Assembly (NCBI GenBank): GCA_964648865.1 | Contig: CAZYLV010000002.1 | Coordinates: 79,272-143,271 of the forward strand | Source: an uncultured Gammaproteobacteria bacterium | GTDB lineage: Bacteria > Patescibacteriota > Patescibacteriia > 2-12-FULL-57-11 | Reading direction: 5' to 3' | DNA: 64,000 nucleotides | Part shown: one piece after another, positions 1 through 64,000 of the stretch | Numbering within the stretch: the first letter of the stretch is position 1 | How the letters are laid out: every line of letters starts with the position of its first letter | Translations under genes and position numbers: made by a program | The notes under the pieces: generated by a model | Seen by the model: the letters and a program-made list of their open reading frames with translations, nothing else | Database searches by the model: none | What the model was told of the DNA's origin: nothing

Positions 1-62
1 CGCAGCAGCGCCCCGGCGAGGATGAGCGCGATGCCTGCGGGCGCGAAGCCGGCGGTCGTCAT
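1..62 (-). CDS. 5' end of a minus-strand gene running off the left edge. The N-terminus MTTAGFAPAGIALILAGALL looks like a membrane or signal segment.
   Basis: There is an ATG on the minus strand at 60-62, followed leftwards by hydrophobic codons. Too little sequence is present to classify it. Confidence 0.3.
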   Translation of the reverse strand, partial: MTTAGFAPAGIALILAGALL

Positions 63-110
63 AGTCCGACGGAGTGTACCGCGTGCGGCACGGCGGGCCA
101 AGCGCGGCCG

Positions 111-139
111 TTGACCGGCCGGTGCGGCGCTGCTAGATT
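111..139 (+). promoter_or_regulatory. Sigma-70-like promoter TTGACC-17nt-TAGATT. The predicted transcription start coincides with the ATG at 146, so the mRNA is leaderless.
   Basis: TTGACC at 111-116, a 17-nt spacer, TAGATT at 134-139 and the ATG 7 nt downstream. There is no Shine-Dalgarno sequence. Confidence 0.5.
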
Positions 140-145
140 CCGCCC

Positions 146-868
146 ATGCGGGTGCTCGCGATCATCCAGGCGCGCGGCGGCTCCAAAGGCATCCCGGGCA
201 AGAACCTCCGGCCGCTTTGTGGCAAGCCGCTCATCGCCTGGACCATCGCGGCGGCCAAGGCGGCGCGGCGCGTGGAGCGCGTCGTGGTCAGTACCGATGA
301 CGAGGCCATCGCCGCGGTCGCCAAGGAACACGGCGCCGAGGTGCCCTTCCTGCGCCCGGCGGCATTCGCCATGGACACCGCCCCGTCGCTCCCCCTGTAC
401 GGGCACGCGCTCGGCTGGTTCGCCGAGCATGAGGGCTACCGCCCGGACGCCGTGGTCCAGCTCAAGCCGACCAACCCGTTGCGCACCGCGGACCAGATCG
501 ACGCCGGCGTCGCGCTGTTCTTCTCCGCGCCGCCGTGCGACGCCGTGATGTCGGTCCATGAGACGCACGACCACCCCTACAAGATCTGGAAACCGGTCGG
601 CGGCGGCTTCATGGAACCGTTCCTGTCCGCCGAGCGGACCGGCATGCGCGACGCCGCGCGCACGCGCCGGCAGGACCTGCCCACGGCCTGGCGCCATGAC
701 GGCGCGGTCAACGTCATCGCCCCGGCCACGATCCTCGAGAAGGGATCCATGAACGGCGAGCGCGTCAAGGCGCTGGTCATCGACGAGGACAGCGCGCTCA
801 ACATCGACACCCTGCGCGACTTCGCGCTGGCGGAGCTGCTCCTGAAGGGGCGTACCGCGGTCGGTTGA
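146..868 (+). CDS. CMP-nonulosonate / acylneuraminate cytidylyltransferase (NeuA/PseF/KdsB family CMP-sugar synthetase)
   Basis: The N-terminal motif IIQARGGSKGIPGKNL and the overall layout are characteristic of CMP-NeuAc, CMP-Pse or CMP-Kdo synthetases. Confidence 0.8.
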   Translation: MRVLAIIQARGGSKGIPGKNLRPLCGKPLIAWTIAAAKAARRVERVVVSTDDEAIAAVAKEHGAEVPFLRPAAFAMDTAPSLPLYGHALGWFAEHEGYRPDAVVQLKPTNPLRTADQIDAGVALFFSAPPCDAVMSVHETHDHPYKIWKPVGGGFMEPFLSAERTGMRDAARTRRQDLPTAWRHDGAVNVIAPATILEKGSMNGERVKALVIDEDSALNIDTLRDFALAELLLKGRTAVG

Positions 869-958
869 CGCCGCAAACCCGGCAAACGTAGGATGTATCC
901 GCCTGGAGGGGGGCGGGGAACGCCCCATTTTCATACACGAACCGAAGACGCCCGCGCT

Positions 959-2491
959 ATGGCTGAGCATGGCCTCGGGGAAAAGTTCCCGTTCGAGAAC
1001 CTGGTCATCTTCGAGATGGCCAACAACCATCAGGGTGACGTCGCCCATGGCAAGCGCATCATCGCCGAGATGGCCGCGCTCGCCGCCGCCCATCGCGTGC
1101 GGGCCGCCGTCAAGTTCCAGTTCCGCGACCTGGACACCTTCGTCCATCCCAGCCACCGCGAGAAGACGGACAACAAGCACGTGCCGCGGTTCCTCTCCAC
1201 CCGGCTCACCGAGGCGCAGTTCGCCGAGATGGTGGCCGAGGTCCGGGCGCATGGCCTGGTCGCCATGTCGACCCCCTTCGACGAGCGTTCCGTGGACCTC
1301 ATCGAGCGCTTCGGGCTCGACGTGATCAAGATCGGCAGCTGCTCGGCCACCGATTGGCCGCTCCTCGAACGCGTGGCCGAGGCGGGCAAGCCGGTCATCT
1401 GCTCGACCGCGGGTCTCGAGATCTCCGAGGTCGACCGGCTGGTGTCCTTCTTCCGGCACCGCGGCGTGCACTTCGCGCTCATGCACTGCGTTGGCATGTA
1501 CCCGACGCCGCCGGAGAAGATGGATCTGGTCCGGATCGCCACCTTCCGCAGCCGCTACCCCGGCGTGGTCGTCGGCTACTCCACGCACGAGGATCCGTCG
1601 GACCACGTCTCCGTGGGCATGGCCTACGGGATCGGCGCGCGCATCTTCGAGAAGCATGTCGGCGTGCCGACGGAGAACATCAAGCTCAACGCCTACTCCG
1701 CGTCGCCCGAGCAGGTGGATGCCTGGCTGCGCTCGTACGTGCGTGCGACCCAGGCGGTGCGTGCCGACCTGCCGCCGCGTGACGCCGAGGAAGTGCGCCA
1801 ACTCAAGGCGCTGATGCGCGGCGTGTTCGCCAAGCGGGCCATCCGTGCCGGCGAGACGGTGACGCGCGAGGACGTCTACTTCGCTTTCCCCTTCGCCGAG
1901 GGCGGCATCCCGAGCGGCGAGTTCAAGCCCGGCGTGGTCGCCGACCGCGACTATGCGCCGGACGAGGCCATCGGCTTCGGCGCCAAGTCGGCCGAGGACC
2001 GCAAGCGGCGCGCCACCTACGACGCCATCCACGCCATCAAGGGCATGCTCGCCGAGGCCAAGGTCGCCGTCGGCCTGGACTTCAACGTCGAGCTCTCGCA
2101 CCACTACGGCATCGAGAACTTCTCCAAGGTCGGCGTGACCATCATCGACTGCATCAACCGCGAGTACTGCAAGAAGATCCTGGTCCAGCTCCCGGGCCAG
2201 CGTCACCCCGCGCACTACCATAAGAAGAAAGAGGAGACGTTCCAGCTGCTCTCCGGCACGCTCGAGATCGAGATGGAGGGCCGGCGCAAGACGCTCTACC
2301 CGGGCGACATCGCCGTGGTCCCGCGCGGCGTCTGGCATCGCTTCTGGACCGACACCGGCGCGGTGTTCGAGGAGGTCTCGACCACCCATTTCAACGACGA
2401 TTCCTTCTACGAGGACCGGCAGATCGCGCGGATGCCGCGCGAGGCCCGCAAGACCCGGCTCACCAATTGGGGGCGGCACCAGTTCGATTGA
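959..2491 (+). CDS. Nonulosonic (sialic/pseudaminic-like) acid synthase: a NeuB-family TIM barrel plus SAF domain, fused to a C-terminal cupin domain
   Basis: LVIFEMANNHQGD is the NeuB signature. The SAF region contains GETVTREDVYFAFP. The C-terminal ~110 aa (HPAHYHKKKEETFQLLSGTLEIEMEG...GVWHRFWT) is a cupin. The ORF track starts at 893; the ATG at 959 (MAEHG) is more plausible. Confidence 0.8.
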   Translation: MAEHGLGEKFPFENLVIFEMANNHQGDVAHGKRIIAEMAALAAAHRVRAAVKFQFRDLDTFVHPSHREKTDNKHVPRFLSTRLTEAQFAEMVAEVRAHGLVAMSTPFDERSVDLIERFGLDVIKIGSCSATDWPLLERVAEAGKPVICSTAGLEISEVDRLVSFFRHRGVHFALMHCVGMYPTPPEKMDLVRIATFRSRYPGVVVGYSTHEDPSDHVSVGMAYGIGARIFEKHVGVPTENIKLNAYSASPEQVDAWLRSYVRATQAVRADLPPRDAEEVRQLKALMRGVFAKRAIRAGETVTREDVYFAFPFAEGGIPSGEFKPGVVADRDYAPDEAIGFGAKSAEDRKRRATYDAIHAIKGMLAEAKVAVGLDFNVELSHHYGIENFSKVGVTIIDCINREYCKKILVQLPGQRHPAHYHKKKEETFQLLSGTLEIEMEGRRKTLYPGDIAVVPRGVWHRFWTDTGAVFEEVSTTHFNDDSFYEDRQIARMPREARKTRLTNWGRHQFD

Positions 2492-2500
2492 CCATCTCTC

Positions 2501-3601
2501 GTGAAGCGTATGGCGTACAGGGTGAAGATCATCGGCGCGGGCTCGGTGGGTAACCACCACGCCAACGCTTGCCGCACCGTCGGCTGGGACGTCACGGTCG
2601 TGGACGCGAGTCCTGACGCGCTCACGCGGATGCGCGAGGAGATCTATCCCAAGCGATACGGCGCATGGGACGAGGCGATCGTGCTGGCATCGCCGGCCGA
2701 AGCGGCCAAAGGGTTCGATGTGGTCATCATCGGCACGCCGCCGGACACGCACCTGCCCATCGCCACCGCGATTCTGCGGGAGGAGGCGCCGCGCGTCCTG
2801 CTCATCGAGAAGCCGCTCTGCTCGCCGACCCTCGAGGGCCTGGACGAGTTCCTCGCCGAGGCCCGGAAGCGTCCGGAGACCGCGATCCTTGTCGGCTACA
2901 ACCATATCCTCGCGCAGAACACGCTCCAGGCCGAAGAGATCGTCCGCGCCGGCGCGTTCTCCGATCCGCAGGCCTTGGATTGCGAGTTCCGCAGCAACTG
3001 GACGAACATCCTGAAGGCCCATCCCTGGCTCGCGGGGCCGGCGGACACGTACCTCGGATTCTGGAAGCGCGGCGGCGGGGCCGGCGGGGAGCATTCGCAC
3101 GGGCTCAACCTGTGGCAGCATTTCGCGCACGTCGTCGACGCCGGCCGGGTGACCGAGGTCGACGCCATGATGGAGTACGTCACCGACGGCGGCGCCGATT
3201 ACGACCGCTCCTGTTTCCTGAACCTGGTCACCGAGAAGGGGCTGGTCGGGCGCCTGGCCCAGGACGTCATCACGCAGCCCAAGCGCAAGTTCCTGGACAT
3301 CCATTTCGGCGACGGCACGCTGGGTTGGCGGAACGACGTCACCAAGACCACCGACGAGGTGCACGTGCAGAAGCATGGCGCCGACGCCGAGACCATCACC
3401 ATCGAGAAGACGCGGCCGGAGGAGTTCGGCCGCGAGACCGAGCATGTCCGGAAGATCCTGGACGGCGAGCTGTCGATCGGCGAGTCCCCGATCCGGCTGG
3501 AACGCGGCGTCGACACCATGTTGGTGTTGGCCGCGGCGCACCGCTCGCATGCCGAGCGGCGGCGCGTCGGCATCGATTACGTCAACCACAAGACCGTCTG
3601 A
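2501..3601 (+). CDS. Gfo/Idh/MocA-family NAD(P)-dependent sugar oxidoreductase
   Basis: Rossmann motif KIIGAGSVG near the N-terminus. It overlaps the longer alternative-frame ORF 2665..4212, which I rejected. Possible starts are the GTG at 2501 or the ATG at 2510. Confidence 0.7.
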   Translation: MKRMAYRVKIIGAGSVGNHHANACRTVGWDVTVVDASPDALTRMREEIYPKRYGAWDEAIVLASPAEAAKGFDVVIIGTPPDTHLPIATAILREEAPRVLLIEKPLCSPTLEGLDEFLAEARKRPETAILVGYNHILAQNTLQAEEIVRAGAFSDPQALDCEFRSNWTNILKAHPWLAGPADTYLGFWKRGGGAGGEHSHGLNLWQHFAHVVDAGRVTEVDAMMEYVTDGGADYDRSCFLNLVTEKGLVGRLAQDVITQPKRKFLDIHFGDGTLGWRNDVTKTTDEVHVQKHGADAETITIEKTRPEEFGRETEHVRKILDGELSIGESPIRLERGVDTMLVLAAAHRSHAERRRVGIDYVNHKTV

Positions 3602-3603
3602 CG

Positions 3604-4212
3604 ATGAAGACGACCGTCTATCTCGTCCGCCATGCGGAAAGCGAAGCCCGTACCCGCGGCATCGTCCAGGGTGCGGGTCTGCATATCCCGCTGACGGCCG
3701 AGGGCCGCGCCCAGGCCGAGCGGTTGGCGGAGCGTCTGCGCGAGGTGCGCATCGACCGCATGTACGCCTCCACCGCGCTTCGGGCGCGCGAGACCGCTGC
3801 GGCCATCAGGGGCGTCCATCCCGACGTGCCCTATGAGGAGCTCGCCGCGCTCGGCGAGCGCTCCAAAGGGGAGCTTGAAGGGATGGCGTACGCCGATGCC
3901 GCGGCGCGGTACCCGGAGATCCATGCCGCCTGGAACCGAGGCGAGGATCCGCGGCCGCCCGGCGGGGAGGATTTCGTCGACGTGCAGCGGCGGACCGCAC
4001 CGATCCTGGAGCGGCACGTGCGCGCGGCAGGGGAGGCGACGCTGCTGTACGTCATCCACGGCAATGTCATCCGGACGCTCCTCGGCCACATGCTCGGTGT
4101 CCCGGCCTCGGATTGCGCGCGCATCGCGCAGGACCACTGCGCCGTGAACATCGGCGTCTTCGACCACGGCCGCGGGTCGTGGCGGGTGGAGTGCGTCAAC
4201 CGTACGCCGTGA
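3604..4212 (+). CDS. Histidine phosphatase superfamily protein (phosphoglycerate-mutase-like sugar-phosphate phosphatase)
   Basis: Begins YLVRHAESE with the RHAES catalytic His motif. Length and layout fit branch 1 of the histidine phosphatase family. Confidence 0.75.
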   Translation: MKTTVYLVRHAESEARTRGIVQGAGLHIPLTAEGRAQAERLAERLREVRIDRMYASTALRARETAAAIRGVHPDVPYEELAALGERSKGELEGMAYADAAARYPEIHAAWNRGEDPRPPGGEDFVDVQRRTAPILERHVRAAGEATLLYVIHGNVIRTLLGHMLGVPASDCARIAQDHCAVNIGVFDHGRGSWRVECVNRTP

Positions 4213-4214
4213 GT

Positions 4215-5318
4215 ATGCGCAGCCACACGGTGCCGATCGCGCTCGTGCCCGCCGACCCGTCGATACGGCAAGCGGTGGCCGCCGCGCTGCGCGAGGGCTA
4301 CGGGATCCCGGCGGACGCGGACGGCATCCGGGCGTTCTCCGAGGAGACGGTCGGCAGCACCGTCTTCTTGGCGGAGACCGATCGGGGGCCGGTCGTCATC
4401 AAGCGCTACGTCCATGCGGACCGCCGCGCGCTCGAGATGTCATCGACGGTCTCGGAGGCGCTGCGGGAGCGCGGGGCGCCGCTCGCGCCGGTCTTCCGCA
4501 CCCGCTCCGAGGGTCACGTGCATCCGGACGGATCGGCCGCGGTCGTCGTCTCCGGGTTCGTCGATGGCGCCCACTTCGACGCCCGACCCGTGGAGTTCGC
4601 CGCTGCGGGGGAGGCGCTCGGCCGGTTCCACGCCGCCGGCGCCGCCTACCTGCGCGAGCGCCCCGAGGCCTGGACGGCGATCGCGGACGCCATCCCCGAA
4701 GACAAGCCCTACGGGGAGTCGGTGGGCCTCTATGCCGACGGTCTCCGGGAGGAGCTCCTCGCCGGACATGTCTGCGCCATCCCCGAGGTCTGCGAGGCGT
4801 TCCGCGCGGGCGTCGGCACCGTGGACGCGGCCGTCGCCCTCGTGGCGGCGTCGGGGCTGTGGGCGCCGGAGAGGACGCGCGGCATCCTCCACAACGACTG
4901 CCACGCCAATAACATGCTCTTCGCACCGGACGGCGCGCTGCGCGCGGCGCTCGACGTCGACCAGATGGGCATCGGCCCGTTCGCGGCCGACCTCGGCAAC
5001 ACCATCGCCTCGCTGTCCTCGAACGTCGCGACGCGCGGCAGGGAACAGGAGGTCGAACCCGGGGCCCGCGCCTTCCTGCGCGCGTACCATCGCGCCTTCC
5101 CTTTGCCGACCGAAGAATACCTGCGTGTCCTTGCCGGGACGCAGGCCTGGGACGTCCGGCGCGTGCTGCGCCGGCTCCGGGAGCACCGCGACGGTCGGGA
5201 GGTCCCGCCCGTGCTCTTGCGCAAGGTCGTGGAGCGTTTCCTGCCGCGGCTATCGCGGACGCCCGCGCTGTTCGCGTTCCTCACGGAGGGGTGGGTCCGC
5301 GAGACCCTGGCGCCTTGA
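4215..5318 (+). CDS. Phosphotransferase-family (APH/choline-kinase-like) small-molecule or sugar kinase
   Basis: Brenner-type motif HNDCHANNMLF (HxDxxxxN) and a downstream DVDQMGIG matching the DFG-equivalent region, typical of the APH/ChoK fold. Confidence 0.65.
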   Translation: MRSHTVPIALVPADPSIRQAVAAALREGYGIPADADGIRAFSEETVGSTVFLAETDRGPVVIKRYVHADRRALEMSSTVSEALRERGAPLAPVFRTRSEGHVHPDGSAAVVVSGFVDGAHFDARPVEFAAAGEALGRFHAAGAAYLRERPEAWTAIADAIPEDKPYGESVGLYADGLREELLAGHVCAIPEVCEAFRAGVGTVDAAVALVAASGLWAPERTRGILHNDCHANNMLFAPDGALRAALDVDQMGIGPFAADLGNTIASLSSNVATRGREQEVEPGARAFLRAYHRAFPLPTEEYLRVLAGTQAWDVRRVLRRLREHRDGREVPPVLLRKVVERFLPRLSRTPALFAFLTEGWVRETLAP

Positions 5319-5367
5319 CGGCGCGTCGTGCGGCCGCTATCCTCAAGCCACTTTCCGCATCTCCGCT

Positions 5368-6171
5368 ATGCAGATCCGTTCGATCGGCATCATGGGCACC
5401 GGGATGGTCGGCGGCGCGGTCCGCCGCTATTACGAATCCCGGGGCGTCACGCCGTTCGTCTACGACAAGGGCAAGAACGAGGGGTCCGTCGCCGAGGTCA
5501 ACCGGGCTGACGTCGTCTTCATCTGCGTCCCCACGCCCTACGACGAGGCCAAGGGCGGCTTCGACCTCTCCTACGTCAAGGAAGCCATCGGCAACCTGGC
5601 GGGGGAGAAGACGGTGGTCCTCAAGTCGACCATCATGCCGGGTTCGACGGAAGCGCTCCAGAAGGAGTTCCCGCAGCACCGGATCATGTACAACCCGGAG
5701 TTCCTCACGGAGATGACCGCCGATCAGGACATGGCCTTCCCGGACCGCCAGATCCTCGGCGTCACCGATCGCAGCTTCACCGGCGCGGCCGACGTCATGG
5801 CCATGCTGCCGCTCGCTCCGTATGAGCGCATCATGCCGGCCACGTCCGCGGAGATGGTCAAGTATTTCGGCAACACCTGGTTCTCCACCAAGGTGGCCTT
5901 CGCCAACCAGATGTACGACCTCTGCCAGAAACTGGGCGTGGAGTACGACCAGGTCCGCGACGGCGTCGCCGCCGACAAGCGCATCGGCCGCACCCACCTC
6001 GAGATCTTCCACAAGGGCTACCGCGGCTACGGCGGCAAGTGCCTGCCCAAGGATACGCGCGCCCTCATCCAGCTCGGCGACCGCGTCGGCTCCGAGATGC
6101 GTCTCCTCAAGCTCGTCGAGGAGCTGAACGCCGAGATCCACCGCCTCCAGGGGCTCGAACCGCCGAAGTGA
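5368..6171 (+). CDS. UDP-glucose/GDP-mannose dehydrogenase family protein, short form (N-terminal and central domains, catalytic Cys present, C-terminal UDP-binding domain absent)
   Basis: GIMGTGMVGG Rossmann motif and GYGGKCLPKD catalytic-cysteine motif. The protein ends ~35 aa after the Cys and is ~268 aa, against ~400+ aa for a normal dehydrogenase of this family. Confidence 0.6.
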   Translation: MQIRSIGIMGTGMVGGAVRRYYESRGVTPFVYDKGKNEGSVAEVNRADVVFICVPTPYDEAKGGFDLSYVKEAIGNLAGEKTVVLKSTIMPGSTEALQKEFPQHRIMYNPEFLTEMTADQDMAFPDRQILGVTDRSFTGAADVMAMLPLAPYERIMPATSAEMVKYFGNTWFSTKVAFANQMYDLCQKLGVEYDQVRDGVAADKRIGRTHLEIFHKGYRGYGGKCLPKDTRALIQLGDRVGSEMRLLKLVEELNAEIHRLQGLEPPK

Positions 6172-6173
6172 CC

Positions 6174-7121
6174 ATGGGTCCCGTCGTCGTCACCGGCGCC
6201 GCCGGTTTCATCGGCTCGCATGTCGTGCGCGCGCTCCTCGACCGCGGGGAGCGCGTCTTCGGCATCGACAACTTCGACGCCTACTACGATCCCGCGATCA
6301 AGCGCGCCAACGCCGCAGCGCTGGCCCATCCGTCCTTCACGATGGTCGAGGCCGACATCCGCGACGCCGCCGTCATGCGCTCGGCGTTCGCCGACGCCGG
6401 GCCGCACCGGCTCATCCATCTGGCCGGCCGCGGCGGGGTGATGCCGTCGCTGCGCGATCCGTCCCTCTATTTCGACCTCAACCTGATGGGGACCGTGCAG
6501 GTCTGCGAGGCGGCCCGTGCCGCCGGCTGCACGCATGCCGTGGTGGCCTCGAGCTCCACGGTCTATGGCGTGCGCACCGACGGCACGCCGTTCCGCGAGG
6601 ACGAACCTCTCGGTGCGGCGCTCTCGCCCTACGGCGCGTCCAAGCAGGCCATGGAGCGGTACATCGAGGAATTCTCCGGCCGTGCGGGCGTCCCCGCCAC
6701 CGCGCTGCGCTTCTTCTCCGTCTACGGCCCGGGGCAGCGGCCGGACATGGCCGTCCATACCTTCGTGCGGAAGATGCTCGCCGGCGAGACCATCACCGCC
6801 TACGGCGACGGCTCCGCGACGCGCGACCACACCTACGTCGCTGACGTCGTCCAGGGGGTGCTGGCCGCGCTCGACCGCCCGCAGGGGTACCGCGTCTACA
6901 ACCTCGGGGAATCGCGGACCGTGGCGTTGCGCGACCTGCTCGCCGCCATCGAGGCGACGCTCGGCGTCACGGCACATGTCGTCTGGGAGCCGGCGCGCGC
7001 CGGGGAGATGCCGGCGACGTTCGCCGACATCAGCCGCGCCCGCACCGAACTCGGTTACGACCCGACGTTCCCGCTGGAACGTGGGCTCGAGGAGTTCGTG
7101 CGTTGGTACTGCATGCGCTGA
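6174..7121 (+). CDS. NAD-dependent nucleotide-sugar epimerase/dehydratase (UDP-glucuronate/UDP-GlcNAc 4-epimerase-like SDR)
   Basis: VVTGAAGFIGSHV, then the YxxxK region YGASKQAMERY. The start overlaps the upstream stop codon. Confidence 0.8.
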   Translation: MGPVVVTGAAGFIGSHVVRALLDRGERVFGIDNFDAYYDPAIKRANAAALAHPSFTMVEADIRDAAVMRSAFADAGPHRLIHLAGRGGVMPSLRDPSLYFDLNLMGTVQVCEAARAAGCTHAVVASSSTVYGVRTDGTPFREDEPLGAALSPYGASKQAMERYIEEFSGRAGVPATALRFFSVYGPGQRPDMAVHTFVRKMLAGETITAYGDGSATRDHTYVADVVQGVLAALDRPQGYRVYNLGESRTVALRDLLAAIEATLGVTAHVVWEPARAGEMPATFADISRARTELGYDPTFPLERGLEEFVRWYCMR

Positions 7122-7142
7122 CACGCGCAGGACGGGGACGGG

Positions 7143-7994
7143 TTGACGCGCCCGTCCCTTTTTGATACACACGCGGCACGACAGGAGGCGAACGTGGATA
7201 CGAAGCGGCAGATGTTGGAGGCGGCCCTTGCGGATGCGCGAGCCACGCGGGAGCGGCGGTTCACACGCTACTACGGGCTCTTGGTGAGGCTGCCCTGGGG
7301 CAAGGGAAGCGTCGCTGAAGGGACGCACGAGATCGTCGATGACGACGGGGAGATGGTGGCGCTCGAGGAGGAGTCCATGCGTCGCTGCCACGAGCGCGGG
7401 GAGGACCCCAATGACGGTCGCGTCGGCGTCGTCTTCGAGGATCCGGTCGGCGCCGTCGTGGCGCACCCGATCCGCACCGCGGACGGCAGGCGGCGCACCT
7501 GGAAGGCCGTCTACTGGTGGAACGGGGTGGTGGGCAAGACCGTCAACCTCGTTCCGCACACCGACGACGGACGCGTGATGCTCGTCCCGGCCTGGCGCGG
7601 CCCGGTGGTCTGCCGCTGGGAGCTGGAGTTCCCGGGCGGCGGCGACATCCACGCCAAGCAGGAGGAGCAGGCGGTGCGCACCGAGTTGTTCGAGGAGTGC
7701 GGGTACGAGGTCCTCTCGTGCCGGCGTCTCGGCGGCGAGGAGCTCTTCATCGTCGACCCGTCGACGAACGGTACGCCGCAGTCGGTGTGGGCGGTGCGCC
7801 TCGGCGAGAAGGTCGGGCAGCGGCCGGAGGACGGCGAGATCTTCCGCGAACCGGTGCTGCTCGACCGGCAGGAGCTCGTCGACGCCCTGCAGTGCGGCTA
7901 CCACACGCTGGCCCACGGGCGCCGGTACGCGGTGCTCAACGGGCGCAACGGCATCTGCGCGGCCATGGCCTTCGCCTACGGCCTGGTGCGCTGA
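7143..7994 (+). CDS. Nudix hydrolase with a ~130-aa N-terminal extension of unknown function (possible nucleotide-sugar pyrophosphatase)
   Basis: Nudix box GGGDIHAKQEEQAVRTELFEECGY. The annotated start is TTG and an internal start is possible. Confidence 0.6.
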   Translation: MTRPSLFDTHAARQEANVDTKRQMLEAALADARATRERRFTRYYGLLVRLPWGKGSVAEGTHEIVDDDGEMVALEEESMRRCHERGEDPNDGRVGVVFEDPVGAVVAHPIRTADGRRRTWKAVYWWNGVVGKTVNLVPHTDDGRVMLVPAWRGPVVCRWELEFPGGGDIHAKQEEQAVRTELFEECGYEVLSCRRLGGEELFIVDPSTNGTPQSVWAVRLGEKVGQRPEDGEIFREPVLLDRQELVDALQCGYHTLAHGRRYAVLNGRNGICAAMAFAYGLVR

Positions 7995-8003
7995 CGCACG
8001 GCA

Positions 8004-8028
8004 GCGGTCCCCCTGGGACCGCTTTTTC
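8004..8028. terminator. Bidirectional intrinsic terminator between convergent genes
   Basis: Hairpin GCGGTCCC-CCT-GGGACCGC followed by CTTTTTC. Confidence 0.55.
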
Positions 8029-9409
8029 ATTGCCCCTTGGCGCGGACGATGATGTTGAGCGTCCGCAGCAGGATGAAGAGGTCGAGCGGCACGCCTCGAT
8101 GCTTGACGTAGTAGAGGTCGTACTGGAGCTTCTTGAGGTTCTGCGCGATGGTGTTGGCGTAGGGGAACTCGATCTGCGCCCAGCCGGTGAGCCCGGGCCG
8201 CACCAGGTGGCGCATGGCGTAGAACGGCATCTCGCGCTCCAGCTCGGCCACGAACTCCGGCCGCTCCGGCCGCGGGCCGACGAAGCTCATCTCGCCCTTG
8301 AACACGTTCCAAAGCTGCGGCAGCTCGTCCACCCGCGTGGCCCGCAGCAGACGCCCGAGCGGGGTGACGCGCGGGTCGCCCTTCTCGGCGAAGCGCGCGC
8401 CGTCCTTCTCGGCATCGCGCACCATGGTGCGGAGTTTCCACATGCGGAACCCCTTGCCGCCACGGCCCACCCGGACCTGCGAGAAGAAGACCGGCCGTCC
8501 CTGCGTCAGGAGCATCGCCAGCAGCACGATCGGGAGCAGGACGACGCAGAGCGCCAGGCCGACGAGGGCCAAACCGACGTCAAGCGCGCGCTTGAAGAGG
8601 TCTCCGGCGTGCTTCTCGGCCTCGCGCAGGTTCTCCAGGAACCAGGCATGCGTGATGGCGGCCACCGGGACGCGGCGCGTGATGGTCTCGGAAAAGGACA
8701 CGGCGTCGACGAAGCGCACGCCCAAGAAGACGCTCTCGTAGAGCTGGCGGGCGAGCTCCGGCGACTGCCGCGGCGAGGCGCCGAGCACGACCGTGTCGGC
8801 GCGGCTCTCGCGCACGCGGCGCGCGAAGTCGGCGAACCCGCGCACCGTGAGCGGCGGCGGGTCTTCCGGCAACCAGGTGCCGCCTTCCGGCAGGATGATG
8901 CCGGCCACGTCGTAGCCGAGCGCGGGATTCGCGCGCAGTGCGGGCAGCAGCTCGCGCACCTCGTCGCTGTCGCCGACGAAGAGCACGCGCTGGCGCAGCA
9001 GCACGCCGCCGAACAGCGCGTTATAGGCCGCGCGCCAGGACGGGAAGAGCAGGGCGAAGGTCGCCAAGTGCAGGAGGAGCGTCGTCTTGGGGGCGATGCC
9101 CACGAACGGCGTGAGGTAGAAGAAGCCGATGGCCAAGAGCGCGGCCACGGCCAACGACGCGAAGAACGTGCCGAAGAACCGCAGCGTGTTGCGCGCCGCG
9201 CGCAGGTCGTACAGGCCGTTGGCAGCGAAGGTCAGCAGCCACAGCGCGAAGACCGCGGAATAGGGGATGACGTGCTCCCCGAAGTCGGGCCGCACCCCCG
9301 CGGCCCCGAGGCCGCGCAGGGACACGGCGATCCAGAGCGACGCGTACAGGACAAGCGCGTCGCCCCCCAGGAGAATGGCCCGTTTCAGCTTGACGGCGCG
9401 CGTTTCCAC
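8027..9409 (-). CDS. Polyprenyl glycosylphosphotransferase (WbaP/CpsE-type bacterial sugar transferase) that initiates glycan assembly on undecaprenyl phosphate
   Basis: N-terminal TM segments, then the C-terminal signature FRMWKLRTM...GPRPERPEFV of the bacterial sugar transferase family. The likely start is the GTG at 9409 (METRAVK). The remainder of the 742-aa ORF is antisense to the TPR gene. Confidence 0.75.
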   Translation of the reverse strand: METRAVKLKRAILLGGDALVLYASLWIAVSLRGLGAAGVRPDFGEHVIPYSAVFALWLLTFAANGLYDLRAARNTLRFFGTFFASLAVAALLAIGFFYLTPFVGIAPKTTLLLHLATFALLFPSWRAAYNALFGGVLLRQRVLFVGDSDEVRELLPALRANPALGYDVAGIILPEGGTWLPEDPPPLTVRGFADFARRVRESRADTVVLGASPRQSPELARQLYESVFLGVRFVDAVSFSETITRRVPVAAITHAWFLENLREAEKHAGDLFKRALDVGLALVGLALCVVLLPIVLLAMLLTQGRPVFFSQVRVGRGGKGFRMWKLRTMVRDAEKDGARFAEKGDPRVTPLGRLLRATRVDELPQLWNVFKGEMSFVGPRPERPEFVAELEREMPFYAMRHLVRPGLTGWAQIEFPYANTIAQNLKKLQYDLYYVKHRGVPLDLFILLRTLNIIVRAKGQ

Positions 9410-9469
9410 ATGGTCCAATACATGCCGATTGGGCCGAACGTACCACAGGAAACCGCCCGCTTCAAGCCT

Positions 9470-10180
9470 ATGCGGAACCGTCTTTTGGTCAGTCTCCTCG
9501 TCGCCTTCGGCATCGTCGTCATCGCCGGCGCCGGCTGGGCCTTCGTGGGCCGCGGCTGGTGGGACGAGCGGCAGCTCTCCGCGGAGATCGCGGCGCTCAA
9601 GGCGGACCCGCGCACCGCCGAGTCCGCCGAGCGGCTCGAGAAGAACATGCAGCGCGTCGCCGAGGATCCGGCGGACGTCGAGGCGCTCATCGGCCTGGGC
9701 AACTCCTGGAAGCAGGTCTTCGACATGACCGGTGAGGACACGCACGTCGTCCGTGCCATCGCCGCCTATGAGCGCGCCGTCGACGCGAGCCAGGGCAAGA
9801 ACACGGTGGTGCTCTCCAACCTTGCCACGGCCTATCGTCTGGCCAAGCGGCCCCAGCAGGCCGAGAACGTGCTGCGCGAGGCCATCGCCGCCAACGCCGG
9901 CGACCCCACGCTCTATATCCAGCTCGTGGAGGTGCTGCGCATCGACCTCAAGCGCGGGAGCGAGGAGATCATCGACGTCTATCGCCTCGGCCTCGACCAG
10001 CTCGTGGACAACGCGCCGCTCGTGCAATCGCTGGCCATCTACCTGGAGGACATCGGCCGGCTGCGCGACGCGCTCACCTACTACAAGCTGCTCGCGCCGA
10101 CGTATCCGACCATCGCCGAGAAGGTCGCGGAATTGGAGCGCCGCATCGCGCAGGAGGAGTCCGAATCCGCCGCCCCATGA
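9470..10180 (+). CDS. Membrane-anchored TPR-like repeat protein
   Basis: One N-terminal TM helix, followed by helical repeats rich in A, L and Y (AYERA, ATAYRLA). It is divergent from the WbaP-like gene. Confidence 0.55.
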   Translation: MRNRLLVSLLVAFGIVVIAGAGWAFVGRGWWDERQLSAEIAALKADPRTAESAERLEKNMQRVAEDPADVEALIGLGNSWKQVFDMTGEDTHVVRAIAAYERAVDASQGKNTVVLSNLATAYRLAKRPQQAENVLREAIAANAGDPTLYIQLVEVLRIDLKRGSEEIIDVYRLGLDQLVDNAPLVQSLAIYLEDIGRLRDALTYYKLLAPTYPTIAEKVAELERRIAQEESESAAP

Positions 10181-12414
10181 ACCGCATCGCCCTCCGTGCG
10201 GGGAGCGTCGCCGTCGCGGCCGCGTGCCTGACGGGCCTGATGCGGCTCCCCGCATCCGCCGCCGCCCCGACTGCGGCCTTCGCCGTGCAGTTCTCCGGGC
10301 TCGAAGCGCCGGTCCGCTTGTCGGTGCCGGCCGCCGCCGCCGCGGAGACGCTCGCCGCGCTCCAGGCCGACCCGCGTGTCCGCATCGCCGAGCCGATGGC
10401 CTCCTACCGCGTCTCGGCCTTGGCCGCGAACGACGCGCATTTCGACGAGCAGTGGTATCTGCGCAAGGTCACTGCGCCGGACGCCTGGGACCGTTCGGTG
10501 GGCAGCGCCGACGTGGTCGTCGCCATCCTCGACACCGGCGTCGACGTCAGCCATCCGGACTTGCGTGACAACATCTGGCAGAACCCGCGGGAGATCGAGG
10601 ACGGGCGCGACAACGACGGCAACGGCCTGGTCGACGACCTCCACGGATGGAATTTCTACGACGGCAACGCCGAAGTCGCGCCCGTGTTCGAGTCCTTCAC
10701 CGCCACGGGCATCAACCACGGCACGCTCATCGCCGGGGAGATCGGCGCCATCGGCGGCAACGGGCAAGGCATCGCGGGGGTCAACTGGCGCGTCTCGCTG
10801 ATGCCCATCCGGGTGCTTTCCAGCTCCGGCATCGGCGACATCGTCCATGTGGTCGACGGCATAAACTACGCCATCCGCAACGGCGCCGACGTCATCTCGT
10901 TGAGCTTTTCCGGCCTCAACCGCAGCGCCATCCTCGACGACGCCATCCGCCGCGCAAACGAGGCCGGCATCCTGGTGGTCGCCGCCGCCGGCAACGACGG
11001 CAACGGCAACGGCGGCACGGACCTCGACCGGACGCCGCTCTACCCGGCCTGCTCCGACGGACCCAACGGCGAGAACTGGGTGCTGGGCGTGGCCGCCACC
11101 GACGAGGAGGACCGCAAGGCGCAGTTCTCCGATTTCGGCCGGCGCTGCGTGGACATCTCGGCTCCGGGCGTGCGCATCTTCAGCACGCTGGTGGCGCGCG
11201 CCGACCAGCCCGGCTTCGGCCAAGCGTACGGCGGCTACTACAGCGGCACCTCGCTGGCCGCGCCGCTCGTGGCCGGCGCCGCGGCGCTCCTCAAGTCCTA
11301 CAGCCCGGGGCTGACCCTGCCTGCGCTGCGTGACCTGCTGCTCGCCAGCGCCGACGGCATCGACCCCGCCAACCCCGCCTACGCCGGCAAGCTCGGCCGC
11401 GGCCGGCTCAACATCGCGCGCGCCCTCACCTTGGCGCCGACCTCCATCGCGCCGCAGCCTCCGGGAGCGCCCGTCGCGCCCCCCGCGCCGGCCACCGGGC
11501 AGGGCCTGCAGGCGGTCGTCACGGCGAGCGGTCCGGGCACGGCGTCGAGCGTGGCCTTCCGCGGCATCGACGGCGTGACCTTGGCGTCGTTCGCCCCCTA
11601 CGCCGCCGGTTTCCGGGGCGGCGTCCTGGCCCAGGCGGGCGACGTCGACGGCGACGGCAACTTCGAGATCGTCACCGTCCCGGGCCCCTCCGGCGGCCCG
11701 CACGTGCGCGTCTTCACCTTGGGCGGCACGCTCAAGTCCGAGTTCTTCGCCTACGAGTCCGCCTTCCGCGGCGGCTTGTCGCTGGCGGTGGAGGACGTCG
11801 ACGGCGACGGCATCAGCGACATCGTCGTCAGCCCGCTCGCCGGACGGGCGCCGGAGGTGCGCGTCTTCGATGCGGGCGGGGCGCGCAAGGCCTCCTTCCT
11901 GGCGTACGCCTCGGGTTTCCGCGGCGGGGTGCGCGTCGCCGCGGGCGACGTCGACGGCGACGGCGACGCGGAGATCGTCACCGTGCCGGCCTCGGGCGGC
12001 GGGCCGCATGTGCGCCTCTGGCAGGGCGACGGTGGCGTCTTCTCCGGCTACTTCGCGGAGGATCCCGGCCTGCGCTCCGGCTATCTCGTGGCCATGGGCG
12101 ACGTCAACGGCGACGGCCGCGCCGACATCGGCGTGCTCGATGCGGTCAACGGGTCGCGCATCCGCTTCCGCTCGGCCTACGGCGTGCTGGTGGGGGAGAT
12201 CGAGATCGAAGGCATCGGCAAAGGCTTCACCTACGCGCTCGCCGACGTCAACGGCGACGGCCGCGCGGACCTCATGCTCGGCGTCCAGCCGACGGGCCGC
12301 CTGATCCTCCGGAGCTACGACGTGGTCGGCAAGCTGTTGCGCGAGGCGACCATCGGTGCCGGCACGGCGACGAGCGAAGTGCGCGTGGCGCCGGTCACCG
12401 GCTTCGTGCTCTGA
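10177..12414 (+). CDS. Secreted subtilisin-like (S8) serine protease with C-terminal FG-GAP/VCBS beta-propeller repeats
   Basis: A signal peptide and the Asp, His and Ser catalytic motifs (AILDTGVD, HGTLIAGEI, GTSLAAPLVAGAAAL), followed by at least six GDVDGDG...EIVT repeats. Confidence 0.85.
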   Translation: MNRIALRAGSVAVAAACLTGLMRLPASAAAPTAAFAVQFSGLEAPVRLSVPAAAAAETLAALQADPRVRIAEPMASYRVSALAANDAHFDEQWYLRKVTAPDAWDRSVGSADVVVAILDTGVDVSHPDLRDNIWQNPREIEDGRDNDGNGLVDDLHGWNFYDGNAEVAPVFESFTATGINHGTLIAGEIGAIGGNGQGIAGVNWRVSLMPIRVLSSSGIGDIVHVVDGINYAIRNGADVISLSFSGLNRSAILDDAIRRANEAGILVVAAAGNDGNGNGGTDLDRTPLYPACSDGPNGENWVLGVAATDEEDRKAQFSDFGRRCVDISAPGVRIFSTLVARADQPGFGQAYGGYYSGTSLAAPLVAGAAALLKSYSPGLTLPALRDLLLASADGIDPANPAYAGKLGRGRLNIARALTLAPTSIAPQPPGAPVAPPAPATGQGLQAVVTASGPGTASSVAFRGIDGVTLASFAPYAAGFRGGVLAQAGDVDGDGNFEIVTVPGPSGGPHVRVFTLGGTLKSEFFAYESAFRGGLSLAVEDVDGDGISDIVVSPLAGRAPEVRVFDAGGARKASFLAYASGFRGGVRVAAGDVDGDGDAEIVTVPASGGGPHVRLWQGDGGVFSGYFAEDPGLRSGYLVAMGDVNGDGRADIGVLDAVNGSRIRFRSAYGVLVGEIEIEGIGKGFTYALADVNGDGRADLMLGVQPTGRLILRSYDVVGKLLREATIGAGTATSEVRVAPVTGFVL

Positions 12415-12418
12415 GCGT

Positions 12419-12853
12419 ATGCGGGCGCTGTTCTGGCAGACCGTCCGCTACGGGCTGGTCGGCGCCTCATCGACGGCGGTCGATTGGCTGATCTACTACG
12501 GCCTGACGCGGTCCGTGCCGCAGCTGCGCGAGTGGTACCTGGCGGCCAACGTCTGCTCCTTCTCCCTTGCCGTGATCTGGGGGTACCTCATGCATCGGCG
12601 TTTCACCTTCCGTGCCGGCGGCGCCCACCGCCATCAGTTCCCCAAGTTCCTTACGGTCACGCTCATCGGGTTGGGCATCAACAGCGCGACGCTGCACGTC
12701 GGCGTCGCGGTCCTCGGCCTCTACGACCTCACGGCCAAGGTCGCGGCCGTCGGCGTGACCGCCGTCTGGAACTACCTCGGCCAGCGTTTTTGGACGTTCC
12801 GCTTGTCCGCACCCCCCGGCGGCCCGTATACTGGGCCTGCCGACACGCCGTAG
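12419..12853 (+). CDS. GtrA-family membrane protein (flippase-associated subunit for polyprenyl-phosphate sugars)
   Basis: Small four-TM protein with the GtrA-like motifs (VRYGLVGASSTAVDWLIYY, WNYLGQRFWTF). Confidence 0.7.
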   Translation: MRALFWQTVRYGLVGASSTAVDWLIYYGLTRSVPQLREWYLAANVCSFSLAVIWGYLMHRRFTFRAGGAHRHQFPKFLTVTLIGLGINSATLHVGVAVLGLYDLTAKVAAVGVTAVWNYLGQRFWTFRLSAPPGGPYTGPADTP

Positions 12854-12857
12854 ACCT

Positions 12858-13877
12858 ATGCCTGTCACGCCCATATTCGAGAAGAAGAACGTGCTCGTCA
12901 CCGGAGGCGCAGGCTTCATCGGTTCGCACCTCTGCGAGAAGCTGCTCAAGGACGCCAAGGTCATCTGCCTGGACAGCTTCATCAACTCCGACGAGCGCAA
13001 CATCGACCACCTCCTCCAGAACCCCAACTTCGAGTTCATCCGCTGGAACGTCAACGAACCGCTCGACCTGGAGCAGTTCCCGGAGCTCGAGAAGTTCAAG
13101 GTGCGCTTCCAGGGCATCCAGGAGATCTACCATCTCGCCTGCCCCACGAGCATCAAGAATTTCGACCAGTTCCGGATGGACACGCTGCTCACCAACTGCG
13201 TGGGCATGCGCAACGCGCTCGACCTTGCGGTCAAGTACAAGGCCAAGTTCCTGTACGCCTCGAGCTCCGTGGTCTACGGACCGCGGCGGCCGGACGGCCT
13301 GCCCTTCCGGGAGGACGACATCGGCGCGGTCAACCACATGACGCCGCGCGGCTGCTACGACGAGGGCAAGCGCTTCGGCGAGACCATGGTCCAGACCTAC
13401 GCCGAGGTCTACGGGATGGACGCCAAGATCGCGCGCATCTTCCGGACCTACGGTCCGCGCCAGCGCCTCTTCGACGGCGAGCTGTTCTCGGACTTCATCG
13501 TCAACGCCATCGACGGCAAGGAGCTGACCATCTACGGCGACGAGACCTTCACGACCTCTCTGACCTACGTGGATGACGTCGTCGACGGCATCCTCAAGCT
13601 GATGAAGGCGCCGGCGACCATCGGGCCGGTCAACTTGGGCACGGACCACGACGTGCGCATCGTCGACGTGGCCAAGCTCATCTTGACGCTGACCCAATCC
13701 GGCTCCAAGGTCGTCTTCGAACCGGCCCTCATGTTCCTGACCCCGCTCGGTCTGCCCGACATCGGCAAGGCCAAGGAGCGCCTCGGCTGGTTGCCCTTGG
13801 TGCGGCTGGAGGACGGCATCAAGAAGGCCATCGACTACACGCAGGCCCATCGCTCGCTCATCTCCTTCGGCACATGA
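12858..13877 (+). CDS. UDP-glucuronate decarboxylase / UDP-xylose synthase-like SDR (NAD-dependent epimerase/dehydratase)
   Basis: VLVTGGAGFIGSHL, and the YHLACPTS...TN region resembles the UXS/ArnA decarboxylase core. Confidence 0.65.
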   Translation: MPVTPIFEKKNVLVTGGAGFIGSHLCEKLLKDAKVICLDSFINSDERNIDHLLQNPNFEFIRWNVNEPLDLEQFPELEKFKVRFQGIQEIYHLACPTSIKNFDQFRMDTLLTNCVGMRNALDLAVKYKAKFLYASSSVVYGPRRPDGLPFREDDIGAVNHMTPRGCYDEGKRFGETMVQTYAEVYGMDAKIARIFRTYGPRQRLFDGELFSDFIVNAIDGKELTIYGDETFTTSLTYVDDVVDGILKLMKAPATIGPVNLGTDHDVRIVDVAKLILTLTQSGSKVVFEPALMFLTPLGLPDIGKAKERLGWLPLVRLEDGIKKAIDYTQAHRSLISFGT

Positions 13878-14560
13878 AGACCGTCGCGGTCGTCCCGGCA
13901 TGGAACGAGGCGCAGGCCATCGGGGAGGTCCTCGATGGCCTTTTGCCGCGCGTCGACGCCATCGTCGTGGTCGATGACGGTTCGAGCGACCGCACGGGCG
14001 ACGTGGCCGCAGCCCGCCTGCGCGCCCATCGGCTGCGCGGCGGGGTGGTGCGCCATGTGCTGAACCGCGGTTTGGGCGCGGCGCTGGCTACCGGGATGCG
14101 CGCGGCGCTCGACGACGGCGCCGACGCCATCCTCACCTTCGACGCCGACGGCCAGCATCAGAGCGATGACGTGCCGGCCGTGCTCGCGCCCATCAAGGAG
14201 GGGAGCGCGGACGTGGTCATCGGCAGTCGCCTGCTCAATCCCCAGGGCATGCCGCTCGTGCGGCGCATCGCCAACCGCATCGGCAACGCCGTCACGGCCC
14301 TGCTCTTCGGCGCGCGCGTCACGGACTCGCAGTCCGGGCTGCGCGCCTTCTCGCGCCACGCCGCCGAGCGCATCGAAATCCGCACCGATCGGATGGAAGT
14401 CTCCTCTGAGATCGTGGCTGAGATCTTCCGCCACAAGCTGCGTCTCACCGAAGTGCCCATCAAGAGCGTCTACAGCCGCTACTCGATGTCCAAGGGCCAG
14501 GGCTTCTTGATGGGGCTGAAGACGTTGGGGCGGCTGATTATTCGGAGGGCGTTGCGATGA
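13874..14560 (+). CDS. GT2 polyprenyl-phosphate glycosyltransferase (GtrB/dolichol-phosphate-mannose-synthase-like)
   Basis: VVDDGSSD and DADGQH (DxD) motifs. The gene order GtrA, GT2, DUF2304 matches this family's usual context. Confidence 0.8.
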   Translation: MKTVAVVPAWNEAQAIGEVLDGLLPRVDAIVVVDDGSSDRTGDVAAARLRAHRLRGGVVRHVLNRGLGAALATGMRAALDDGADAILTFDADGQHQSDDVPAVLAPIKEGSADVVIGSRLLNPQGMPLVRRIANRIGNAVTALLFGARVTDSQSGLRAFSRHAAERIEIRTDRMEVSSEIVAEIFRHKLRLTEVPIKSVYSRYSMSKGQGFLMGLKTLGRLIIRRALR

Positions 14561-14901
14561 ACCTCTTCCTCCTCAAATACCTCGTCCCGCTCGTCGGCCT
14601 CATCGCCGTGCTCTTTGCCGTGCGGCGCTGGCGCAAGCGGGAGCTGCCGACGGGCCTGCTCGTCGCCTGGACGCTCTTGTGGGTCGCGCTCTCGCTCGTC
14701 GTGCAGCTGCCGCAGCAGACGGACGTGCTGGCTCGCATCCTCGGGGTCGGCCGCGGCGTGGACGTGCTGCTCTTTGCCTCCGTGGTGGCGCTGGTCCTCC
14801 TGCTGTTCCGTGTCTATCTGCGCATCGAGCGGATGGAACGCGAGATCACGACCGTGGTGCGCGAGCTGGCGCTGTTGCGTGCGGAGCAGGACAAGAAATG
14901 A
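14557..14901 (+). CDS. DUF2304-like small membrane protein, typical partner of GtrB-type GT2 enzymes
   Basis: ~114 aa with three TM helices and a charged C-terminal helix. Its start overlaps the upstream gene (ATGA). Confidence 0.6.
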   Translation: MNLFLLKYLVPLVGLIAVLFAVRRWRKRELPTGLLVAWTLLWVALSLVVQLPQQTDVLARILGVGRGVDVLLFASVVALVLLLFRVYLRIERMEREITTVVRELALLRAEQDKK

Positions 14902-14943
14902 CCTTTGGGATTCCTCGCTCCCGCTCGGAATGACAAATCCCGC

Positions 14944-16035
14944 ATGACGCCCAAGGTCGCCATCATCACCGTCTCCTACGGGCACGCCAAGTTCATGCCC
15001 GCGTTGTTCGTCTCGCTCGACCGGCTGACGTATCCCAGGGAGGCGCTCAAGATCTGGCTCCTCGACAACCAGTCGCCGGACGAAACCTACGAGGTGGTGC
15101 GCGGCTTCCTGGACGAGACCGGCACCAAGACCAAGGCCGGCATCCCGTGCGCGCTCATCAAGAGCCCCACCAACCGCGGCTTCGCCGGCGGCAACAACGA
15201 TTGCATGAAGCTGGCCCTGGCCGAGGGCTACGAATGCATCTTCCTCCTGAATCCGGACACCGAGATCGCTCCGGACGCGTTGCAGCCCCTCGTCGCCGCG
15301 CTTGAGCCGTCCGGCGTCGGCGCCGTGCAGCCGCTGCTCCTCCTCGCCCAAGACCGCACGCGCATCAACTCCGCGGGCAACGCCATCCACTACCTGGGCA
15401 TGAGCTGGTGCGACGGCTACCGCCAGACGCTCGACGATCCGGCGGCCAAACCGCTCCTCCAGCCGCGCGAGGTGGTCTCGCTCTCCGGCGCCGGGATGAT
15501 GCTGCGCGCCGCCGCGCTCAAGGAGGTCGGCCTCTTCGACGAGCTGCTCTTCGCCTACCACGAGGACGTCGAGCTCTCCTGGCGGCTGCGGCTCGCCGAT
15601 TGGTCGCTGCGTCTCGTGCCGGAGTCGCGCGTCTGGCACGCCTACGAGTTCAGCCGCAGCATCAAGAAGTACTACTGGATGGAGCGCAACCGATTCCTGG
15701 TGCTGCTGATGTGCTACCAGCTGCCGACGCTCATCCTCATCGCGCCGATGCTCCTGGCGCTCGAAATCGGCATGCTGTCCTTCGCCTTCCTGCGCGGGTG
15801 GGGGAGGGAGAAGCTGCGCGTCTACGGGTATTTTCTCAAGCCGTCGTCGTGGCGCGCGTTCCTTCCCGGATGGCGCCGCAACCGCCACCTGCGCAAGACC
15901 ACGGATCGCGCCATCACCGCCGGGTTCTCGACGCGCGTGCTGTATCAGGAAGTCGATTCTCCGGCGTTGCGCTACGTCGCCAATCCGCTGATGACGCTGT
16001 ATTGGCGCCTCTGCCGCCTGCTGTTGTGGTGGTGA
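14944..16035 (+). CDS. Glycosyltransferase family 2 (rhamnosyl/galactofuranosyl-transferase-like, WbbL-type)
   Basis: VAIITVSYG, an NPDTEI-type DxD region, and a C-terminal membrane-association segment. Confidence 0.7.
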   Translation: MTPKVAIITVSYGHAKFMPALFVSLDRLTYPREALKIWLLDNQSPDETYEVVRGFLDETGTKTKAGIPCALIKSPTNRGFAGGNNDCMKLALAEGYECIFLLNPDTEIAPDALQPLVAALEPSGVGAVQPLLLLAQDRTRINSAGNAIHYLGMSWCDGYRQTLDDPAAKPLLQPREVVSLSGAGMMLRAAALKEVGLFDELLFAYHEDVELSWRLRLADWSLRLVPESRVWHAYEFSRSIKKYYWMERNRFLVLLMCYQLPTLILIAPMLLALEIGMLSFAFLRGWGREKLRVYGYFLKPSSWRAFLPGWRRNRHLRKTTDRAITAGFSTRVLYQEVDSPALRYVANPLMTLYWRLCRLLLWW

Positions 16036-16083
16036 GCCGGAGCATTGCCACGGTCACCCTTTTCCCGTAGGGTGCGGCCTGTT

Positions 16084-17247
16084 ATGCGCATCGCCATCGC
16101 CGTCTCCACGTTCCCGCCGTATCGCGGGGGGATGGGCAATCTCGCCGCCACGCATGCGGCGCTCTTGGCTGCGGCAGGCCACACGGTGGAGGTGCTGACG
16201 GCGGTGGCCGGCCCGTCGCGCGTCGAGGAGCGCGACGGCTATACGGTGCGCTATCTCCGCGCGCCCGTGACCATGGGCAACGCGGCGTTCACGCCCCAGC
16301 TCTTCCAGGCGGTGCGCGGCGCGGACCTGGTGTTCCTGCACTATCCGTTCATCGGCGGGGCCGAGGCCGTGGCCCTGGCGCGGCGCACCCGGCAGTGGGG
16401 CGGGCGGTTGGCCGTCTATTACCACATGGACCTGGTGGGGCAGCCGCCGCGCGACGCGCTCTTCAGCGTCTACACGCAGCTGCTCATGCCCTGGATCGTG
16501 AAGAGCGCCGACCGCTTGGCCGTCTCCAGCTTCGACTACGCCATGACCGGCCAGCTCGCGGCGCTCTGGGGCCGCACCCCGGCCGACCATCTCGCCGAGC
16601 TGCCGCTCGCCGTGGACACGCAGGTCTTCTCGCCCGGACCGGCATCCGCGGCGCTGCGCGAACGCTTCCATCTGGCGCCCGACCTGCCGATCGTGCTCTT
16701 CGTCGGCGGCCTGGACGCCGCGCATTACTTCAAGGGGCTGGAGGTGCTGCTGCGCGCCGTGGCGCACAACGCCCGCAGCGGCGCACCATGCCAGCTCCTT
16801 GTCGTCGGCGACGGCGACCTGCGCCAGCGCTACGAGGCCATGGCGCACACCCTCGGCATCGTCGAGCAGGTGCGCTTCGCCGGTAACGCGCTGCGCGAGG
16901 AACTCCCCGATTTCTACCGTCTGGCCGACGTCTTCGTGCTGCCCTCCGTGGGACGCTCCGAGGCCTTCGGCATGGTGCTGCTCGAGGCCATGGCCTCCGG
17001 GACGCCCGTCGTGGCCTCACGGCTGCCGGGCGTGCGTACCGCCGTCGAGGACGGACGCACCGGACTGCTCGTCGAGCCGGCCAACGTCCAGGAACTGTCG
17101 TTGGCGCTCGCCCGGTTGCTTGCCGACCCTGAGGAGCGTTCCCGCATGGGTGAGGCCGGGCGCGCGCGCGTCGAGCGGCAGTATGCGCTGCCGGTGCTCG
17201 CGGAGGGGCTCACGCGCCTCGTCCATGACTTGACCTTCGGCGCATGA
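16084..17247 (+). CDS. Glycosyltransferase family 4 (GT-B, group 1)
   Basis: The C-terminal EAFGMVLLEAMASGTPVV matches the E-x7-E GT4 motif. Confidence 0.8.
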   Translation: MRIAIAVSTFPPYRGGMGNLAATHAALLAAAGHTVEVLTAVAGPSRVEERDGYTVRYLRAPVTMGNAAFTPQLFQAVRGADLVFLHYPFIGGAEAVALARRTRQWGGRLAVYYHMDLVGQPPRDALFSVYTQLLMPWIVKSADRLAVSSFDYAMTGQLAALWGRTPADHLAELPLAVDTQVFSPGPASAALRERFHLAPDLPIVLFVGGLDAAHYFKGLEVLLRAVAHNARSGAPCQLLVVGDGDLRQRYEAMAHTLGIVEQVRFAGNALREELPDFYRLADVFVLPSVGRSEAFGMVLLEAMASGTPVVASRLPGVRTAVEDGRTGLLVEPANVQELSLALARLLADPEERSRMGEAGRARVERQYALPVLAEGLTRLVHDLTFGA

Positions 17248-19262
17248 AGATCGCGCTCTTGGGCGGGCTGTACCCGCCGCACGGCGGCGGCGCCGAGCGC
17301 GCCACGGAGCTCCTGGCGCGCGGCTTGGTCGCGCTCGGGCACGAGGTCCATGTGCTGACCACGGCCCGCGAGGCCGTGACGGAGACGCGCGACGGCGTCG
17401 TGGTGCATCGCCTCGCGCCGCGGCATGCCTGGATCGGCGACGTCTTTTCCCGACCGTTCGCGGAACGGGCGCGGTGGAACGTCGCGGAACTGCTCGACCG
17501 TCGCATGACCGCGGCGATCGTGCGTGAGCTCGAGCGGCTCGCGCCCGCGCTGGTCATCACTTCCAACCTGAAGGGGCTCGGCGGAGCGCTGCCGGCCGCG
17601 CTCGGCCGCCTGCCGTGGCCGTACGTCCACGTCGCCCATGATTTCGAGCCCGTCGAACCGATGCTGCTCGGCGTCCATGACCGCGCCGACCGGGTGCGCA
17701 ACCGCGCCTGGGCCGCGCTCTCGCGCCGGCGCTGGGGCGCGCCGGATGCTGTCGTCTACCCGAGCGCCTGGCTGCAGCACTTGCTCGCGACGCATCGCGT
17801 GTTCGCGGGCAGCCGGCAGGCGGTGATCCCCAATGCGGTGGATGTGTCCGGTGTAGGGGCGTATGGCAATACGCCCCTACCGAATGGACCGTTCCGCCTG
17901 CTGTTCATCGGCCAGCTCGAGCCGCACAAAGGGGCGCTCTGGGCGGCCGAGGCGCTGCGTTCCTGGGACGCGCCCTGGACGCTCGACGTCGTCGGCGAGG
18001 GGAGCGAGCGTGCCGCCATCGACGCCAAACGCGACGGCCGCATCCGCACGCACGGGCGGCTCGCCGGCGCCGCGCTCGAGGAGCGGTGGACCCAGGCCGA
18101 CGCGCTCATCGTCCCCTCGCGCTGCCTGGAGAACGCGCCGCTGGTGGTCTTTGAGGCCGCGGCACGGCGCGTCCCCGTGGTGGCCGCGGACGTCGGCGGC
18201 ATCCCGGAGTGGGTGCTGCCCGGAGAGAACGGCTGGCGGTTCGCCGCCGAGGACGGCAAGGCCTTCCGTTTCGCGCTGGCCACGGCCGCGGACCCGACGC
18301 GCCGCGCGGCGTTGCGCTGGCAGCAGCTGCCGCCGTTGCGCACGCCCGAGCAGTACGCACGGGAGATCTTGGCGCTCGCCCCGCAGGCGCCGACCGCACC
18401 GCCCGTGGCGCCGGCCCCCGGCATCCTCGACCTGCTGCCCGCAGACCTGTCCGGTTTCAAGAAAGACGAGGCGCATTACCACGACCACGCCACGCACGAC
18501 GCCGTGCACGTCCATCAGCTCAACGCCTTCCGCAACCGCTTCTATCACGCCCGCATCTTCCGGCATCTGCGTCCGGTGGCGCCGGACGGTTGGGTGCTGG
18601 AGCTCGCAGGCGGCAGCGGCGAGGACGGCGCCGATGCGGTGCGGCGCGGGCTGAAGGTGATCGAGACGGACATCTCCAAAGGCGCGGTCGAGGATGCGGT
18701 ACGGACGCTCTCCGCCGTGCCGGGCAGCGACGGCCGCTTCATCGCCGCGACCATGGACGCCGAGCGCATCCCGTTCCCGGAGGGGAGCGTCGCCGGCGCC
18801 TGGATGACGGCGAGCTTCCACCACGCCGAGGATCCCGCGGCCGTGCTGCGCGAGGTCCGTCGCGTGCTCGCGCCCGGCGCGCGGTTCGCCGCGGCCATCG
18901 AGCCGCATCGCCTGTACTTCGGGACGATCAACTTCTTCAAGCCCGCGCTCGACGCGTTGCTCGGCAGGCGTGCCGAGAAGTCCGTGGCCGACGAGGAGCA
19001 CAGCGGCTTCTGGCGCGGCGAACTGCGTGCGCATTTCGAGAAAGCCGGCTTCACCGACATCCGCGTCGAGCCGATGTGGTTCACGGCCGGCATCCTGCAT
19101 TACAAGCTCGAATTCCTCTCGCGCCTCTTCAAGACGGAACAGCGGCTGCGCGTGCCGTTGTGGATCGAGAAAGCGTGCGTGTACTTCGACGAGTTCGTCT
19201 TCCGTCTGCCGGGCGGCGTGTATCTCGCCTGGCACTGGACGGCGTCGGGCAGGAAACCCTAG
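17244..19262 (+). CDS. Bifunctional GT4 glycosyltransferase fused to a C-terminal class I SAM-dependent methyltransferase
   Basis: The GT4 half contains FEAAARRVPVVAADVGGIPE. The methyltransferase half contains VLELAGGSGEDG (motif I) and VLAPGARF (post-I). Confidence 0.75.
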   Translation: MKIALLGGLYPPHGGGAERATELLARGLVALGHEVHVLTTAREAVTETRDGVVVHRLAPRHAWIGDVFSRPFAERARWNVAELLDRRMTAAIVRELERLAPALVITSNLKGLGGALPAALGRLPWPYVHVAHDFEPVEPMLLGVHDRADRVRNRAWAALSRRRWGAPDAVVYPSAWLQHLLATHRVFAGSRQAVIPNAVDVSGVGAYGNTPLPNGPFRLLFIGQLEPHKGALWAAEALRSWDAPWTLDVVGEGSERAAIDAKRDGRIRTHGRLAGAALEERWTQADALIVPSRCLENAPLVVFEAAARRVPVVAADVGGIPEWVLPGENGWRFAAEDGKAFRFALATAADPTRRAALRWQQLPPLRTPEQYAREILALAPQAPTAPPVAPAPGILDLLPADLSGFKKDEAHYHDHATHDAVHVHQLNAFRNRFYHARIFRHLRPVAPDGWVLELAGGSGEDGADAVRRGLKVIETDISKGAVEDAVRTLSAVPGSDGRFIAATMDAERIPFPEGSVAGAWMTASFHHAEDPAAVLREVRRVLAPGARFAAAIEPHRLYFGTINFFKPALDALLGRRAEKSVADEEHSGFWRGELRAHFEKAGFTDIRVEPMWFTAGILHYKLEFLSRLFKTEQRLRVPLWIEKACVYFDEFVFRLPGGVYLAWHWTASGRKP

Positions 19263-21325
19263 CGTCGATAGACGAACACCGTCACCGAATCGTCCACCTC
19301 GAACACGTCGTCCGCCTCCCGCATCGCCTCAGCCGCGATGCGGGCGCTGTCTTTCCAGAAGGCGTTGACGACGAAGTAGGCTTCCTCCACGACGTTCGCT
19401 TCCATGGCCCGTTGCGCGGTCGCACGGGTGGGCGCGGCGTTCATCTCGAGGAAGAGGGCGTTGAGCTCCGGCGCGCCTGACTCGTTGGCGTAGGCGAAGG
19501 GGATGCCGGGGAAGGAGACGAAGCCGTGCTCGCGGATGGCGGCAGCGGCGATGGTCTGGTCGGCCAGGACGATGTGCCGACGGCCTTCGGCGTGCGCCTC
19601 GATCCACTGCGCCGCGGCGACGGCGCCTGCGGAGACGGCGTACCCTTTGGATGGCTCGATGCGGTCGACGCGCGGGAAGGAGACGTAGGTCGTGGCCGCG
19701 ACCAGCGCCGCCAGCATGCCCGCGGATGCCAGGCGGCTCGCGACGTGGCGCGCCAGCCGCTCCCACAGGAAGACGAGTCCGGCCCCGGCCACCGGCAGCA
19801 GGACGACGGCGGCCAGTTCGACGAGCCGGGCGCGGAACGGGAAGGCCGCGGCACCGACGTCGCCGGCTTCCGGGAAGCGCAGGAATTGCAGGAGCAGGAA
19901 GGCGAGGATCAATCCGCTCGTGGCCGCCTGGAGGGAGCGGATGCCTGCGCGCCAAGCGGGCGGTGCGTTGCGGGCGGCGAACAGCATCCCGCCGACCAAT
20001 GCAATCGGGACCGTGGCACGCCAGAGGTAGGGAAGATCCAGGACGAGGTCGCCGGAGGGGGCGAACGGCGGCCAGCTCGCCGCGAGCGAGCGGAGCGCGT
20101 CGAAGGGGGCGAAGGTCCACGCGATCCTCATGCCGCCGACGAGCGCGTTGGCGATGAACGCGGCCGGGACGCCGAGGGCGGTCAGCGCGAACCCGGCCGT
20201 ACGGGCGAGGCGCTCGGGGAGACCGGGCTTCTTCCGTTCGGCGACGATGAGCAACAGCAGCCCGAGCGTGGGGATGCCGACCAGCGGATGCACGGCCAGC
20301 GCGGCCAGCGTCCCGGCGACGGCCGGTGCGAGCGGGAGCGCACCGGCGCGCCAGGCGATGCCGGCGCCGGCCACGAGCAGCGCAAAGAGGTAGGCCACGC
20401 CGGTCGGCGTGGTCGCGGCGTAGGCCCCGAAGGGCAGGAGCAGCGGCGCGAGCGCGGCCAGGCGGTGGCCGGCCTTGGCGGTCATGCCGCGCGCGGTCCA
20501 GGCGCACACCAGCGGCGCGAGGATGGCGAAGCCGAGCGGCACGGCCAGGCGATCGAGCGGGATGTGCGGCAGGAGCGTGACGCGGGAGAGCAGGGTCACC
20601 AGCGCGTACTGGCCGATGTAGTACGGCGTCTTGGGCTCGACGACGCCCTCGCGCAGGATGATGCCCTCGGCCGCCTGGTGGACGAACTGGTCGAAGCCGT
20701 ACCCGATGCCGTAGACGGCGAGCGCAGGGGAGGCCGCCACGAACGCCAGGAGGATGGCGGCCGGCAGGGCGGCGCGCGTCTTGCCGCGCACCAGCAGGGC
20801 GACAAGCGGCAGCCCGGCGGCCGCAAGCAGCGTGAAGAACGCCGGGGAGACCGTCTGCCACGGCGACGAGACGGCGGTGAGCGTCCGGCCGGCAGCGAGG
20901 ACGCCCATGGCGGCCAGAAGCACGGCGCCCGCCAGGCCGACGAGCGCGACGTCCATGAGCGGCGGCGCGGGGCTCCGGATGATGCGGAAGACGGGCACGA
21001 CCTGCGTCCGCCAGGCGAGCACGGCGGCCAGCGCCGCCGTGCCGACCCAGAGCACCATGCAGGAGACCGGCGAGAGGTCGACCGCCGCGTAGAGCCCGGC
21101 TCCGGCGACCATGAACCAGCACAGCAGCAGGAAGGTCCCGCCGAGGTGCTGGTCGAGCAGGCCGCGGCCCCGGAAGAAGATCGCCCCCAACGCCGCCGCC
21201 TCGAGCAGCAGGAGCGCCGCTGCCGAGACCGCGGCCAGGACCGGGACATCAAGAAAAACCGCGAGCAGGTTCGCGGCTAGGAGGGCAAAAACGGCCGTGC
21301 TATAGTGCCTCGGTACCAATTGCAT
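19259..21325 (-). CDS. Large polytopic membrane protein (~689 aa, 14 or more predicted TM helices) with a C-terminal soluble domain. Candidate GT-C-fold glycosyltransferase or polymerase.
   Basis: Long hydrophobic stretches across the N-terminal ~520 aa and a hydrophilic C-terminal ~170 aa. The opposite-strand ORF 19526..21280 is Arg/Gly/Glu-rich and was rejected. Confidence 0.6.
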   Translation of the reverse strand: MQLVPRHYSTAVFALLAANLLAVFLDVPVLAAVSAAALLLLEAAALGAIFFRGRGLLDQHLGGTFLLLCWFMVAGAGLYAAVDLSPVSCMVLWVGTAALAAVLAWRTQVVPVFRIIRSPAPPLMDVALVGLAGAVLLAAMGVLAAGRTLTAVSSPWQTVSPAFFTLLAAAGLPLVALLVRGKTRAALPAAILLAFVAASPALAVYGIGYGFDQFVHQAAEGIILREGVVEPKTPYYIGQYALVTLLSRVTLLPHIPLDRLAVPLGFAILAPLVCAWTARGMTAKAGHRLAALAPLLLPFGAYAATTPTGVAYLFALLVAGAGIAWRAGALPLAPAVAGTLAALAVHPLVGIPTLGLLLLIVAERKKPGLPERLARTAGFALTALGVPAAFIANALVGGMRIAWTFAPFDALRSLAASWPPFAPSGDLVLDLPYLWRATVPIALVGGMLFAARNAPPAWRAGIRSLQAATSGLILAFLLLQFLRFPEAGDVGAAAFPFRARLVELAAVVLLPVAGAGLVFLWERLARHVASRLASAGMLAALVAATTYVSFPRVDRIEPSKGYAVSAGAVAAAQWIEAHAEGRRHIVLADQTIAAAAIREHGFVSFPGIPFAYANESGAPELNALFLEMNAAPTRATAQRAMEANVVEEAYFVVNAFWKDSARIAAEAMREADDVFEVDDSVTVFVYRR

Positions 21326-21349
21326 GGGGGCATCATAGCACGGCCGGAT

Positions 21350-21922
21350 ATGCGCGACCCCGCGATCCCGTACCCGCACGACCGGTTGCTGGCGGCGACC
21401 CTGCTGCGGCTCATCCCGCGCTGGGTCCAGCCCAACCACATCACCATCCTGCGCTTCCTGGCGACGCCCTTCGTCGTCTGGCTTGTCGCCGCCGGACATC
21501 TCTACGAGGGCATCGTCGCCTTCGTCGTCGTGGCCTCCACGGACGCCATCGACGGGGCCATGGCGCGCACCCGCAAGCAGATCACCGAGTGGGGGACGCT
21601 CATGGACCCGCTCGCCGACAAGCTGCTCATCGGCGCCATGGTCGTGGTCATCGTCTTCGAGCACGTCAATCCGATCCTCGGCGTCACCATCATCTCCCTC
21701 GAGGCGCTGATGCTCGTCGGCGGTTACATCCGCCTGCGGCGCGGCATCGTGAAACCCGCCAACACCTGGGGCAAGATCAAGATGATCCTGCAGTGCGCCG
21801 GCGTCCTGCTGCTGCTCGTCGCCGTGGCCACCGGCATCGACCTGTTCATCCCGGTGTCCGGTGCCGTCTTCGCGCTGGCGTTGGTCTTCGCCCTGGTCTC
21901 GCTGCTGACCCACGGCATATGA
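21350..21922 (+). CDS. CDP-alcohol phosphatidyltransferase family protein
   Basis: DAIDGAMAR...G...DPLADK matches D-G-x2-A-R-x8-G-x3-D-x3-D. Possible starts are 21305 or 21350. Confidence 0.75.
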   Translation: MRDPAIPYPHDRLLAATLLRLIPRWVQPNHITILRFLATPFVVWLVAAGHLYEGIVAFVVVASTDAIDGAMARTRKQITEWGTLMDPLADKLLIGAMVVVIVFEHVNPILGVTIISLEALMLVGGYIRLRRGIVKPANTWGKIKMILQCAGVLLLLVAVATGIDLFIPVSGAVFALALVFALVSLLTHGI

Positions 21923-23517
21923 GGCGTCTGTTGCTCGCCGCCGCGGCGTCCTTTTTGGTATCGACCTCGCTCCTCGCCTGGCAGAACGTCGCGCAGGCGC
22001 CATGGCGTTTCGATTGGCCGGATGAGACCGGCACCGCCTTCTTCCTGCGCCGCGCCGCCGCGGGACGCCCGCTGGCCGCGCCGGACCCGGACATCGCCGT
22101 GCTGGAGCGGCGGCTGCATCCGCGCAGCGTCAACGTGCTCGGCTCGTCGCTCGTGCCCGCCGGCTTCCTCGGGTTACCCATCCTCGGCGGCGCGGTCGGC
22201 CGCGTCCTGGGCCCTGGAGCGGCGCTCTTCCTGACTCCGCTGCTCGCCGCCGCCGCGGCGTTGGCCCTGGCGCGGGCCTTGCGCGGACCGCTCTCGGCGC
22301 GGCACGCGACGTTCTCGGCCGTGCTCTTCCTCGCGCACCCGGCGACGCTCTACTTCTCGAGCTTCTCGTTGCTGCCGAACGTCCCGTTCCTCTCCCTGCT
22401 CGTCCTGGGCGCTTCCGGCGCGGCGATCGCGCGCGACGCCCGCCGCTTCGCCGTCCCGCTCTCCGTGGCCGCGGGCATCGCCGCCGGCCTGGCCTTTGCC
22501 GTCCGTCTCTCCGAGGCCGTCTGGGCGGTACCGCCGCTCGCGGTCCTCCTCGTCTGGGCCTACCGCAAGCGCCCCCGCTCCGGGCTGGCGTGGGCCGCAG
22601 GCGCGGGCCTGGCGCTCCTGCCGTTCGTCTTCCTGCAACAGGCGCTCTACGGGTCGCCGCTGGCCGGATACGCGCGGCTCGGCGTCGACGGCGCGGTCCT
22701 GCCCACGGAGGCGGTCGGCGGCGCCTGGACGTTCCTGTTGCCGTTCGGCGTCCACCCGTGGCACGCGGCGGTGCGATTCTGGGACAGCTTCCTGCTGCCG
22801 TTCTGGTGGTACGCCCTGCCGGCGCTGGTCGGCCTGGCGCTGGCAGGCCATGCGGCCTGGGCCGAGCCGGTGCGCTCCCGCCGGATGTCCGCACGCGTCG
22901 CGCTCGCGGGCGGCTTGCTGGTCGCCGGTTATCTCGTGCTGCTCTACGGCTCGTGGGTCTTCGCGGATCCGCTGACGCTGCTGCTCAATACCGTCGGCCG
23001 TTCCTACGTGCGCTACTGGCTGCCGATCGCCCTGCTGATGGGCGTGGCTGCGGCGGCGCCGTTGGCGCGGCTCGAGGGCTTCCCGGAGCTGCGCGTGCGC
23101 ATCGTCGGCCGCCTGCTGCTCGGGGGCATGATCGCGGCCTCGGCGCTCACGGCCTTCGTCCTGCCGCGCGAGAGCGTGCTTGCGGTGCGCGGCCGCATCG
23201 CCGAGTACAAGCGCATGGCCGCCGCGGCCGAGGCGGTCGTGCCGGAGGACGGCATCATCCTCACCGAGCGGCTGGACAAGGTCTTTTTCCCGGAACGGCG
23301 CGTCATCGCGCTCGAGGGCAAGGTGGGGGACGATCGTCAGGCCGTGGAGCTGGTGGCCGCGCATGCCGAGGAGTACCGCTTCTACTTCGCGGACGCGCTT
23401 TCGGAAGACGAGGACATCGCCGCGCGGTCGGAGTTCTTGAAGCGCCGGATCCAAGCCACCGAGGTCGCCCGCCTGCGCGACGACGTCCGGTTGTACGCGT
23501 TGACCCCGCTCGAATGA
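21919..23517 (+). CDS. Polytopic membrane protein (~532 aa) with a C-terminal soluble domain. Candidate GT-C (ArnT/PMT-like) glycosyltransferase.
   Basis: About 11 hydrophobic helices, then a charged C-terminal ~130 aa. It lies in the same operon as the CDP-alcohol transferase. Confidence 0.5.
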   Translation: MRRLLLAAAASFLVSTSLLAWQNVAQAPWRFDWPDETGTAFFLRRAAAGRPLAAPDPDIAVLERRLHPRSVNVLGSSLVPAGFLGLPILGGAVGRVLGPGAALFLTPLLAAAAALALARALRGPLSARHATFSAVLFLAHPATLYFSSFSLLPNVPFLSLLVLGASGAAIARDARRFAVPLSVAAGIAAGLAFAVRLSEAVWAVPPLAVLLVWAYRKRPRSGLAWAAGAGLALLPFVFLQQALYGSPLAGYARLGVDGAVLPTEAVGGAWTFLLPFGVHPWHAAVRFWDSFLLPFWWYALPALVGLALAGHAAWAEPVRSRRMSARVALAGGLLVAGYLVLLYGSWVFADPLTLLLNTVGRSYVRYWLPIALLMGVAAAAPLARLEGFPELRVRIVGRLLLGGMIAASALTAFVLPRESVLAVRGRIAEYKRMAAAAEAVVPEDGIILTERLDKVFFPERRVIALEGKVGDDRQAVELVAAHAEEYRFYFADALSEDEDIAARSEFLKRRIQATEVARLRDDVRLYALTPLE

Positions 23518-24011
23518 CCTCCCGCACCCAGGCCATAGCCGGCATCGCCTTCAGTGCCGTTGCCCTGCTCGGCCTGCTTGCCGCGGACGGGTTCTTCTCC
23601 CGGACGTGGACGCTTCGGCACCCCATCACGGGCGGCACGTCGCAGCTCTCGCCCTTCGGCCCGCCGACCCGGCTCGCCGGCCGCACGGTGGTGGCCGAAC
23701 CGCTGTACGTGGACGCGCGCATCCCGGTCTTCTTCCGTCGCGTCTCGGTTGAGGCGCGGCTGCTGAACTCCGCGTACGACCCGAGCATGGCGCGCATCGC
23801 CATCGAGCTCCCGGGCGGCGGCCTCCATTTCCTGCCGACGACCGTCGAGGTCTCTCCGATCGACGCCGGCTTCGTCCTTCGGGCCGAGGGCGACATCGCC
23901 GACCTTCCCGTCGAGGCGCGGCGCTTCCGTTTCCTGCTGTCCGTGCCGGGCGTGACGTCGGAGCGGCCGCTGACGCTCGACTCCTTCACCGTCACCGCAG
24001 CGCGGCTATGA
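23514..24011 (+). CDS. Hypothetical membrane-anchored protein
   Basis: N-terminal TM helix and no recognisable motifs. Its start overlaps the upstream stop codon. Confidence 0.4.
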   Translation: MTSRTQAIAGIAFSAVALLGLLAADGFFSRTWTLRHPITGGTSQLSPFGPPTRLAGRTVVAEPLYVDARIPVFFRRVSVEARLLNSAYDPSMARIAIELPGGGLHFLPTTVEVSPIDAGFVLRAEGDIADLPVEARRFRFLLSVPGVTSERPLTLDSFTVTAARL

Positions 24012-24331
24012 CCTTCCTGACCGTCGCCACCTGGCTCGTCGTGACCATCACGCTGCTTGAGGTCGTCGACCCCGGCATCTTCTCCACGGCGCTGCCGCTG
24101 CCTGTGTTGTGGGTGGCGCTGCTCGCGTCGTGGCTGGTGCATGGGCGGAAGGCGGAGCGGGGGAGACCCACCCCTCCGCCGGTACGCATCGCCTTGACCG
24201 TGGGGGTCGGGCTCTCTACCATTGCGATTGCCGTCCTCCTCGCTTCCGGGGCGCCGTACGCCCTGCCTGCCGCGCTCGCGGCCGGGGCTGCCGCGGCCGC
24301 CGTCTGTCGGACGCTCATGGAGTCGAGCTGA
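24008..24331 (+). CDS. Hypothetical small membrane protein (three TM helices)
   Basis: Hydrophobic 107-aa ORF in an operonic position. Confidence 0.4.
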   Translation: MTFLTVATWLVVTITLLEVVDPGIFSTALPLPVLWVALLASWLVHGRKAERGRPTPPPVRIALTVGVGLSTIAIAVLLASGAPYALPAALAAGAAAAAVCRTLMESS

Positions 24332-24343
24332 GCCCGAAGGAGC

Positions 24344-24679
24344 ATGCCTATGCCGACCACCCGCTACGACAAGATCGTCCGCGACCGCATCCCCGAGCTC
24401 ATCGCGGCCAAGGGAGGCTCGCCCGTCTCCCGCGTCCTGGCGCCGGATGACTTCGCCCGGCTGCTGCGCGAGAAGCTCGTCGAGGAGGCGCGCGAGCTCG
24501 TCGGCGCCCAGACCTACGACGCGCTCGTGGCCGAGCTCGCCGACGTCTGCGAGGTCGTCGCGACGCTGCAGCGCATCCACGGGGTGAGCGATGAGACGCT
24601 CTCCGGGGTGCGTGCCGCCAAGGTCGCCGAGCGCGGCGGCTTCGACGGCCGCGTCTTCCTGGAATCCGTGACCGAATGA
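24344..24679 (+). CDS. MazG-like / phosphoribosyl-ATP-pyrophosphohydrolase-like nucleotide pyrophosphohydrolase
   Basis: The N-terminal YDKIVRDRIPELI motif is typical of the all-alpha NTP pyrophosphatase family. Confidence 0.6.
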   Translation: MPMPTTRYDKIVRDRIPELIAAKGGSPVSRVLAPDDFARLLREKLVEEARELVGAQTYDALVAELADVCEVVATLQRIHGVSDETLSGVRAAKVAERGGFDGRVFLESVTE

Positions 24680-25092
24680 CCATGGAGGGCTGCCTTTTTT
24701 GCATGATCGTGGCCGGGAGCGTCCCCGCGCAGAAGGTCTACGAGGACGGCGCGACCGTGGCCTTCCTGGACATCAAGCCGGTCAACCCCGGCCACACGCT
24801 GGTGGTGCCCAAGGCGCACAGCGTCGGCATCGCGGACGCTTCGGATGAGGCGCTCGCCGCCGTGATGCGTACGGTGAAGAAGATCGCGCCGGGCATCCTT
24901 GCCGCGGTCGGCTCGCAGGGATACAACCTCGGCGTCAACCAAGGCGCGGTCGCCGGCCAGCTCGTCATGCATCTCCATTTCCACCTCATGCCGCGGTTCC
25001 CGACCGACGGCCACGCGCTCTGGCACGGCACCGTGCGCTCGCCGGAGGAGCTCACCGCGGTCGCCGAGAAGATCCGCGCCGCGCTTGCCTGA
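24676..25092 (+). CDS. HIT (histidine triad) family nucleotide hydrolase/transferase
   Basis: CLFC and HLHFHLMPR (HxHxHxx) motifs. Confidence 0.8.
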   Translation: MTMEGCLFCMIVAGSVPAQKVYEDGATVAFLDIKPVNPGHTLVVPKAHSVGIADASDEALAAVMRTVKKIAPGILAAVGSQGYNLGVNQGAVAGQLVMHLHFHLMPRFPTDGHALWHGTVRSPEELTAVAEKIRAALA

Positions 25093-25093
25093 T

Positions 25094-26122
25094 ATGAAGC
25101 TGCTCGTCACGGGCGGTGCGGGCTTCATGGGTTCGGCCTTCGTCCGCCGGATGCTCTTGGCGCACGAGGACGTCGCGATCGTCACCTACGACGCGCTGAC
25201 CTACGCCGGCAACCTCGAGAACCTGCGCGCCGTGGAGGGGGACCCGCGCCACCGTTTCGTGAAGGGCGACATCCTCGACGCGGCCCGGGTGGCCGCCGCG
25301 CTTGACGGCGTCGATGCCGTCGCCCACTTCGCGGCCGAATCGCACGTCGACCGCTCGGTGCTCGACCCGCAGGCCTTCTTCCGCACCAACGTGCTGGGCA
25401 CGCAGACGCTCATCCAGGCCTGCCGCGCCGCGGGCGTGCGGCGCTTCCACCATGTCTCGACCGATGAGGTCTACGGCGACCTGGGGCTCGACGAGGACCG
25501 CGCCTTCCGGGAGGGCGACATGCTCGATCCGCGCTCGGCCTATGCCGCGTCCAAGGCGGGCTCTGACCATGTGGTCCTGGCCTACGCCCATTCCTTCGGC
25601 ATGGAGGTCACGGTGAGCCGCAGCTGCAACAATTACGGGCCGTATCAGTTCCCGGAGAAGCTCATCCCGCTCTTCATCACAAACGCGCTCGAGGACAAGC
25701 CGCTGCCGCTCTTCCGGAGCAGCCGCAACCGTCGCGAGTGGATCCATGCCGACGACCACGCCGCGGCGGTCGCGCTCATCCTGCGGGGCGGGAAGCACGG
25801 CCGGATCTACAACATCGGCACCGGCGTGGAGCGGTCGATCGAGGACATCGCCGACGCCGTCCTGGCGGCGCTTGACAAGCCCTCCTCGCTCAAGACCTAC
25901 GTCCCGGACCGGCCCGGTCACGACCGCCGCTACGCGGTGGACTCCTCCACGCTGCGGCGCGAGCTCGGCTGGGCACCGACGGTGGCCTTCGAAGACGGGC
26001 TCGCCGCGACCATCACCTGGTACAAGGACCATCCGGAGTGGTGGCGCGACGTGAAGTCCGGCGCCTACCAAGCGTATTACGAGCGCTACTACACGGAGAC
26101 GCTCGGCACGCAGACGCCATGA
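25094..26122 (+). CDS. rfbB: dTDP-glucose 4,6-dehydratase
   Basis: LVTGGAGFMGS, YAASKAGSD, and overall RmlB-like architecture. Confidence 0.85.
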   Translation: MKLLVTGGAGFMGSAFVRRMLLAHEDVAIVTYDALTYAGNLENLRAVEGDPRHRFVKGDILDAARVAAALDGVDAVAHFAAESHVDRSVLDPQAFFRTNVLGTQTLIQACRAAGVRRFHHVSTDEVYGDLGLDEDRAFREGDMLDPRSAYAASKAGSDHVVLAYAHSFGMEVTVSRSCNNYGPYQFPEKLIPLFITNALEDKPLPLFRSSRNRREWIHADDHAAAVALILRGGKHGRIYNIGTGVERSIEDIADAVLAALDKPSSLKTYVPDRPGHDRRYAVDSSTLRRELGWAPTVAFEDGLAATITWYKDHPEWWRDVKSGAYQAYYERYYTETLGTQTP

Positions 26123-26682
26123 CGACCATCGAGACCGGCATCCCAGGGCTCGTGCTGCTCGAGCCGACGGTGTTCACCGACGAGCGGGGATCGTTCTTCG
26201 AGGCGTTCAACGCCACGGCGTTCGCGGCGCTCGGCGCGCCCACGGACGTCGTGCAGATCAACCAGAACCGCTCCAAGAAGGGCGTGCTGCGCGGGTTGCA
26301 CTTCCAGGCGCCGCCGCACGGCCAGTCCAAGCTGGTACGCTGCATCCGCGGCGCGCTCTACGACGTCGCCGTGGACATCCGCCGCGGCTCGCCGACCTAC
26401 GGGAAGTGGTTCGGCGCCGAGCTGACCGAGGAGAACCGACGCACGCTGGCCATCCCGAGCGGGTTCGCGCACGGCTTCTGTGCGCTCACCGACGGTTGCG
26501 AGATGCTCTACGTGGTCGGCCACGCCGGGTACGCCAAGGAGGCCGAAGGCGGCCTGCGCTTCGACGACCCGGCGCTCGGCATCGCGTGGCCCGTGCCGGC
26601 GGGGGAGGCGCCGCTCGTCAACGTGCGCGACCGCGCCTGGCCGACGCTCGACGCCCTGGAGTCGCCGTTCGTCTTTTCCTGA
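26119..26682 (+). CDS. rfbC: dTDP-4-dehydrorhamnose 3,5-epimerase
   Basis: RmlC cupin motifs FFEAFN, RGLHFQ and KLVRCIRG. Confidence 0.85.
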   Translation: MTTIETGIPGLVLLEPTVFTDERGSFFEAFNATAFAALGAPTDVVQINQNRSKKGVLRGLHFQAPPHGQSKLVRCIRGALYDVAVDIRRGSPTYGKWFGAELTEENRRTLAIPSGFAHGFCALTDGCEMLYVVGHAGYAKEAEGGLRFDDPALGIAWPVPAGEAPLVNVRDRAWPTLDALESPFVFS

Positions 26683-26753
26683 GGGGCTGGACACGCCGCG
26701 GAATGTCGCGTAGGTTCCTCCGCGAGTCCAGCTCAGCTGGGCGAGGAGGAACC

Positions 26754-27458
26754 ATGCCCTTTACCCCCAAGCCGCCGCCTTCGCCGCCGCGGCTGATCCT
26801 GGCGGACGCCGGCAACGTCCGCGTGGTCTACCGCACCGATCACCGCGCCGAGACCATCGCCCGGTGGCTGTCGCTCGAGGTCGAGGCGGTCACCGCGCTC
26901 ATCCACCGCTCGCACGCCTTCCACCAGCTGGAGCGCGGCGAGTGCACCTGGGAACACTACGTCTCGTTCATCGAGACGACGGTCCAGAAGCGCACCGCCG
27001 CGCCGGAGCTCTGGAACCGCGCGCGGTTCGAGGAGATCTGGGTGGAGGCGCTCACCGGGCCCATCGTGCCGGTCCTCGAGATGCTCGAGGCGCTCGCCAA
27101 GCACGTGCCGGTGGTCTCGGCGTCCAACGTGGACGTCGTGTCCTACGAGCGGGGCGTGGCGCGCGATCCGCGCGTCACGGCGATGCTCTCGGTGCACAGC
27201 GACTCCTTCGTCATCGGTCGCCGCAAAGGAGATCCGGACTACTTCGAGCGCCTGCTGGCCTTCGTCAACGGCGCGCTCGGCACGGACGTCCGGGCCGAGG
27301 AGTGCGTCTTCATCGACGACCGGGTCGAGTACGTGACCGCGGCCATCGGCGCCAAGATGCGCGCCTTGTGGTTCGCCGACCGCCGGCCCGAGGACGTGCA
27401 TGTCCTCCGGCATGAGCTGGTCCAGCGCGGCGGCGTCCCCGCCGAGTGGCTTCCCTGA
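26754..27458 (+). CDS. HAD-like hydrolase, paralog A (degenerate motif I: DAGNV)
   Basis: ILADAGNV at the N-terminus and FIDDR at the C-terminus (motif IV-like). It is similar to the next gene. Confidence 0.55.
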   Translation: MPFTPKPPPSPPRLILADAGNVRVVYRTDHRAETIARWLSLEVEAVTALIHRSHAFHQLERGECTWEHYVSFIETTVQKRTAAPELWNRARFEEIWVEALTGPIVPVLEMLEALAKHVPVVSASNVDVVSYERGVARDPRVTAMLSVHSDSFVIGRRKGDPDYFERLLAFVNGALGTDVRAEECVFIDDRVEYVTAAIGAKMRALWFADRRPEDVHVLRHELVQRGGVPAEWLP

Positions 27459-27516
27459 CGGGGCGGCCCTTTTCTTTTTCCGGCGGATGCCGTAGGTTGC
27501 CGCGCAGGAGGGACCA

Positions 27517-28206
27517 TTGAAACCGTTGAAGTTCATCCTGTCGGACGTCGGCGGCGTGCTGATGCACGTCGATCGGTACGGCCGCGAGCATGCGCTGTCC
27601 CGGCAGTACGGGCTCGACCCGCGCGCGTTGCGCGAGCTGCTCTACGACGAGCGCCTCTTCCACGCCTTGGAGCGTGGGACGCTGGGCTGGGAGGTCTACC
27701 GCGAGACCCGGCTGGCGCACCTGCGCGCGATGGGCGCGGCGCTCGAGGAGGACGCCGAGGGACGCTTCGATGCCACGTGGGTGAGCATCCTGCGCGAGCC
27801 GGTGATGCCGGTGGCGCGCATGTGGCTCGCCCTGCGCAATCGGCTGGAGATCGTCTCGGTCTCCAACGTCGACCCGGTGAGCTACGAGTACGGCGTCCGC
27901 CACCACGCCATGGTCGCCGGGTGCTTCTCGCGGGACGACACGCACTCCTTCCGCTTCGGGCGGAGGAAGGGCGACGACGACTACTTCCCGGCGCTGCTCG
28001 AACGGCTCGACGCGCACCCGGAGGAGTGCCTGTTCGTGGACGACCTGCGGGAGCACGTGGTCGCCGCCAAACGCTACGGCATGGACGTCGTCTGGATGCG
28101 CGAGATCAGCGAGGGCTCGCTGCTCGAGCTCCGGCTGCGGCTCATCGAGCGCGGCGTGGACGCCGAGGCCCTGCCGGAGGGCTGGGCGCCCGGCCCGCGC
28201 TGCTAG
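27517..28206 (+). CDS. HAD-like hydrolase, paralog B (motif I: DVGGV)
   Basis: ILSDVGGVL and FVDD. TTG start with an AGGAGG RBS. Collinear similarity to paralog A (VSNVDPVSYEYGV vs VSASNVDVVSYERGV, FRFGRRKGDDDYF vs FVIGRRKGDPDYF). Confidence 0.55.
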   Translation: MKPLKFILSDVGGVLMHVDRYGREHALSRQYGLDPRALRELLYDERLFHALERGTLGWEVYRETRLAHLRAMGAALEEDAEGRFDATWVSILREPVMPVARMWLALRNRLEIVSVSNVDPVSYEYGVRHHAMVAGCFSRDDTHSFRFGRRKGDDDYFPALLERLDAHPEECLFVDDLREHVVAAKRYGMDVVWMREISEGSLLELRLRLIERGVDAEALPEGWAPGPRC

Positions 28207-28259
28207 CGCCTTCCGGCGCTTTTTCTTTTCTCCCACCGCTGCTAGAGTGGCTGCGACCT

Positions 28260-29099
28260 ATGAAGATCCTGATCATCGGGGCCAAGGGGATGCTCGGCCA
28301 GGAGCTCGCCCGCACCTTCGCCGACCAGCAGCTCACGCTGTGGGACCGCGAGGAAGTCGACATCACCAAGCCCGAGGAATACGGCCTCAAGATCACCGAG
28401 GTCGGCCCCGACCTCATCATCAACGCCGCGGCCATGAACGACGTCGACGGCATCGAGAAGGACGATACCGTCGCGAAACTGGTGAACGGCAGCGCCGTCG
28501 GCTCCATCGCCGACATGTGCTCCATCCTCGGCATCCTGATGGTCCACTACTCCACGGACTACGTCTTCGACGGCATCAAGACCGCGGGCTACGTGGAGAG
28601 CGACAAGCCCGACCCCATCAGCAAGTACGGCGAGAGCAAGCTGCTCGGCGAGCGGTTGCTCAAGCAGGCCACGAGCGAGTATTACCTCATCCGCACCTCG
28701 CGGCTCTTCGGCGCTCCCGCGGCGGCCGAAGGCGCCAAGGCCAGCTTCGTGGACAAGATCATCGCCAAAGCCAAGGAAGGCGGGCCGCTCCAGCTCATCG
28801 ACGCCGAAGTGAGCGCGCCGACCTACGCTCCTGACCTGGCGGCGCGCACCCGGGAGATCCTGGCGCAGCGCAAGCCCTTCGGCATCTACCACGTGACCAA
28901 CGCCGGCGGCTGTACCTGGTACCAATTCGGCAAGAAGGCGCTGGAGCTGGTCGGCCTCGACGTGCCGGTGGAGCCCGTCGGGCCGGATGCCTTCCCACGC
29001 CCGGCCAAGCGCCCGGCGCATTCCGTGCTCAAGAGCACCAAACTCCCCCCGATGCGCTCCTGGGAGGAGGCGCTTGCCGAATACCTGGAGAAGCGGTAA
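28260..29099 (+). CDS. rfbD: dTDP-4-dehydrorhamnose reductase
   Basis: ILIIGAKGMLG, YSTDYVFDG and YGESK are RmlD signatures. Confidence 0.85.
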   Translation: MKILIIGAKGMLGQELARTFADQQLTLWDREEVDITKPEEYGLKITEVGPDLIINAAAMNDVDGIEKDDTVAKLVNGSAVGSIADMCSILGILMVHYSTDYVFDGIKTAGYVESDKPDPISKYGESKLLGERLLKQATSEYYLIRTSRLFGAPAAAEGAKASFVDKIIAKAKEGGPLQLIDAEVSAPTYAPDLAARTREILAQRKPFGIYHVTNAGGCTWYQFGKKALELVGLDVPVEPVGPDAFPRPAKRPAHSVLKSTKLPPMRSWEEALAEYLEKR

Positions 29100-29108
29100 A
29101 ACGCGCGC

Positions 29109-30185
29109 ATGAAAGCGGTCCTCACGGGAGGAGGGCGCGCCACCCGGCTGCGGCCCATCACCTACACCTGGAACAAGCACCTCATCCCGCTTGCCAACAA
29201 GCCGATGATTTTCCACGCCATCGAGAAGGTCGTGGACGCCGGCATCACGGACATCGCCATCAACACCAACCCCGGCGAGACCGAGCTCCAGAAGGCCATC
29301 GGCGACGGCAGCCGCTGGGGCGCGCGTATCCATTTCTTCGAGCAACAGGGCGGCCCGCTCGGCATCGCCAACGTGCCCAAGCAGGCGCAGGAGTGGATCG
29401 GAGACGGTCCCTTCCTGTTCTACCTTTCGGACAACATCGTGCTCGGGGACATCAGGCATCTGGTGTCGAAGTTCAACGACGAGCGGCACGATGCGCTGAT
29501 GACCCTGGCGAAGGTCCCGGACGCACGGCGCTTCGGCGTCCCGGAGTTCCAGGACGGCAAGATCGTCCGGCTCGAGGAGAAGCCGGCGCAGCCCAAGTCG
29601 GACTACGCCGTGACCGGGCTGTACGTGTTCAACAACGACTTTTTCCGCGCCTACGATACCGTCAAGCCATCGGTGCGCGGCGAGTACGAGATCACCGAGA
29701 TCTACAACTGGTACCTCGCCAACGCCAAGAAGGTCGGCCATGCCGAGATCACCGGGTGGTGGAAGGATACCGGCAAGCCCGAGGACCTGCTCGAGGGCAA
29801 CCAGCTCATCCTGGACGAGATGACGCCGGCCGAGGCGGTGCGCGAGGGGACGATCGATCCGGGCGCGACGGTCCAGGGCAAAGTGCGCATCGGAAAGGGG
29901 AGCACGATCGGCCCAGGCACGCTCATCCGCGGTCCGGTGGCCATCGGGGACGACTGCACCATCGAGGCGAGCTACATCGGTCCGTATACCTCCATCGGCG
30001 ACAACGCCACCGTCCGCGGCGCCGAGATCGAGCACTGCATCGTCTTCGATAACGTCACCGTGAACTGCCAGGCCCGCATCGTGGATTCGCTCATCGGCAA
30101 GGATGCCTGCGTGACCTCCAAGCAAGGGACGCGCCCACACGGGCACAAGTTCGTGATCGGGGACAACGCGCGGGTGGAGATTTAA
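29109..30185 (+). CDS. rfbA: Glucose-1-phosphate thymidylyltransferase (long form with a C-terminal left-handed beta-helix)
   Basis: GGGRATRLRPIT sugar-nucleotidyltransferase motif and a hexapeptide-repeat C-terminal domain. Confidence 0.8.
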   Translation: MKAVLTGGGRATRLRPITYTWNKHLIPLANKPMIFHAIEKVVDAGITDIAINTNPGETELQKAIGDGSRWGARIHFFEQQGGPLGIANVPKQAQEWIGDGPFLFYLSDNIVLGDIRHLVSKFNDERHDALMTLAKVPDARRFGVPEFQDGKIVRLEEKPAQPKSDYAVTGLYVFNNDFFRAYDTVKPSVRGEYEITEIYNWYLANAKKVGHAEITGWWKDTGKPEDLLEGNQLILDEMTPAEAVREGTIDPGATVQGKVRIGKGSTIGPGTLIRGPVAIGDDCTIEASYIGPYTSIGDNATVRGAEIEHCIVFDNVTVNCQARIVDSLIGKDACVTSKQGTRPHGHKFVIGDNARVEI

Positions 30186-30253
30186 GGTTTGACAAGCGGT
30201 GTTTTTTTGTGCATGCTCGCGTCGCTGACGCGGTCAGCAGGAGGTGAGGGACA

Positions 30254-31288
30254 GTGGTCTTTTCCAAGGCGTTCGAGACGCTGCTTGAGGCAATCCGGGA
30301 GGGACGCGTGACCGACGCGCATCTCGAGGCCTTCGCGGCCGATCCGGACCGGGTGCTCGATGGGAAGGAAGGCGATGTCGCGACGGACGGGGACTTCCTC
30401 GCCCCGCCGCGTGCCACGCTGAGCGCGGAGGAGTTGCGCCGACGCCGTGCGGGCTTCAGCACGCCGGTCCACGCCGGTGGCGTGCCGCTGCAGCGTGCGG
30501 AGTACGACGGCGACGTGTACGTCGTCGCAGGGGAGGACGTCTGGGGGCCGTTCGAGGCCGCCTACGACCTGGAATTGGCGGACGGCAAGCCGCTCTACCG
30601 CGCCCGCTGCGAGGATGGGTGGTGGCAGGTCTTCCACGGGGAGGAGGCCTCGACGTCGTATCTCGCCATCACGCGCCTGCTGTTCGAGGACGGTAAGCCG
30701 CTGTATGTGGCGCAGCTGCCGACGAAGCTCTGGTGCGTGGTCCACGGAACGACGATCTACCGGGATTGGGCCTCCATCGAGACCGATCCGCGGATCGTCG
30801 AAGGAGCGCCGCTCTACGTGGCGATGTCGGGCGACCACTGCTTCGTCGCCCACGGGAACACGTCTTGGGGCGGCCATAAGTGCAGCTCGTCGCAGGTCTT
30901 ACACCGTCGACTCGAGGCGGGCGAGCCGCTGTACACGGTGGGTCACGAGCTCTATTGGGGGAATCGTCGTATTGGATGGTACGCGAGGGTGGCGAAGGTC
31001 CTGGGTAGCCATGGCGGCGAGCCGGTCTTCGTCGCCAAGGGTTTCAGTTACGAGCCCTGGAGCGTCTATTTCGGCAAGCGCCGTATCGCCCACCGCGTCG
31101 ATACGCTGAGCTGTCGACTCGAGGGGGACACGCTGCGCTTCATCCAGGAGTACCCCTGGCCCCTGAACTTGGTCCGTATCCGGCGGGAACGGTACGTCCC
31201 GCTCGCCACGTCGACGTCGCTCGCGCTTCCTGCCGAAGCAGGGCCCGGGCCGTATCGCAAGCGGCTTCCGGCCAAGACCGGGAGCTAG
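30254..31288 (+). CDS. WG-repeat-containing protein (five ~40-aa repeats of the form G-x-PLY...W...G)
   Basis: Repeats GKPLYRARCEDGWWQVFHG, GKPLYVAQLPTKLWCVVHG, GAPLYVAMSGDHCFVAHG, GEPLYTVGHELYWG and GEPVFVAKGFSYEPWSVYFG. GTG start after the RBS GGAGGTGAGGGA. Confidence 0.6.
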   Translation: MVFSKAFETLLEAIREGRVTDAHLEAFAADPDRVLDGKEGDVATDGDFLAPPRATLSAEELRRRRAGFSTPVHAGGVPLQRAEYDGDVYVVAGEDVWGPFEAAYDLELADGKPLYRARCEDGWWQVFHGEEASTSYLAITRLLFEDGKPLYVAQLPTKLWCVVHGTTIYRDWASIETDPRIVEGAPLYVAMSGDHCFVAHGNTSWGGHKCSSSQVLHRRLEAGEPLYTVGHELYWGNRRIGWYARVAKVLGSHGGEPVFVAKGFSYEPWSVYFGKRRIAHRVDTLSCRLEGDTLRFIQEYPWPLNLVRIRRERYVPLATSTSLALPAEAGPGPYRKRLPAKTGS

Positions 31289-31314
31289 ACGCCTCACAGG
31301 CGTCTTTTTCTTTT
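31288..31314. terminator. Bidirectional intrinsic terminator
   Basis: Hairpin GACGCC-TCACA-GGCGTC followed by TTTTTCTTTT, between convergent genes. Confidence 0.7.
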
Positions 31315-32623
31315 ACGGGACCACGATCGGATACCGATAGACGCCGGGCCGGCCGGCGGGGGCGGCGATGGCATGGATCGCGGCCCCTCTTGCGTCTACG
31401 GCGAAGGCCGAGAAGCCGGGCAGGGAAAACAACCCGGTCACCAGGCGGCGCTCGCGGTCGTCACGCTCGATGGCGGCGAGGGTGTCTCCGGTGGCGTAGA
31501 GCACGTGCGTGCCGCCGGGATACCAGGCGGCGTCGCGGATCGGTGCGCCGAGGCGCGTCAGGAGTTTGATGCTGCCGTCCGCTTCCATGACGGAGAGCTC
31601 CAGATCGTCCCAGAACAGCAGCTCCTGCGGGCCGTCCGTGCGCCATGCGGCGCCGGTCGCCGTCCGCTCCAGACGCACGTCGCCCTCGGCGGAAAAGACG
31701 CGCACCTTGCCCTCGCCCACGACGGTCAGCAGCCCGTTCGGGGAGGGGATGAAGCGGACGTCGTCCCCGGGGATGCGCAGCAGGCCTTGGCGCAGCACGG
31801 CGCCGTTGGCGGCGAGCGTGTCGATGCGCAGCCCGCCGGGCTCGGGACGGCCCACGTAGAAGATGCCGTCCTGGTGCCACACGGCGCCGGCCGTGCCGGT
31901 GGCCATGCGTTGCGGCGCGCGGCCCGGGGCGATGAACCAGGCCGCGTCCCCGGCCAAGCCGAACAGCGCCTCGCTGGGGCCGCGCACCCAGGCCCAGCGG
32001 GTGAGCGGCGCAGGCAGGTCCAGCGTCTCGGTGCGCGGTCCGGCGGGGGTGATGAGCGCGGACGAGGCTTCGCCTGCCGCCAGCAGGAGGCTGCCGGAGG
32101 GGCTCCAGGACAAGGCCAGGGTCGAGGTCGCGGGCAGCCGCGTGGCGACGGAGGAGGCGCCGGTCCCGCGCCGCAGGACGACTTCCACGAGTCCCGCGGC
32201 GGCATCGTCGTGGGCGAGCGTCCCGTCCGGGCCGACGGCCAGCGCGGTGGCCGTGACGTCCGCCGAGCGCACCGGGAGCTGGTCGGGGAACAGGACGACG
32301 TGCTCGGCGAAGGTCGTGCTGCGGCTTGCCACAGTCAAGGATTTGCTCCAGGGATGATAGCCGTCGCGGCGTACCGTGACCCGATACTCCCGCGGCAGGA
32401 GCGCCGTGAACCGGGCCGGGGTGCGCTGGCGCTGGGCGATGCCGTCGAGCAGGACGTCGGCGCCGGACGGCGCGGAGCGCAGCACCAGGATGCCGGTCTG
32501 CTCCAGCCGCCGGGTGCGCAGGTTGATGCGGTAGCCGGCCGTGGTCAGCAGCACCAACGGCACGCTGGCCAGGAAGAGCAGGGTGAACAGCAAGGCGATG
32601 ACGGTCTGGATGCGGATGCGCAT
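31313..32623 (-). CDS. Membrane-anchored PEGA-domain protein with a C-terminal beta-propeller-like (TolB-like) region
   Basis: An N-terminal TM anchor, a PEGA-like segment (GILVLRSAPSGADVLLDG...YRVTVRRDGY) and a repetitive W/G-rich C-terminal region. The opposite-strand ORFs are Arg-rich and were rejected. Confidence 0.6.
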   Translation of the reverse strand: MRIRIQTVIALLFTLLFLASVPLVLLTTAGYRINLRTRRLEQTGILVLRSAPSGADVLLDGIAQRQRTPARFTALLPREYRVTVRRDGYHPWSKSLTVASRSTTFAEHVVLFPDQLPVRSADVTATALAVGPDGTLAHDDAAAGLVEVVLRRGTGASSVATRLPATSTLALSWSPSGSLLLAAGEASSALITPAGPRTETLDLPAPLTRWAWVRGPSEALFGLAGDAAWFIAPGRAPQRMATGTAGAVWHQDGIFYVGRPEPGGLRIDTLAANGAVLRQGLLRIPGDDVRFIPSPNGLLTVVGEGKVRVFSAEGDVRLERTATGAAWRTDGPQELLFWDDLELSVMEADGSIKLLTRLGAPIRDAAWYPGGTHVLYATGDTLAAIERDDRERRLVTGLFSLPGFSAFAVDARGAAIHAIAAPAGRPGVYRYPIVVP

Positions 32624-32634
32624 GTATATGCTGG

Positions 32635-32662
32635 GTAGGGGCGTAATGCATTACGCCCCTAC
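32635..32662. repeat. Perfect 28-bp palindrome GTAGGGGCGTAATGCATTACGCCCCTAC (copy 1 of a recurring motif). It ends 5 nt upstream of the murA -35 element and 12 nt upstream of the divergent PEGA gene start.
   Basis: The reverse complement is identical to the forward sequence. The candidate murA promoter is TTGCAT (32667-32672), a 17-nt spacer, and TACATT (32690-32695). Confidence 0.8.
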
Positions 32663-32704
32663 GGGCTTGCATGATCCCCAAAAACCTGATACATTCACCG
32701 TCTT

Positions 32705-33961
32705 ATGGCGCATTTTTCGATCGTCGGCGGCACCCCGCTCTCCGGGGAGATCCGCGTATCCGGTGCCAAGAACGCGGCGCTCAAGTTCTTGGCGGCGACC
32801 GTGCTTTTGGACGGCCCCGTGACCCTGCGCAACGTCCCGGACATCGAGGACGTGCGGCGCATGGCAGAGCTCCTCAAGGGCCTTGGCGCGGCCGTGGAGG
32901 CCTCGGAGCGCAACCAGTATACCATCGACCCCTCCGGCATCTCGACGGAACGGCTGGACCCAGTCTTGGCGCCCAAGATCCGCGTCTCGACCCTGCTCGT
33001 GGCCGGGCTCCTGGTGCGCCGCGGCTCGGCCACCCTGCCGTTCCCGGGCGGCTGTGCCATCGGCCGCCGGCCGATCGACCTGTTTTTGGAGGGCTACCGC
33101 GCCTTCGGGGCGACGGTCGAGGAAGACGACAAGGAAATCCGCTTCTCGACCAAGAAGCTCACCCCGGCCCGCTTCGTCTTCCCCATCGTCAGCCATACGG
33201 CCACGGAGGCCCTGATGATGCTGGCGGCCCGCGTCCCGGGGGAGAGCGTCCTGGTGAACTGCGCCATGGAGCCCGAAGTGGGCGCGCTGGCCGATTTCCT
33301 CAACTCCTGCGGAGCCAAGGTGAGCGGCGCCGGCACGCCGACCATCCGTATCCAGGGCGTGGCGCGGCTCTCCGGCGGCGAGGCCGACATCATCCCGGAC
33401 CGCATCGAGGCCGGCAGCTTCTTGGCGCTGGCTGCGGCGACGCGTAGCGCCATCACCGTGCGCGGCGTGGATCCGGAGCACATCGAGGTGCCGCTCCAGT
33501 ACCTGCGGCGTATGGGGGTGCCCGTCGAGGTCCGCGGCGCGGACGTCGTCGTCTCGCCCTGGACGGAGCTCAAGGCCGTCAACATCACCACGCACGAGTA
33601 TCCGGGTTTCCCCACGGACATGCAGCCGCCGTTCACGGTGCTGCTCACCCAGGCCACGGGCAGCGCGCTCGTCCATGAGACGCTGTTCGAGAGCCGGCTG
33701 TTCTTCACGGACAAGCTCAACAAGATGGGCGCCGAGATCGTGCTCTGCGACCCGCACCGCGTGCTCGTCCAAGGGCCGACGGCGCTGCGGGGGACGACGC
33801 TGGAATCCCCGGACATCCGGGCCGGTCTGGCGCTCGTCATCGCGGCGCTGGCGGCCGACGGCACGAGCCGGATCGAGAACATCTACCAGATCGACCGCGG
33901 TTACGAGGCCATCGAGGAGCGCCTCCGGGCCCTCGGGGCGGATATTCACAGGGTCGAATAG
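32705..33961 (+). CDS. murA: UDP-N-acetylglucosamine 1-carboxyvinyltransferase
   Basis: The MurA-type N-terminus (GAKNAALK) and full-length collinearity with MurA (~418 aa). Confidence 0.9.
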   Translation: MAHFSIVGGTPLSGEIRVSGAKNAALKFLAATVLLDGPVTLRNVPDIEDVRRMAELLKGLGAAVEASERNQYTIDPSGISTERLDPVLAPKIRVSTLLVAGLLVRRGSATLPFPGGCAIGRRPIDLFLEGYRAFGATVEEDDKEIRFSTKKLTPARFVFPIVSHTATEALMMLAARVPGESVLVNCAMEPEVGALADFLNSCGAKVSGAGTPTIRIQGVARLSGGEADIIPDRIEAGSFLALAAATRSAITVRGVDPEHIEVPLQYLRRMGVPVEVRGADVVVSPWTELKAVNITTHEYPGFPTDMQPPFTVLLTQATGSALVHETLFESRLFFTDKLNKMGAEIVLCDPHRVLVQGPTALRGTTLESPDIRAGLALVIAALAADGTSRIENIYQIDRGYEAIEERLRALGADIHRVE

Positions 33962-33965
33962 CGAA

Positions 33966-34018
33966 TAGGGAATGACGAATAGCGGGACTTGTAGGGGTCC
34001 CGCTATTCTCTATTCGCC
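33966..34018. terminator. Large imperfect inverted repeat or hairpin between convergent genes (CGAATAGCGGGAC-TTGTAGG-GGTCCCGCTATTC core)
   Basis: A 12-bp GC-rich stem flanked by further partially complementary GAATAG repeats. There is no clean U-tract, so terminator function is inferred from position only. Confidence 0.4.
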
Positions 34019-34023
34019 ATTCC

Positions 34024-34401
34024 TCACTCCGTGACGGTCACAGCACCGGTTTTTGCCGGGTTCAGATGGTCGTGGAAGCGCCAGGTGCCGGGCCGGTCGA
34101 AGGTGAAGCGGTAGTGGTCGCCCGGCGGGATGCTCCGAAAGGCGTCGAATCCCGGGTATTCCTGGTGCGTGGGGTGGACCGCGGACGCCGGCCAATGATT
34201 GCGGACGCCGTCGTTGCGGAAGTAGACCGTCGTCCCTGTGGGGACTTCCAGGCTGGGCGGGGTAAAACCGTCGCTGGTCATGGAGATGACCGGCGCGCCC
34301 TCCGGGATGGCTGCGGGCGGCGCGTTTGACGTCGCCGGCGTGCAGCCCGCACCCAGGAGCAGGAGGGCTGCGGAGATGGGGATAACGGCCAGACGACGCA
34401 T
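34024..34401 (-). CDS. Cupredoxin-like lipoprotein
   Basis: Lipobox LLLLGAGC after MRRLAVIPISAA, followed by a beta-rich domain with EVPTGTTVYFRNDG and several His residues. The ORF track extends to 34557, but the lipoprotein start is at 34401. Confidence 0.5.
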   Translation of the reverse strand: MRRLAVIPISAALLLLGAGCTPATSNAPPAAIPEGAPVISMTSDGFTPPSLEVPTGTTVYFRNDGVRNHWPASAVHPTHQEYPGFDAFRSIPPGDHYRFTFDRPGTWRFHDHLNPAKTGAVTVTE

Positions 34402-34477
34402 AGCTTTCTCGACATTAGGGGACCATTGCCCGAAGGCATCATGCGACTTATCATACGGGAGGTTTCCCGAGTCTTCC

Positions 34478-35053
34478 ATGAGCCATCCTCTCGTCATCGA
34501 CATCGAGACCCAGAACACCTTCCAGGAGGTGGGCAAGTACGACCACCGGTTGCTCAAGGTCTCGCTTGTCGGGGCCTACGACTATGCCACCGGGCAGTAC
34601 GAGTCCTATCTCGAGCAGGAACTCCCGGCGCTCTGGAAGAAGATGGAGCAGGCTTCGGCCGTCATCGGCTACAACATCATCGGGTTCGACCTCCCGGTCC
34701 TCAACAACTACTACCCGGGCGACCTCACCAAGCTCCCCACGGTGGACCTGATGTACATGCTCGAGAAGCAGATCGGGTTCCGTCTCAAGCTCGATGACGT
34801 GGCCCACGGCACGCTCGGGGTGGGGAAGAGCGGCACGGGGCTCCTGGCCGTCGAGTACTGGAAGAAGGGGGAGCTCGACAAGCTCCGGGAGTACTGCCTG
34901 CAGGACGTGAAGGTCACCAAGGACCTCTACGACTACGTCCAGTCCTACAACCACCTCAAGTACCGGGATCGGCAGGGGACCGAGGTAATCGTCCCGCTGG
35001 CCGTGCTGGCGCCGGCCGCCCGGCCGCCCGTGAACCTGACCATGCCGTTTTAG
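34478..35053 (+). CDS. DEDD-family 3'-5' exonuclease (DnaQ/RNase T/oligoribonuclease-like)
   Basis: LVIDIETQN (exo motif I, with Asp and Glu) and YNIIGFDLPVL (motif II). Confidence 0.65.
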   Translation: MSHPLVIDIETQNTFQEVGKYDHRLLKVSLVGAYDYATGQYESYLEQELPALWKKMEQASAVIGYNIIGFDLPVLNNYYPGDLTKLPTVDLMYMLEKQIGFRLKLDDVAHGTLGVGKSGTGLLAVEYWKKGELDKLREYCLQDVKVTKDLYDYVQSYNHLKYRDRQGTEVIVPLAVLAPAARPPVNLTMPF

Positions 35054-35082
35054 GGGCTTTTCTCGGGCCGAAGGGTCGCACA

Positions 35083-35131
35083 ACACAAGATGTTGTGGTC
35101 AAAGAGTTGTGGATAACACTATATGTTGTGG
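35083..35131 (+). promoter_or_regulatory. Two tandem NrdR boxes (ACACAAGATGTTGTGG and ACACTATATGTTGTGG) upstream of the ribonucleotide reductase gene
   Basis: Both 16-mers match the NrdR-box consensus acaCwAtATaTwGtgt. Their centres are ~33 bp apart, in a locally AT-richer stretch 60 bp upstream of the nrdJ ATG. Confidence 0.75.
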
Positions 35132-35190
35132 TCGATACCCGAGCGGTGGTATCGTAGGAGGGTCGCTCACCCGTAACCACGTCGGAGGAT

Positions 35191-38349
<3,159 letters not shown>

Positions 38350-38350
38350 T

Positions 38351-38611
38351 ATGACGCGCGACCAGCTGCGAGGGATGATCCAGAAGCTCGACCTCGGCAA
38401 GGCGGACGAGGAGTTGGCCGGGGAGATCCTGGCCGAGACGCCGGACGAGGAGCTTGATACGTTGGCGGCCATCGTCGGCGACCGCGAGGCGCTGCGCACG
38501 CTCATCCGCAACTACCGCGAAGAGGCGGCCGGGGAGAAGGAGGAGGACGTCTTCGAGGGCGCGCCGGACCTGATCGGCCATGCCGTCGCAGAAGACGAAA
38601 AACAGGAGTAG
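38351..38611 (+). CDS. Small acidic hypothetical protein, translationally coupled to nrdJ
   Basis: Its ATG overlaps the nrdJ stop (TGATATG). 86 aa, rich in Glu and Asp. Confidence 0.4.
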   Translation: MTRDQLRGMIQKLDLGKADEELAGEILAETPDEELDTLAAIVGDREALRTLIRNYREEAAGEKEEDVFEGAPDLIGHAVAEDEKQE

Positions 38612-38631
38612 GGGCGTGATGCGTCACGCCC
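38611..38631. repeat. Copy 2 of the recurring palindrome (GGGGCGTGATGCGTCACGCCC). It lies exactly between the AGGAG RBS (38604-38608) and the ATG (38633) of the corrinoid adenosyltransferase gene.
   Basis: A 20-bp near-perfect palindrome with one central G.T pair. The arms are identical to those of copy 3. Confidence 0.8.
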
Positions 38632-38632
38632 T

Positions 38633-39211
38633 ATGAAGAATCGGCCCCCCGAGGAGTGGGGGAAGCTCCAGGTCTTCACCGGTACCGGCAAAGGCAAGAC
38701 CACGGCGGCGCTCGGCACGGCTCTGCGCGCGTTCGCCGTCGGCAAGCGCGTGGCCGTCGTCTGGTTCGACAAGGGCGGCACGCACTACAGCGAACGCGGG
38801 TTCCTGGGGTGGCTGCGGGAGCAGGAGACCCCGTGGGGCGGCAGCATCACCGTCGCCGCGTCCGGGCTCGACCGCATCGACCCGGAGACGGGGCGCTTCC
38901 GCTTCGGCGTCACGGATGAGGACAAGGCCGAGGCGGCCCGCGGCTGGGCCATCGCAGAGGGCCTCATCCGCGACGGACAGCACGATCTGGTCGTCCTGGA
39001 CGAGATCAACACCACCGTGGCCTTGGGCATGCTCCCCGAGGCACCGGTGCTCGCGGCCCTTGACGCACGCCCCGCGCACGTGGAGATAATCTGCACCGGA
39101 CGCGATGCGCCGCCGGGCATCCGCGAGCGGGCCGATCTCCTCACCGAGATGACGCTCGTCAAGCACTACTTCTACCACGGCGCCGCCGCCCGCGAGGGCT
39201 TGGATTACTAG
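38633..39211 (+). CDS. cobO: Cob(I)alamin / corrinoid adenosyltransferase (cobO/cobA/btuR family; family symbol only)
   Basis: P-loop FTGTGKGKTTAALG and VLDEI, ~190 aa, typical of ATP:cob(I)alamin adenosyltransferases. Confidence 0.8.
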   Translation: MKNRPPEEWGKLQVFTGTGKGKTTAALGTALRAFAVGKRVAVVWFDKGGTHYSERGFLGWLREQETPWGGSITVAASGLDRIDPETGRFRFGVTDEDKAEAARGWAIAEGLIRDGQHDLVVLDEINTTVALGMLPEAPVLAALDARPAHVEIICTGRDAPPGIRERADLLTEMTLVKHYFYHGAAAREGLDY

Positions 39212-39213
39212 TC

Positions 39214-39233
39214 GGGCGTGATGCATCACGCCC
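39214..39233. repeat. Copy 3 of the recurring palindrome (GGGCGTGATGCATCACGCCC, a perfect 20-mer), 11 nt upstream of the DUF4430 gene start
   Basis: The reverse complement is identical to the forward sequence. The flanking bases C/T...CCTAC resemble the arms of copy 1. Confidence 0.8.
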
Positions 39234-39244
39234 CTACAGCCGGT

Positions 39245-39685
39245 ATGAAACCCAAACTCGCCGCTTCCTTCATCGTCGTCGCGCTGGCCGCCTTCCTGCT
39301 CGGCTGGAGTTTCGGTCCTTCGCTGGCGCCGGCCCCGGCCGCTCCCGCGCCGGCCATGGACCAGAAGGAGCGCACCGTCTCCGTCATGCTCGACTTCGGC
39401 GACGGCACGGTGCGGACGTATGAGGGCGTGGCCTTCGCCGAGGGGGAGACGCTCTTCGACGTCATGCTGCGGCTCTCCGAGCGCGGCGACGGCTTCGTCT
39501 TCCGCCACCAACCGCCGGGCCAGTACGGCATCCTCATCGACCAGATCGGCAACATGGCCAGCGGTGCGGACGGCAAGTACTGGTTGTGGTACGAGAACAA
39601 CCGCATGGGGCAGGTGGCCTCGGACGCCTATGTCCTGCGGCCAGGCGACGTCATCGAGTGGAAGTTCATCAACCTCAAGATGTGA
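39245..39685 (+). CDS. DUF4430-domain secreted protein (transcobalamin-like, putative corrinoid-binding)
   Basis: A signal peptide and anchor, then the C-terminal KYWLWYENNRMGQVASDAYVLRPGDVIEWKF, which matches the DUF4430 signature (YW.Y.VNG....G...Y.L.DGD.I.W). Confidence 0.65.
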   Translation: MKPKLAASFIVVALAAFLLGWSFGPSLAPAPAAPAPAMDQKERTVSVMLDFGDGTVRTYEGVAFAEGETLFDVMLRLSERGDGFVFRHQPPGQYGILIDQIGNMASGADGKYWLWYENNRMGQVASDAYVLRPGDVIEWKFINLKM

Positions 39686-39687
39686 GC

Positions 39688-40230
39688 ATGCCCTACTTCA
39701 TGGCCGCCATCCTGGCGCTCCTGACCTTCGGCCTGCGCCTGGTCGAGCACCCCGAGAACGTCGCCCCCACGGCCGCGGCGATGCTCTTTGCGGGCGCCGT
39801 CCTGCCTCGGCGCTGGGGCTGGACCGCGCCGCTCGCGGGTTCCCTCGCCGCCGACGCCGTCATCGGGCTCTACGCCTGGCAGGTCATGGTCGCGGTCTAT
39901 GTCTCGTTTGCGGCCGTCTGGGCGCTCTCGGCGCTCGTCAACCGCGCCGCGCGTCCGGCCCGCACCGCGGTGCTGGCGATGACCGGTTCGTTGCTCTTCT
40001 TCCTGGTCACCAACTGGGCGACCTGGATGTGGACCGACCTCTACCCGGCCACATGGGCGGGGCTCGCCATGAGCTACGCCATGGGCGTGCCGTTCTTCCG
40101 CAACACCCTGCTCGGCGATCTCCTCTTCACCGGGGCGCTGTTTTCCGCGTATGCTGGATCGGTCTGGATCGTCCGCCACCGCACGGAACTCTTCGCCCAT
40201 CGGGTGATGCTGCGCGCGCGGGATCAATGA
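39688..40230 (+). CDS. Small six-TM membrane protein. Possibly an ECF-transporter S-component (candidate corrinoid substrate-capture subunit).
   Basis: ~180 aa with six hydrophobic helices, located directly after the DUF4430 gene. The assignment rests on context only. Confidence 0.4.
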   Translation: MPYFMAAILALLTFGLRLVEHPENVAPTAAAMLFAGAVLPRRWGWTAPLAGSLAADAVIGLYAWQVMVAVYVSFAAVWALSALVNRAARPARTAVLAMTGSLLFFLVTNWATWMWTDLYPATWAGLAMSYAMGVPFFRNTLLGDLLFTGALFSAYAGSVWIVRHRTELFAHRVMLRARDQ

Positions 40231-40234
40231 ACCT

Positions 40235-40915
40235 ATGATGGAGGGGAAGCTTTTCCAGGACATCACGGAGAAGGACAAGGTGGGCGTGGTCCAAAAGCTC
40301 GTCGAGGAGAGCGCCGCGCGGCCGCCGCAACTGTTCCTGCTCGTGGCCTCTTCGCTGATGGCCGCCTTCGGGCTGCTGCAGGACAACGCCACGGCGGTCA
40401 TCGGCAGCATGCTGCTGGCGCCGCTGCTCGCGCCGATCCTCGGCTTCTCGATGGGCGTGGTCATGGCCGACGGGCGCCTCATCGCCAAGGCCCTGCGGAC
40501 GCTGGGCATCTACGCGGCACTGGTCATCGCTGCGGCTGCGGTGGTGACGTTCCTCTTCGCCTTCCGCGGCGACCCGCTCGGCGTCGAGGTCCTCTCGCGC
40601 ACCAGCCCGTCTCTGTTTTCGGCCGGCATCGCCGTGGCCGCCGGCGCCGCCGTGGCCTACGCGCTGATGCGGCCCGAGCTTTCCGCGGCCATCCCGGGCG
40701 TGGCCATCGCCGTGGCGGTGCTGCCGCCGCTCGCCGTGGTCGGCGTGACCTTGGCCCGCGGCCGCTGGGACCTCGTGGGCGGCGCCTTCCTGCTGTTCCT
40801 GGTCAATGCCGCGGGCATCGTCTTCGCCAGCATGGTCATCTTCTCCCTGATGCGCATCATGCTCAAACGCGGCGTCGCCGAGCAGACGCTCGACAAGGTC
40901 GAACGGGGAGCGTGA
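40235..40915 (+). CDS. DUF389-family membrane protein
   Basis: A hydrophilic N-terminus, then about five TM helices with GSMLLAPLLAPILG, typical of the DUF389/TIGR00341 family. Confidence 0.5.
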   Translation: MMEGKLFQDITEKDKVGVVQKLVEESAARPPQLFLLVASSLMAAFGLLQDNATAVIGSMLLAPLLAPILGFSMGVVMADGRLIAKALRTLGIYAALVIAAAAVVTFLFAFRGDPLGVEVLSRTSPSLFSAGIAVAAGAAVAYALMRPELSAAIPGVAIAVAVLPPLAVVGVTLARGRWDLVGGAFLLFLVNAAGIVFASMVIFSLMRIMLKRGVAEQTLDKVERGA

Positions 40916-40923
40916 GCAGACGA

Positions 40924-40950
40924 AAAGACGCCCGGTGCGGGGCGTCTTTT
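40924..40950. terminator. Bidirectional intrinsic terminator
   Basis: AAAAGACGCCC-GGTGC-GGGGCGTCTTTT. The hairpin is flanked by an A-run and a T-run, between convergent genes. Confidence 0.75.
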
Positions 40951-40954
40951 CCGT

Positions 40955-41356
40955 TCAGGGAAGGTCGTTCACCTTGACGATCGTCATCACCACGCGGCCG
41001 CCGCGGGCGTCCATCTGGTGCGGCATGCCCCGCGGGATGGAGACGACGTCGCCTGGCGCGGCGCGGAAGGTGCTGCCGCCCTCGATGCGCTCGGCCTTAT
41101 GCTCGCCGGGCCTGGTCACCCGGTCGCCGACGGGCGCGCCGCCGAGGACGAAGGTCACGGCGCCTTCGACCACGGTGAAGACGTCGGCCGCGGCGTCGTG
41201 GATCTCGGCCTCGGGCATGACGTCGTGGAGCACGATGACGGCCACGGCGTAGCGCTCGGAAAAGTCGCCGGCGACCAGCGTGACATGTTTTCCAGGCGCC
41301 GTCGTCGACGCGGCGATCTCCGTGATGCGCGTGGCGGGGATGGGGAGGTGTTCCAT
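40955..41356 (-). CDS. Cupin-domain protein
   Basis: A conserved-barrel His/Glu pattern (HKAERIEGGSTF...GDVVSIPRGMPHQ). The start is at MEHLPIP, not at the upstream M of the ORF track. Confidence 0.6.
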   Translation of the reverse strand: MEHLPIPATRITEIAASTTAPGKHVTLVAGDFSERYAVAVIVLHDVMPEAEIHDAAADVFTVVEGAVTFVLGGAPVGDRVTRPGEHKAERIEGGSTFRAAPGDVVSIPRGMPHQMDARGGRVVMTIVKVNDLP

Positions 41357-41357
41357 G

Positions 41358-41798
41358 TCAGGCGGCGGTCGGCACGGGCGGCCGGGCTTTGCGCCAGGCA
41401 AGCACTGCCAACCCTGTCACGCCGATGATCAGGGTCTGCGACAACAGGCAGAGCACGCAATAGGCGCCGAGGACGAAGAACTCGATGCCGGTGAGGTACA
41501 AGGAAAAGCCCAGCGCGCCGAGCGCGAGCGTCAGGTAGAGCGCCGCGGCGTTGCGCGGATGGCGCAGCAGCCACAGCCCGGCGGCCAGCAAGGCCAGGTT
41601 CCCGAGGATGCCGATGAGCGCCACGGGGATGCCGAACAGCTCGGAGAACGTGCTCTTGTTGACGATGTCGCAGGAGAACGTGGCCGAGATGTTGCAGAAG
41701 GCCGACCCCGCCGGCGCGAAGTGCTGCCAGAGGGCATAGCCGGCGTTGGCGGTGCCGATGCCGGTGAGCGCGGTGTTGGTGGCGACGAGCTTCCTCAT
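41358..41798 (-). CDS. Vitamin K epoxide reductase (VKOR) family protein
   Basis: A loop cysteine pair (CNISATFSC) and a CVLC active-site CxxC within TM4, on a four- or five-TM scaffold. Confidence 0.75.
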   Translation of the reverse strand: MRKLVATNTALTGIGTANAGYALWQHFAPAGSAFCNISATFSCDIVNKSTFSELFGIPVALIGILGNLALLAAGLWLLRHPRNAAALYLTLALGALGFSLYLTGIEFFVLGAYCVLCLLSQTLIIGVTGLAVLAWRKARPPVPTAA

Positions 41799-41799
41799 G

Positions 41800-42177
41800 T
41801 CAGGACGGGAGGGCGCAGCCGGTCTTCTCGGCGAGGTCCTCGAGCGATTGTTCGCCCGTCAGCCGCGTGCCGTCGGCGAAGATCCAGGTCGGGTAGCCCT
41901 CGATCTTGGCTTCCTGGCAGGCAGGCGCGACGGCGCTCTGGTTGCCCGGGATGGCGCACTCGATGTAGGGAAGCTTCTTGGCCGAATTGCCGAAGAGCTT
42001 CTTCTGGTTGGCGCAATGCGGGCACCAGAACGCGCCGTAGAACTTGGCGCCTCTCTCGCCGAGGCAGGAGGCGAAGCCGTCCAGCGGGCCGGGCTGGCTG
42101 TTGGTGTACCAGATGCCGCCGCCGATGCCGCCGACGACGAGCACCACGATGAGCGCGATGAGTGCGGGGAACTTCAT
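41800..42177 (-). CDS. Membrane-anchored thioredoxin-fold disulfide oxidoreductase (DsbA-like partner of VKOR)
   Basis: An N-terminal TM helix and the WCPHC active site. It is immediately upstream of the VKOR gene, with the stop codon abutting the VKOR start. Confidence 0.75.
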   Translation of the reverse strand: MKFPALIALIVVLVVGGIGGGIWYTNSQPGPLDGFASCLGERGAKFYGAFWCPHCANQKKLFGNSAKKLPYIECAIPGNQSAVAPACQEAKIEGYPTWIFADGTRLTGEQSLEDLAEKTGCALPS

Positions 42178-42224
42178 ATCCTCCCTACTATACGCCGTAG
42201 TAGTGGACTTGAGAAGCGGTGGCA

Positions 42225-42254
42225 TTGACATATGCAACTGAGTTGCATTAGCAT
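42225..42254 (+). promoter_or_regulatory. Promoter TTGACA-17/18nt-TAGCAT whose spacer is a perfect 17-bp palindrome, ATGCAACT-G-AGTTGCAT (42232-42248). This is a candidate Fur-family operator for autoregulation of the downstream regulator, and possibly of the divergent dsb operon.
   Basis: A perfect dyad sits between consensus -35 and -10-like hexamers. The ATG at 42261 is ~7 nt after the -10, so the transcript is leaderless. Confidence 0.65.
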
Positions 42255-42260
42255 TGCCCC

Positions 42261-42683
42261 ATGCCTGCCGCCCACCCCTCCCTCGACGGCCTGCGCGCCG
42301 CCGGGCACCGCATCACGCCGGTGCGCCAGGAGATCGTCGCCCTGCTGGCGCGCTCCCGGATGCCGTTGACCGCCGCCGAGATCGGCGTGCGGCTTTCCCG
42401 CGTCCGTCCCGGGACCAACAAGACCACCGTCTATCGCGAGCTGGAGTTCCTGGTGGCACAGGAGGTGGTTTCCGTCGTCCGCTTCGGCGAGCGCAGCGCC
42501 CGCTACGAGATCGCCGGCGGCGAGCACCATCATCATCTCGTCTGCACGCGCTGCGGCCGCGTCGTCGACATCATGCTGTCGGACGATCCGGACCGCCACG
42601 CCGCGCGCATCCGCCGCGAGACCGGCTTCACCGTGACGAGCCACGCCCTGGAGTTCTTCGGGTCCTGCAGGGATTGCTCCTGA
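42261..42683 (+). CDS. Fur-family metal-responsive transcriptional regulator (Fur/Zur/Nur/PerR-like)
   Basis: A winged-helix N-terminus, an HHHH run and CTRCGR...CRDC (two CxxC pairs), at ~140 aa. Confidence 0.8.
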   Translation: MPAAHPSLDGLRAAGHRITPVRQEIVALLARSRMPLTAAEIGVRLSRVRPGTNKTTVYRELEFLVAQEVVSVVRFGERSARYEIAGGEHHHHLVCTRCGRVVDIMLSDDPDRHAARIRRETGFTVTSHALEFFGSCRDCS

Positions 42684-42686
42684 GAT

Positions 42687-43676
42687 ATGCGCATCGCTTT
42701 CGTCGGCAAGGGGGGCGCGGGGAAGACGACCAGCGCCGCGCTGTTCGCGGCCTATGCCAGGACGCGCGGCGTCCCGGTGCTGGCCGTGGACGCGGACATC
42801 AACATGCATCTTGGGCCGCTGCTCGGCCTGCCGGAGGCGCCTGCCGCGTCGCACATCTCGCATCCGGAAGCGGCCGCGTCACTCAAGACGCATCTCAAGG
42901 GCGACAACGAGCGCATCGCCAGCCTCGGCGCCTTCCGCAAGACCACGCCGCCCACGCGCGATTCGCGGTTCGTGGTCCTCGGCGACGAGGCCGATCCGCT
43001 GCTCGCGCGCTTCGCCGCAGGCGCGCCCGGGTTCCGCCTGCTCACCGTAGGGACGTATGAGGAGGAACGGATCGGCGCCAGCTGCTACCACAACAACCTC
43101 TCGGTGCTCGAGAACCTGCTGACGCATCTCGTGGACGCGCCCGGCGTGCTGGTCTGCGACATGGTCGCCGGCACGGACGCCTTCGCCAGCACGCTGCATG
43201 CGCAGTTCGACGTGCTCGCGCTCGTCGTGGAGCCGACGCGCCGCGGACTCGAGGTCTACGGCCAATACGCAGCGCTGGCCGCGGCCGCCGGCGTCGCGGA
43301 CCGGCTGGCCGTCATCGGCAACAAGGTCCGTGGTGGGGAGGACGAGGCCTTCCTGCGCGCGGCCATCCCGGCCGCGCGGTTCCTCGGTGTCATGGGCGAT
43401 GCCGCGGAGTTGCGGCGCCTGGACCGCGAGGGCGGCGCCGTCGACCTGGCCCGCATGGAGCCGGAGCACGTCGGCTGGTTGCCGGCGCTCTTCGCGCGGC
43501 TGGCCGCCCGCCCCGCCGACCCGGACGAGCGCTACCGCCAGCTGCTTGCCCTGCACCGCACCTATGTGGCGCAGGCCTCCATCATCGAGCGCTTCGGCGA
43601 CCTGACGACGCAGATCGACCCGGGCTTCGACTACGCGGGCCATCTCTCCCGGCTATGGCCGATCCGCGCCACCTGA
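42687..43676 (+). CDS. CooC/ParA/MinD-family P-loop ATPase (SIMIBI class; possible metallochaperone or metal-centre maturation ATPase)
   Basis: A deviant Walker A motif (IAFVGKGGAGKTT) and a DADIN Walker B-like motif. Confidence 0.65.
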   Translation: MRIAFVGKGGAGKTTSAALFAAYARTRGVPVLAVDADINMHLGPLLGLPEAPAASHISHPEAAASLKTHLKGDNERIASLGAFRKTTPPTRDSRFVVLGDEADPLLARFAAGAPGFRLLTVGTYEEERIGASCYHNNLSVLENLLTHLVDAPGVLVCDMVAGTDAFASTLHAQFDVLALVVEPTRRGLEVYGQYAALAAAAGVADRLAVIGNKVRGGEDEAFLRAAIPAARFLGVMGDAAELRRLDREGGAVDLARMEPEHVGWLPALFARLAARPADPDERYRQLLALHRTYVAQASIIERFGDLTTQIDPGFDYAGHLSRLWPIRAT

Positions 43677-45127
43677 ACGTCTTTTCCGGGCCCACGGCTC
43701 TGGCCGATTCCCTCGATCCGGACAAGCAGCCCTATTTCCCCCTGATCGAGCTGCCGCCGGACCTCAACCCCCTGGCCGGGGATCGGGTGCGCATCTTCGC
43801 CAAGGCCATGCACCAGCACCCGCTCGGCAACGTCAAGGCGCTGCCGGCCTTGCGCATGCTCCGCGAGGCCGACGCCGCGCGTCCCCTGGCCGGGGAGTCG
43901 CTCATCGAGAACTCCTCGGGCAACACCGTGGCCTCGCTGGCCGTGTTGGGCCGCCTGTTCGGCGTCGCGCGCACGCGGGCCGTCGTCTCCCACGAGGTGA
44001 CGCCGGGCAAGCTGCAGCTGTTGCGGCTGTTCGGCGTCGAGGTCCAGGTCAACGAGGAGCCAATCTGTCCGGATCCGCACGACGCGACGAGCGGCATCCA
44101 CCTGGCAGCGCAGAAGGGCGCGGAGCCGGGCTGGCGCAACCCTGGCCAGTACGACAACGCCGCCAACCCCGCGGCGCATGAGGCCTGGACCGGCCCACAG
44201 ATCTGGGAGCAGACCGCCGGAGCGGTCACGGTCTTCTGTTGCGGCTTGGGGACCACCGGCACGGCGGTCGGCGCGGGCGGCTACCTCAAGCGGCGCGTGC
44301 CGCAGCTCGCGCGCATCGGCGTGGTGCGCGCGCCCAACAACCCGGTACCCGGCGTCCGCACGGAGAACCTGCTGCGGGAGATCGCCTTCGATTGGCGTGG
44401 TGCCGTGGATCGGCTCGTCGAGGTCGGCACCGTGGACGCGTACCGCGAGAGCCTGGCCCTCATCCGGCGCGGCATCGTCTGCGGCCCGAGCGCGGGCTTC
44501 GCCTACGCCGGCCTGCTGCGGTTCCTCGAGGAAGCGCGGGAGGCCGGCGGCCTGGACGCCCTGCGCAACGCGGCAGGCGAGGTCGTCGCCGTGTTCGTAT
44601 GTCCGGACTCGCCGCTGCCGTACCTCGACGAGTACTTTTCGTGCCTCGATGCCGCGCACTTCCCGGAGATCGTCGGGGAAGAGCTGCTGCTGCATCGCGC
44701 GGCGCGACCGAGGCGCGCCCCCGCGATGGCAACCGCGCTCGACGCTGCGGCCGCCTACGGGCGCCTGTACGACATGCCGGCGCCTGCCCTCGCGCGGGCC
44801 GTCGCCGCGGGGACGGCCGCCATGCGTCCTGGTGTGGCGCTCCTCGACCTGCGATCGGCTGAGGACTTCGCGCATTTCCACCTCATCGGCGCCGAGCGCC
44901 TGGAGTATCGGGACGCCTTACGGGATGTCGACAACATCGCCGCGGTCCTGGCAGGACGCACGGCGATCGTCATCTGCGCGCACGGGGCGCGGTCGCAGGT
45001 CCTGGCCGGGTTGCTGCGGCAACATGGCGTCGATGCCTGGAGCGTGGCGGGCGGCACCACGGAATGGTCCCGCCGCCACTTGCCGCGCTGGCGCGCCGAC
45101 GCTTGCCGGGTCCGGGACCGCACCTAA
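43655..45127 (+). CDS. PLP-dependent cysteine-synthase/CBS-family (fold type II) enzyme fused to a C-terminal rhodanese domain
   Basis: A PLP-Lys region (HPLGNVKALPAL), SGNT, the glycine loop GLGTTGT, and a C-terminal rhodanese with an active-site CAHGARS (CxxGxR). Confidence 0.7.
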   Translation: MADPRHLNVFSGPTALADSLDPDKQPYFPLIELPPDLNPLAGDRVRIFAKAMHQHPLGNVKALPALRMLREADAARPLAGESLIENSSGNTVASLAVLGRLFGVARTRAVVSHEVTPGKLQLLRLFGVEVQVNEEPICPDPHDATSGIHLAAQKGAEPGWRNPGQYDNAANPAAHEAWTGPQIWEQTAGAVTVFCCGLGTTGTAVGAGGYLKRRVPQLARIGVVRAPNNPVPGVRTENLLREIAFDWRGAVDRLVEVGTVDAYRESLALIRRGIVCGPSAGFAYAGLLRFLEEAREAGGLDALRNAAGEVVAVFVCPDSPLPYLDEYFSCLDAAHFPEIVGEELLLHRAARPRRAPAMATALDAAAAYGRLYDMPAPALARAVAAGTAAMRPGVALLDLRSAEDFAHFHLIGAERLEYRDALRDVDNIAAVLAGRTAIVICAHGARSQVLAGLLRQHGVDAWSVAGGTTEWSRRHLPRWRADACRVRDRT

Positions 45128-45522
45128 GCGCGGTCCTTCTTGCCGTTCCTGCCGCCGAAGAACTTCTGGATGCGGTCGATGATGCCCTGGAGCGGGATGT
45201 TGACCTTCACCAGGTAGTCGACGATGCCGAACTTGCGGGCGCGCTCGATGTCCGTGTCCTGCGAGAGCACCGAACAGACGATGACCGGCGTCTTGTCGGC
45301 GCTGTCCTGCTTCTCCTTGAGGAACTCGAACCCGTCCATGCGCGGCATGCGCAGGTCCAGGAGGATGAGGTCGTAGCGGTTCTTCTTGAGCATCGCAAGC
45401 GCCTCGATCCCGTCCTTGGCCAGGGTCGTGTCGAACCCGTCGGTCCGCAGCTTCAACGTGAGGATCTTGGAGATCCCCATGTCGTCCTCGACGAGAAGGA
45501 TGCGCTTTTTGCGGCCGGGCAT
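45124..45522 (-). CDS. Stand-alone response-regulator receiver (CheY-like) protein
   Basis: LLVEDD, the phospho-acceptor in LILLDLRMP, and the conserved Lys in DYLVKV. Confidence 0.8.
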
Positions 45523-45560
45523 AGGTCACTGGGAGTATAGCACGCCCAAGCGGAGAAGGC

Positions 45561-45589
45561 TTGGCAGGAAGGCCGACCCATAGTATGCT
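45561..45589 (+). promoter_or_regulatory. Candidate tRNA promoter TTGGCA-17nt-TATGCT
   Basis: Hexamer spacing matches the other promoters in the window. It is ~22 nt upstream of the tRNA 5' end. Confidence 0.4.
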
Positions 45590-45611
45590 CCCGCCAACTC
45601 CGTTGTTGTGT

Positions 45612-45684
<73 letters not shown>

Positions 45685-45711
45685 CAGAGCAACGGATTTT
45701 CGCGTCCTCTC

Positions 45712-46401
45712 ATGGAACCGCACGGCATCCGCCACCTCGGCATCATCCTGGACGGCAACCGCACCTGGGCCCGCGGTCGTGGCCTGCCGACGTTGGAGGG
45801 CCACCGCCGCGGCTACGATAGGCTCAAGGAGTTCGGGGACTGGTGCATCGCCCGCGGCATTCCCATGGTCACGGCGTTCGCCTTCTCCACGGAGAATTGG
45901 AACCGTGCGCCGGAGGAGGTCGCGTACCTGATGGAGCTGCTCGAGCGCGCGCTCAGCCGCGAGGTCGACGAGTTCGACAAGCGTGGCGTGCGGCTGCGGG
46001 TCATCGGGCGGCGCGAGGGGCTGCCCACGGCAATCGTCCGGGCCGCCGCGGCCGCCGAGGAGCGCACCAAGAACAACGGCAAGATGACCCTGCAGCTGGC
46101 CATCAACTACGGCGGCCGTCCGGAGATCGTCGATGCCGCCAAGCGCGCCCTGGCGGCGGGCCTCACGCCGGAGACGCTCACCGAGGAGGCCTTCACCCGT
46201 TTCCTGTACGCGCCGGAGACCCCCGATCCCGACCTCATCATCCGTACCGCCGGCCACCGGCGGCTCTCCGGATTCCTGCTCTGGGAGGCCGCCTACAGCG
46301 AGCTGCATTTCACCAAGACGCTCTGGCCGGACTTCTCGGAGGTCGACCTCGACGCCGCTCTGGCCGACTACGCCGGCCGTGTACGCAAGTTCGGGAAGTG
46401 A
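45712..46401 (+). CDS. uppS: Undecaprenyl-diphosphate synthase (cis-isoprenyl transferase)
   Basis: HLGIILDGNRTWA and FAFSTENWNR, the UPP synthase signatures. Confidence 0.9.
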   Translation: MEPHGIRHLGIILDGNRTWARGRGLPTLEGHRRGYDRLKEFGDWCIARGIPMVTAFAFSTENWNRAPEEVAYLMELLERALSREVDEFDKRGVRLRVIGRREGLPTAIVRAAAAAEERTKNNGKMTLQLAINYGGRPEIVDAAKRALAAGLTPETLTEEAFTRFLYAPETPDPDLIIRTAGHRRLSGFLLWEAAYSELHFTKTLWPDFSEVDLDAALADYAGRVRKFGK

Positions 46402-46410
46402 GCTATACTG

Positions 46411-46421
46411 GGCGTGATGCC
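46411..46421. repeat. Half-site GGCGTGATGCC, identical to the left arm of palindrome copies 2 and 3. It is preceded by TATACT, upstream of the antiporter gene.
   Basis: An 11-mer shared with the 38612 and 39215 arms. The right arm does not complete a palindrome here. Confidence 0.4.
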
Positions 46422-46458
46422 CAGGAGGAAAGGGGGGAAGACATCGTTCTGGAAGGAC

Positions 46459-47811
46459 ATGATGCGGACGATCGTGCGTCCGCTGCTTCCGTATGGCGGC
46501 CTGCTCATCGGCGTGGCGGCCGTCTCCGTGGTGACCCGCGAGGTGCCGGCCTTCCGGGGCTGGTTCGGTGGCGGCGAGGCCGGCATCCCGCTGGTCGTCG
46601 CCGTCATCTTCCTGCTCGGCTACTGGACCAACCGCCTTGCCCCCAAGACGACCATCCCGTCGTTCGTCTGGGCGATCTTCTTCGGCATGGCGCTGGAGCC
46701 GGCGCTCTCCACGCTCACCGGCGACCTCTCGGCCATCCGCGTGGTCATCGAGCTGTTGGCCGCCTTGGTGCTGTTCGGCGGCGGGGTCGAGGTGCCCTTC
46801 GCCAGCTTCAAGAAGTGGTTCGCGCCGATCGCGCTCCTGGCCATCCTGGGGGTGCTCTTCACGGCCTTCGGCTTCTCCTCGGCGCTCTCGCTCGTCGCTC
46901 CGGCGCTCGGTTTCGAGGTGCCGGTGGTCGCCGCCGTGCTGCTCGGCGCCATCCTCTCGTCGACCGACCCGACGGCCATCATCCCGTCGCTCAAGAAGCT
47001 GCGCTTCGTGCGTCCGTTCCTCAAGGACATCGCCGTCAGCGAGAGCGCGGTCAACGACGTCAGCGGCACCATCCTGACGCGCTTCCTGCTCGTGGGCGTG
47101 GCGGCGCTCGGCGCGGCCGGCGCCGGATCGGTCGCGGAGTGGTACGCGCCGCTGCTGCGCAAGGCCACGCTTGAGGCCTTCGCGCTGCAGGCGCTCTACG
47201 GCACGCTGGTCGGTCTCGTCGGGGCCTGGATGCTGCGGCGCTGGGCGGAGCGCGCCGCCAAGGAAGAGCATGCCAAGAGCGACCCGGCGCTGTTCCTCTC
47301 GGTGCCCATCCTGATGTACGCGGCGGGCAGCATCGTCGGCGGTTCCGGGTTCCTGGCGGCCTTCGTCGCTGGCCTGCTGTTCGACGCCCAGAGTCCGACG
47401 CGCGAGGTGCGCCACTTCTTTGAGCGGACCGTCGACGGCTTCGTGAAGCCGGTCATCTTCATCCTGCTCGGCGCGTTGGTGCCGCTGCCGGCCCTGCTCG
47501 CCGTGCTGCCCTTGGGCGTCGTCGCGGCCGCCGTCTTCATGTTCGTCATCCGACCGCTGGTCATCTTCCTGACGCTGCTGCCCTGGACCTGGGGCCGCGG
47601 CGCGTTCCATCTCCAGGACCTGCTGTTCCTGTCTTTCGTCCGTGAGACCGGCGTCATCCCGGCGGTGCTGCTGGTCATCACCGCCTCAACCGGGCTCGTG
47701 GGCAGCGGGCTGGTCCTGGCCGTCGGCATGTGGGTCATCCTGCTGACGCTCGTCATCGAACCGCCGCTCACGCCGTGGGTGGCCAAGAGACTGGGCGTCG
47801 CACGCCCCTAG
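46459..47811 (+). CDS. Monovalent cation:proton antiporter (CPA1/NhaP-type Na+/H+ exchanger)
   Basis: ~12 TM helices. Motifs SSTDPTAIIPSL and SAVNDVSG match the conserved TDP and ND motifs of Na+/H+ exchangers. Alternative start at 46414. Confidence 0.65.
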   Translation: MMRTIVRPLLPYGGLLIGVAAVSVVTREVPAFRGWFGGGEAGIPLVVAVIFLLGYWTNRLAPKTTIPSFVWAIFFGMALEPALSTLTGDLSAIRVVIELLAALVLFGGGVEVPFASFKKWFAPIALLAILGVLFTAFGFSSALSLVAPALGFEVPVVAAVLLGAILSSTDPTAIIPSLKKLRFVRPFLKDIAVSESAVNDVSGTILTRFLLVGVAALGAAGAGSVAEWYAPLLRKATLEAFALQALYGTLVGLVGAWMLRRWAERAAKEEHAKSDPALFLSVPILMYAAGSIVGGSGFLAAFVAGLLFDAQSPTREVRHFFERTVDGFVKPVIFILLGALVPLPALLAVLPLGVVAAAVFMFVIRPLVIFLTLLPWTWGRGAFHLQDLLFLSFVRETGVIPAVLLVITASTGLVGSGLVLAVGMWVILLTLVIEPPLTPWVAKRLGVARP

Positions 47812-47821
47812 CCGCATCGCC

Positions 47822-48217
47822 ATGGCGTACTTCACGCATCTGCTCGACCAGACCCTCGGCAACGAGCGCTTCCGCACGGTGCTGCACACCGGGCGACGCA
47901 GCCAGCTGGTGCTGATGGCCATCCCGCCGGGAGGGGACATCGGCGAGGAGACGCACCCGCACGTCGAGCAGACCCTCTTCTTCATCTCCGGTTCGGCCGA
48001 GGCCGTGCTCGACGGCGAGGTCCGCAAGGTCATGGCCGGGGACGTGGTCGTCGTCTCGCCGGGCGTCCGTCACAACGTCCGTAACGTCGGCGCCATCCCG
48101 CTCAAGCTGTATACTGTCTATGTGCCGCCGAACCACATCGACGGCCGCGTCCATCGCACCAAGGCCGACGCCGAGGCCGATACGGAAGACGAAGCTTTCG
48201 GCGAGGCGGTGCGCTGA
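47822..48217 (+). CDS. Cupin-domain protein
   Basis: G-x5-HxH...E-x6-G...P-x-G-x2-H-x3-N pattern (EETHPHVEQTLFFISG...SPGVRHNVRN). Confidence 0.7.
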   Translation: MAYFTHLLDQTLGNERFRTVLHTGRRSQLVLMAIPPGGDIGEETHPHVEQTLFFISGSAEAVLDGEVRKVMAGDVVVVSPGVRHNVRNVGAIPLKLYTVYVPPNHIDGRVHRTKADAEADTEDEAFGEAVR

Positions 48218-48247
48218 TCCCCTCCGTTCACTCCTCATTGGACGACT

Positions 48248-49150
48248 ATGCATGACGTCATGCGCAAGGCCACGGGCGTGGCCACATCGCTGATCGTCAC
48301 CTTGTCGCTGGTGCATCCCACGCTGGCGCAGGAGGTGACCCTCTCGCTCACGGAAGAGGAAGCGGCCGAGGAACAGGTCGTGGCTGCGCCGACGGACGCA
48401 CCGCTCGTGCGCTTCGCCAAGCTCGACCGTTCCTGGGTGGTCTACCGCGAGTCCGACTCGCAGCAGATCTGGGCCATCGGCGCCGACGGCACCACCAAGC
48501 ACGAGATCCAGACGCTCGCCTTCTTCTCCGCCTTCGACGCCAACTACCTGGTGAAGCTGCTCAAGCCCGGCCGGCTCGACGGCCTGACCGTCGGCGCGCC
48601 CATCACCTCCGCGGACGGGCTCGACGAGGACGCCTACCGCAAGCGTCCCTTCCAGTGCCGGCTCGTGAAGGTCGCCGACCGCCCGGCCGTCTACGTGGTC
48701 TGCTTCGGCAAGCGCCGCGCCGTCGTCCATGAGGACGTCTTCCACCGCTTCGGCTGGGAGTTCCGCGACGTCGAGACCGTCCCGCAGGCCGAGCTCGACG
48801 GCTACACGGACGAGGGCGTCGTCACCGACGACACGGTCTTCGAGGAGGGCGTGGAGATCGAGGGTACCGAGGACCGGCAGCTGCGCGAACGCCTTACGAC
48901 GCGCCTCGACCTGCGCGGCAAGCGCGTCGTGCGCCAGCGGGTGGTGCGCGTCATCGGCCGGCCGGACCTCTACGTCATCACGCGCGACGGCCTGCGTCGC
49001 CGCATCCGCGACGTGGCCGCGCTGCGCCGTCTCGCCATCGACGTCGGCGAGGTCTCCGAGGTGACCGCCGACGAGCTGGCGGCCTTCCCGGAAGGCGAGC
49101 CGCTGACCGCCGAAAGCGACGACGACTTCCTGGAAGAGGAGGTCGAGTAG
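48248..49150 (+). CDS. Secreted hypothetical protein, acidic at both termini
   Basis: A signal peptide (SLIVTLSLVHPTLAQE) and no recognisable domain. Confidence 0.5.
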   Translation: MHDVMRKATGVATSLIVTLSLVHPTLAQEVTLSLTEEEAAEEQVVAAPTDAPLVRFAKLDRSWVVYRESDSQQIWAIGADGTTKHEIQTLAFFSAFDANYLVKLLKPGRLDGLTVGAPITSADGLDEDAYRKRPFQCRLVKVADRPAVYVVCFGKRRAVVHEDVFHRFGWEFRDVETVPQAELDGYTDEGVVTDDTVFEEGVEIEGTEDRQLRERLTTRLDLRGKRVVRQRVVRVIGRPDLYVITRDGLRRRIRDVAALRRLAIDVGEVSEVTADELAAFPEGEPLTAESDDDFLEEEVE

Positions 49151-49164
49151 GCATCGGACGCATG

Positions 49165-49200
49165 GCCCCCGGTCCGCACGGACCGGGGGCTTCCGTCTTT
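49165..49200 (+). terminator. Intrinsic terminator
   Basis: An 11-bp GC stem (GCCCCCGGTCC-GCAC-GGACCGGGGGC) followed by TTCCGTCTTT. Confidence 0.6.
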
Positions 49201-49240
49201 CCAGGACGGCGCGGATGCGCTAGGGTCGGCTCGGAGGTGA
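49189..49240 (+). promoter_or_regulatory. Promoter and leader, copy 1: TTTCCA-17nt-TAGGGT, then the RBS GGAGGTG, driving the Nudix gene
   Basis: A 52-nt segment, 51/52 identical to 49852-49903. It contains two small hairpins (CCGTC-TTTCCAG-GACGG and GCGC-GGAT-GCGC). Confidence 0.6.
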
Positions 49241-49243
49241 GGG

Positions 49244-49756
49244 ATGATTGAGGACGACACCGACGACGCGAACGTCTACAGGGACGCGCGGGGTGAGCGG
49301 CACATCAAGCCGGACGCCGAGCCCATCCACCCGCGGCCCTCGGGGTACGCCTGGATCATGGACCACGAGACGGGAGAGGTCCTGGTCGTGAAGCAGGTCT
49401 GGGGAAGGGTCTGGAGCCTTCCCGGCGGAGGCATCGACGAGGATGAGGTCGATCTCGACGGTGCCGTGCGCGAGTGCAGGGAGGAGACGGGGTACGATGT
49501 CCGTCTCGACGGCACGTGCGTCATCGCGATGCGGAACAACTTCTACGACGACGTGACCCCCGGGCGTGCGCCGCGCTACTGTGACGCGGTCGTCACCGTG
49601 TTCCGGGGGCGGATCGTCGGGGAGCGGCGTCCCGTCGAGGAGGTCCCCCCGTACGCGGTGGAGGAGGTCATCGAGATCGCTTGGAAGCGACCGGACGACT
49701 TGCGAGCGGATGGATGCGATCGCATCTTGCGGGCGGTTCTCGAGCGGATGCGCTGA
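49244..49756 (+). CDS. Nudix hydrolase
   Basis: Nudix box GGGIDEDEVDLDGAVRECREETGY. Confidence 0.8.
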   Translation: MIEDDTDDANVYRDARGERHIKPDAEPIHPRPSGYAWIMDHETGEVLVVKQVWGRVWSLPGGGIDEDEVDLDGAVRECREETGYDVRLDGTCVIAMRNNFYDDVTPGRAPRYCDAVVTVFRGRIVGERRPVEEVPPYAVEEVIEIAWKRPDDLRADGCDRILRAVLERMR

Positions 49757-49851
49757 GCATCGCGTCCCGTACGGTGACATGACAAGGCCTTCACGGACGT
49801 GTCGACCGCGGGCGTCGCAGAGCGGCGCCTTCTTTCTTTCTTGTGAGCGGC

Positions 49852-49903
49852 GCTTCCGTCTTTCCAGGACGGCGCGGATGCGCTAGGGTCGGCCCGGAGG
49901 TGT
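49852..49903 (+). promoter_or_regulatory. Promoter and leader, copy 2 (duplicate of 49189-49240), driving the NlpC/P60 gene
   Basis: The same -35, spacer, -10 and RBS, with a single T/C difference. Confidence 0.6.
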
Positions 49904-49904
49904 G

Positions 49905-50549
49905 ATGGAACAACCGGAACCGTTCCGTACGGTCCAGGGCCGGTGCGCCGTGGTGCTCGGGGAGCTGGCGCCGCGCGTCTCGATGGCCGCGGTCGCCGCG
50001 GCGCTCGCGGAGCATGGCTGCAGGATCCTGGAAGGGGAAGAGGCGACCGATCCCGTCGCCGAGGCGCGTGCGCTCCTGGGGCGGGCGACCTACCGGCGCG
50101 GCGCCAGGATGCGCGAGGCGCCCGAGACGGTGGACTGCTCATCGCTCGTCAAGTGGAGCTTCGGGCGCTGCGGCATCTCCTTGCCGCGCTTGAGCGTCCA
50201 GCAACGCCGCTGCGGCCGCCCGGTGCCGCCGGCCGCGCTCCGCGCCGGCGACCTGCTGTTCACGACCGGAGGGCGCAACTGGTACGAGCACGACCCCGCG
50301 GACGGCGTGGGCCACGTGTACCTCGCCACCGGCGCGGGCACGCTCCTGCACGCCGACCGCCGCGACAGGACGGTGGTCGAGGAACCGCTCGAGGAGGTCT
50401 TCGGGCGCTGCCCGGAGCGGCAGCTGCGTGGGTGCCGGCGCATCCTGCCGGACCGTCCCTGGCGCACGCTGGAGATCCCGGCCGAGCTGGAGATCGAGAG
50501 CGCCGACCATCTGCGCTGGAAGGTCCTGGCCTGGACCTGGCGAGGCTGA
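49905..50549 (+). CDS. NlpC/P60-family cysteine peptidase or amidase without a signal peptide (cytoplasmic)
   Basis: The catalytic-Cys region DCSSLVKW and the His region GHVYLATG. The N-terminus is not hydrophobic. Confidence 0.7.
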   Translation: MEQPEPFRTVQGRCAVVLGELAPRVSMAAVAAALAEHGCRILEGEEATDPVAEARALLGRATYRRGARMREAPETVDCSSLVKWSFGRCGISLPRLSVQQRRCGRPVPPAALRAGDLLFTTGGRNWYEHDPADGVGHVYLATGAGTLLHADRRDRTVVEEPLEEVFGRCPERQLRGCRRILPDRPWRTLEIPAELEIESADHLRWKVLAWTWRG

Positions 50550-50600
50550 GCCATGCTCGGCCTTTTTTCTTTTCCCGCGGCGACGTACCCTCAGAGGGCT

Positions 50601-51821
50601 ATGGCCGACCTCTTCGACCACAAATTGCGGAAGGAAACGGCCAGGACCGCGCCGCTGGCCGACCGCATGCGGCCGCAGTCGCTCGACGAGTTCGTCGGCC
50701 AGGAGCAGCTGGTCGGCGAGGGCGCCCCCATCCGTACGCTCATCGAGGCCGACGAGACGCCGTCGTTGCTGCTGTGGGGTCCGCCCGGATCGGGCAAGAC
50801 CACCCTGGCGCGCATCGTCGCCAAGATGACGCGCTCGACCTTCGTGCCGCTCTCGGCCGTGTCCTCGGGCATCGCCGACCTCAAGAAGGTCGTGGCCGAG
50901 GCCCAGGAGCGGCGCAAGCTCTTCGGGCTGCGGACCATCGTCTTCGTGGACGAGATCCACCGCTGGAACAAGGCCCAACAGGACGCGCTCCTGCCGCATG
51001 TCGAGGACGGCACGGTCACCCTCATCGGCGCGACCACCGAGAATCCCAGTTTCTCCGTGAACGCCGCCTTGCTCTCGCGTTGCCGTGTCTTCCTGCTGGA
51101 GATGCTGCGCACGGAGGACATCACGCGGCTGCTGCGGCGCGCCGTGGCCGACGCCGAGCGTGGCATCGGCGGTTGGGGCGTGGGCTTCACGGACGAGGCG
51201 CTCGCGTACCTGGCCGCCATCGCCAGCGGCGACGCCCGCAATGCCTTGTCGATGCTGGAGATCGCCGCATCCGCGGCCCGCAAGAAGCGGGGAGCGGGCG
51301 TGGTAGAATTGGACAAGGCCGCGGTCTCGGCTGCCGTGCAGAAGCGCCACCTCCTCTACGACAAGACCGGAGAGGAGCACTACAACATCATCTCCGCGCT
51401 GCATAAGACGATGCGCGCCTCGGACGCGGACGCCGCGCTCTACTGGCTCGGGCGGATGCTCGAGGCGGGGGAGGACCCGCTCTACGTGGCGCGTCGGCTG
51501 ATCCGCTTCGCCTCCGAGGACATCGGGCTGGCCGATCCGCAGGCGCTGGTCCAGGCCGTCGCGGCCTACGAGGCGAGCCGCAACATCGGCATGCCGGAGT
51601 GCACCGTGGTGCTCGCGCAATGCGTGGCGTACCTGGCCCGCGCGCCCAAGAGCCGCGCCGTGGACAGCGCCTACGCCGCCGTGAAGCGCGACATCGCCGA
51701 GCAGCCCAACGACCCGGTGCCGCTCCACCTGCGGAACGTCGAGCCCATCGGCCTGCAGGGCGAGAAGGAACGGCAATCGAACCTGCCCGAGAGGCTGAAG
51801 CACAGGAAATACCTGCAATGA
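50601..51821 (+). CDS. rarA: Replication-associated recombination protein A (AAA+ ATPase)
   Basis: Walker A LLLWGPPGSGKTTLA, Walker B IVFVDEIHRWNK, and the C-terminal MgsA helical and tetramerisation domain. Confidence 0.85.
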   Translation: MADLFDHKLRKETARTAPLADRMRPQSLDEFVGQEQLVGEGAPIRTLIEADETPSLLLWGPPGSGKTTLARIVAKMTRSTFVPLSAVSSGIADLKKVVAEAQERRKLFGLRTIVFVDEIHRWNKAQQDALLPHVEDGTVTLIGATTENPSFSVNAALLSRCRVFLLEMLRTEDITRLLRRAVADAERGIGGWGVGFTDEALAYLAAIASGDARNALSMLEIAASAARKKRGAGVVELDKAAVSAAVQKRHLLYDKTGEEHYNIISALHKTMRASDADAALYWLGRMLEAGEDPLYVARRLIRFASEDIGLADPQALVQAVAAYEASRNIGMPECTVVLAQCVAYLARAPKSRAVDSAYAAVKRDIAEQPNDPVPLHLRNVEPIGLQGEKERQSNLPERLKHRKYLQ

Positions 51822-53050
51822 AGAAGATCGTCGTCACCATTTCCGCGCTGGCCGCGACCGGCGCGCTCGCCGCCATCCTGCTGGCGCTGGGAATCACCAG
51901 CCCGGAGTTCGTGCTGGCGCGGGCGGCCAAGCGCGCGGCCGCGCTCCGGAGCGTGCGCGTGGAGGGCACGGTGACCGGCATCTACTCCACGTACTTCGAT
52001 GCCAGCTACCGTACGCACATCACGCCGCACCCGGAGACGGACGCCGAGGTCCTGGCGTTCATGGATCCCGGCGCCCGCTTGACGTTCCGGATGGACGCGG
52101 CCGGGGATCTCCTCACTCCGGATGTCGACGCTGAGGCCGTGAGCGGCGGACCCAAGCACGGGCCGATGCGCCTGCGTCTGCGGCGGGTGCTGCTCAAGAG
52201 CTTCGTCCGGTACGACGATGTGCCGACCGCGGATCGGCGCGGCCAGCCCGGCTATGTCGGCCAGTGGTTCTCCGTCGAACCGTTCCTGCTCGTCTCCTGG
52301 TTCAGCGGCAACGAGCCGCGCGTCTACATCCCGGCGCAGGATGAGGCGATCCGCACGGCATTCGGCCGGAATCGCATCTTCCAGCCCGACGGCCCCATGG
52401 CCACGCGTACCGTCGCTGGGCGGGAGGCCTGGGTCGTGCCGGTGCGCATCTCCGCCGAGGGGGTCGCGGCATTCCGGACGGCGGTCGCCGACGTTGCGGC
52501 GCAGGGCGACCCCGGTGCCGGCGACCTGGTCGGTGAGGTCCGTCATTTTCCGCGACTCGAGGATGCCGCCTGGCACGGGACGCTGACGGTGGACAAGCGC
52601 AGCTTCGACCTGCTCGCCGTGGCCCTGACCAATGTCCCGACGGACGCCTCACCCGGGCCGCAGGCCGCGACCCTGGCCTTGGCGTTCTCCAAGCACGATG
52701 AGCCGGTCGAGATCCTCATGCCGGAGAACGCCCGGCCCGTCGGCGCCCTCGACCCGCTCACACCACCCGCATTGGCTTCCGCCGGAACCGCGACGTCGAC
52801 GCCATCTGGTTCGGGTGCGGAAACCGCGCCCCTCCAGCCCGCAGCGGCGACCACCTCGACCCCGCAGACAGACGACACCGACGGCGACGGGCTGACCGAC
52901 GTGCTCGAGAATTTCTACGGCTCGGACCCGCGCAACCCGGACACCGACGGCGACGGCCGCGGCGACGGTGCCGAGGTCGAGGCCGGGGACGACCCGGCCG
53001 GCCCAGGCAAGCTCTTCCAGTTCGGTGCCGGAGCCACATCGACCCGCTAG
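51818..53050 (+). CDS. Membrane-anchored secreted protein with C-terminal thrombospondin-type-3-like calcium-binding repeats
   Basis: An N-terminal TM helix and the C-terminal TDDTDGDGLTDVLENFYGSDPRNPDTDGDGRGDG (DxDxDG repeats). Confidence 0.55.
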   Translation: MKKIVVTISALAATGALAAILLALGITSPEFVLARAAKRAAALRSVRVEGTVTGIYSTYFDASYRTHITPHPETDAEVLAFMDPGARLTFRMDAAGDLLTPDVDAEAVSGGPKHGPMRLRLRRVLLKSFVRYDDVPTADRRGQPGYVGQWFSVEPFLLVSWFSGNEPRVYIPAQDEAIRTAFGRNRIFQPDGPMATRTVAGREAWVVPVRISAEGVAAFRTAVADVAAQGDPGAGDLVGEVRHFPRLEDAAWHGTLTVDKRSFDLLAVALTNVPTDASPGPQAATLALAFSKHDEPVEILMPENARPVGALDPLTPPALASAGTATSTPSGSGAETAPLQPAAATTSTPQTDDTDGDGLTDVLENFYGSDPRNPDTDGDGRGDGAEVEAGDDPAGPGKLFQFGAGATSTR

Positions 53051-53051
53051 C

Positions 53052-54821
53052 ATGCTGCCGCGCGCCCGCCAACGCACCGACCGTGCCTCCATCCGCTCCC
53101 GCAAGGGACGCGGGCCGCTGTCGCGGTTCCTGCTGTTCCGGTACCTGCTCGGCGGCGTCGCGGCCTTCCTGGTGCTGCGGATGTCGGTGCTCCAGGTCAT
53201 CGAGAACGATTTCTACGAGGCGCTGGCCTCGGGCCAGCACGAGTTCTTCCAGCAGCTCTTCCCGGAGCGCGGCGACATCCTGCTGCGCGACCGCTTTGAG
53301 GAGAAGTACTACCCGGCGGCCACCAACCAGCAGCTGACCCTGATCTTCGCCGACACCCGTAGGGTCGAGGATCCGCGCACGGCAGCCGAGGCGCTGGCGC
53401 CGCTCGTCGGCCGCCCGCCGGAGGAGCTCCTGCCCATCCTCTCCAAGCCCGACGATCCCTACGAGCCGCTGCTGCATTACGCCTCGGACGCGCTGGTTGA
53501 GCAGGTGCGGGCGTTGGCGCTGCCGGGCATCGCCTTCGCTCCGGAGAAGGCGCGCGTCTACCCGGAGGCCGGGCTCGGCGGTCACCTGCTCGGCTTCCTC
53601 GGCTGGGACGAGACCGGCGCGCGCAAGGGCCGCTACGGCCTGGAAGGGAAGTGGGACGCCGAGCTGGCCGGGAGCGTCGGCACGCTCAAGGCGGAGAAGG
53701 ACGTCGCCGGGCGCTGGATCGCGGTCACCGACCGCGAGTTCACGCCGGCCCAGGACGGCAGCACGCTGGTGCTCACCCTGGACCGCACCGTCCAGTACTT
53801 CGCCTGCCAGAAGATCCGCGAGGCCGTGCGCCGTCATGGCGCCGCGAGCGGGCAGCTCATCGTCATGGACCCCAAGACCGGCGCCATCCTGGCGATGTGC
53901 TCGGAGCCCGACTACGACCCCAACACCTACAATCAGGTGACCGACATCCGGGTCTTCGCCAACCCCACGGTCTCGGACGCGTGGGAGCCGGGCTCCATCA
54001 TGAAGCCCATCACCATGGCCGCGGCCATCAACGAGGGCGCGCTCGGCCCGCGCTCCACCTACACGGATGAGGGCTCCGTGAAGTTCGGACCGTTCACCAT
54101 CAAGAACAGCGACGGCAAGGCCCACGGCGTCGTCGACATGACCACGGTGCTCGAGGAGTCGCTCAACACCGGCGCCATCTACGCGCAGGAGCGCGTCGGG
54201 ATCGAGCGCTTCCGCGACTACCTCAAGAACTTCGGCTTCGGGGAGAGGACGGACGTCGGGCTGACCGGAGAGGCCGCGGGCGACCTGACCTCGCTGGATC
54301 GGCGCGGGCAGATCTATGCGGCCACGGCATCCTACGGCCAGGGCATCGCCGTGACGCCCATCCAGATGCTCCAGGCCTGGGGCGCGTTGGCCAACGGCGG
54401 CACCATGATGCGGCCGACGATCGTCGCCGAGATCCGCAGGCCGGACGGCACGGTGGAGCCGGTGCGGCCGACGCCCGTGCGGCAGGTGGTCTCGGAGCGT
54501 ACGGCCACGCTGCTGGGCGGCATGCTGGTGTCCGTGGTCGAGAACGGCCACGGCAAGAAGGCCGCCGTCCCCGGCTACCGGGTGGCCGGCAAGACGGGCA
54601 CCGCGCAGATCGCCCGCGCCGACGGACCAGGCTACGAGACCGACGCCACCATCGGCTCCTTCGTGGGTTACGCGCCGGTGGACGACCCCAAGTTCGTCAT
54701 GCTGGTGCGCATCGACCGCCCGCAGACCACGTCCTTCGCCGAGGCCACGGCCGCGCCGGTCTTCGGGGAGATGGCGGCGTTCCTCCTGCAGTACTTCGGC
54801 GTGCCTCCGGGGCGGCGGTAG
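53052..54821 (+). CDS. Penicillin-binding protein 2 / FtsI-type peptidoglycan D,D-transpeptidase
   Basis: An N-terminal TM helix and dimerisation domain, then SIMK (SxxK), SLN (SxN) and KTGTA (KTG). Confidence 0.85.
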   Translation: MLPRARQRTDRASIRSRKGRGPLSRFLLFRYLLGGVAAFLVLRMSVLQVIENDFYEALASGQHEFFQQLFPERGDILLRDRFEEKYYPAATNQQLTLIFADTRRVEDPRTAAEALAPLVGRPPEELLPILSKPDDPYEPLLHYASDALVEQVRALALPGIAFAPEKARVYPEAGLGGHLLGFLGWDETGARKGRYGLEGKWDAELAGSVGTLKAEKDVAGRWIAVTDREFTPAQDGSTLVLTLDRTVQYFACQKIREAVRRHGAASGQLIVMDPKTGAILAMCSEPDYDPNTYNQVTDIRVFANPTVSDAWEPGSIMKPITMAAAINEGALGPRSTYTDEGSVKFGPFTIKNSDGKAHGVVDMTTVLEESLNTGAIYAQERVGIERFRDYLKNFGFGERTDVGLTGEAAGDLTSLDRRGQIYAATASYGQGIAVTPIQMLQAWGALANGGTMMRPTIVAEIRRPDGTVEPVRPTPVRQVVSERTATLLGGMLVSVVENGHGKKAAVPGYRVAGKTGTAQIARADGPGYETDATIGSFVGYAPVDDPKFVMLVRIDRPQTTSFAEATAAPVFGEMAAFLLQYFGVPPGRR

Positions 54822-54835
54822 GGTAGAATGGGCGC

Positions 54836-56131
54836 ATGAGGTCCTTCGTCGCATCCGTCATCGCGGTCTTGGCACGACGCATCCTGGCCAAGTATCGGCC
54901 CACGGTCGTGGGCGTCACCGGGTCGGTCGGCAAGACGGCCACCAAGGACGCCGTCTTCGCCGTGCTTTCCAAACGGTTCCGGGTACGCCGCAGCCGCAAG
55001 AACTACAACACGGAGTTCGGCGTGCCGCTCACGGTCATCGGGCTGGAGTCGCCGGGCAAGAACCCGCTCGGTTGGCTCCTGGTGCTGCTGCGCGGAGCGG
55101 GGCTCCTGCTGTTCCGTGAGGAGTATCCCGAAGTGCTGGTCTTGGAGCTGGGCGTCGATCGGCCGGGCGACATGGCCCGGCATCTGGGCGTGGCGGCGCC
55201 CACCATCGGCGTGCTCACGGCCATCTCGCCGGCGCATCTCCAGAACTTCGCTTCCTTCGAGGATTATGCCGCGGAAAAGGAACAGCTCATCACCGCGTTG
55301 CCGGAGGACGGACTGGCCGTGCTCAACGCCGACGTCCCGCGCGCCGTCGCCGCGCGCGCGCGGGCCCGTTGCCCCGTGGTGGCCTACGGTCTGGCGCCCG
55401 ACGCCGACCTGCGGGCGCTCGCCCTCCAACCGAGCATGTCGCGGCCGCGGGGCGAAGAGGGGATCGCCGTGGCCGGCATGGACATGAAGGTCGCGTGGAA
55501 GGGCCAGCTCGTGCCGGTGACGCTGCGCGAGGCCATCGCGCCCGCTGCGGCGCAGGCGGCGCTCGCCGCCGTGGCCGTGGGCATGCGGATGGGCCTCAAC
55601 CTGCTGGAATGCGTCGAGGGGTTGGCCGCCTTCACGCCGCCGCCCGGCCGCATGCGCGTCCTCCCCGGCATCAAGTACACGACGCTCATCGACGACACCT
55701 ACAACTCCTCGCCGCTGGCCGCGGACCACGCCCTCCGCACGCTGCGCGCCATCGAGCTCGACGAGGACGACCGCCGCATCGCCGTCCTGGGCGACATGCT
55801 CGAGCTCGGGTCCGACAGCGAGCGGCTGCACCGCGAGGTCGGCGCGCTGGCCGCGCAGCTCGGCTTGGACATGCTCGTGACCGTCGGCGAGCGTTCGCGG
55901 GACGCCATCCGCGCGGCCCGCGAGGCCGGCTTCCCGGAGTCGCATCTGCTGGCCTTCTCGACGCCGGAGGAGGCCGGCCGCTACCTCCAGGGCATCATCA
56001 AGATCGGCGACGTGCTGCTCATGAAGGGTTCCCAGGGCGCACGCATGGAGAAGGTCGTCCGGGAGCTGATGGCCGAACCGCTCCGGGCACCCCAATTATT
56101 GGTGCGTCAGGAACCGCCCTGGGTGACCTGA
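54836..56131 (+). CDS. murF: UDP-N-acetylmuramoyl-tripeptide--D-alanyl-D-alanine ligase
   Basis: GVTGSVGKTATK P-loop, NYNTEFGVPLT, and the Mur ligase C-terminal domain. Confidence 0.85.
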   Translation: MRSFVASVIAVLARRILAKYRPTVVGVTGSVGKTATKDAVFAVLSKRFRVRRSRKNYNTEFGVPLTVIGLESPGKNPLGWLLVLLRGAGLLLFREEYPEVLVLELGVDRPGDMARHLGVAAPTIGVLTAISPAHLQNFASFEDYAAEKEQLITALPEDGLAVLNADVPRAVAARARARCPVVAYGLAPDADLRALALQPSMSRPRGEEGIAVAGMDMKVAWKGQLVPVTLREAIAPAAAQAALAAVAVGMRMGLNLLECVEGLAAFTPPPGRMRVLPGIKYTTLIDDTYNSSPLAADHALRTLRAIELDEDDRRIAVLGDMLELGSDSERLHREVGALAAQLGLDMLVTVGERSRDAIRAAREAGFPESHLLAFSTPEEAGRYLQGIIKIGDVLLMKGSQGARMEKVVRELMAEPLRAPQLLVRQEPPWVT

Positions 56132-56325
56132 GTGCAACGGAACCTGAGGATTTCCGTATATCCAGCCGGTGGGCGACCACCGGCGTTCGCGTCCAGGCCT
56201 GTCGATGACCGGCTTGACAGAACGCCAAAAACCGCGTATCTTTCGCGGTTCCGTGGGGTGGGCGTTCGGGAAGGTCCCGGCGCCTGCGTCTCCACGGATG
56301 CTCCTACGACAGCAGAGGAGGACAC

Positions 56326-57900
56326 GTGTCCTCGAGCAAGACCAACGGCAGTCACCTCAAGCTCGTCAGCGACGGGCCGGAGGAGGACGTGGATGGCTTG
56401 GTGGGCAAGACGCTCACCAAGAACTATACGGTCCTCGCGAAGCTGGGGCAGGGCGGCATGGGCGCGGTCTACAAGGCCAAGCACCATACGCTCCGCACCC
56501 AGGTGGCCATCAAGGTCCTCAGGGCCGGGATGGGCAAGCTGGCCGCCGAGCGCTTCATCTACGAGGCGCGGACGGTGGCTCAGGTCAAGTCTCCGCACAT
56601 CGTGCAGGTGATGGACTTCTTCCAGGACGATGACGAGCGCTACTGCCTCGTCATGGAGCTGGTCGAGGGCATCGACCTCGGCGAGGTCGTCGAGCGCGAG
56701 GGGCCGCTCCCGGTGGAGCGGGTGGTGGCCGTGGTCCAGCAGATGGCGTGGGCGCTCGCCGCCGCGCACAAGCTGGGCATCGTCCACCGCGACCTCAAGC
56801 CGGAGAACGTCATGGTCACGGACGTCGGCGGCAGCGACTTCGTCAAGATCATGGACTTCGGCATCGCCGCGGTGACGGACCCCGAGACGCGCGAGCGCCT
56901 CGACCGTCGCCAGATGACGCTCTCCATGGGCGGCATCGTCGGCACGCCGGAGTACATGGCGCCGGAGCAGGTGGCCGGCGATCCGCCGGACGCGCGGACC
57001 GACATCTACGCGCTCGGCGTGGTCACCTACTTCCTGCTCACCGGCAGCATGCCGATCGCGCAGGTCGAGGGCGGAAGCGTCGCCGGATTGCTGACGCGCA
57101 TCCTGCACGAGCAGCCGACGCCGATCGGGCAGCACATGCCCGAGCTGGCGCCGCTCTGGCTGCCGCTCTCCAAGGCGCTCGCCAAGGACCGGGCCGACCG
57201 CTATGCGGACGTCCAGGCCTTCGCCGACGCGCTCATCGAGGCGGCCGGCCTGCCGGCACGGCCCTCCCGCGTCAGCGGGCAGCACCAGGCGATCGGCGCC
57301 GCGGCCCATGCCCCGACGCTGGACGCCACCGGCACCCGCCGCGCCGTGGACACCGCGGCACCGACGCGCGACGCGCCCCAGGCCGCGGCCGCCCCTCCCA
57401 TGCGGAAGGAGCCGTCGGCCTTGCCGCTCATCGCCGGGCTCGGCGTGTTGCTGGCCGTCTGCGTCGGGCTGGCGTACGCGATCACGCTGCGCGGCGGCAC
57501 GGTCACGGAGCCCGCGCTCGAGGGGTCGGCGGCGGAGACGTCGCCCCTTCCCGAGCCGGAGCCCCGGCCGCGCGTCGAGCGCGTCGCGGCGCCCCGGCCG
57601 GAACCGCGTGAGCCGCCGCGCGTCGAGCGGGTCGTCGCACCGCCGCCCCGCGTCGTCGAGACGCGGCCGGAGCCGAGCACGGCTCGGCCGGAGCCGGCAC
57701 CCCCGCCGCGCATGGAGACGTCGACGGCGCTCAGCGCGGACGAGGAGACGCTGCTGCAGCGGGCGTGTGGCGAGCGAGGCAATCCCGCGCGGTGCAGGAG
57801 CGCGGTCCGCGACCATTGCCCTGCCTGCGACGAGGAGCAGCCGCTGCGCTGCCGGCTGGCCCGCGTCCGCGCGGGACTGGCCTGCCCCGGCGGCAGGTGA
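56326..57900 (+). CDS. Ser/Thr protein kinase with a Pro-rich linker, one TM helix and a short extracytoplasmic four-Cys tail
   Basis: Motifs GQGGMGAVY, AIK, HRDLKPEN, DFG and GTPEYMAPE. A TM helix (LPLIAGLGVLLAVCVGLAYAI). The C-terminus CGERGNPARCRS...CPACDEEQPLRC. GTG start after the RBS GAGGAGG. Confidence 0.85.
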   Translation: MSSSKTNGSHLKLVSDGPEEDVDGLVGKTLTKNYTVLAKLGQGGMGAVYKAKHHTLRTQVAIKVLRAGMGKLAAERFIYEARTVAQVKSPHIVQVMDFFQDDDERYCLVMELVEGIDLGEVVEREGPLPVERVVAVVQQMAWALAAAHKLGIVHRDLKPENVMVTDVGGSDFVKIMDFGIAAVTDPETRERLDRRQMTLSMGGIVGTPEYMAPEQVAGDPPDARTDIYALGVVTYFLLTGSMPIAQVEGGSVAGLLTRILHEQPTPIGQHMPELAPLWLPLSKALAKDRADRYADVQAFADALIEAAGLPARPSRVSGQHQAIGAAAHAPTLDATGTRRAVDTAAPTRDAPQAAAAPPMRKEPSALPLIAGLGVLLAVCVGLAYAITLRGGTVTEPALEGSAAETSPLPEPEPRPRVERVAAPRPEPREPPRVERVVAPPPRVVETRPEPSTARPEPAPPPRMETSTALSADEETLLQRACGERGNPARCRSAVRDHCPACDEEQPLRCRLARVRAGLACPGGR

Positions 57901-58040
57901 CGGACGGTTCTGGAAGGTCAGCGGACCTTCCGGACCCATCCGTTATTCTTTTTGTCCCGATGCTTGACGGCCCCGGAAAAGCATGCAAGGTTGGTGCAGG
58001 TCCCGCCACATCCACCCGGCGGAGAAAGGACATTCACATC

Positions 58041-59735
58041 ATGGCACGCAGCGTCCCTCCGCCGGCCATGGAGCCGGGGAAGGATCCCTATCTCGGCGCG
58101 GTCCTCGCGCGGCGCGACGGCGAACCCGTCATCATCCTCGAACGCCACATCGGCGGCGGGGGGATGAGCGTGGTCTACGCCACCAAGGCCCTGCCCGGGC
58201 ATCCGGCTCGGGCGGTCAAGATGCTCAAGCACGAGCTCCTCAAGTCCGAGGAGGCCCTGGCCCGCTTCGGCCGGGAGGCGCGCATCCTGGAGCGGCTGGG
58301 TGAGCACCAGCACATCCTGCCGGTCATCGAGTACGGCATCGCCAAGGCGACGCCGTTCCAAGGCGAGCCCTACATCGTGATGCCGCTCGTCCGCGGCAAG
58401 ACGGTGGAGGACATGATGGCCGACGCCCGTGACCACGGCGTCCCCGGGCGGTTCCCGCTCGAGTACGCCGTCAAGGTCATCGGCGACGTCTGCAGCGCGC
58501 TCATCGCGGCGCACGAGCACGTCGGCGAGGACGGCCGGGCGCTCCCCATCATCCACCGCGACGTCAAGCCCTCGAACGTCTTCGTCGAGGAGCAGCGCGG
58601 CGCGACGCGGGTCATGCTCGCGGACTTCGGGATCGCCCGGTTCTCGGATCCGGCGGTCTTCAAGGCCACGCTGGCCACCGACGTCAACACCATCGTCGGT
58701 ACGCCGTGCTACATGGCGCCCGAGCAGGCCTTGTGCGAGCCGCTGACTCCTGCCGCGGACGTCTACGCGGTCGGGGTGATGGTCTACGAGATGCTCTCCG
58801 GTCGGCTGCCGATCGAGGAGCGCAAGACCGACGACACCGAGAGCCTGCTGCGTCGGATCGTCGTCGAGCCGCCGCGCCCGCTCAAGGACGTCATCCCGAG
58901 CTGCCCGGCGGCGCTCGACGCGCTGGTCATGCGGGCGCTCTGCAAGAGCCCCAAGGACCGGCCCAGCATCCGTGAGTTCCGTGACGGGCTCTCGGCGGCG
59001 ACCGGCGCCCAAGTCAACCGCTCGGTGCGGCCGTCGGCGGAGCATCTGTCGTCGATCGGCGTGCCGCGCCTCGACCTGACGCCTCCCAAGGTGCCGCTCG
59101 ACCTCCCGGCCCTGCCGGCACCGGGATCCAAGCCGCCGACCGTCGGCGTCAAGGGCGTCGGCGTGTCGGCGGACGAGGACGCCGAGACGCGCGAGTGGTC
59201 GCGCGGCGGCGAGGAGGACGGGCCGTCGTCCGGGCGGCTGTCCTTCCTGGTGTTCGCCGTGGTCCTGCTCCTGATGGCCGGCGGCATCGGCCTCATGGCC
59301 CTGAGCGTCGGACGCGGGGAGCACGCCGGCGTGACGCCCGTCGCGCGGCACGAGCGCCCGGACGCCGGCGTGCGTCTCCGGGAGCCTCCCGAGGTACGCC
59401 CGGACGCGGGCACGCCCCTCCTCGTCGAGCCGGCGCCTCCGCGCCCGGTGGCCGTGGTGCCTCGCGCCACGGCGCCGCCCGTCGATCCGGCGCTCGACGA
59501 GCATCATCGGCTCTGTCGGGCCGAGGTCGCCGCGCGTGCGCCGTCGACGGCCTGGCTCGGGCATTGCGCGGCCTACCTGGCCGCGCGGTGCGCGGAGGCC
59601 GACCGTCCGGTGGACTGCGGGCTCATCGAGATCCGCGTCCGCCAGGAGGCCGAGGCGCGCCGCCGCGCCCGCGAACGCCGACGGCGGGAGCGCGAGGAGC
59701 CGGAGCCGGACACGCCGTCCGCGGACGGCGAGTGA
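58041..59735 (+). CDS. Ser/Thr protein kinase, second tandem copy, with a TM helix and an extracytoplasmic Cys-containing tail
   Basis: Motifs GGGGMSVVY, AVK, HRDVKPSN, DFG and GTPCYMAPE. A TM helix (LSFLVFAVVLLLMAGGIGLMAL). The tail HHRLCRAEV...HCAAYLAARCAEADRPVDCG. Confidence 0.85.
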   Translation: MARSVPPPAMEPGKDPYLGAVLARRDGEPVIILERHIGGGGMSVVYATKALPGHPARAVKMLKHELLKSEEALARFGREARILERLGEHQHILPVIEYGIAKATPFQGEPYIVMPLVRGKTVEDMMADARDHGVPGRFPLEYAVKVIGDVCSALIAAHEHVGEDGRALPIIHRDVKPSNVFVEEQRGATRVMLADFGIARFSDPAVFKATLATDVNTIVGTPCYMAPEQALCEPLTPAADVYAVGVMVYEMLSGRLPIEERKTDDTESLLRRIVVEPPRPLKDVIPSCPAALDALVMRALCKSPKDRPSIREFRDGLSAATGAQVNRSVRPSAEHLSSIGVPRLDLTPPKVPLDLPALPAPGSKPPTVGVKGVGVSADEDAETREWSRGGEEDGPSSGRLSFLVFAVVLLLMAGGIGLMALSVGRGEHAGVTPVARHERPDAGVRLREPPEVRPDAGTPLLVEPAPPRPVAVVPRATAPPVDPALDEHHRLCRAEVAARAPSTAWLGHCAAYLAARCAEADRPVDCGLIEIRVRQEAEARRRARERRRREREEPEPDTPSADGE

Positions 59736-59742
59736 GACCGGC

Positions 59743-59775
59743 GCGAGCCCCCACCAGGGCTCGCCTTTTTCTTTC
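59743..59775 (+). terminator. Intrinsic terminator
   Basis: GCGAGCCC-CCACCA-GGGCTCGC followed by CTTTTTCTTT. Confidence 0.65.
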
Positions 59776-59825
59776 CCGACCCTTGCCAGGGGAGGCGGAA
59801 GATGCTATCTTTTCCCTCACATCGC

Positions 59826-59900
59826 GGCCCCATCGTCTATCGGCTAGGACAGTTGGTTCTCATCCAACAAAGAGGGGTTCGATTCCCCTTGGGGCTACCA
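59826..59900 (+). tRNA. tRNA-Glu (anticodon CUC), 3' CCA encoded
   Basis: Folded by hand: acceptor GGCCCCA/TGGGGCT, D-stem GTCT/GGAC, anticodon stem GTTGG/CCAAC with loop TTCTCAT, T-arm AGGGG-TTCGATT-CCCCT, discriminator A, then CCA. Confidence 0.8.
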
Positions 59901-59960
59901 AAGACGCGTCTCGTGGAAGCGAGGCGCGTTTTTGCGTCCTGTGCTAGAATATCCCCGTTT

Positions 59961-60482
59961 ATGCTCTCGATCGCGGTCCTGCTGCTCGGCGCGCTGCTCG
60001 TCATCGCCACCTGGCATCTCGGGACGCATCTCATCTCCATCCTCGGCGGCGCGCCGTACGTGCCGTCGTCCGACGAGCGCATCCGGATGATGCTGCGCAT
60101 GGCGCGCATCCAGCCGGGGGAGCGCGTCGTCGACTTGGGCTCCGGCGACGGGCGCCTGGTGATTTCCGCGGCCGCGCTCGGGGCGCGGGCCATCGGTTAC
60201 GAGATCAACCCCTTCCTGACGCTGCGGGCCCGCGTCCTGGCCTGGCGTGCCGGATTGGGACACCGCGTCGACTTCCGGAACAGCACCTTCCTCAAGGCCG
60301 ATCTGGGGGAGTACGACGTCGTCTTCTGTTATCTGCTTCCGTCGTTGATGGCCAAGGTGCAGGAAAAGGCCGAGCGGGAGCTCCGTCCCGGGTCGCGCAT
60401 CGTGGTCAACGCCTTCCCGCTCCCGGCGTGGAAGCCCATGGCGCAGCGCGACCATGTCTACGTCTATGAGAAACGTTCCTGA
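59961..60482 (+). CDS. Small membrane-anchored class I SAM-dependent methyltransferase
   Basis: An N-terminal TM helix and motif I VVDLGSGDGRLV. It is preceded by an extended -10 (TGCTAGAAT, 59942-59950) that ends ~10 nt before the ATG. Confidence 0.65.
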   Translation: MLSIAVLLLGALLVIATWHLGTHLISILGGAPYVPSSDERIRMMLRMARIQPGERVVDLGSGDGRLVISAAALGARAIGYEINPFLTLRARVLAWRAGLGHRVDFRNSTFLKADLGEYDVVFCYLLPSLMAKVQEKAERELRPGSRIVVNAFPLPAWKPMAQRDHVYVYEKRS

Positions 60483-60483
60483 T

Positions 60484-62400
60484 ATGGATGGGAAGCCCTG
60501 GTACCGCAAGAAACGGATCTGGATCGGCGCCGCGCTCGTCGCCCTGGCGGCCGTCATCGCCTATGCCGCGTACCAAGGCAGCCGGCCCTCGCCCGAGATG
60601 CGCGAGACCGTGGCCGTGCGTCGCGGCATGCTGGAGCGCACCGTCGAGGCCACCGGCGCCGTCAAAGCCGCGTCCGAGTTCGCGCTCGACTTCGACACCG
60701 CCGGTCGCGTCAAGGACGTCTTCGTGGAGGTCGGTGAGGAAGTGAAGGCCGGTCAGGTGCTGGCCGAGCTCGACGCCTCGGAGATCGACCTGGAGGTGCG
60801 CCGCGCCCGCGCCGTATTGGCCGTGGCCGTCGCCAACCTCAACCAGAAGCTCGCCGGTGAGGCGCCCGAGGCCATCCGTGCCAGCGAGGCGGACGTGGCC
60901 AAGGCCGCCGCGTCGCTCACCGAAGCGCAGACGACGCTGGCCAACCTGCGGCGGACCACGGCGCTCGACGTCCGCGACGCCGAGCTGGACGTCGCCGCCG
61001 CCGAGATCGCGCTCACCCAGGCGCAGCGCGACCAGCAGGACAGCGCCGCGCTCGACGCCGAGACCCTCATCAAGAAATACGACACGGCCCGCGCCGACCT
61101 GCTCAAGGCCGTGGTGACCTTCTCGACCGCGCTCAACGACATGGACGTCATCCTCGGCGTGGACAGCACCACGGCCAACGACGCCTTCGAGAGCATCCTG
61201 GGCGCGCAGCGTCCGCCGACGGTGGAGGCGGCCAAGAACGCCTACCTCGCCGCCAAGGCGCGCAAGGCCGAGGCCGACGCCGCGGTGCTGGCGCTGAGCG
61301 TCGGCTCTTCCGCATCGGCCGTGGACGCGGCCTTCGCGCCCGCGCTCGCCGCCAGCGAGGCCTTCACCGACGCCTTGGCCAAGACGCGTGAGGTGCTCGA
61401 CGCCACGGCGCCGAGCAGCCAGTTCACGCTGACCGAGCTCAACACCAAGAAGACGACCATCAGCACGGACCGCACCGGCGTGGCCACGGACTACGGCACC
61501 ATGCTCGGCGACCGCAACGGCATCGCCACCACCAGGATCGAGAACGCCAACGGCGCGCACGACGACGCCGAGGCCGTGGAGGACGCGCGCATCGCCCTCG
61601 ACCAGGCCAGGCACGCGCTGGAGGCCGCACGGCTCGACGCGGAGACCACGGTCGCCGCGCAGGAGGCCGCCGTGGCCGTGGCCGTGGCCGGCCGCGACGG
61701 CGTCCAGGCCACGCTCGACCTCAAGAAGGCCGCGCTGCGCGCCTCGGACCGCGGCCCGCTCGATGCCGCCGTGGAGGAGGCACGCGCCGCCGTCGCCATC
61801 GCCGAGGAGGGCCTGCGCAAGGCGCGCATCGTGGCGCCGGCCGACGGCATCATCACCGACGTGGCCGTGAGCCCCGGCGAGGACGCCACGCCGCGCGTGG
61901 CCACCTCGGGAGCCATCCAGTCGACGTCGGCCGTGACCATGCTCGGCACGTTCGCCGAGATCGAGGCCGACGTCTCGGAGAACGACATCACCCAGGTCAG
62001 CGTCGGGCTCGACGTGACGCTCACCTTGGACGCCTTCGGGAACGACCGCGTCTTCCGCGGGCGCGTCATCGCCGTCAACCCGGCGGAGACGCTCATCCAG
62101 GACGTCGTCTACTACAAGGTGCGCATCGCCATCCTCGACGACGGTCCGGACATCCGCCCGGGCATGACCGCCAACATCACCCTCACCGGGACCCGCAAGG
62201 ACGGCGTGCTGATCGTCCCGTTCCGCGCCGCCCGCGAGGTGGACGGCACGCGCGTGGTGCGCGTGGAGAAGGCCGACGGGAGCATCGAGGACCGCACGGT
62301 CACGCTGGGGCTCCGCGGCGACGGCGGCCTGGTGGAGATCGTCGACGGGCTGGCGGAAGGGGAGACGGTCATCGTCAGCATCCGTCCCGCAAGCCCATGA
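60484..62400 (+). CDS. HlyD/MacA-family periplasmic adaptor (membrane fusion protein) with a long coiled-coil
   Basis: An N-terminal TM helix, a lipoyl/biotinyl-like beta region (AVKAASEFALDFDTAGRVKDVFVEVGEEVKAGQVLAELD), a ~350-aa Ala-rich coiled coil and a C-terminal beta-barrel region. Confidence 0.75.
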   Translation: MDGKPWYRKKRIWIGAALVALAAVIAYAAYQGSRPSPEMRETVAVRRGMLERTVEATGAVKAASEFALDFDTAGRVKDVFVEVGEEVKAGQVLAELDASEIDLEVRRARAVLAVAVANLNQKLAGEAPEAIRASEADVAKAAASLTEAQTTLANLRRTTALDVRDAELDVAAAEIALTQAQRDQQDSAALDAETLIKKYDTARADLLKAVVTFSTALNDMDVILGVDSTTANDAFESILGAQRPPTVEAAKNAYLAAKARKAEADAAVLALSVGSSASAVDAAFAPALAASEAFTDALAKTREVLDATAPSSQFTLTELNTKKTTISTDRTGVATDYGTMLGDRNGIATTRIENANGAHDDAEAVEDARIALDQARHALEAARLDAETTVAAQEAAVAVAVAGRDGVQATLDLKKAALRASDRGPLDAAVEEARAAVAIAEEGLRKARIVAPADGIITDVAVSPGEDATPRVATSGAIQSTSAVTMLGTFAEIEADVSENDITQVSVGLDVTLTLDAFGNDRVFRGRVIAVNPAETLIQDVVYYKVRIAILDDGPDIRPGMTANITLTGTRKDGVLIVPFRAAREVDGTRVVRVEKADGSIEDRTVTLGLRGDGGLVEIVDGLAEGETVIVSIRPASP

Positions 62401-63125
62401 CGCCGCTCCTCGAGATCGTCGACCTCAAGAAGGACTACCTCTCCGGCGAGCAGGTGACACCGGTGCTGAAGGGCGTGAGCGTCTCCGTCAACCCGGGCGA
62501 GTTCGTGGCCATCATGGGGCCGTCCGGGTCCGGGAAGTCGACGCTCATGCACATCCTGGGTTTCCTGGACACGCTGACCTCCGGCACCTACCGCTTCCAA
62601 GGCAAGGACGTCAGTCGGCTTTCGGACGTCGAGTTGGCGGACATGCGCCGCAGCCAGGTGGGCTTCGTCTTCCAGGCGTTCTTCCTCTTGCCCAAGATGA
62701 CGGTGCTCGAGAACGTCATGTTGCCGTTGGCCTATGGCGACCTGAGCCCGGCGAAACGGCTGGTGCGGGCGCGCGAGGCCGTGCATGACGTCGGTCTCGG
62801 CCACCGCATGGAGTATCCGGCCGTGAAACTTTCCGGCGGCGAGAAGCAGCGCACGGCCATCGCCCGGGCGCTGGTCAACGATCCGCAGGTGCTGTTCGCG
62901 GACGAACCCACCGGCAACCTGGACTCCAAGTCCGGCGCGCAGGTGATGGTGCTGCTCGATGAGCTGCACCAGAAGGGACGCACCATCATCGTCGTGACGC
63001 ACGAGACCGCGACCGCCGAGCATGCCCAGCGCATCCTGCGCATCCGCGACGGCCTCATCGTCAGCGACGAGACGGTCGCGCACCGCCGCAACGCCTCCAC
63101 CGACAACGGCGACCTGGGCAAGTAG
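62397..63125 (+). CDS. ABC transporter ATP-binding protein (MacB/LolD-type)
   Basis: Walker A GPSGSGKST, signature LSGGEKQR, Walker B LFADEPT. Confidence 0.9.
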   Translation: MTPLLEIVDLKKDYLSGEQVTPVLKGVSVSVNPGEFVAIMGPSGSGKSTLMHILGFLDTLTSGTYRFQGKDVSRLSDVELADMRRSQVGFVFQAFFLLPKMTVLENVMLPLAYGDLSPAKRLVRAREAVHDVGLGHRMEYPAVKLSGGEKQRTAIARALVNDPQVLFADEPTGNLDSKSGAQVMVLLDELHQKGRTIIVVTHETATAEHAQRILRIRDGLIVSDETVAHRRNASTDNGDLGK

Positions 63126-63126
63126 G

Positions 63127-64000
63127 TATGCGCATCCGCGACGTGCTGCAGACCGCCTGCCGCGGCCTCACGCAGAACCTGTTCCGCTCGTTCCTGGCCA
63201 CGCTCGGCATCGTCATCGGTGTCGGCTCCGTCATCGTCATGCTCTCGCTCGGCAAGGGCGCGGAGGGGCTGATCCTGGGGCAGGTCTCGAGCTTCGGTCC
63301 GGACACCGTCTTCATCCAGCCCGGCGGCGGGGAAGCGGGCCCGCCGCGCTTCGGGGCCCTGACCACCATCAAGTACCGCGATTGGCAGCAGCTGCGCCGC
63401 AGCACGGACGTGCTCTCGGCCATGGCGCCGGTGCAGCTCCTGGAGGCCCGGGCCACCGCCGGCAGCGAGAAGAAGACGGTCAACCTCAACGGCACCGCGC
63501 CCGGAATCGCCGCGGTCAACAACCTGCGCATGGCCGCGGGCGGTTTCTTCACGGACGACGACCTGTCCTCGGCCCGCAGCGTGGCCGTCATCGGTTCCCA
63601 GATCGCCGCGGACCTCTTTCCTGGGCAGGACCCGCTCGGCCAGACGGTGCGGCTCAATCGCAAGCCCTTCGAGGTCATCGGCGTGGTGGAGCCTCAGGGC
63701 ACCCAGTTCTTCCAGAACCTCGACGAACGCATCTACGTGCCCATCACGGCCATGCGCAAGGAGCTCGCGTCGCCCGACTACGTCAACTTCATCACCGGCG
63801 TGGCGGCGGTGCCGCTGGAGACCGCGCAGGAGGAGCTGCAGCGGGTGATGCGCGAGCTGCACGGCATCGACAACCCCACGGACGATCCCGACAAGGACGA
63901 TTTCCGCGTCGGCAGCTCCGTGGAAGCCGCGGCCGTCTTCGGCAGCATCTCCACCGTGCTGACGCTCTTCCTTACGGCCATCGCCAGCATCTCGCTGGTC
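63127..64000 (+). CDS. ABC transporter permease (MacB/FtsX-type), truncated at the right edge of the window
   Basis: An N-terminal TM helix, then a large periplasmic domain typical of MacB-like permeases. No stop codon occurs before position 64000. Confidence 0.75.

Follow-up and report, generated by a model that had tools for sequence, protein, structure and literature searches.

A near-identical 54-nt promoter-like region precedes adjacent, unrelated Nudix hydrolase and NlpC/P60 peptidase genes in an uncultured Patescibacteria genome

Upstream regions of at least 50 nt that are at least 80% identical and precede unrelated genes have been described as putative mobile promoters (PMPs), comprising more than 4000 families; most of the families are pairs, they occur without a known mobile element and their mechanism is unknown (Matus-Garcia, Nijveen & van Passel 2012; PMC3575422). 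The region screened for them, from -150 to -50 relative to the start codon, was a screening convention and not a biological criterion (PMC3575422). The same work cites the rnk-citT event of the E. coli long-term experiment, a promoter capture by local duplication, and also Correia elements, ERIC and REPIN/REP sequences as short repeated intergenic DNA able to supply promoter elements (PMC3575422).

In this work we have analyzed a short repeat in a 64-kb stretch of DNA (the window) from an uncultured high-GC Patescibacteria (CPR) genome. The repeat fits the known PMP phenomenon, being identical at 52 of 54 positions in front of non-homologous genes, above the limits of 80% identity and 50 nt. 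It differs in location, since copy 1 spans about -58 to -5 and copy 2 about -56 to -3 relative to the translation start, outside the interval screened for PMPs and including the -10 and Shine-Dalgarno (SD) sequences; moreover, the distance between the copies is just 663 nt, the genes behind them are neighbours, and the host is a CPR bacterium. In captures of the rnk-citT type, kilobases of DNA with coding sequence among them are duplicated, and a gene becomes joined to a foreign promoter. The present case resembles them in that the promoter of a neighbour would have been acquired through local copying, but here a 54-nt regulatory region alone was duplicated and the coding sequences were untouched. 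Unlike Correia, ERIC and REP sequences the repeat has neither terminal inverted repeats nor a palindromic core, and two copies only were found in the window and the public collections scanned. With this copy number, no terminal inverted repeats and no flanking homology it does not qualify as a MITE, REP or IS remnant, and it lacks the marks of an integron cassette or att site, as no integrase is encoded among the neighbours and the repeat is not palindromic. A separate REP-like palindrome family of different sequence exists in the window.

A repeat search of the 64-kb window aligned positions 49186-49239 with 49849-49902 over 54 nt (96%, 52/54), the longest exact run being 42 nt (49189-49230 and 49852-49893). 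The elements of the locus, and a related site elsewhere in the window, are as follows.

49164..49191, + strand: hairpin T1, after a gene for an unknown 300-aa protein (stop 49150); MFE fold and sequence
49186..49239, + strand: repeat copy 1 (R1); repeat search, core-mer matches and sequence
49244..49756, + strand: Nudix hydrolase gene, 170 aa; Pfam PF00293, E 5.7e-16
49810..49843, + strand: terminator-like hairpin T2 (49810-49830) with the T-tract TCTTTCTTTCTTG, 3' of the Nudix gene; terminator scan, T-tract motif at 49829-49840
49831..49852, + strand: likely remnant of the upstream half of an older promoter (T-tract and GTGAGCGGCG); alignment with relative L082
49849..49902, + strand: repeat copy 2 (R2), with the elements of copy 1; repeat search, sequence and Logan contigs
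49905..50549, + strand: NlpC/P60 (C40) peptidase gene, 214 aa; Pfam PF00877, E 8.7e-14
50542..50603, + strand: putative RarA promoter, with hairpin T3, CTTTTTTCTTTT (50562-50573), 12 nt, TACCCT (50586-50591), 9 nt and ATG 50601
27467..27519, + strand: diverged third site S3 upstream of a HAD hydrolase gene, with a T-tract, GCGGATGCCG, TAGGTT, AGGAGG and a TTG start; shares GCGGATGCNNTAGGNT with the repeat

The neighbourhood encodes UppS, a Na/H exchanger, a cupin, an unknown protein, the Nudix hydrolase, the NlpC/P60 peptidase and RarA; neither mobile-element genes (integrase, transposase or other) nor a regulator gene were found near the repeat. The initial annotation had called the two genes behind the repeat a Nudix hydrolase and a cytoplasmic NlpC/P60 protein, which Pfam confirms at the superfamily level, and no obvious N-terminal signal sequence was seen in the latter. 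The two proteins are unrelated and not paralogous (best BLASTP E 0.04 over 24 aa). The duplicated segment of 52 nt reported in front of these genes was found in its place as part of the 54-nt alignment; its identity, given as 51/52, had to be corrected to 50/52 over 49189-49240 and 49852-49903, with mismatches at 49231 and 49240. Homology is limited on the left by the terminator stem and on the right ends 2-5 nt before each start codon, and none was detected in the flanks at the DNA level. A longer element or IS remnant reaching into the coding sequences was rejected, as there is no flanking homology and no mobile-element gene nearby, so that the reading as a duplicated regulatory region stands.

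A 40-mer and a 29-mer from the repeat core each match exactly these two sites (0.00 expected, 100 shuffles), and the window holds two copies only even when 16 mismatches in 40 are tolerated over its 64 kb. Among the 26 intergenic regions of the window the pair R1/R2 is the sole significant similarity (E 4e-23). The search for other copies that the initial annotation had proposed returned none beyond these two, either in the window or in exact and degenerate scans of public collections with two patterns (genome_contigs and viral_contigs scanned once each, metagenome_contigs twice), and a 12-mer screen of 90 fetched loci gave only scattered G+C-rich chance matches.

Since the source is a metagenome-assembled genome, an assembly artefact or a chance similarity had to be considered. 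The repeat is real and was reproduced by independent assemblies from other sequencing runs. Logan contig L001 covers 49218-50274 without mismatches and L005 covers 49628-50604 with 3 mismatches, L002-L004 begin at 49864-49866, and four contigs from other runs (L073-L076) all end at 49218, where the last 31-mer specific to copy 1 is found, just as a k=31 graph should behave when it meets a genuine repeat of 42 nt. Assemblies of different runs thus either include copy 2 together with the sequence on its two sides or are interrupted precisely at the borders of the repeat. The copies also carry their own variants. Two positions of R2 depart from R1: 49851, a C that is replaced by G in strain L005, and 49894, a C where R1 has T (49231). 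The duplication is present in two strains of the same species. As, in addition, 0 of 100 shuffles gave even one match, an artefact or chance origin is extremely improbable.

All the elements described in the initial annotation were found in both copies: the -35-like TTTCCA (49198-49203 and 49861-49866), a 17-nt spacer, the -10-like TAGGGT (49221-49226 and 49884-49889) and, 6 nt further, the SD sequence GGAGGTG (49233-49239 and 49896-49902; GGAGG at 49233-49237 and 49896-49900). The T-rich tract CTTCCGTCTTTCC lies ahead of TTTCCA in copy 1. The core 12-mer GGAGGTGAGGGA of the ribosome binding site also precedes the WG-repeat gene as had been noted, at 30240-30251 and not at 30238-30249; its part GGAGGTGA we take to be an extended SD sequence, judging from the 16S 3' end. 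The best reading of the 54-nt unit is a compact putative promoter and SD module, since the sister genomes share the layout of terminator T-tract, TANNNT -10 and very short leader. In such a module the T-rich tract would have two roles, as tail of the hairpin before it and as -35 region (TTTCCA), and a 6-nt G+C-rich discriminator would separate the TANNNT-type -10 (TAGGGT) from the extended SD (GGAGGTG). At each gene the unit takes up nearly the whole gap between terminator-like hairpin and start codon.

Each copy is situated 3' of a hairpin; if these hairpins terminate transcription, any promoter must fall within the repeat. T1 has a stem of 11-12 bp (GGCCCCCGGTCC / GGACCGGGGGCT), the last 5-6 nt of which are the first nucleotides of copy 1. 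The T-rich beginning of the repeat forms the weak U-tail of T1. T1 was not called in the terminator scan because of too few T in the tail, and with so poor a U-tail read-through from the upstream gene is possible, in which case the repeat would be transcribed as RNA too. The T-tract motif occurs 8 times in the window against 0.16 expected, in 7 of the 8 cases on the + strand near gene ends.

A consensus scan of the E. coli type called no promoter at TTTCCA-N17-TAGGGT in this CPR host, and the boxes match the canonical ones at 4/6 (TTTCCA) and 3/6 (TAGGGT) positions. The arrangement fits the TANNNT pattern conserved at orthologous promoters of the family. Upstream of RarA, CTTTTTTCTTTT-N12/13-TAC(C/T)CT-N6-9-ATG is conserved at 8 loci regardless of the gene that precedes it, and this region (50542-50603 in the window) looks like a conserved, nearly leaderless promoter that exemplifies the layout of the lineage. 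Orthologues of the NlpC/P60 gene in L006 and L084 are preceded by TAGGCT, then 6-9 nt and GGAGG, and the HAD orthologues by TAGGTT, TAGCGT or TAGATT, 7-9 nt and SD; only the inner bases of the hexamer vary, the TA at its start and the T at its end being constant. Further TAGGNT sites of the window with good -35 boxes at 17-18 nt are found at 16045 (TTGCCA) and 26711 (TGGACA). Promoters with a TANNNT -10 and short or absent leaders are known from high-GC Gram-positives. The -10 sequences seen here resemble that actinobacterial type: the initial TA and the closing T are constant, the bases between them differ from site to site, and a G stands just before the box. RarA of the family resembles it too, looking nearly leaderless with 9 nt between -10 and ATG. 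The assignment of TANNNT promoters to this CPR lineage is made by analogy; in a 2025 compilation in NAR the only CPR member with mapped starts is Nanosynbacter lyticus (PMC12641261). The predicted transcription starts fall near 49233 and 49896. Initiation some 7 nt past the -10 would place the SD at the extreme 5' end of the mRNA; the resulting leader, of roughly 10 nt, would be unusually short, and this counts against the promoter reading.

The interval between UppS and RarA differs in every relative examined, giving six related arrangements: tRNA-Pro-Nudix-NlpC-RarA in L006, UppS-cupin-Nudix-RarA in L082/L083, UppS-(cupin remnant)-NlpC-RarA in L084, where a remnant of the cupin 3' end is kept, and UppS-cupin-RarA in L086/L087. 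It is a hot spot in which Nudix and NlpC/P60 units come and go. The N-terminus of the Nudix protein aligns with those of L006, L082 and L083 at 42% identity, the L006 and L082 proteins being 57-60% identical to each other, and the NlpC/P60 N-terminus MEQP is kept in L006 and L084. The organism of L077 is close, its DNA being 84% identical to 22.6-35.4 kb of the window, and distant NlpC/P60 orthologues from 37 Patescibacteria loci lack Nudix or RarA neighbours and are uninformative on the promoter. Neither the 54-nt module nor a duplicated promoter was found in the relatives by the 12-mer scan, nor in L006 by the repeat search, and the orthologous units of L006, L082/L083 and L084 carry other sequence in its place; the copy is thus recent and lineage-specific. 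The recent duplication or capture of a promoter, one of the two origins put forward in the initial annotation, is supported by this absence, by the restriction of the repeat to the 5' regulatory region and by the lack of relatedness of the proteins.

We consider it probable that the whole is explained by such a compact module and its recent local copying in the lineage of this species. One copy would have arisen from the other in a short event confined to that lineage, likely by gene conversion or template switch, the Nudix and NlpC/P60 genes each forming a putative, separately terminated single-gene unit of the gain/loss hot spot between UppS and RarA. The copied tract would run from the G-rich end of a stem (GGGGC) on the left to the SD on the right, and both of these probably pre-existed at the two sites. 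GGGGC and GGAGGTG may be the microhomologies used by the event, and as evidence on direction these boundaries are ambiguous. Two weak clues incline us slightly towards copy 1 as the source of copy 2. The likely remnant at 49831-49852 aligns with TTTTTCTTTTCTAGAGGCGGCG of L082, which continues to a -10 TACTCT where the window continues to copy 2.

Other explanations concern either the origin of the repeat or its function. Direct repeats might be the footprint of recombination, left by insertion of the Nudix unit upstream of NlpC or serving as a substrate for its exact excision, with no regulatory significance of their own. The variability of the UppS-RarA interval in all the relatives speaks for this, as do the 27-nt direct repeats of T-tract and spacer that flank the NlpC unit in L006, the Nudix-RarA junction of L082, which looks as though the NlpC unit had been lost precisely between repeats of this kind, the cupin remnant of L084, and the distance of the window Nudix protein (just 42%) from its L006 and L082 counterparts. 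The adjacency of Nudix and NlpC is shared with L006, however, and is older than the near-identical repeat, which also weakens the view of Nudix as a freshly inserted cassette; no integrase or transposase is found nearby, and the repeat coincides exactly with the stretch from promoter to SD, on which both genes depend for expression whatever its origin. We regard a mere footprint as unlikely. It deals mostly with how the repeat arose and does not conflict with the main explanation. A broader possibility, quite unlikely in our estimation, is that the common unit plan (hairpin, CTTTTTTCTTTT tract, TANNNT -10 and short leader) is itself a recombination substrate through which units between UppS and RarA are gained, lost and re-wired, the 54-nt duplication being its fresh, transposase-free product, and that Nudix, NlpC/P60 and HAD, which share GCGGATGC-NN-TAGGNT, perhaps form one expression class.

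As to function, the initial annotation had suggested co-regulation by a factor recognising hairpins or dyads in the spacer. The two small hairpins, CCGTC/GACGG and GCGC/GCGC, are indeed present, but the best dyad of the repeat has 5 bp and the share of controls with an equal or better one is 26% for mononucleotide shuffles and 40% for 54-mers drawn at random from the window, so the hairpins are no stronger than chance. A transcription factor acting on CCGTC-N7-GACGG and GCGC-GGAT-GCGC might co-regulate Nudix and NlpC/P60, and possibly also the HAD hydrolase at 27517, given that near-identical sequence (52/54) precedes two genes and that GCGGATGCNNTAGGNT recurs in S3 (3 matches against 0 expected, for a pattern picked post hoc); the arms flanking GGAT in S3 and the repeat differ in a complementary way (CGGC/GCCG and GCGC/GCGC), and GGAT stands 4-5 nt before the -10 in the NlpC gene of L006 and the HAD orthologue of L077. 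Yet the S3 dyad is lost in this closest orthologue (AAGG-GGAT-GCCG), neither the NlpC gene of L084 nor the HAD gene of L081 is preceded by GGAT, no conserved dyad was found at the orthologous sites of L006, L084 and L077, and no regulator gene is located nearby. A recent copy alone gives 96% identity over 54 nt without selection on a binding site, and the shared promoter and ribosome binding site imply similar expression with no need of a special factor. With the RNA results below also negative, the proposed co-regulation finds no support and a shared operator is decidedly unlikely. The repeat might instead act as a cis-regulatory RNA leader, such as a thermometer or a small riboswitch-like switch in which a 5' CUUCC pairs with the GGAGG of the SD; GCUUCCG and CGGAGGU form a helix in the MFE fold of copy 1, and read-through transcripts past the weak U-tail of T1 could carry the repeat. 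Such pairing is always shown by a pyrimidine tract ahead of a purine-rich SD, though, folding is no better than in shuffles (z = +0.86 for copy 1, -0.46 for copy 2), and the sequence is not conserved in relatives. Rfam has no family on the repeat body, at the gathering threshold or at E up to 10, its matches being the terminator hairpin beside copy 1 and, weakly, 49780-49845, the terminator hairpin of the Nudix gene just 5' of copy 2. The RNA-leader explanation is accordingly very improbable.

The probable reading thus remains a compact module copied locally and recently. The duplication between these neighbours is real, a probable and ordinary case of promoter reuse that constitutes no new regulatory system; current understanding is not overturned, and one well-delimited case is added to known promoter reuse. 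The comparison of sister genomes yields a working model of the promoter layout in the lineage, with a terminator T-tract, a TANNNT -10 and a very short or absent leader, and reveals a small hot spot of gene turnover beside RarA. Having near-identical signals for the initiation of transcription and translation, the Nudix and NlpC/P60 genes should be expressed alike if the module is active. If it is an active promoter, the locus would represent a clean, datable regulatory rewiring by copying of 54 nt only, in a streamlined CPR genome, a setting in which promoters are almost unstudied.

Upstream of the Nudix and NlpC/P60 genes, a repeat search of the window revealed a 54-nt direct repeat with 96% identity and a spacing of 663 nt:

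49186-49239, copy 1, before the Nudix gene
49849-49902, copy 2, before the NlpC/P60 gene

The longest exact run is 42 nt (49189 to 49230 in copy 1), and over the exact coordinates of the 52-nt promoter module described in the initial annotation the identity is 50 of 52 positions, not 51. The core 40-mer and 29-mer each occur in the window twice, in copies 1 and 2 only (expectation 0.00, 100 dinucleotide-preserving shuffles). No diverged third copy was found in the 64-kb window with up to 16 mismatches tolerated per 40, and the pair was the sole significant match (E 4e-23) when 26 intergenic regions were compared all-against-all. When the 100 nt to either side were aligned with gaps, no homology extended past the 54 nt; the longer element with homology reaching into the coding sequences, considered initially as a possible artefact, is thus not seen. 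Scans of genome_contigs, metagenome_contigs and viral_contigs gave no match to TTTCCAGGACGG-N7-GCGCTAGGGT, and metagenome_contigs held none to the 22-mer GGCGCGGATGCGCTAGGGTCGG.

The repeat region is genuine and no assembly artefact, since Logan assemblies made independently from other sequencing runs contain it too. One Logan contig (L001) spans 49218-50274 with 0 mismatches to the window, and another (L005) spans 49628-50604 with three, one of which, a G at 49851, brings copy 2 closer to copy 1. Contigs L002-L004 start at 49864-49866, and the four that contain the upstream gene (L073-L076) all stop at 49218, the last 31-mer found in copy 1 alone. A genuine 42-nt repeat is expected to break a k=31 graph in this way.

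Both copies contain the elements recognized initially (TTTCCA, 17 nt, TAGGGT and GGAGGTG), with 6 nt between TAGGGT and GGAGGTG. They are accompanied by the following structures:

49164-49191, hairpin with an 11-12 bp stem, 3' of the stop codon of a 300-aa gene, before copy 1
49810-49830, terminator-like hairpin followed by a T-tract and 9 nt, then copy 2
50542-50573, hairpin and T-tract 3' of the NlpC/P60 gene

The 300-aa protein encoded upstream of Nudix has no family match. Copy 1 starts within the 3' arm of the first hairpin and stops 4 nt short of the Nudix ATG (49244); for copy 2 the gap to the NlpC/P60 ATG (49905) is 2 nt. Because hairpins bracket the Nudix and NlpC/P60 genes, each looks like a separate single-gene transcription unit, and if the hairpins terminate transcription the promoters of both must sit inside the repeat.

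An E. coli-type consensus scan detected no promoter at the repeat, so the case for one depends on comparison within the lineage. The region upstream of RarA keeps the layout CTTTTTTCTTTT, 12-13 nt, TAC(C/T)CT, 6-9 nt and ATG at eight related loci, regardless of which gene precedes RarA. A hairpin stands before CTTTTTTCTTTT in these loci, among them:

Window, 50542-50603
L006 (GCA_041643055.1), 10640-10697
L082, 5950-6003
L084, 5945-6003
L086, 1300-1354
L087, 2285-2336
L088, 722-764

The RarA transcript would have next to no leader. An ORF called from the first possible start of RarA, 50553, is 422 aa long and overlaps the terminator; more likely, translation begins at the conserved ATGGCCGA (50601; 406 aa). 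The NlpC/P60 orthologues of L006 and L084 have TAGGCT with GGAGG 6-9 nt on, and HAD-family hydrolase orthologues have TAGGTT, TAGCGT or TAGATT 7-9 nt upstream of the Shine-Dalgarno sequence (SD), the T, A and last T of the -10 being retained and the inner bases varying. Elsewhere in the window TAGGNT stands 17-18 nt after good -35 boxes (TTGCCA at 16045, TGGACA at 26711). With up to 2 mismatches, CTTTTTTCTTTT occurs 8 times in the window against 0.16 expected (2220, 27467, 28218, 31303, 49829, 50562, 57941 and 59764; seven on the + strand, near gene ends), and appears to be this genome's standard terminator tail plus -35 region. From the orthologous RarA, NlpC and HAD upstream patterns and these counts, the repeat is predicted to share the family's usual layout of terminator T-tract, TANNNT -10 and very short leader, and transcription would start near 49233 and 49896. 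Nanosynbacter lyticus is the only CPR bacterium with mapped starts in a published compilation (PMC12641261).

Co-regulation by a factor recognizing hairpins or dyads in the spacer, as proposed in the initial annotation, finds nothing positive in its favour: the two small dyads, read as an operator, are equalled or bettered by 26% of shuffled 54-mers and by 40% of those drawn at random from the window. A structured RNA leader likewise gains no positive support, the folding z of the copies being +0.86 and -0.46 and Rfam giving no match to the repeat with E up to 10 allowed; the MFE fold pairs CUUCC with GGAGG, as expected of any pyrimidine tail preceding an SD. The 12-mer GGAGGTGAGGGA, whose position is corrected to 30240-30251, contributes no evidence for a shared module, since GGAGGTGA, a complement of the 16S rRNA 3' tail, makes it an extended SD. 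The promoter-like stretch before the HAD hydrolase gene (27467-27519) has GCGGATGCNNTAGGNT in common with the repeat (3 matches, 0 expected, for a pattern picked post hoc), and the dyad arms flanking GGAT show a complementary change, CGGC/GCCG against GCGC/GCGC. Since this dyad is missing from the nearest orthologue (L077, 75% identical) and GGAT is missing in L084 and L081, the site is kept as a weak lead to one shared promoter class and not as evidence of a regulon.

RarA proteins are 80-83% identical, and the gene content between UppS (or tRNA-Pro) and RarA differs from one arrangement to the next (window 45686-50600, L006 and L082-L087; six arrangements):

Window: tRNA-Pro-UppS-Na/H exchanger-cupin-unknown-Nudix-NlpC/P60-RarA
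L006: tRNA-Pro-Nudix-NlpC/P60-RarA
L082, L083: UppS-cupin-Nudix-RarA
L084: UppS-(about 45-nt cupin 3'-end remnant)-NlpC/P60-RarA
L086, L087: UppS-cupin-RarA

Each unit is bracketed by a hairpin and T-tract, and the interval is a small hot spot in which single-gene units are gained and lost. The NlpC unit of L006 lies between 27-nt direct repeats (T-tract plus spacer), and the Nudix-RarA junction of L082 looks like a precise loss between T-tract-plus-spacer repeats. In L084 the cupin remnant (ATCGACGGCCGCGTCCATGTCACCAAGGCCGATGC..., within 5185-5250, between UppS and NlpC/P60) matches window 48135-48176 and points to a deletion there. The tRNA-Pro(CGG) of L006 (9209-9282) has a 5' fragment of itself ahead of it (9160-9186) and, behind it, a second copy of its 3' half (9393-9457, 82% over 65 nt), putative att-like scars immediately 5' of the Nudix gene; this tRNA-Pro stands in the window at 45612-45685, 3.5 kb 5' of Nudix.

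A 12-mer screen, with a repeat search of L006 in addition, found neither the 54-mer nor a duplicated promoter in any compared relative (L006, L082-L084, L086, L087), and the duplication is shared by two strains of the window's own species; the copying was therefore recent and confined to this lineage. This agrees with the recent promoter duplication envisaged initially, as does the unrelatedness of the downstream Nudix and NlpC/P60 proteins. As to its direction, the first 5-6 nt of copy 1 complete the stem of the upstream gene's hairpin and the same nucleotides are unpaired in copy 2; immediately to the left, at 49831-49852, remains of an older T-tract and spacer align with the L082 sequence preceding its -10, so that copy 2 seems to have been pasted in at the -10 position. 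On these two clues copy 1 may have been the source. Against it, GGGGC and GGAGGTG may be no more than microhomologies where a template switch or conversion set in and broke off, and NlpC orthologues have TAGGCT as far from the SD as copy 2 has its -10. On balance we lean slightly towards the direction from copy 1 to copy 2.

The G+C content of the window is 69% (range 64-73%), which is unusually high for Patescibacteria; despite this, synteny and the naming of the closest proteins and loci in the databases place the genome firmly within Patescibacteria/CPR. A palindromic element of 26-28 nt, TAGGGGCGT-N8-ACGCCCCTA, occurs four times (17854-17879, 32636-32661, 38609-38634 and 39211-39236; 0.02 expected) and forms a family of REP-like elements or terminator hairpins with no relation to the 54-nt repeat. 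Within a 745-aa ORF a 153-nt coding unit is repeated in tandem three to five times (11583-12287); the repeats are rich in GACGTCGACGGCGACGGC, Asp-Gly-rich and calcium-binding-like, and a related stretch lies at 52940-52983.

The 54-nt repeat is none of MITE/REP, att site, integron cassette or known RNA. Putative mobile promoters, as outlined in PMC3575422, are upstream similarities of at least 50 nt before unrelated genes, comprising more than 4000 families, mostly pairs, with about 92% identity and an unknown mechanism. The repeat resembles them in placing similar upstream regions ahead of unrelated genes, but it lies nearer the start codon than their screen window, takes in the -10 and SD, and serves two adjacent genes. 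It is a real and recent duplication, confined to this lineage, of a predicted compact promoter-plus-RBS region, and it fits as an additional case of the known phenomenon of putative mobile promoters.
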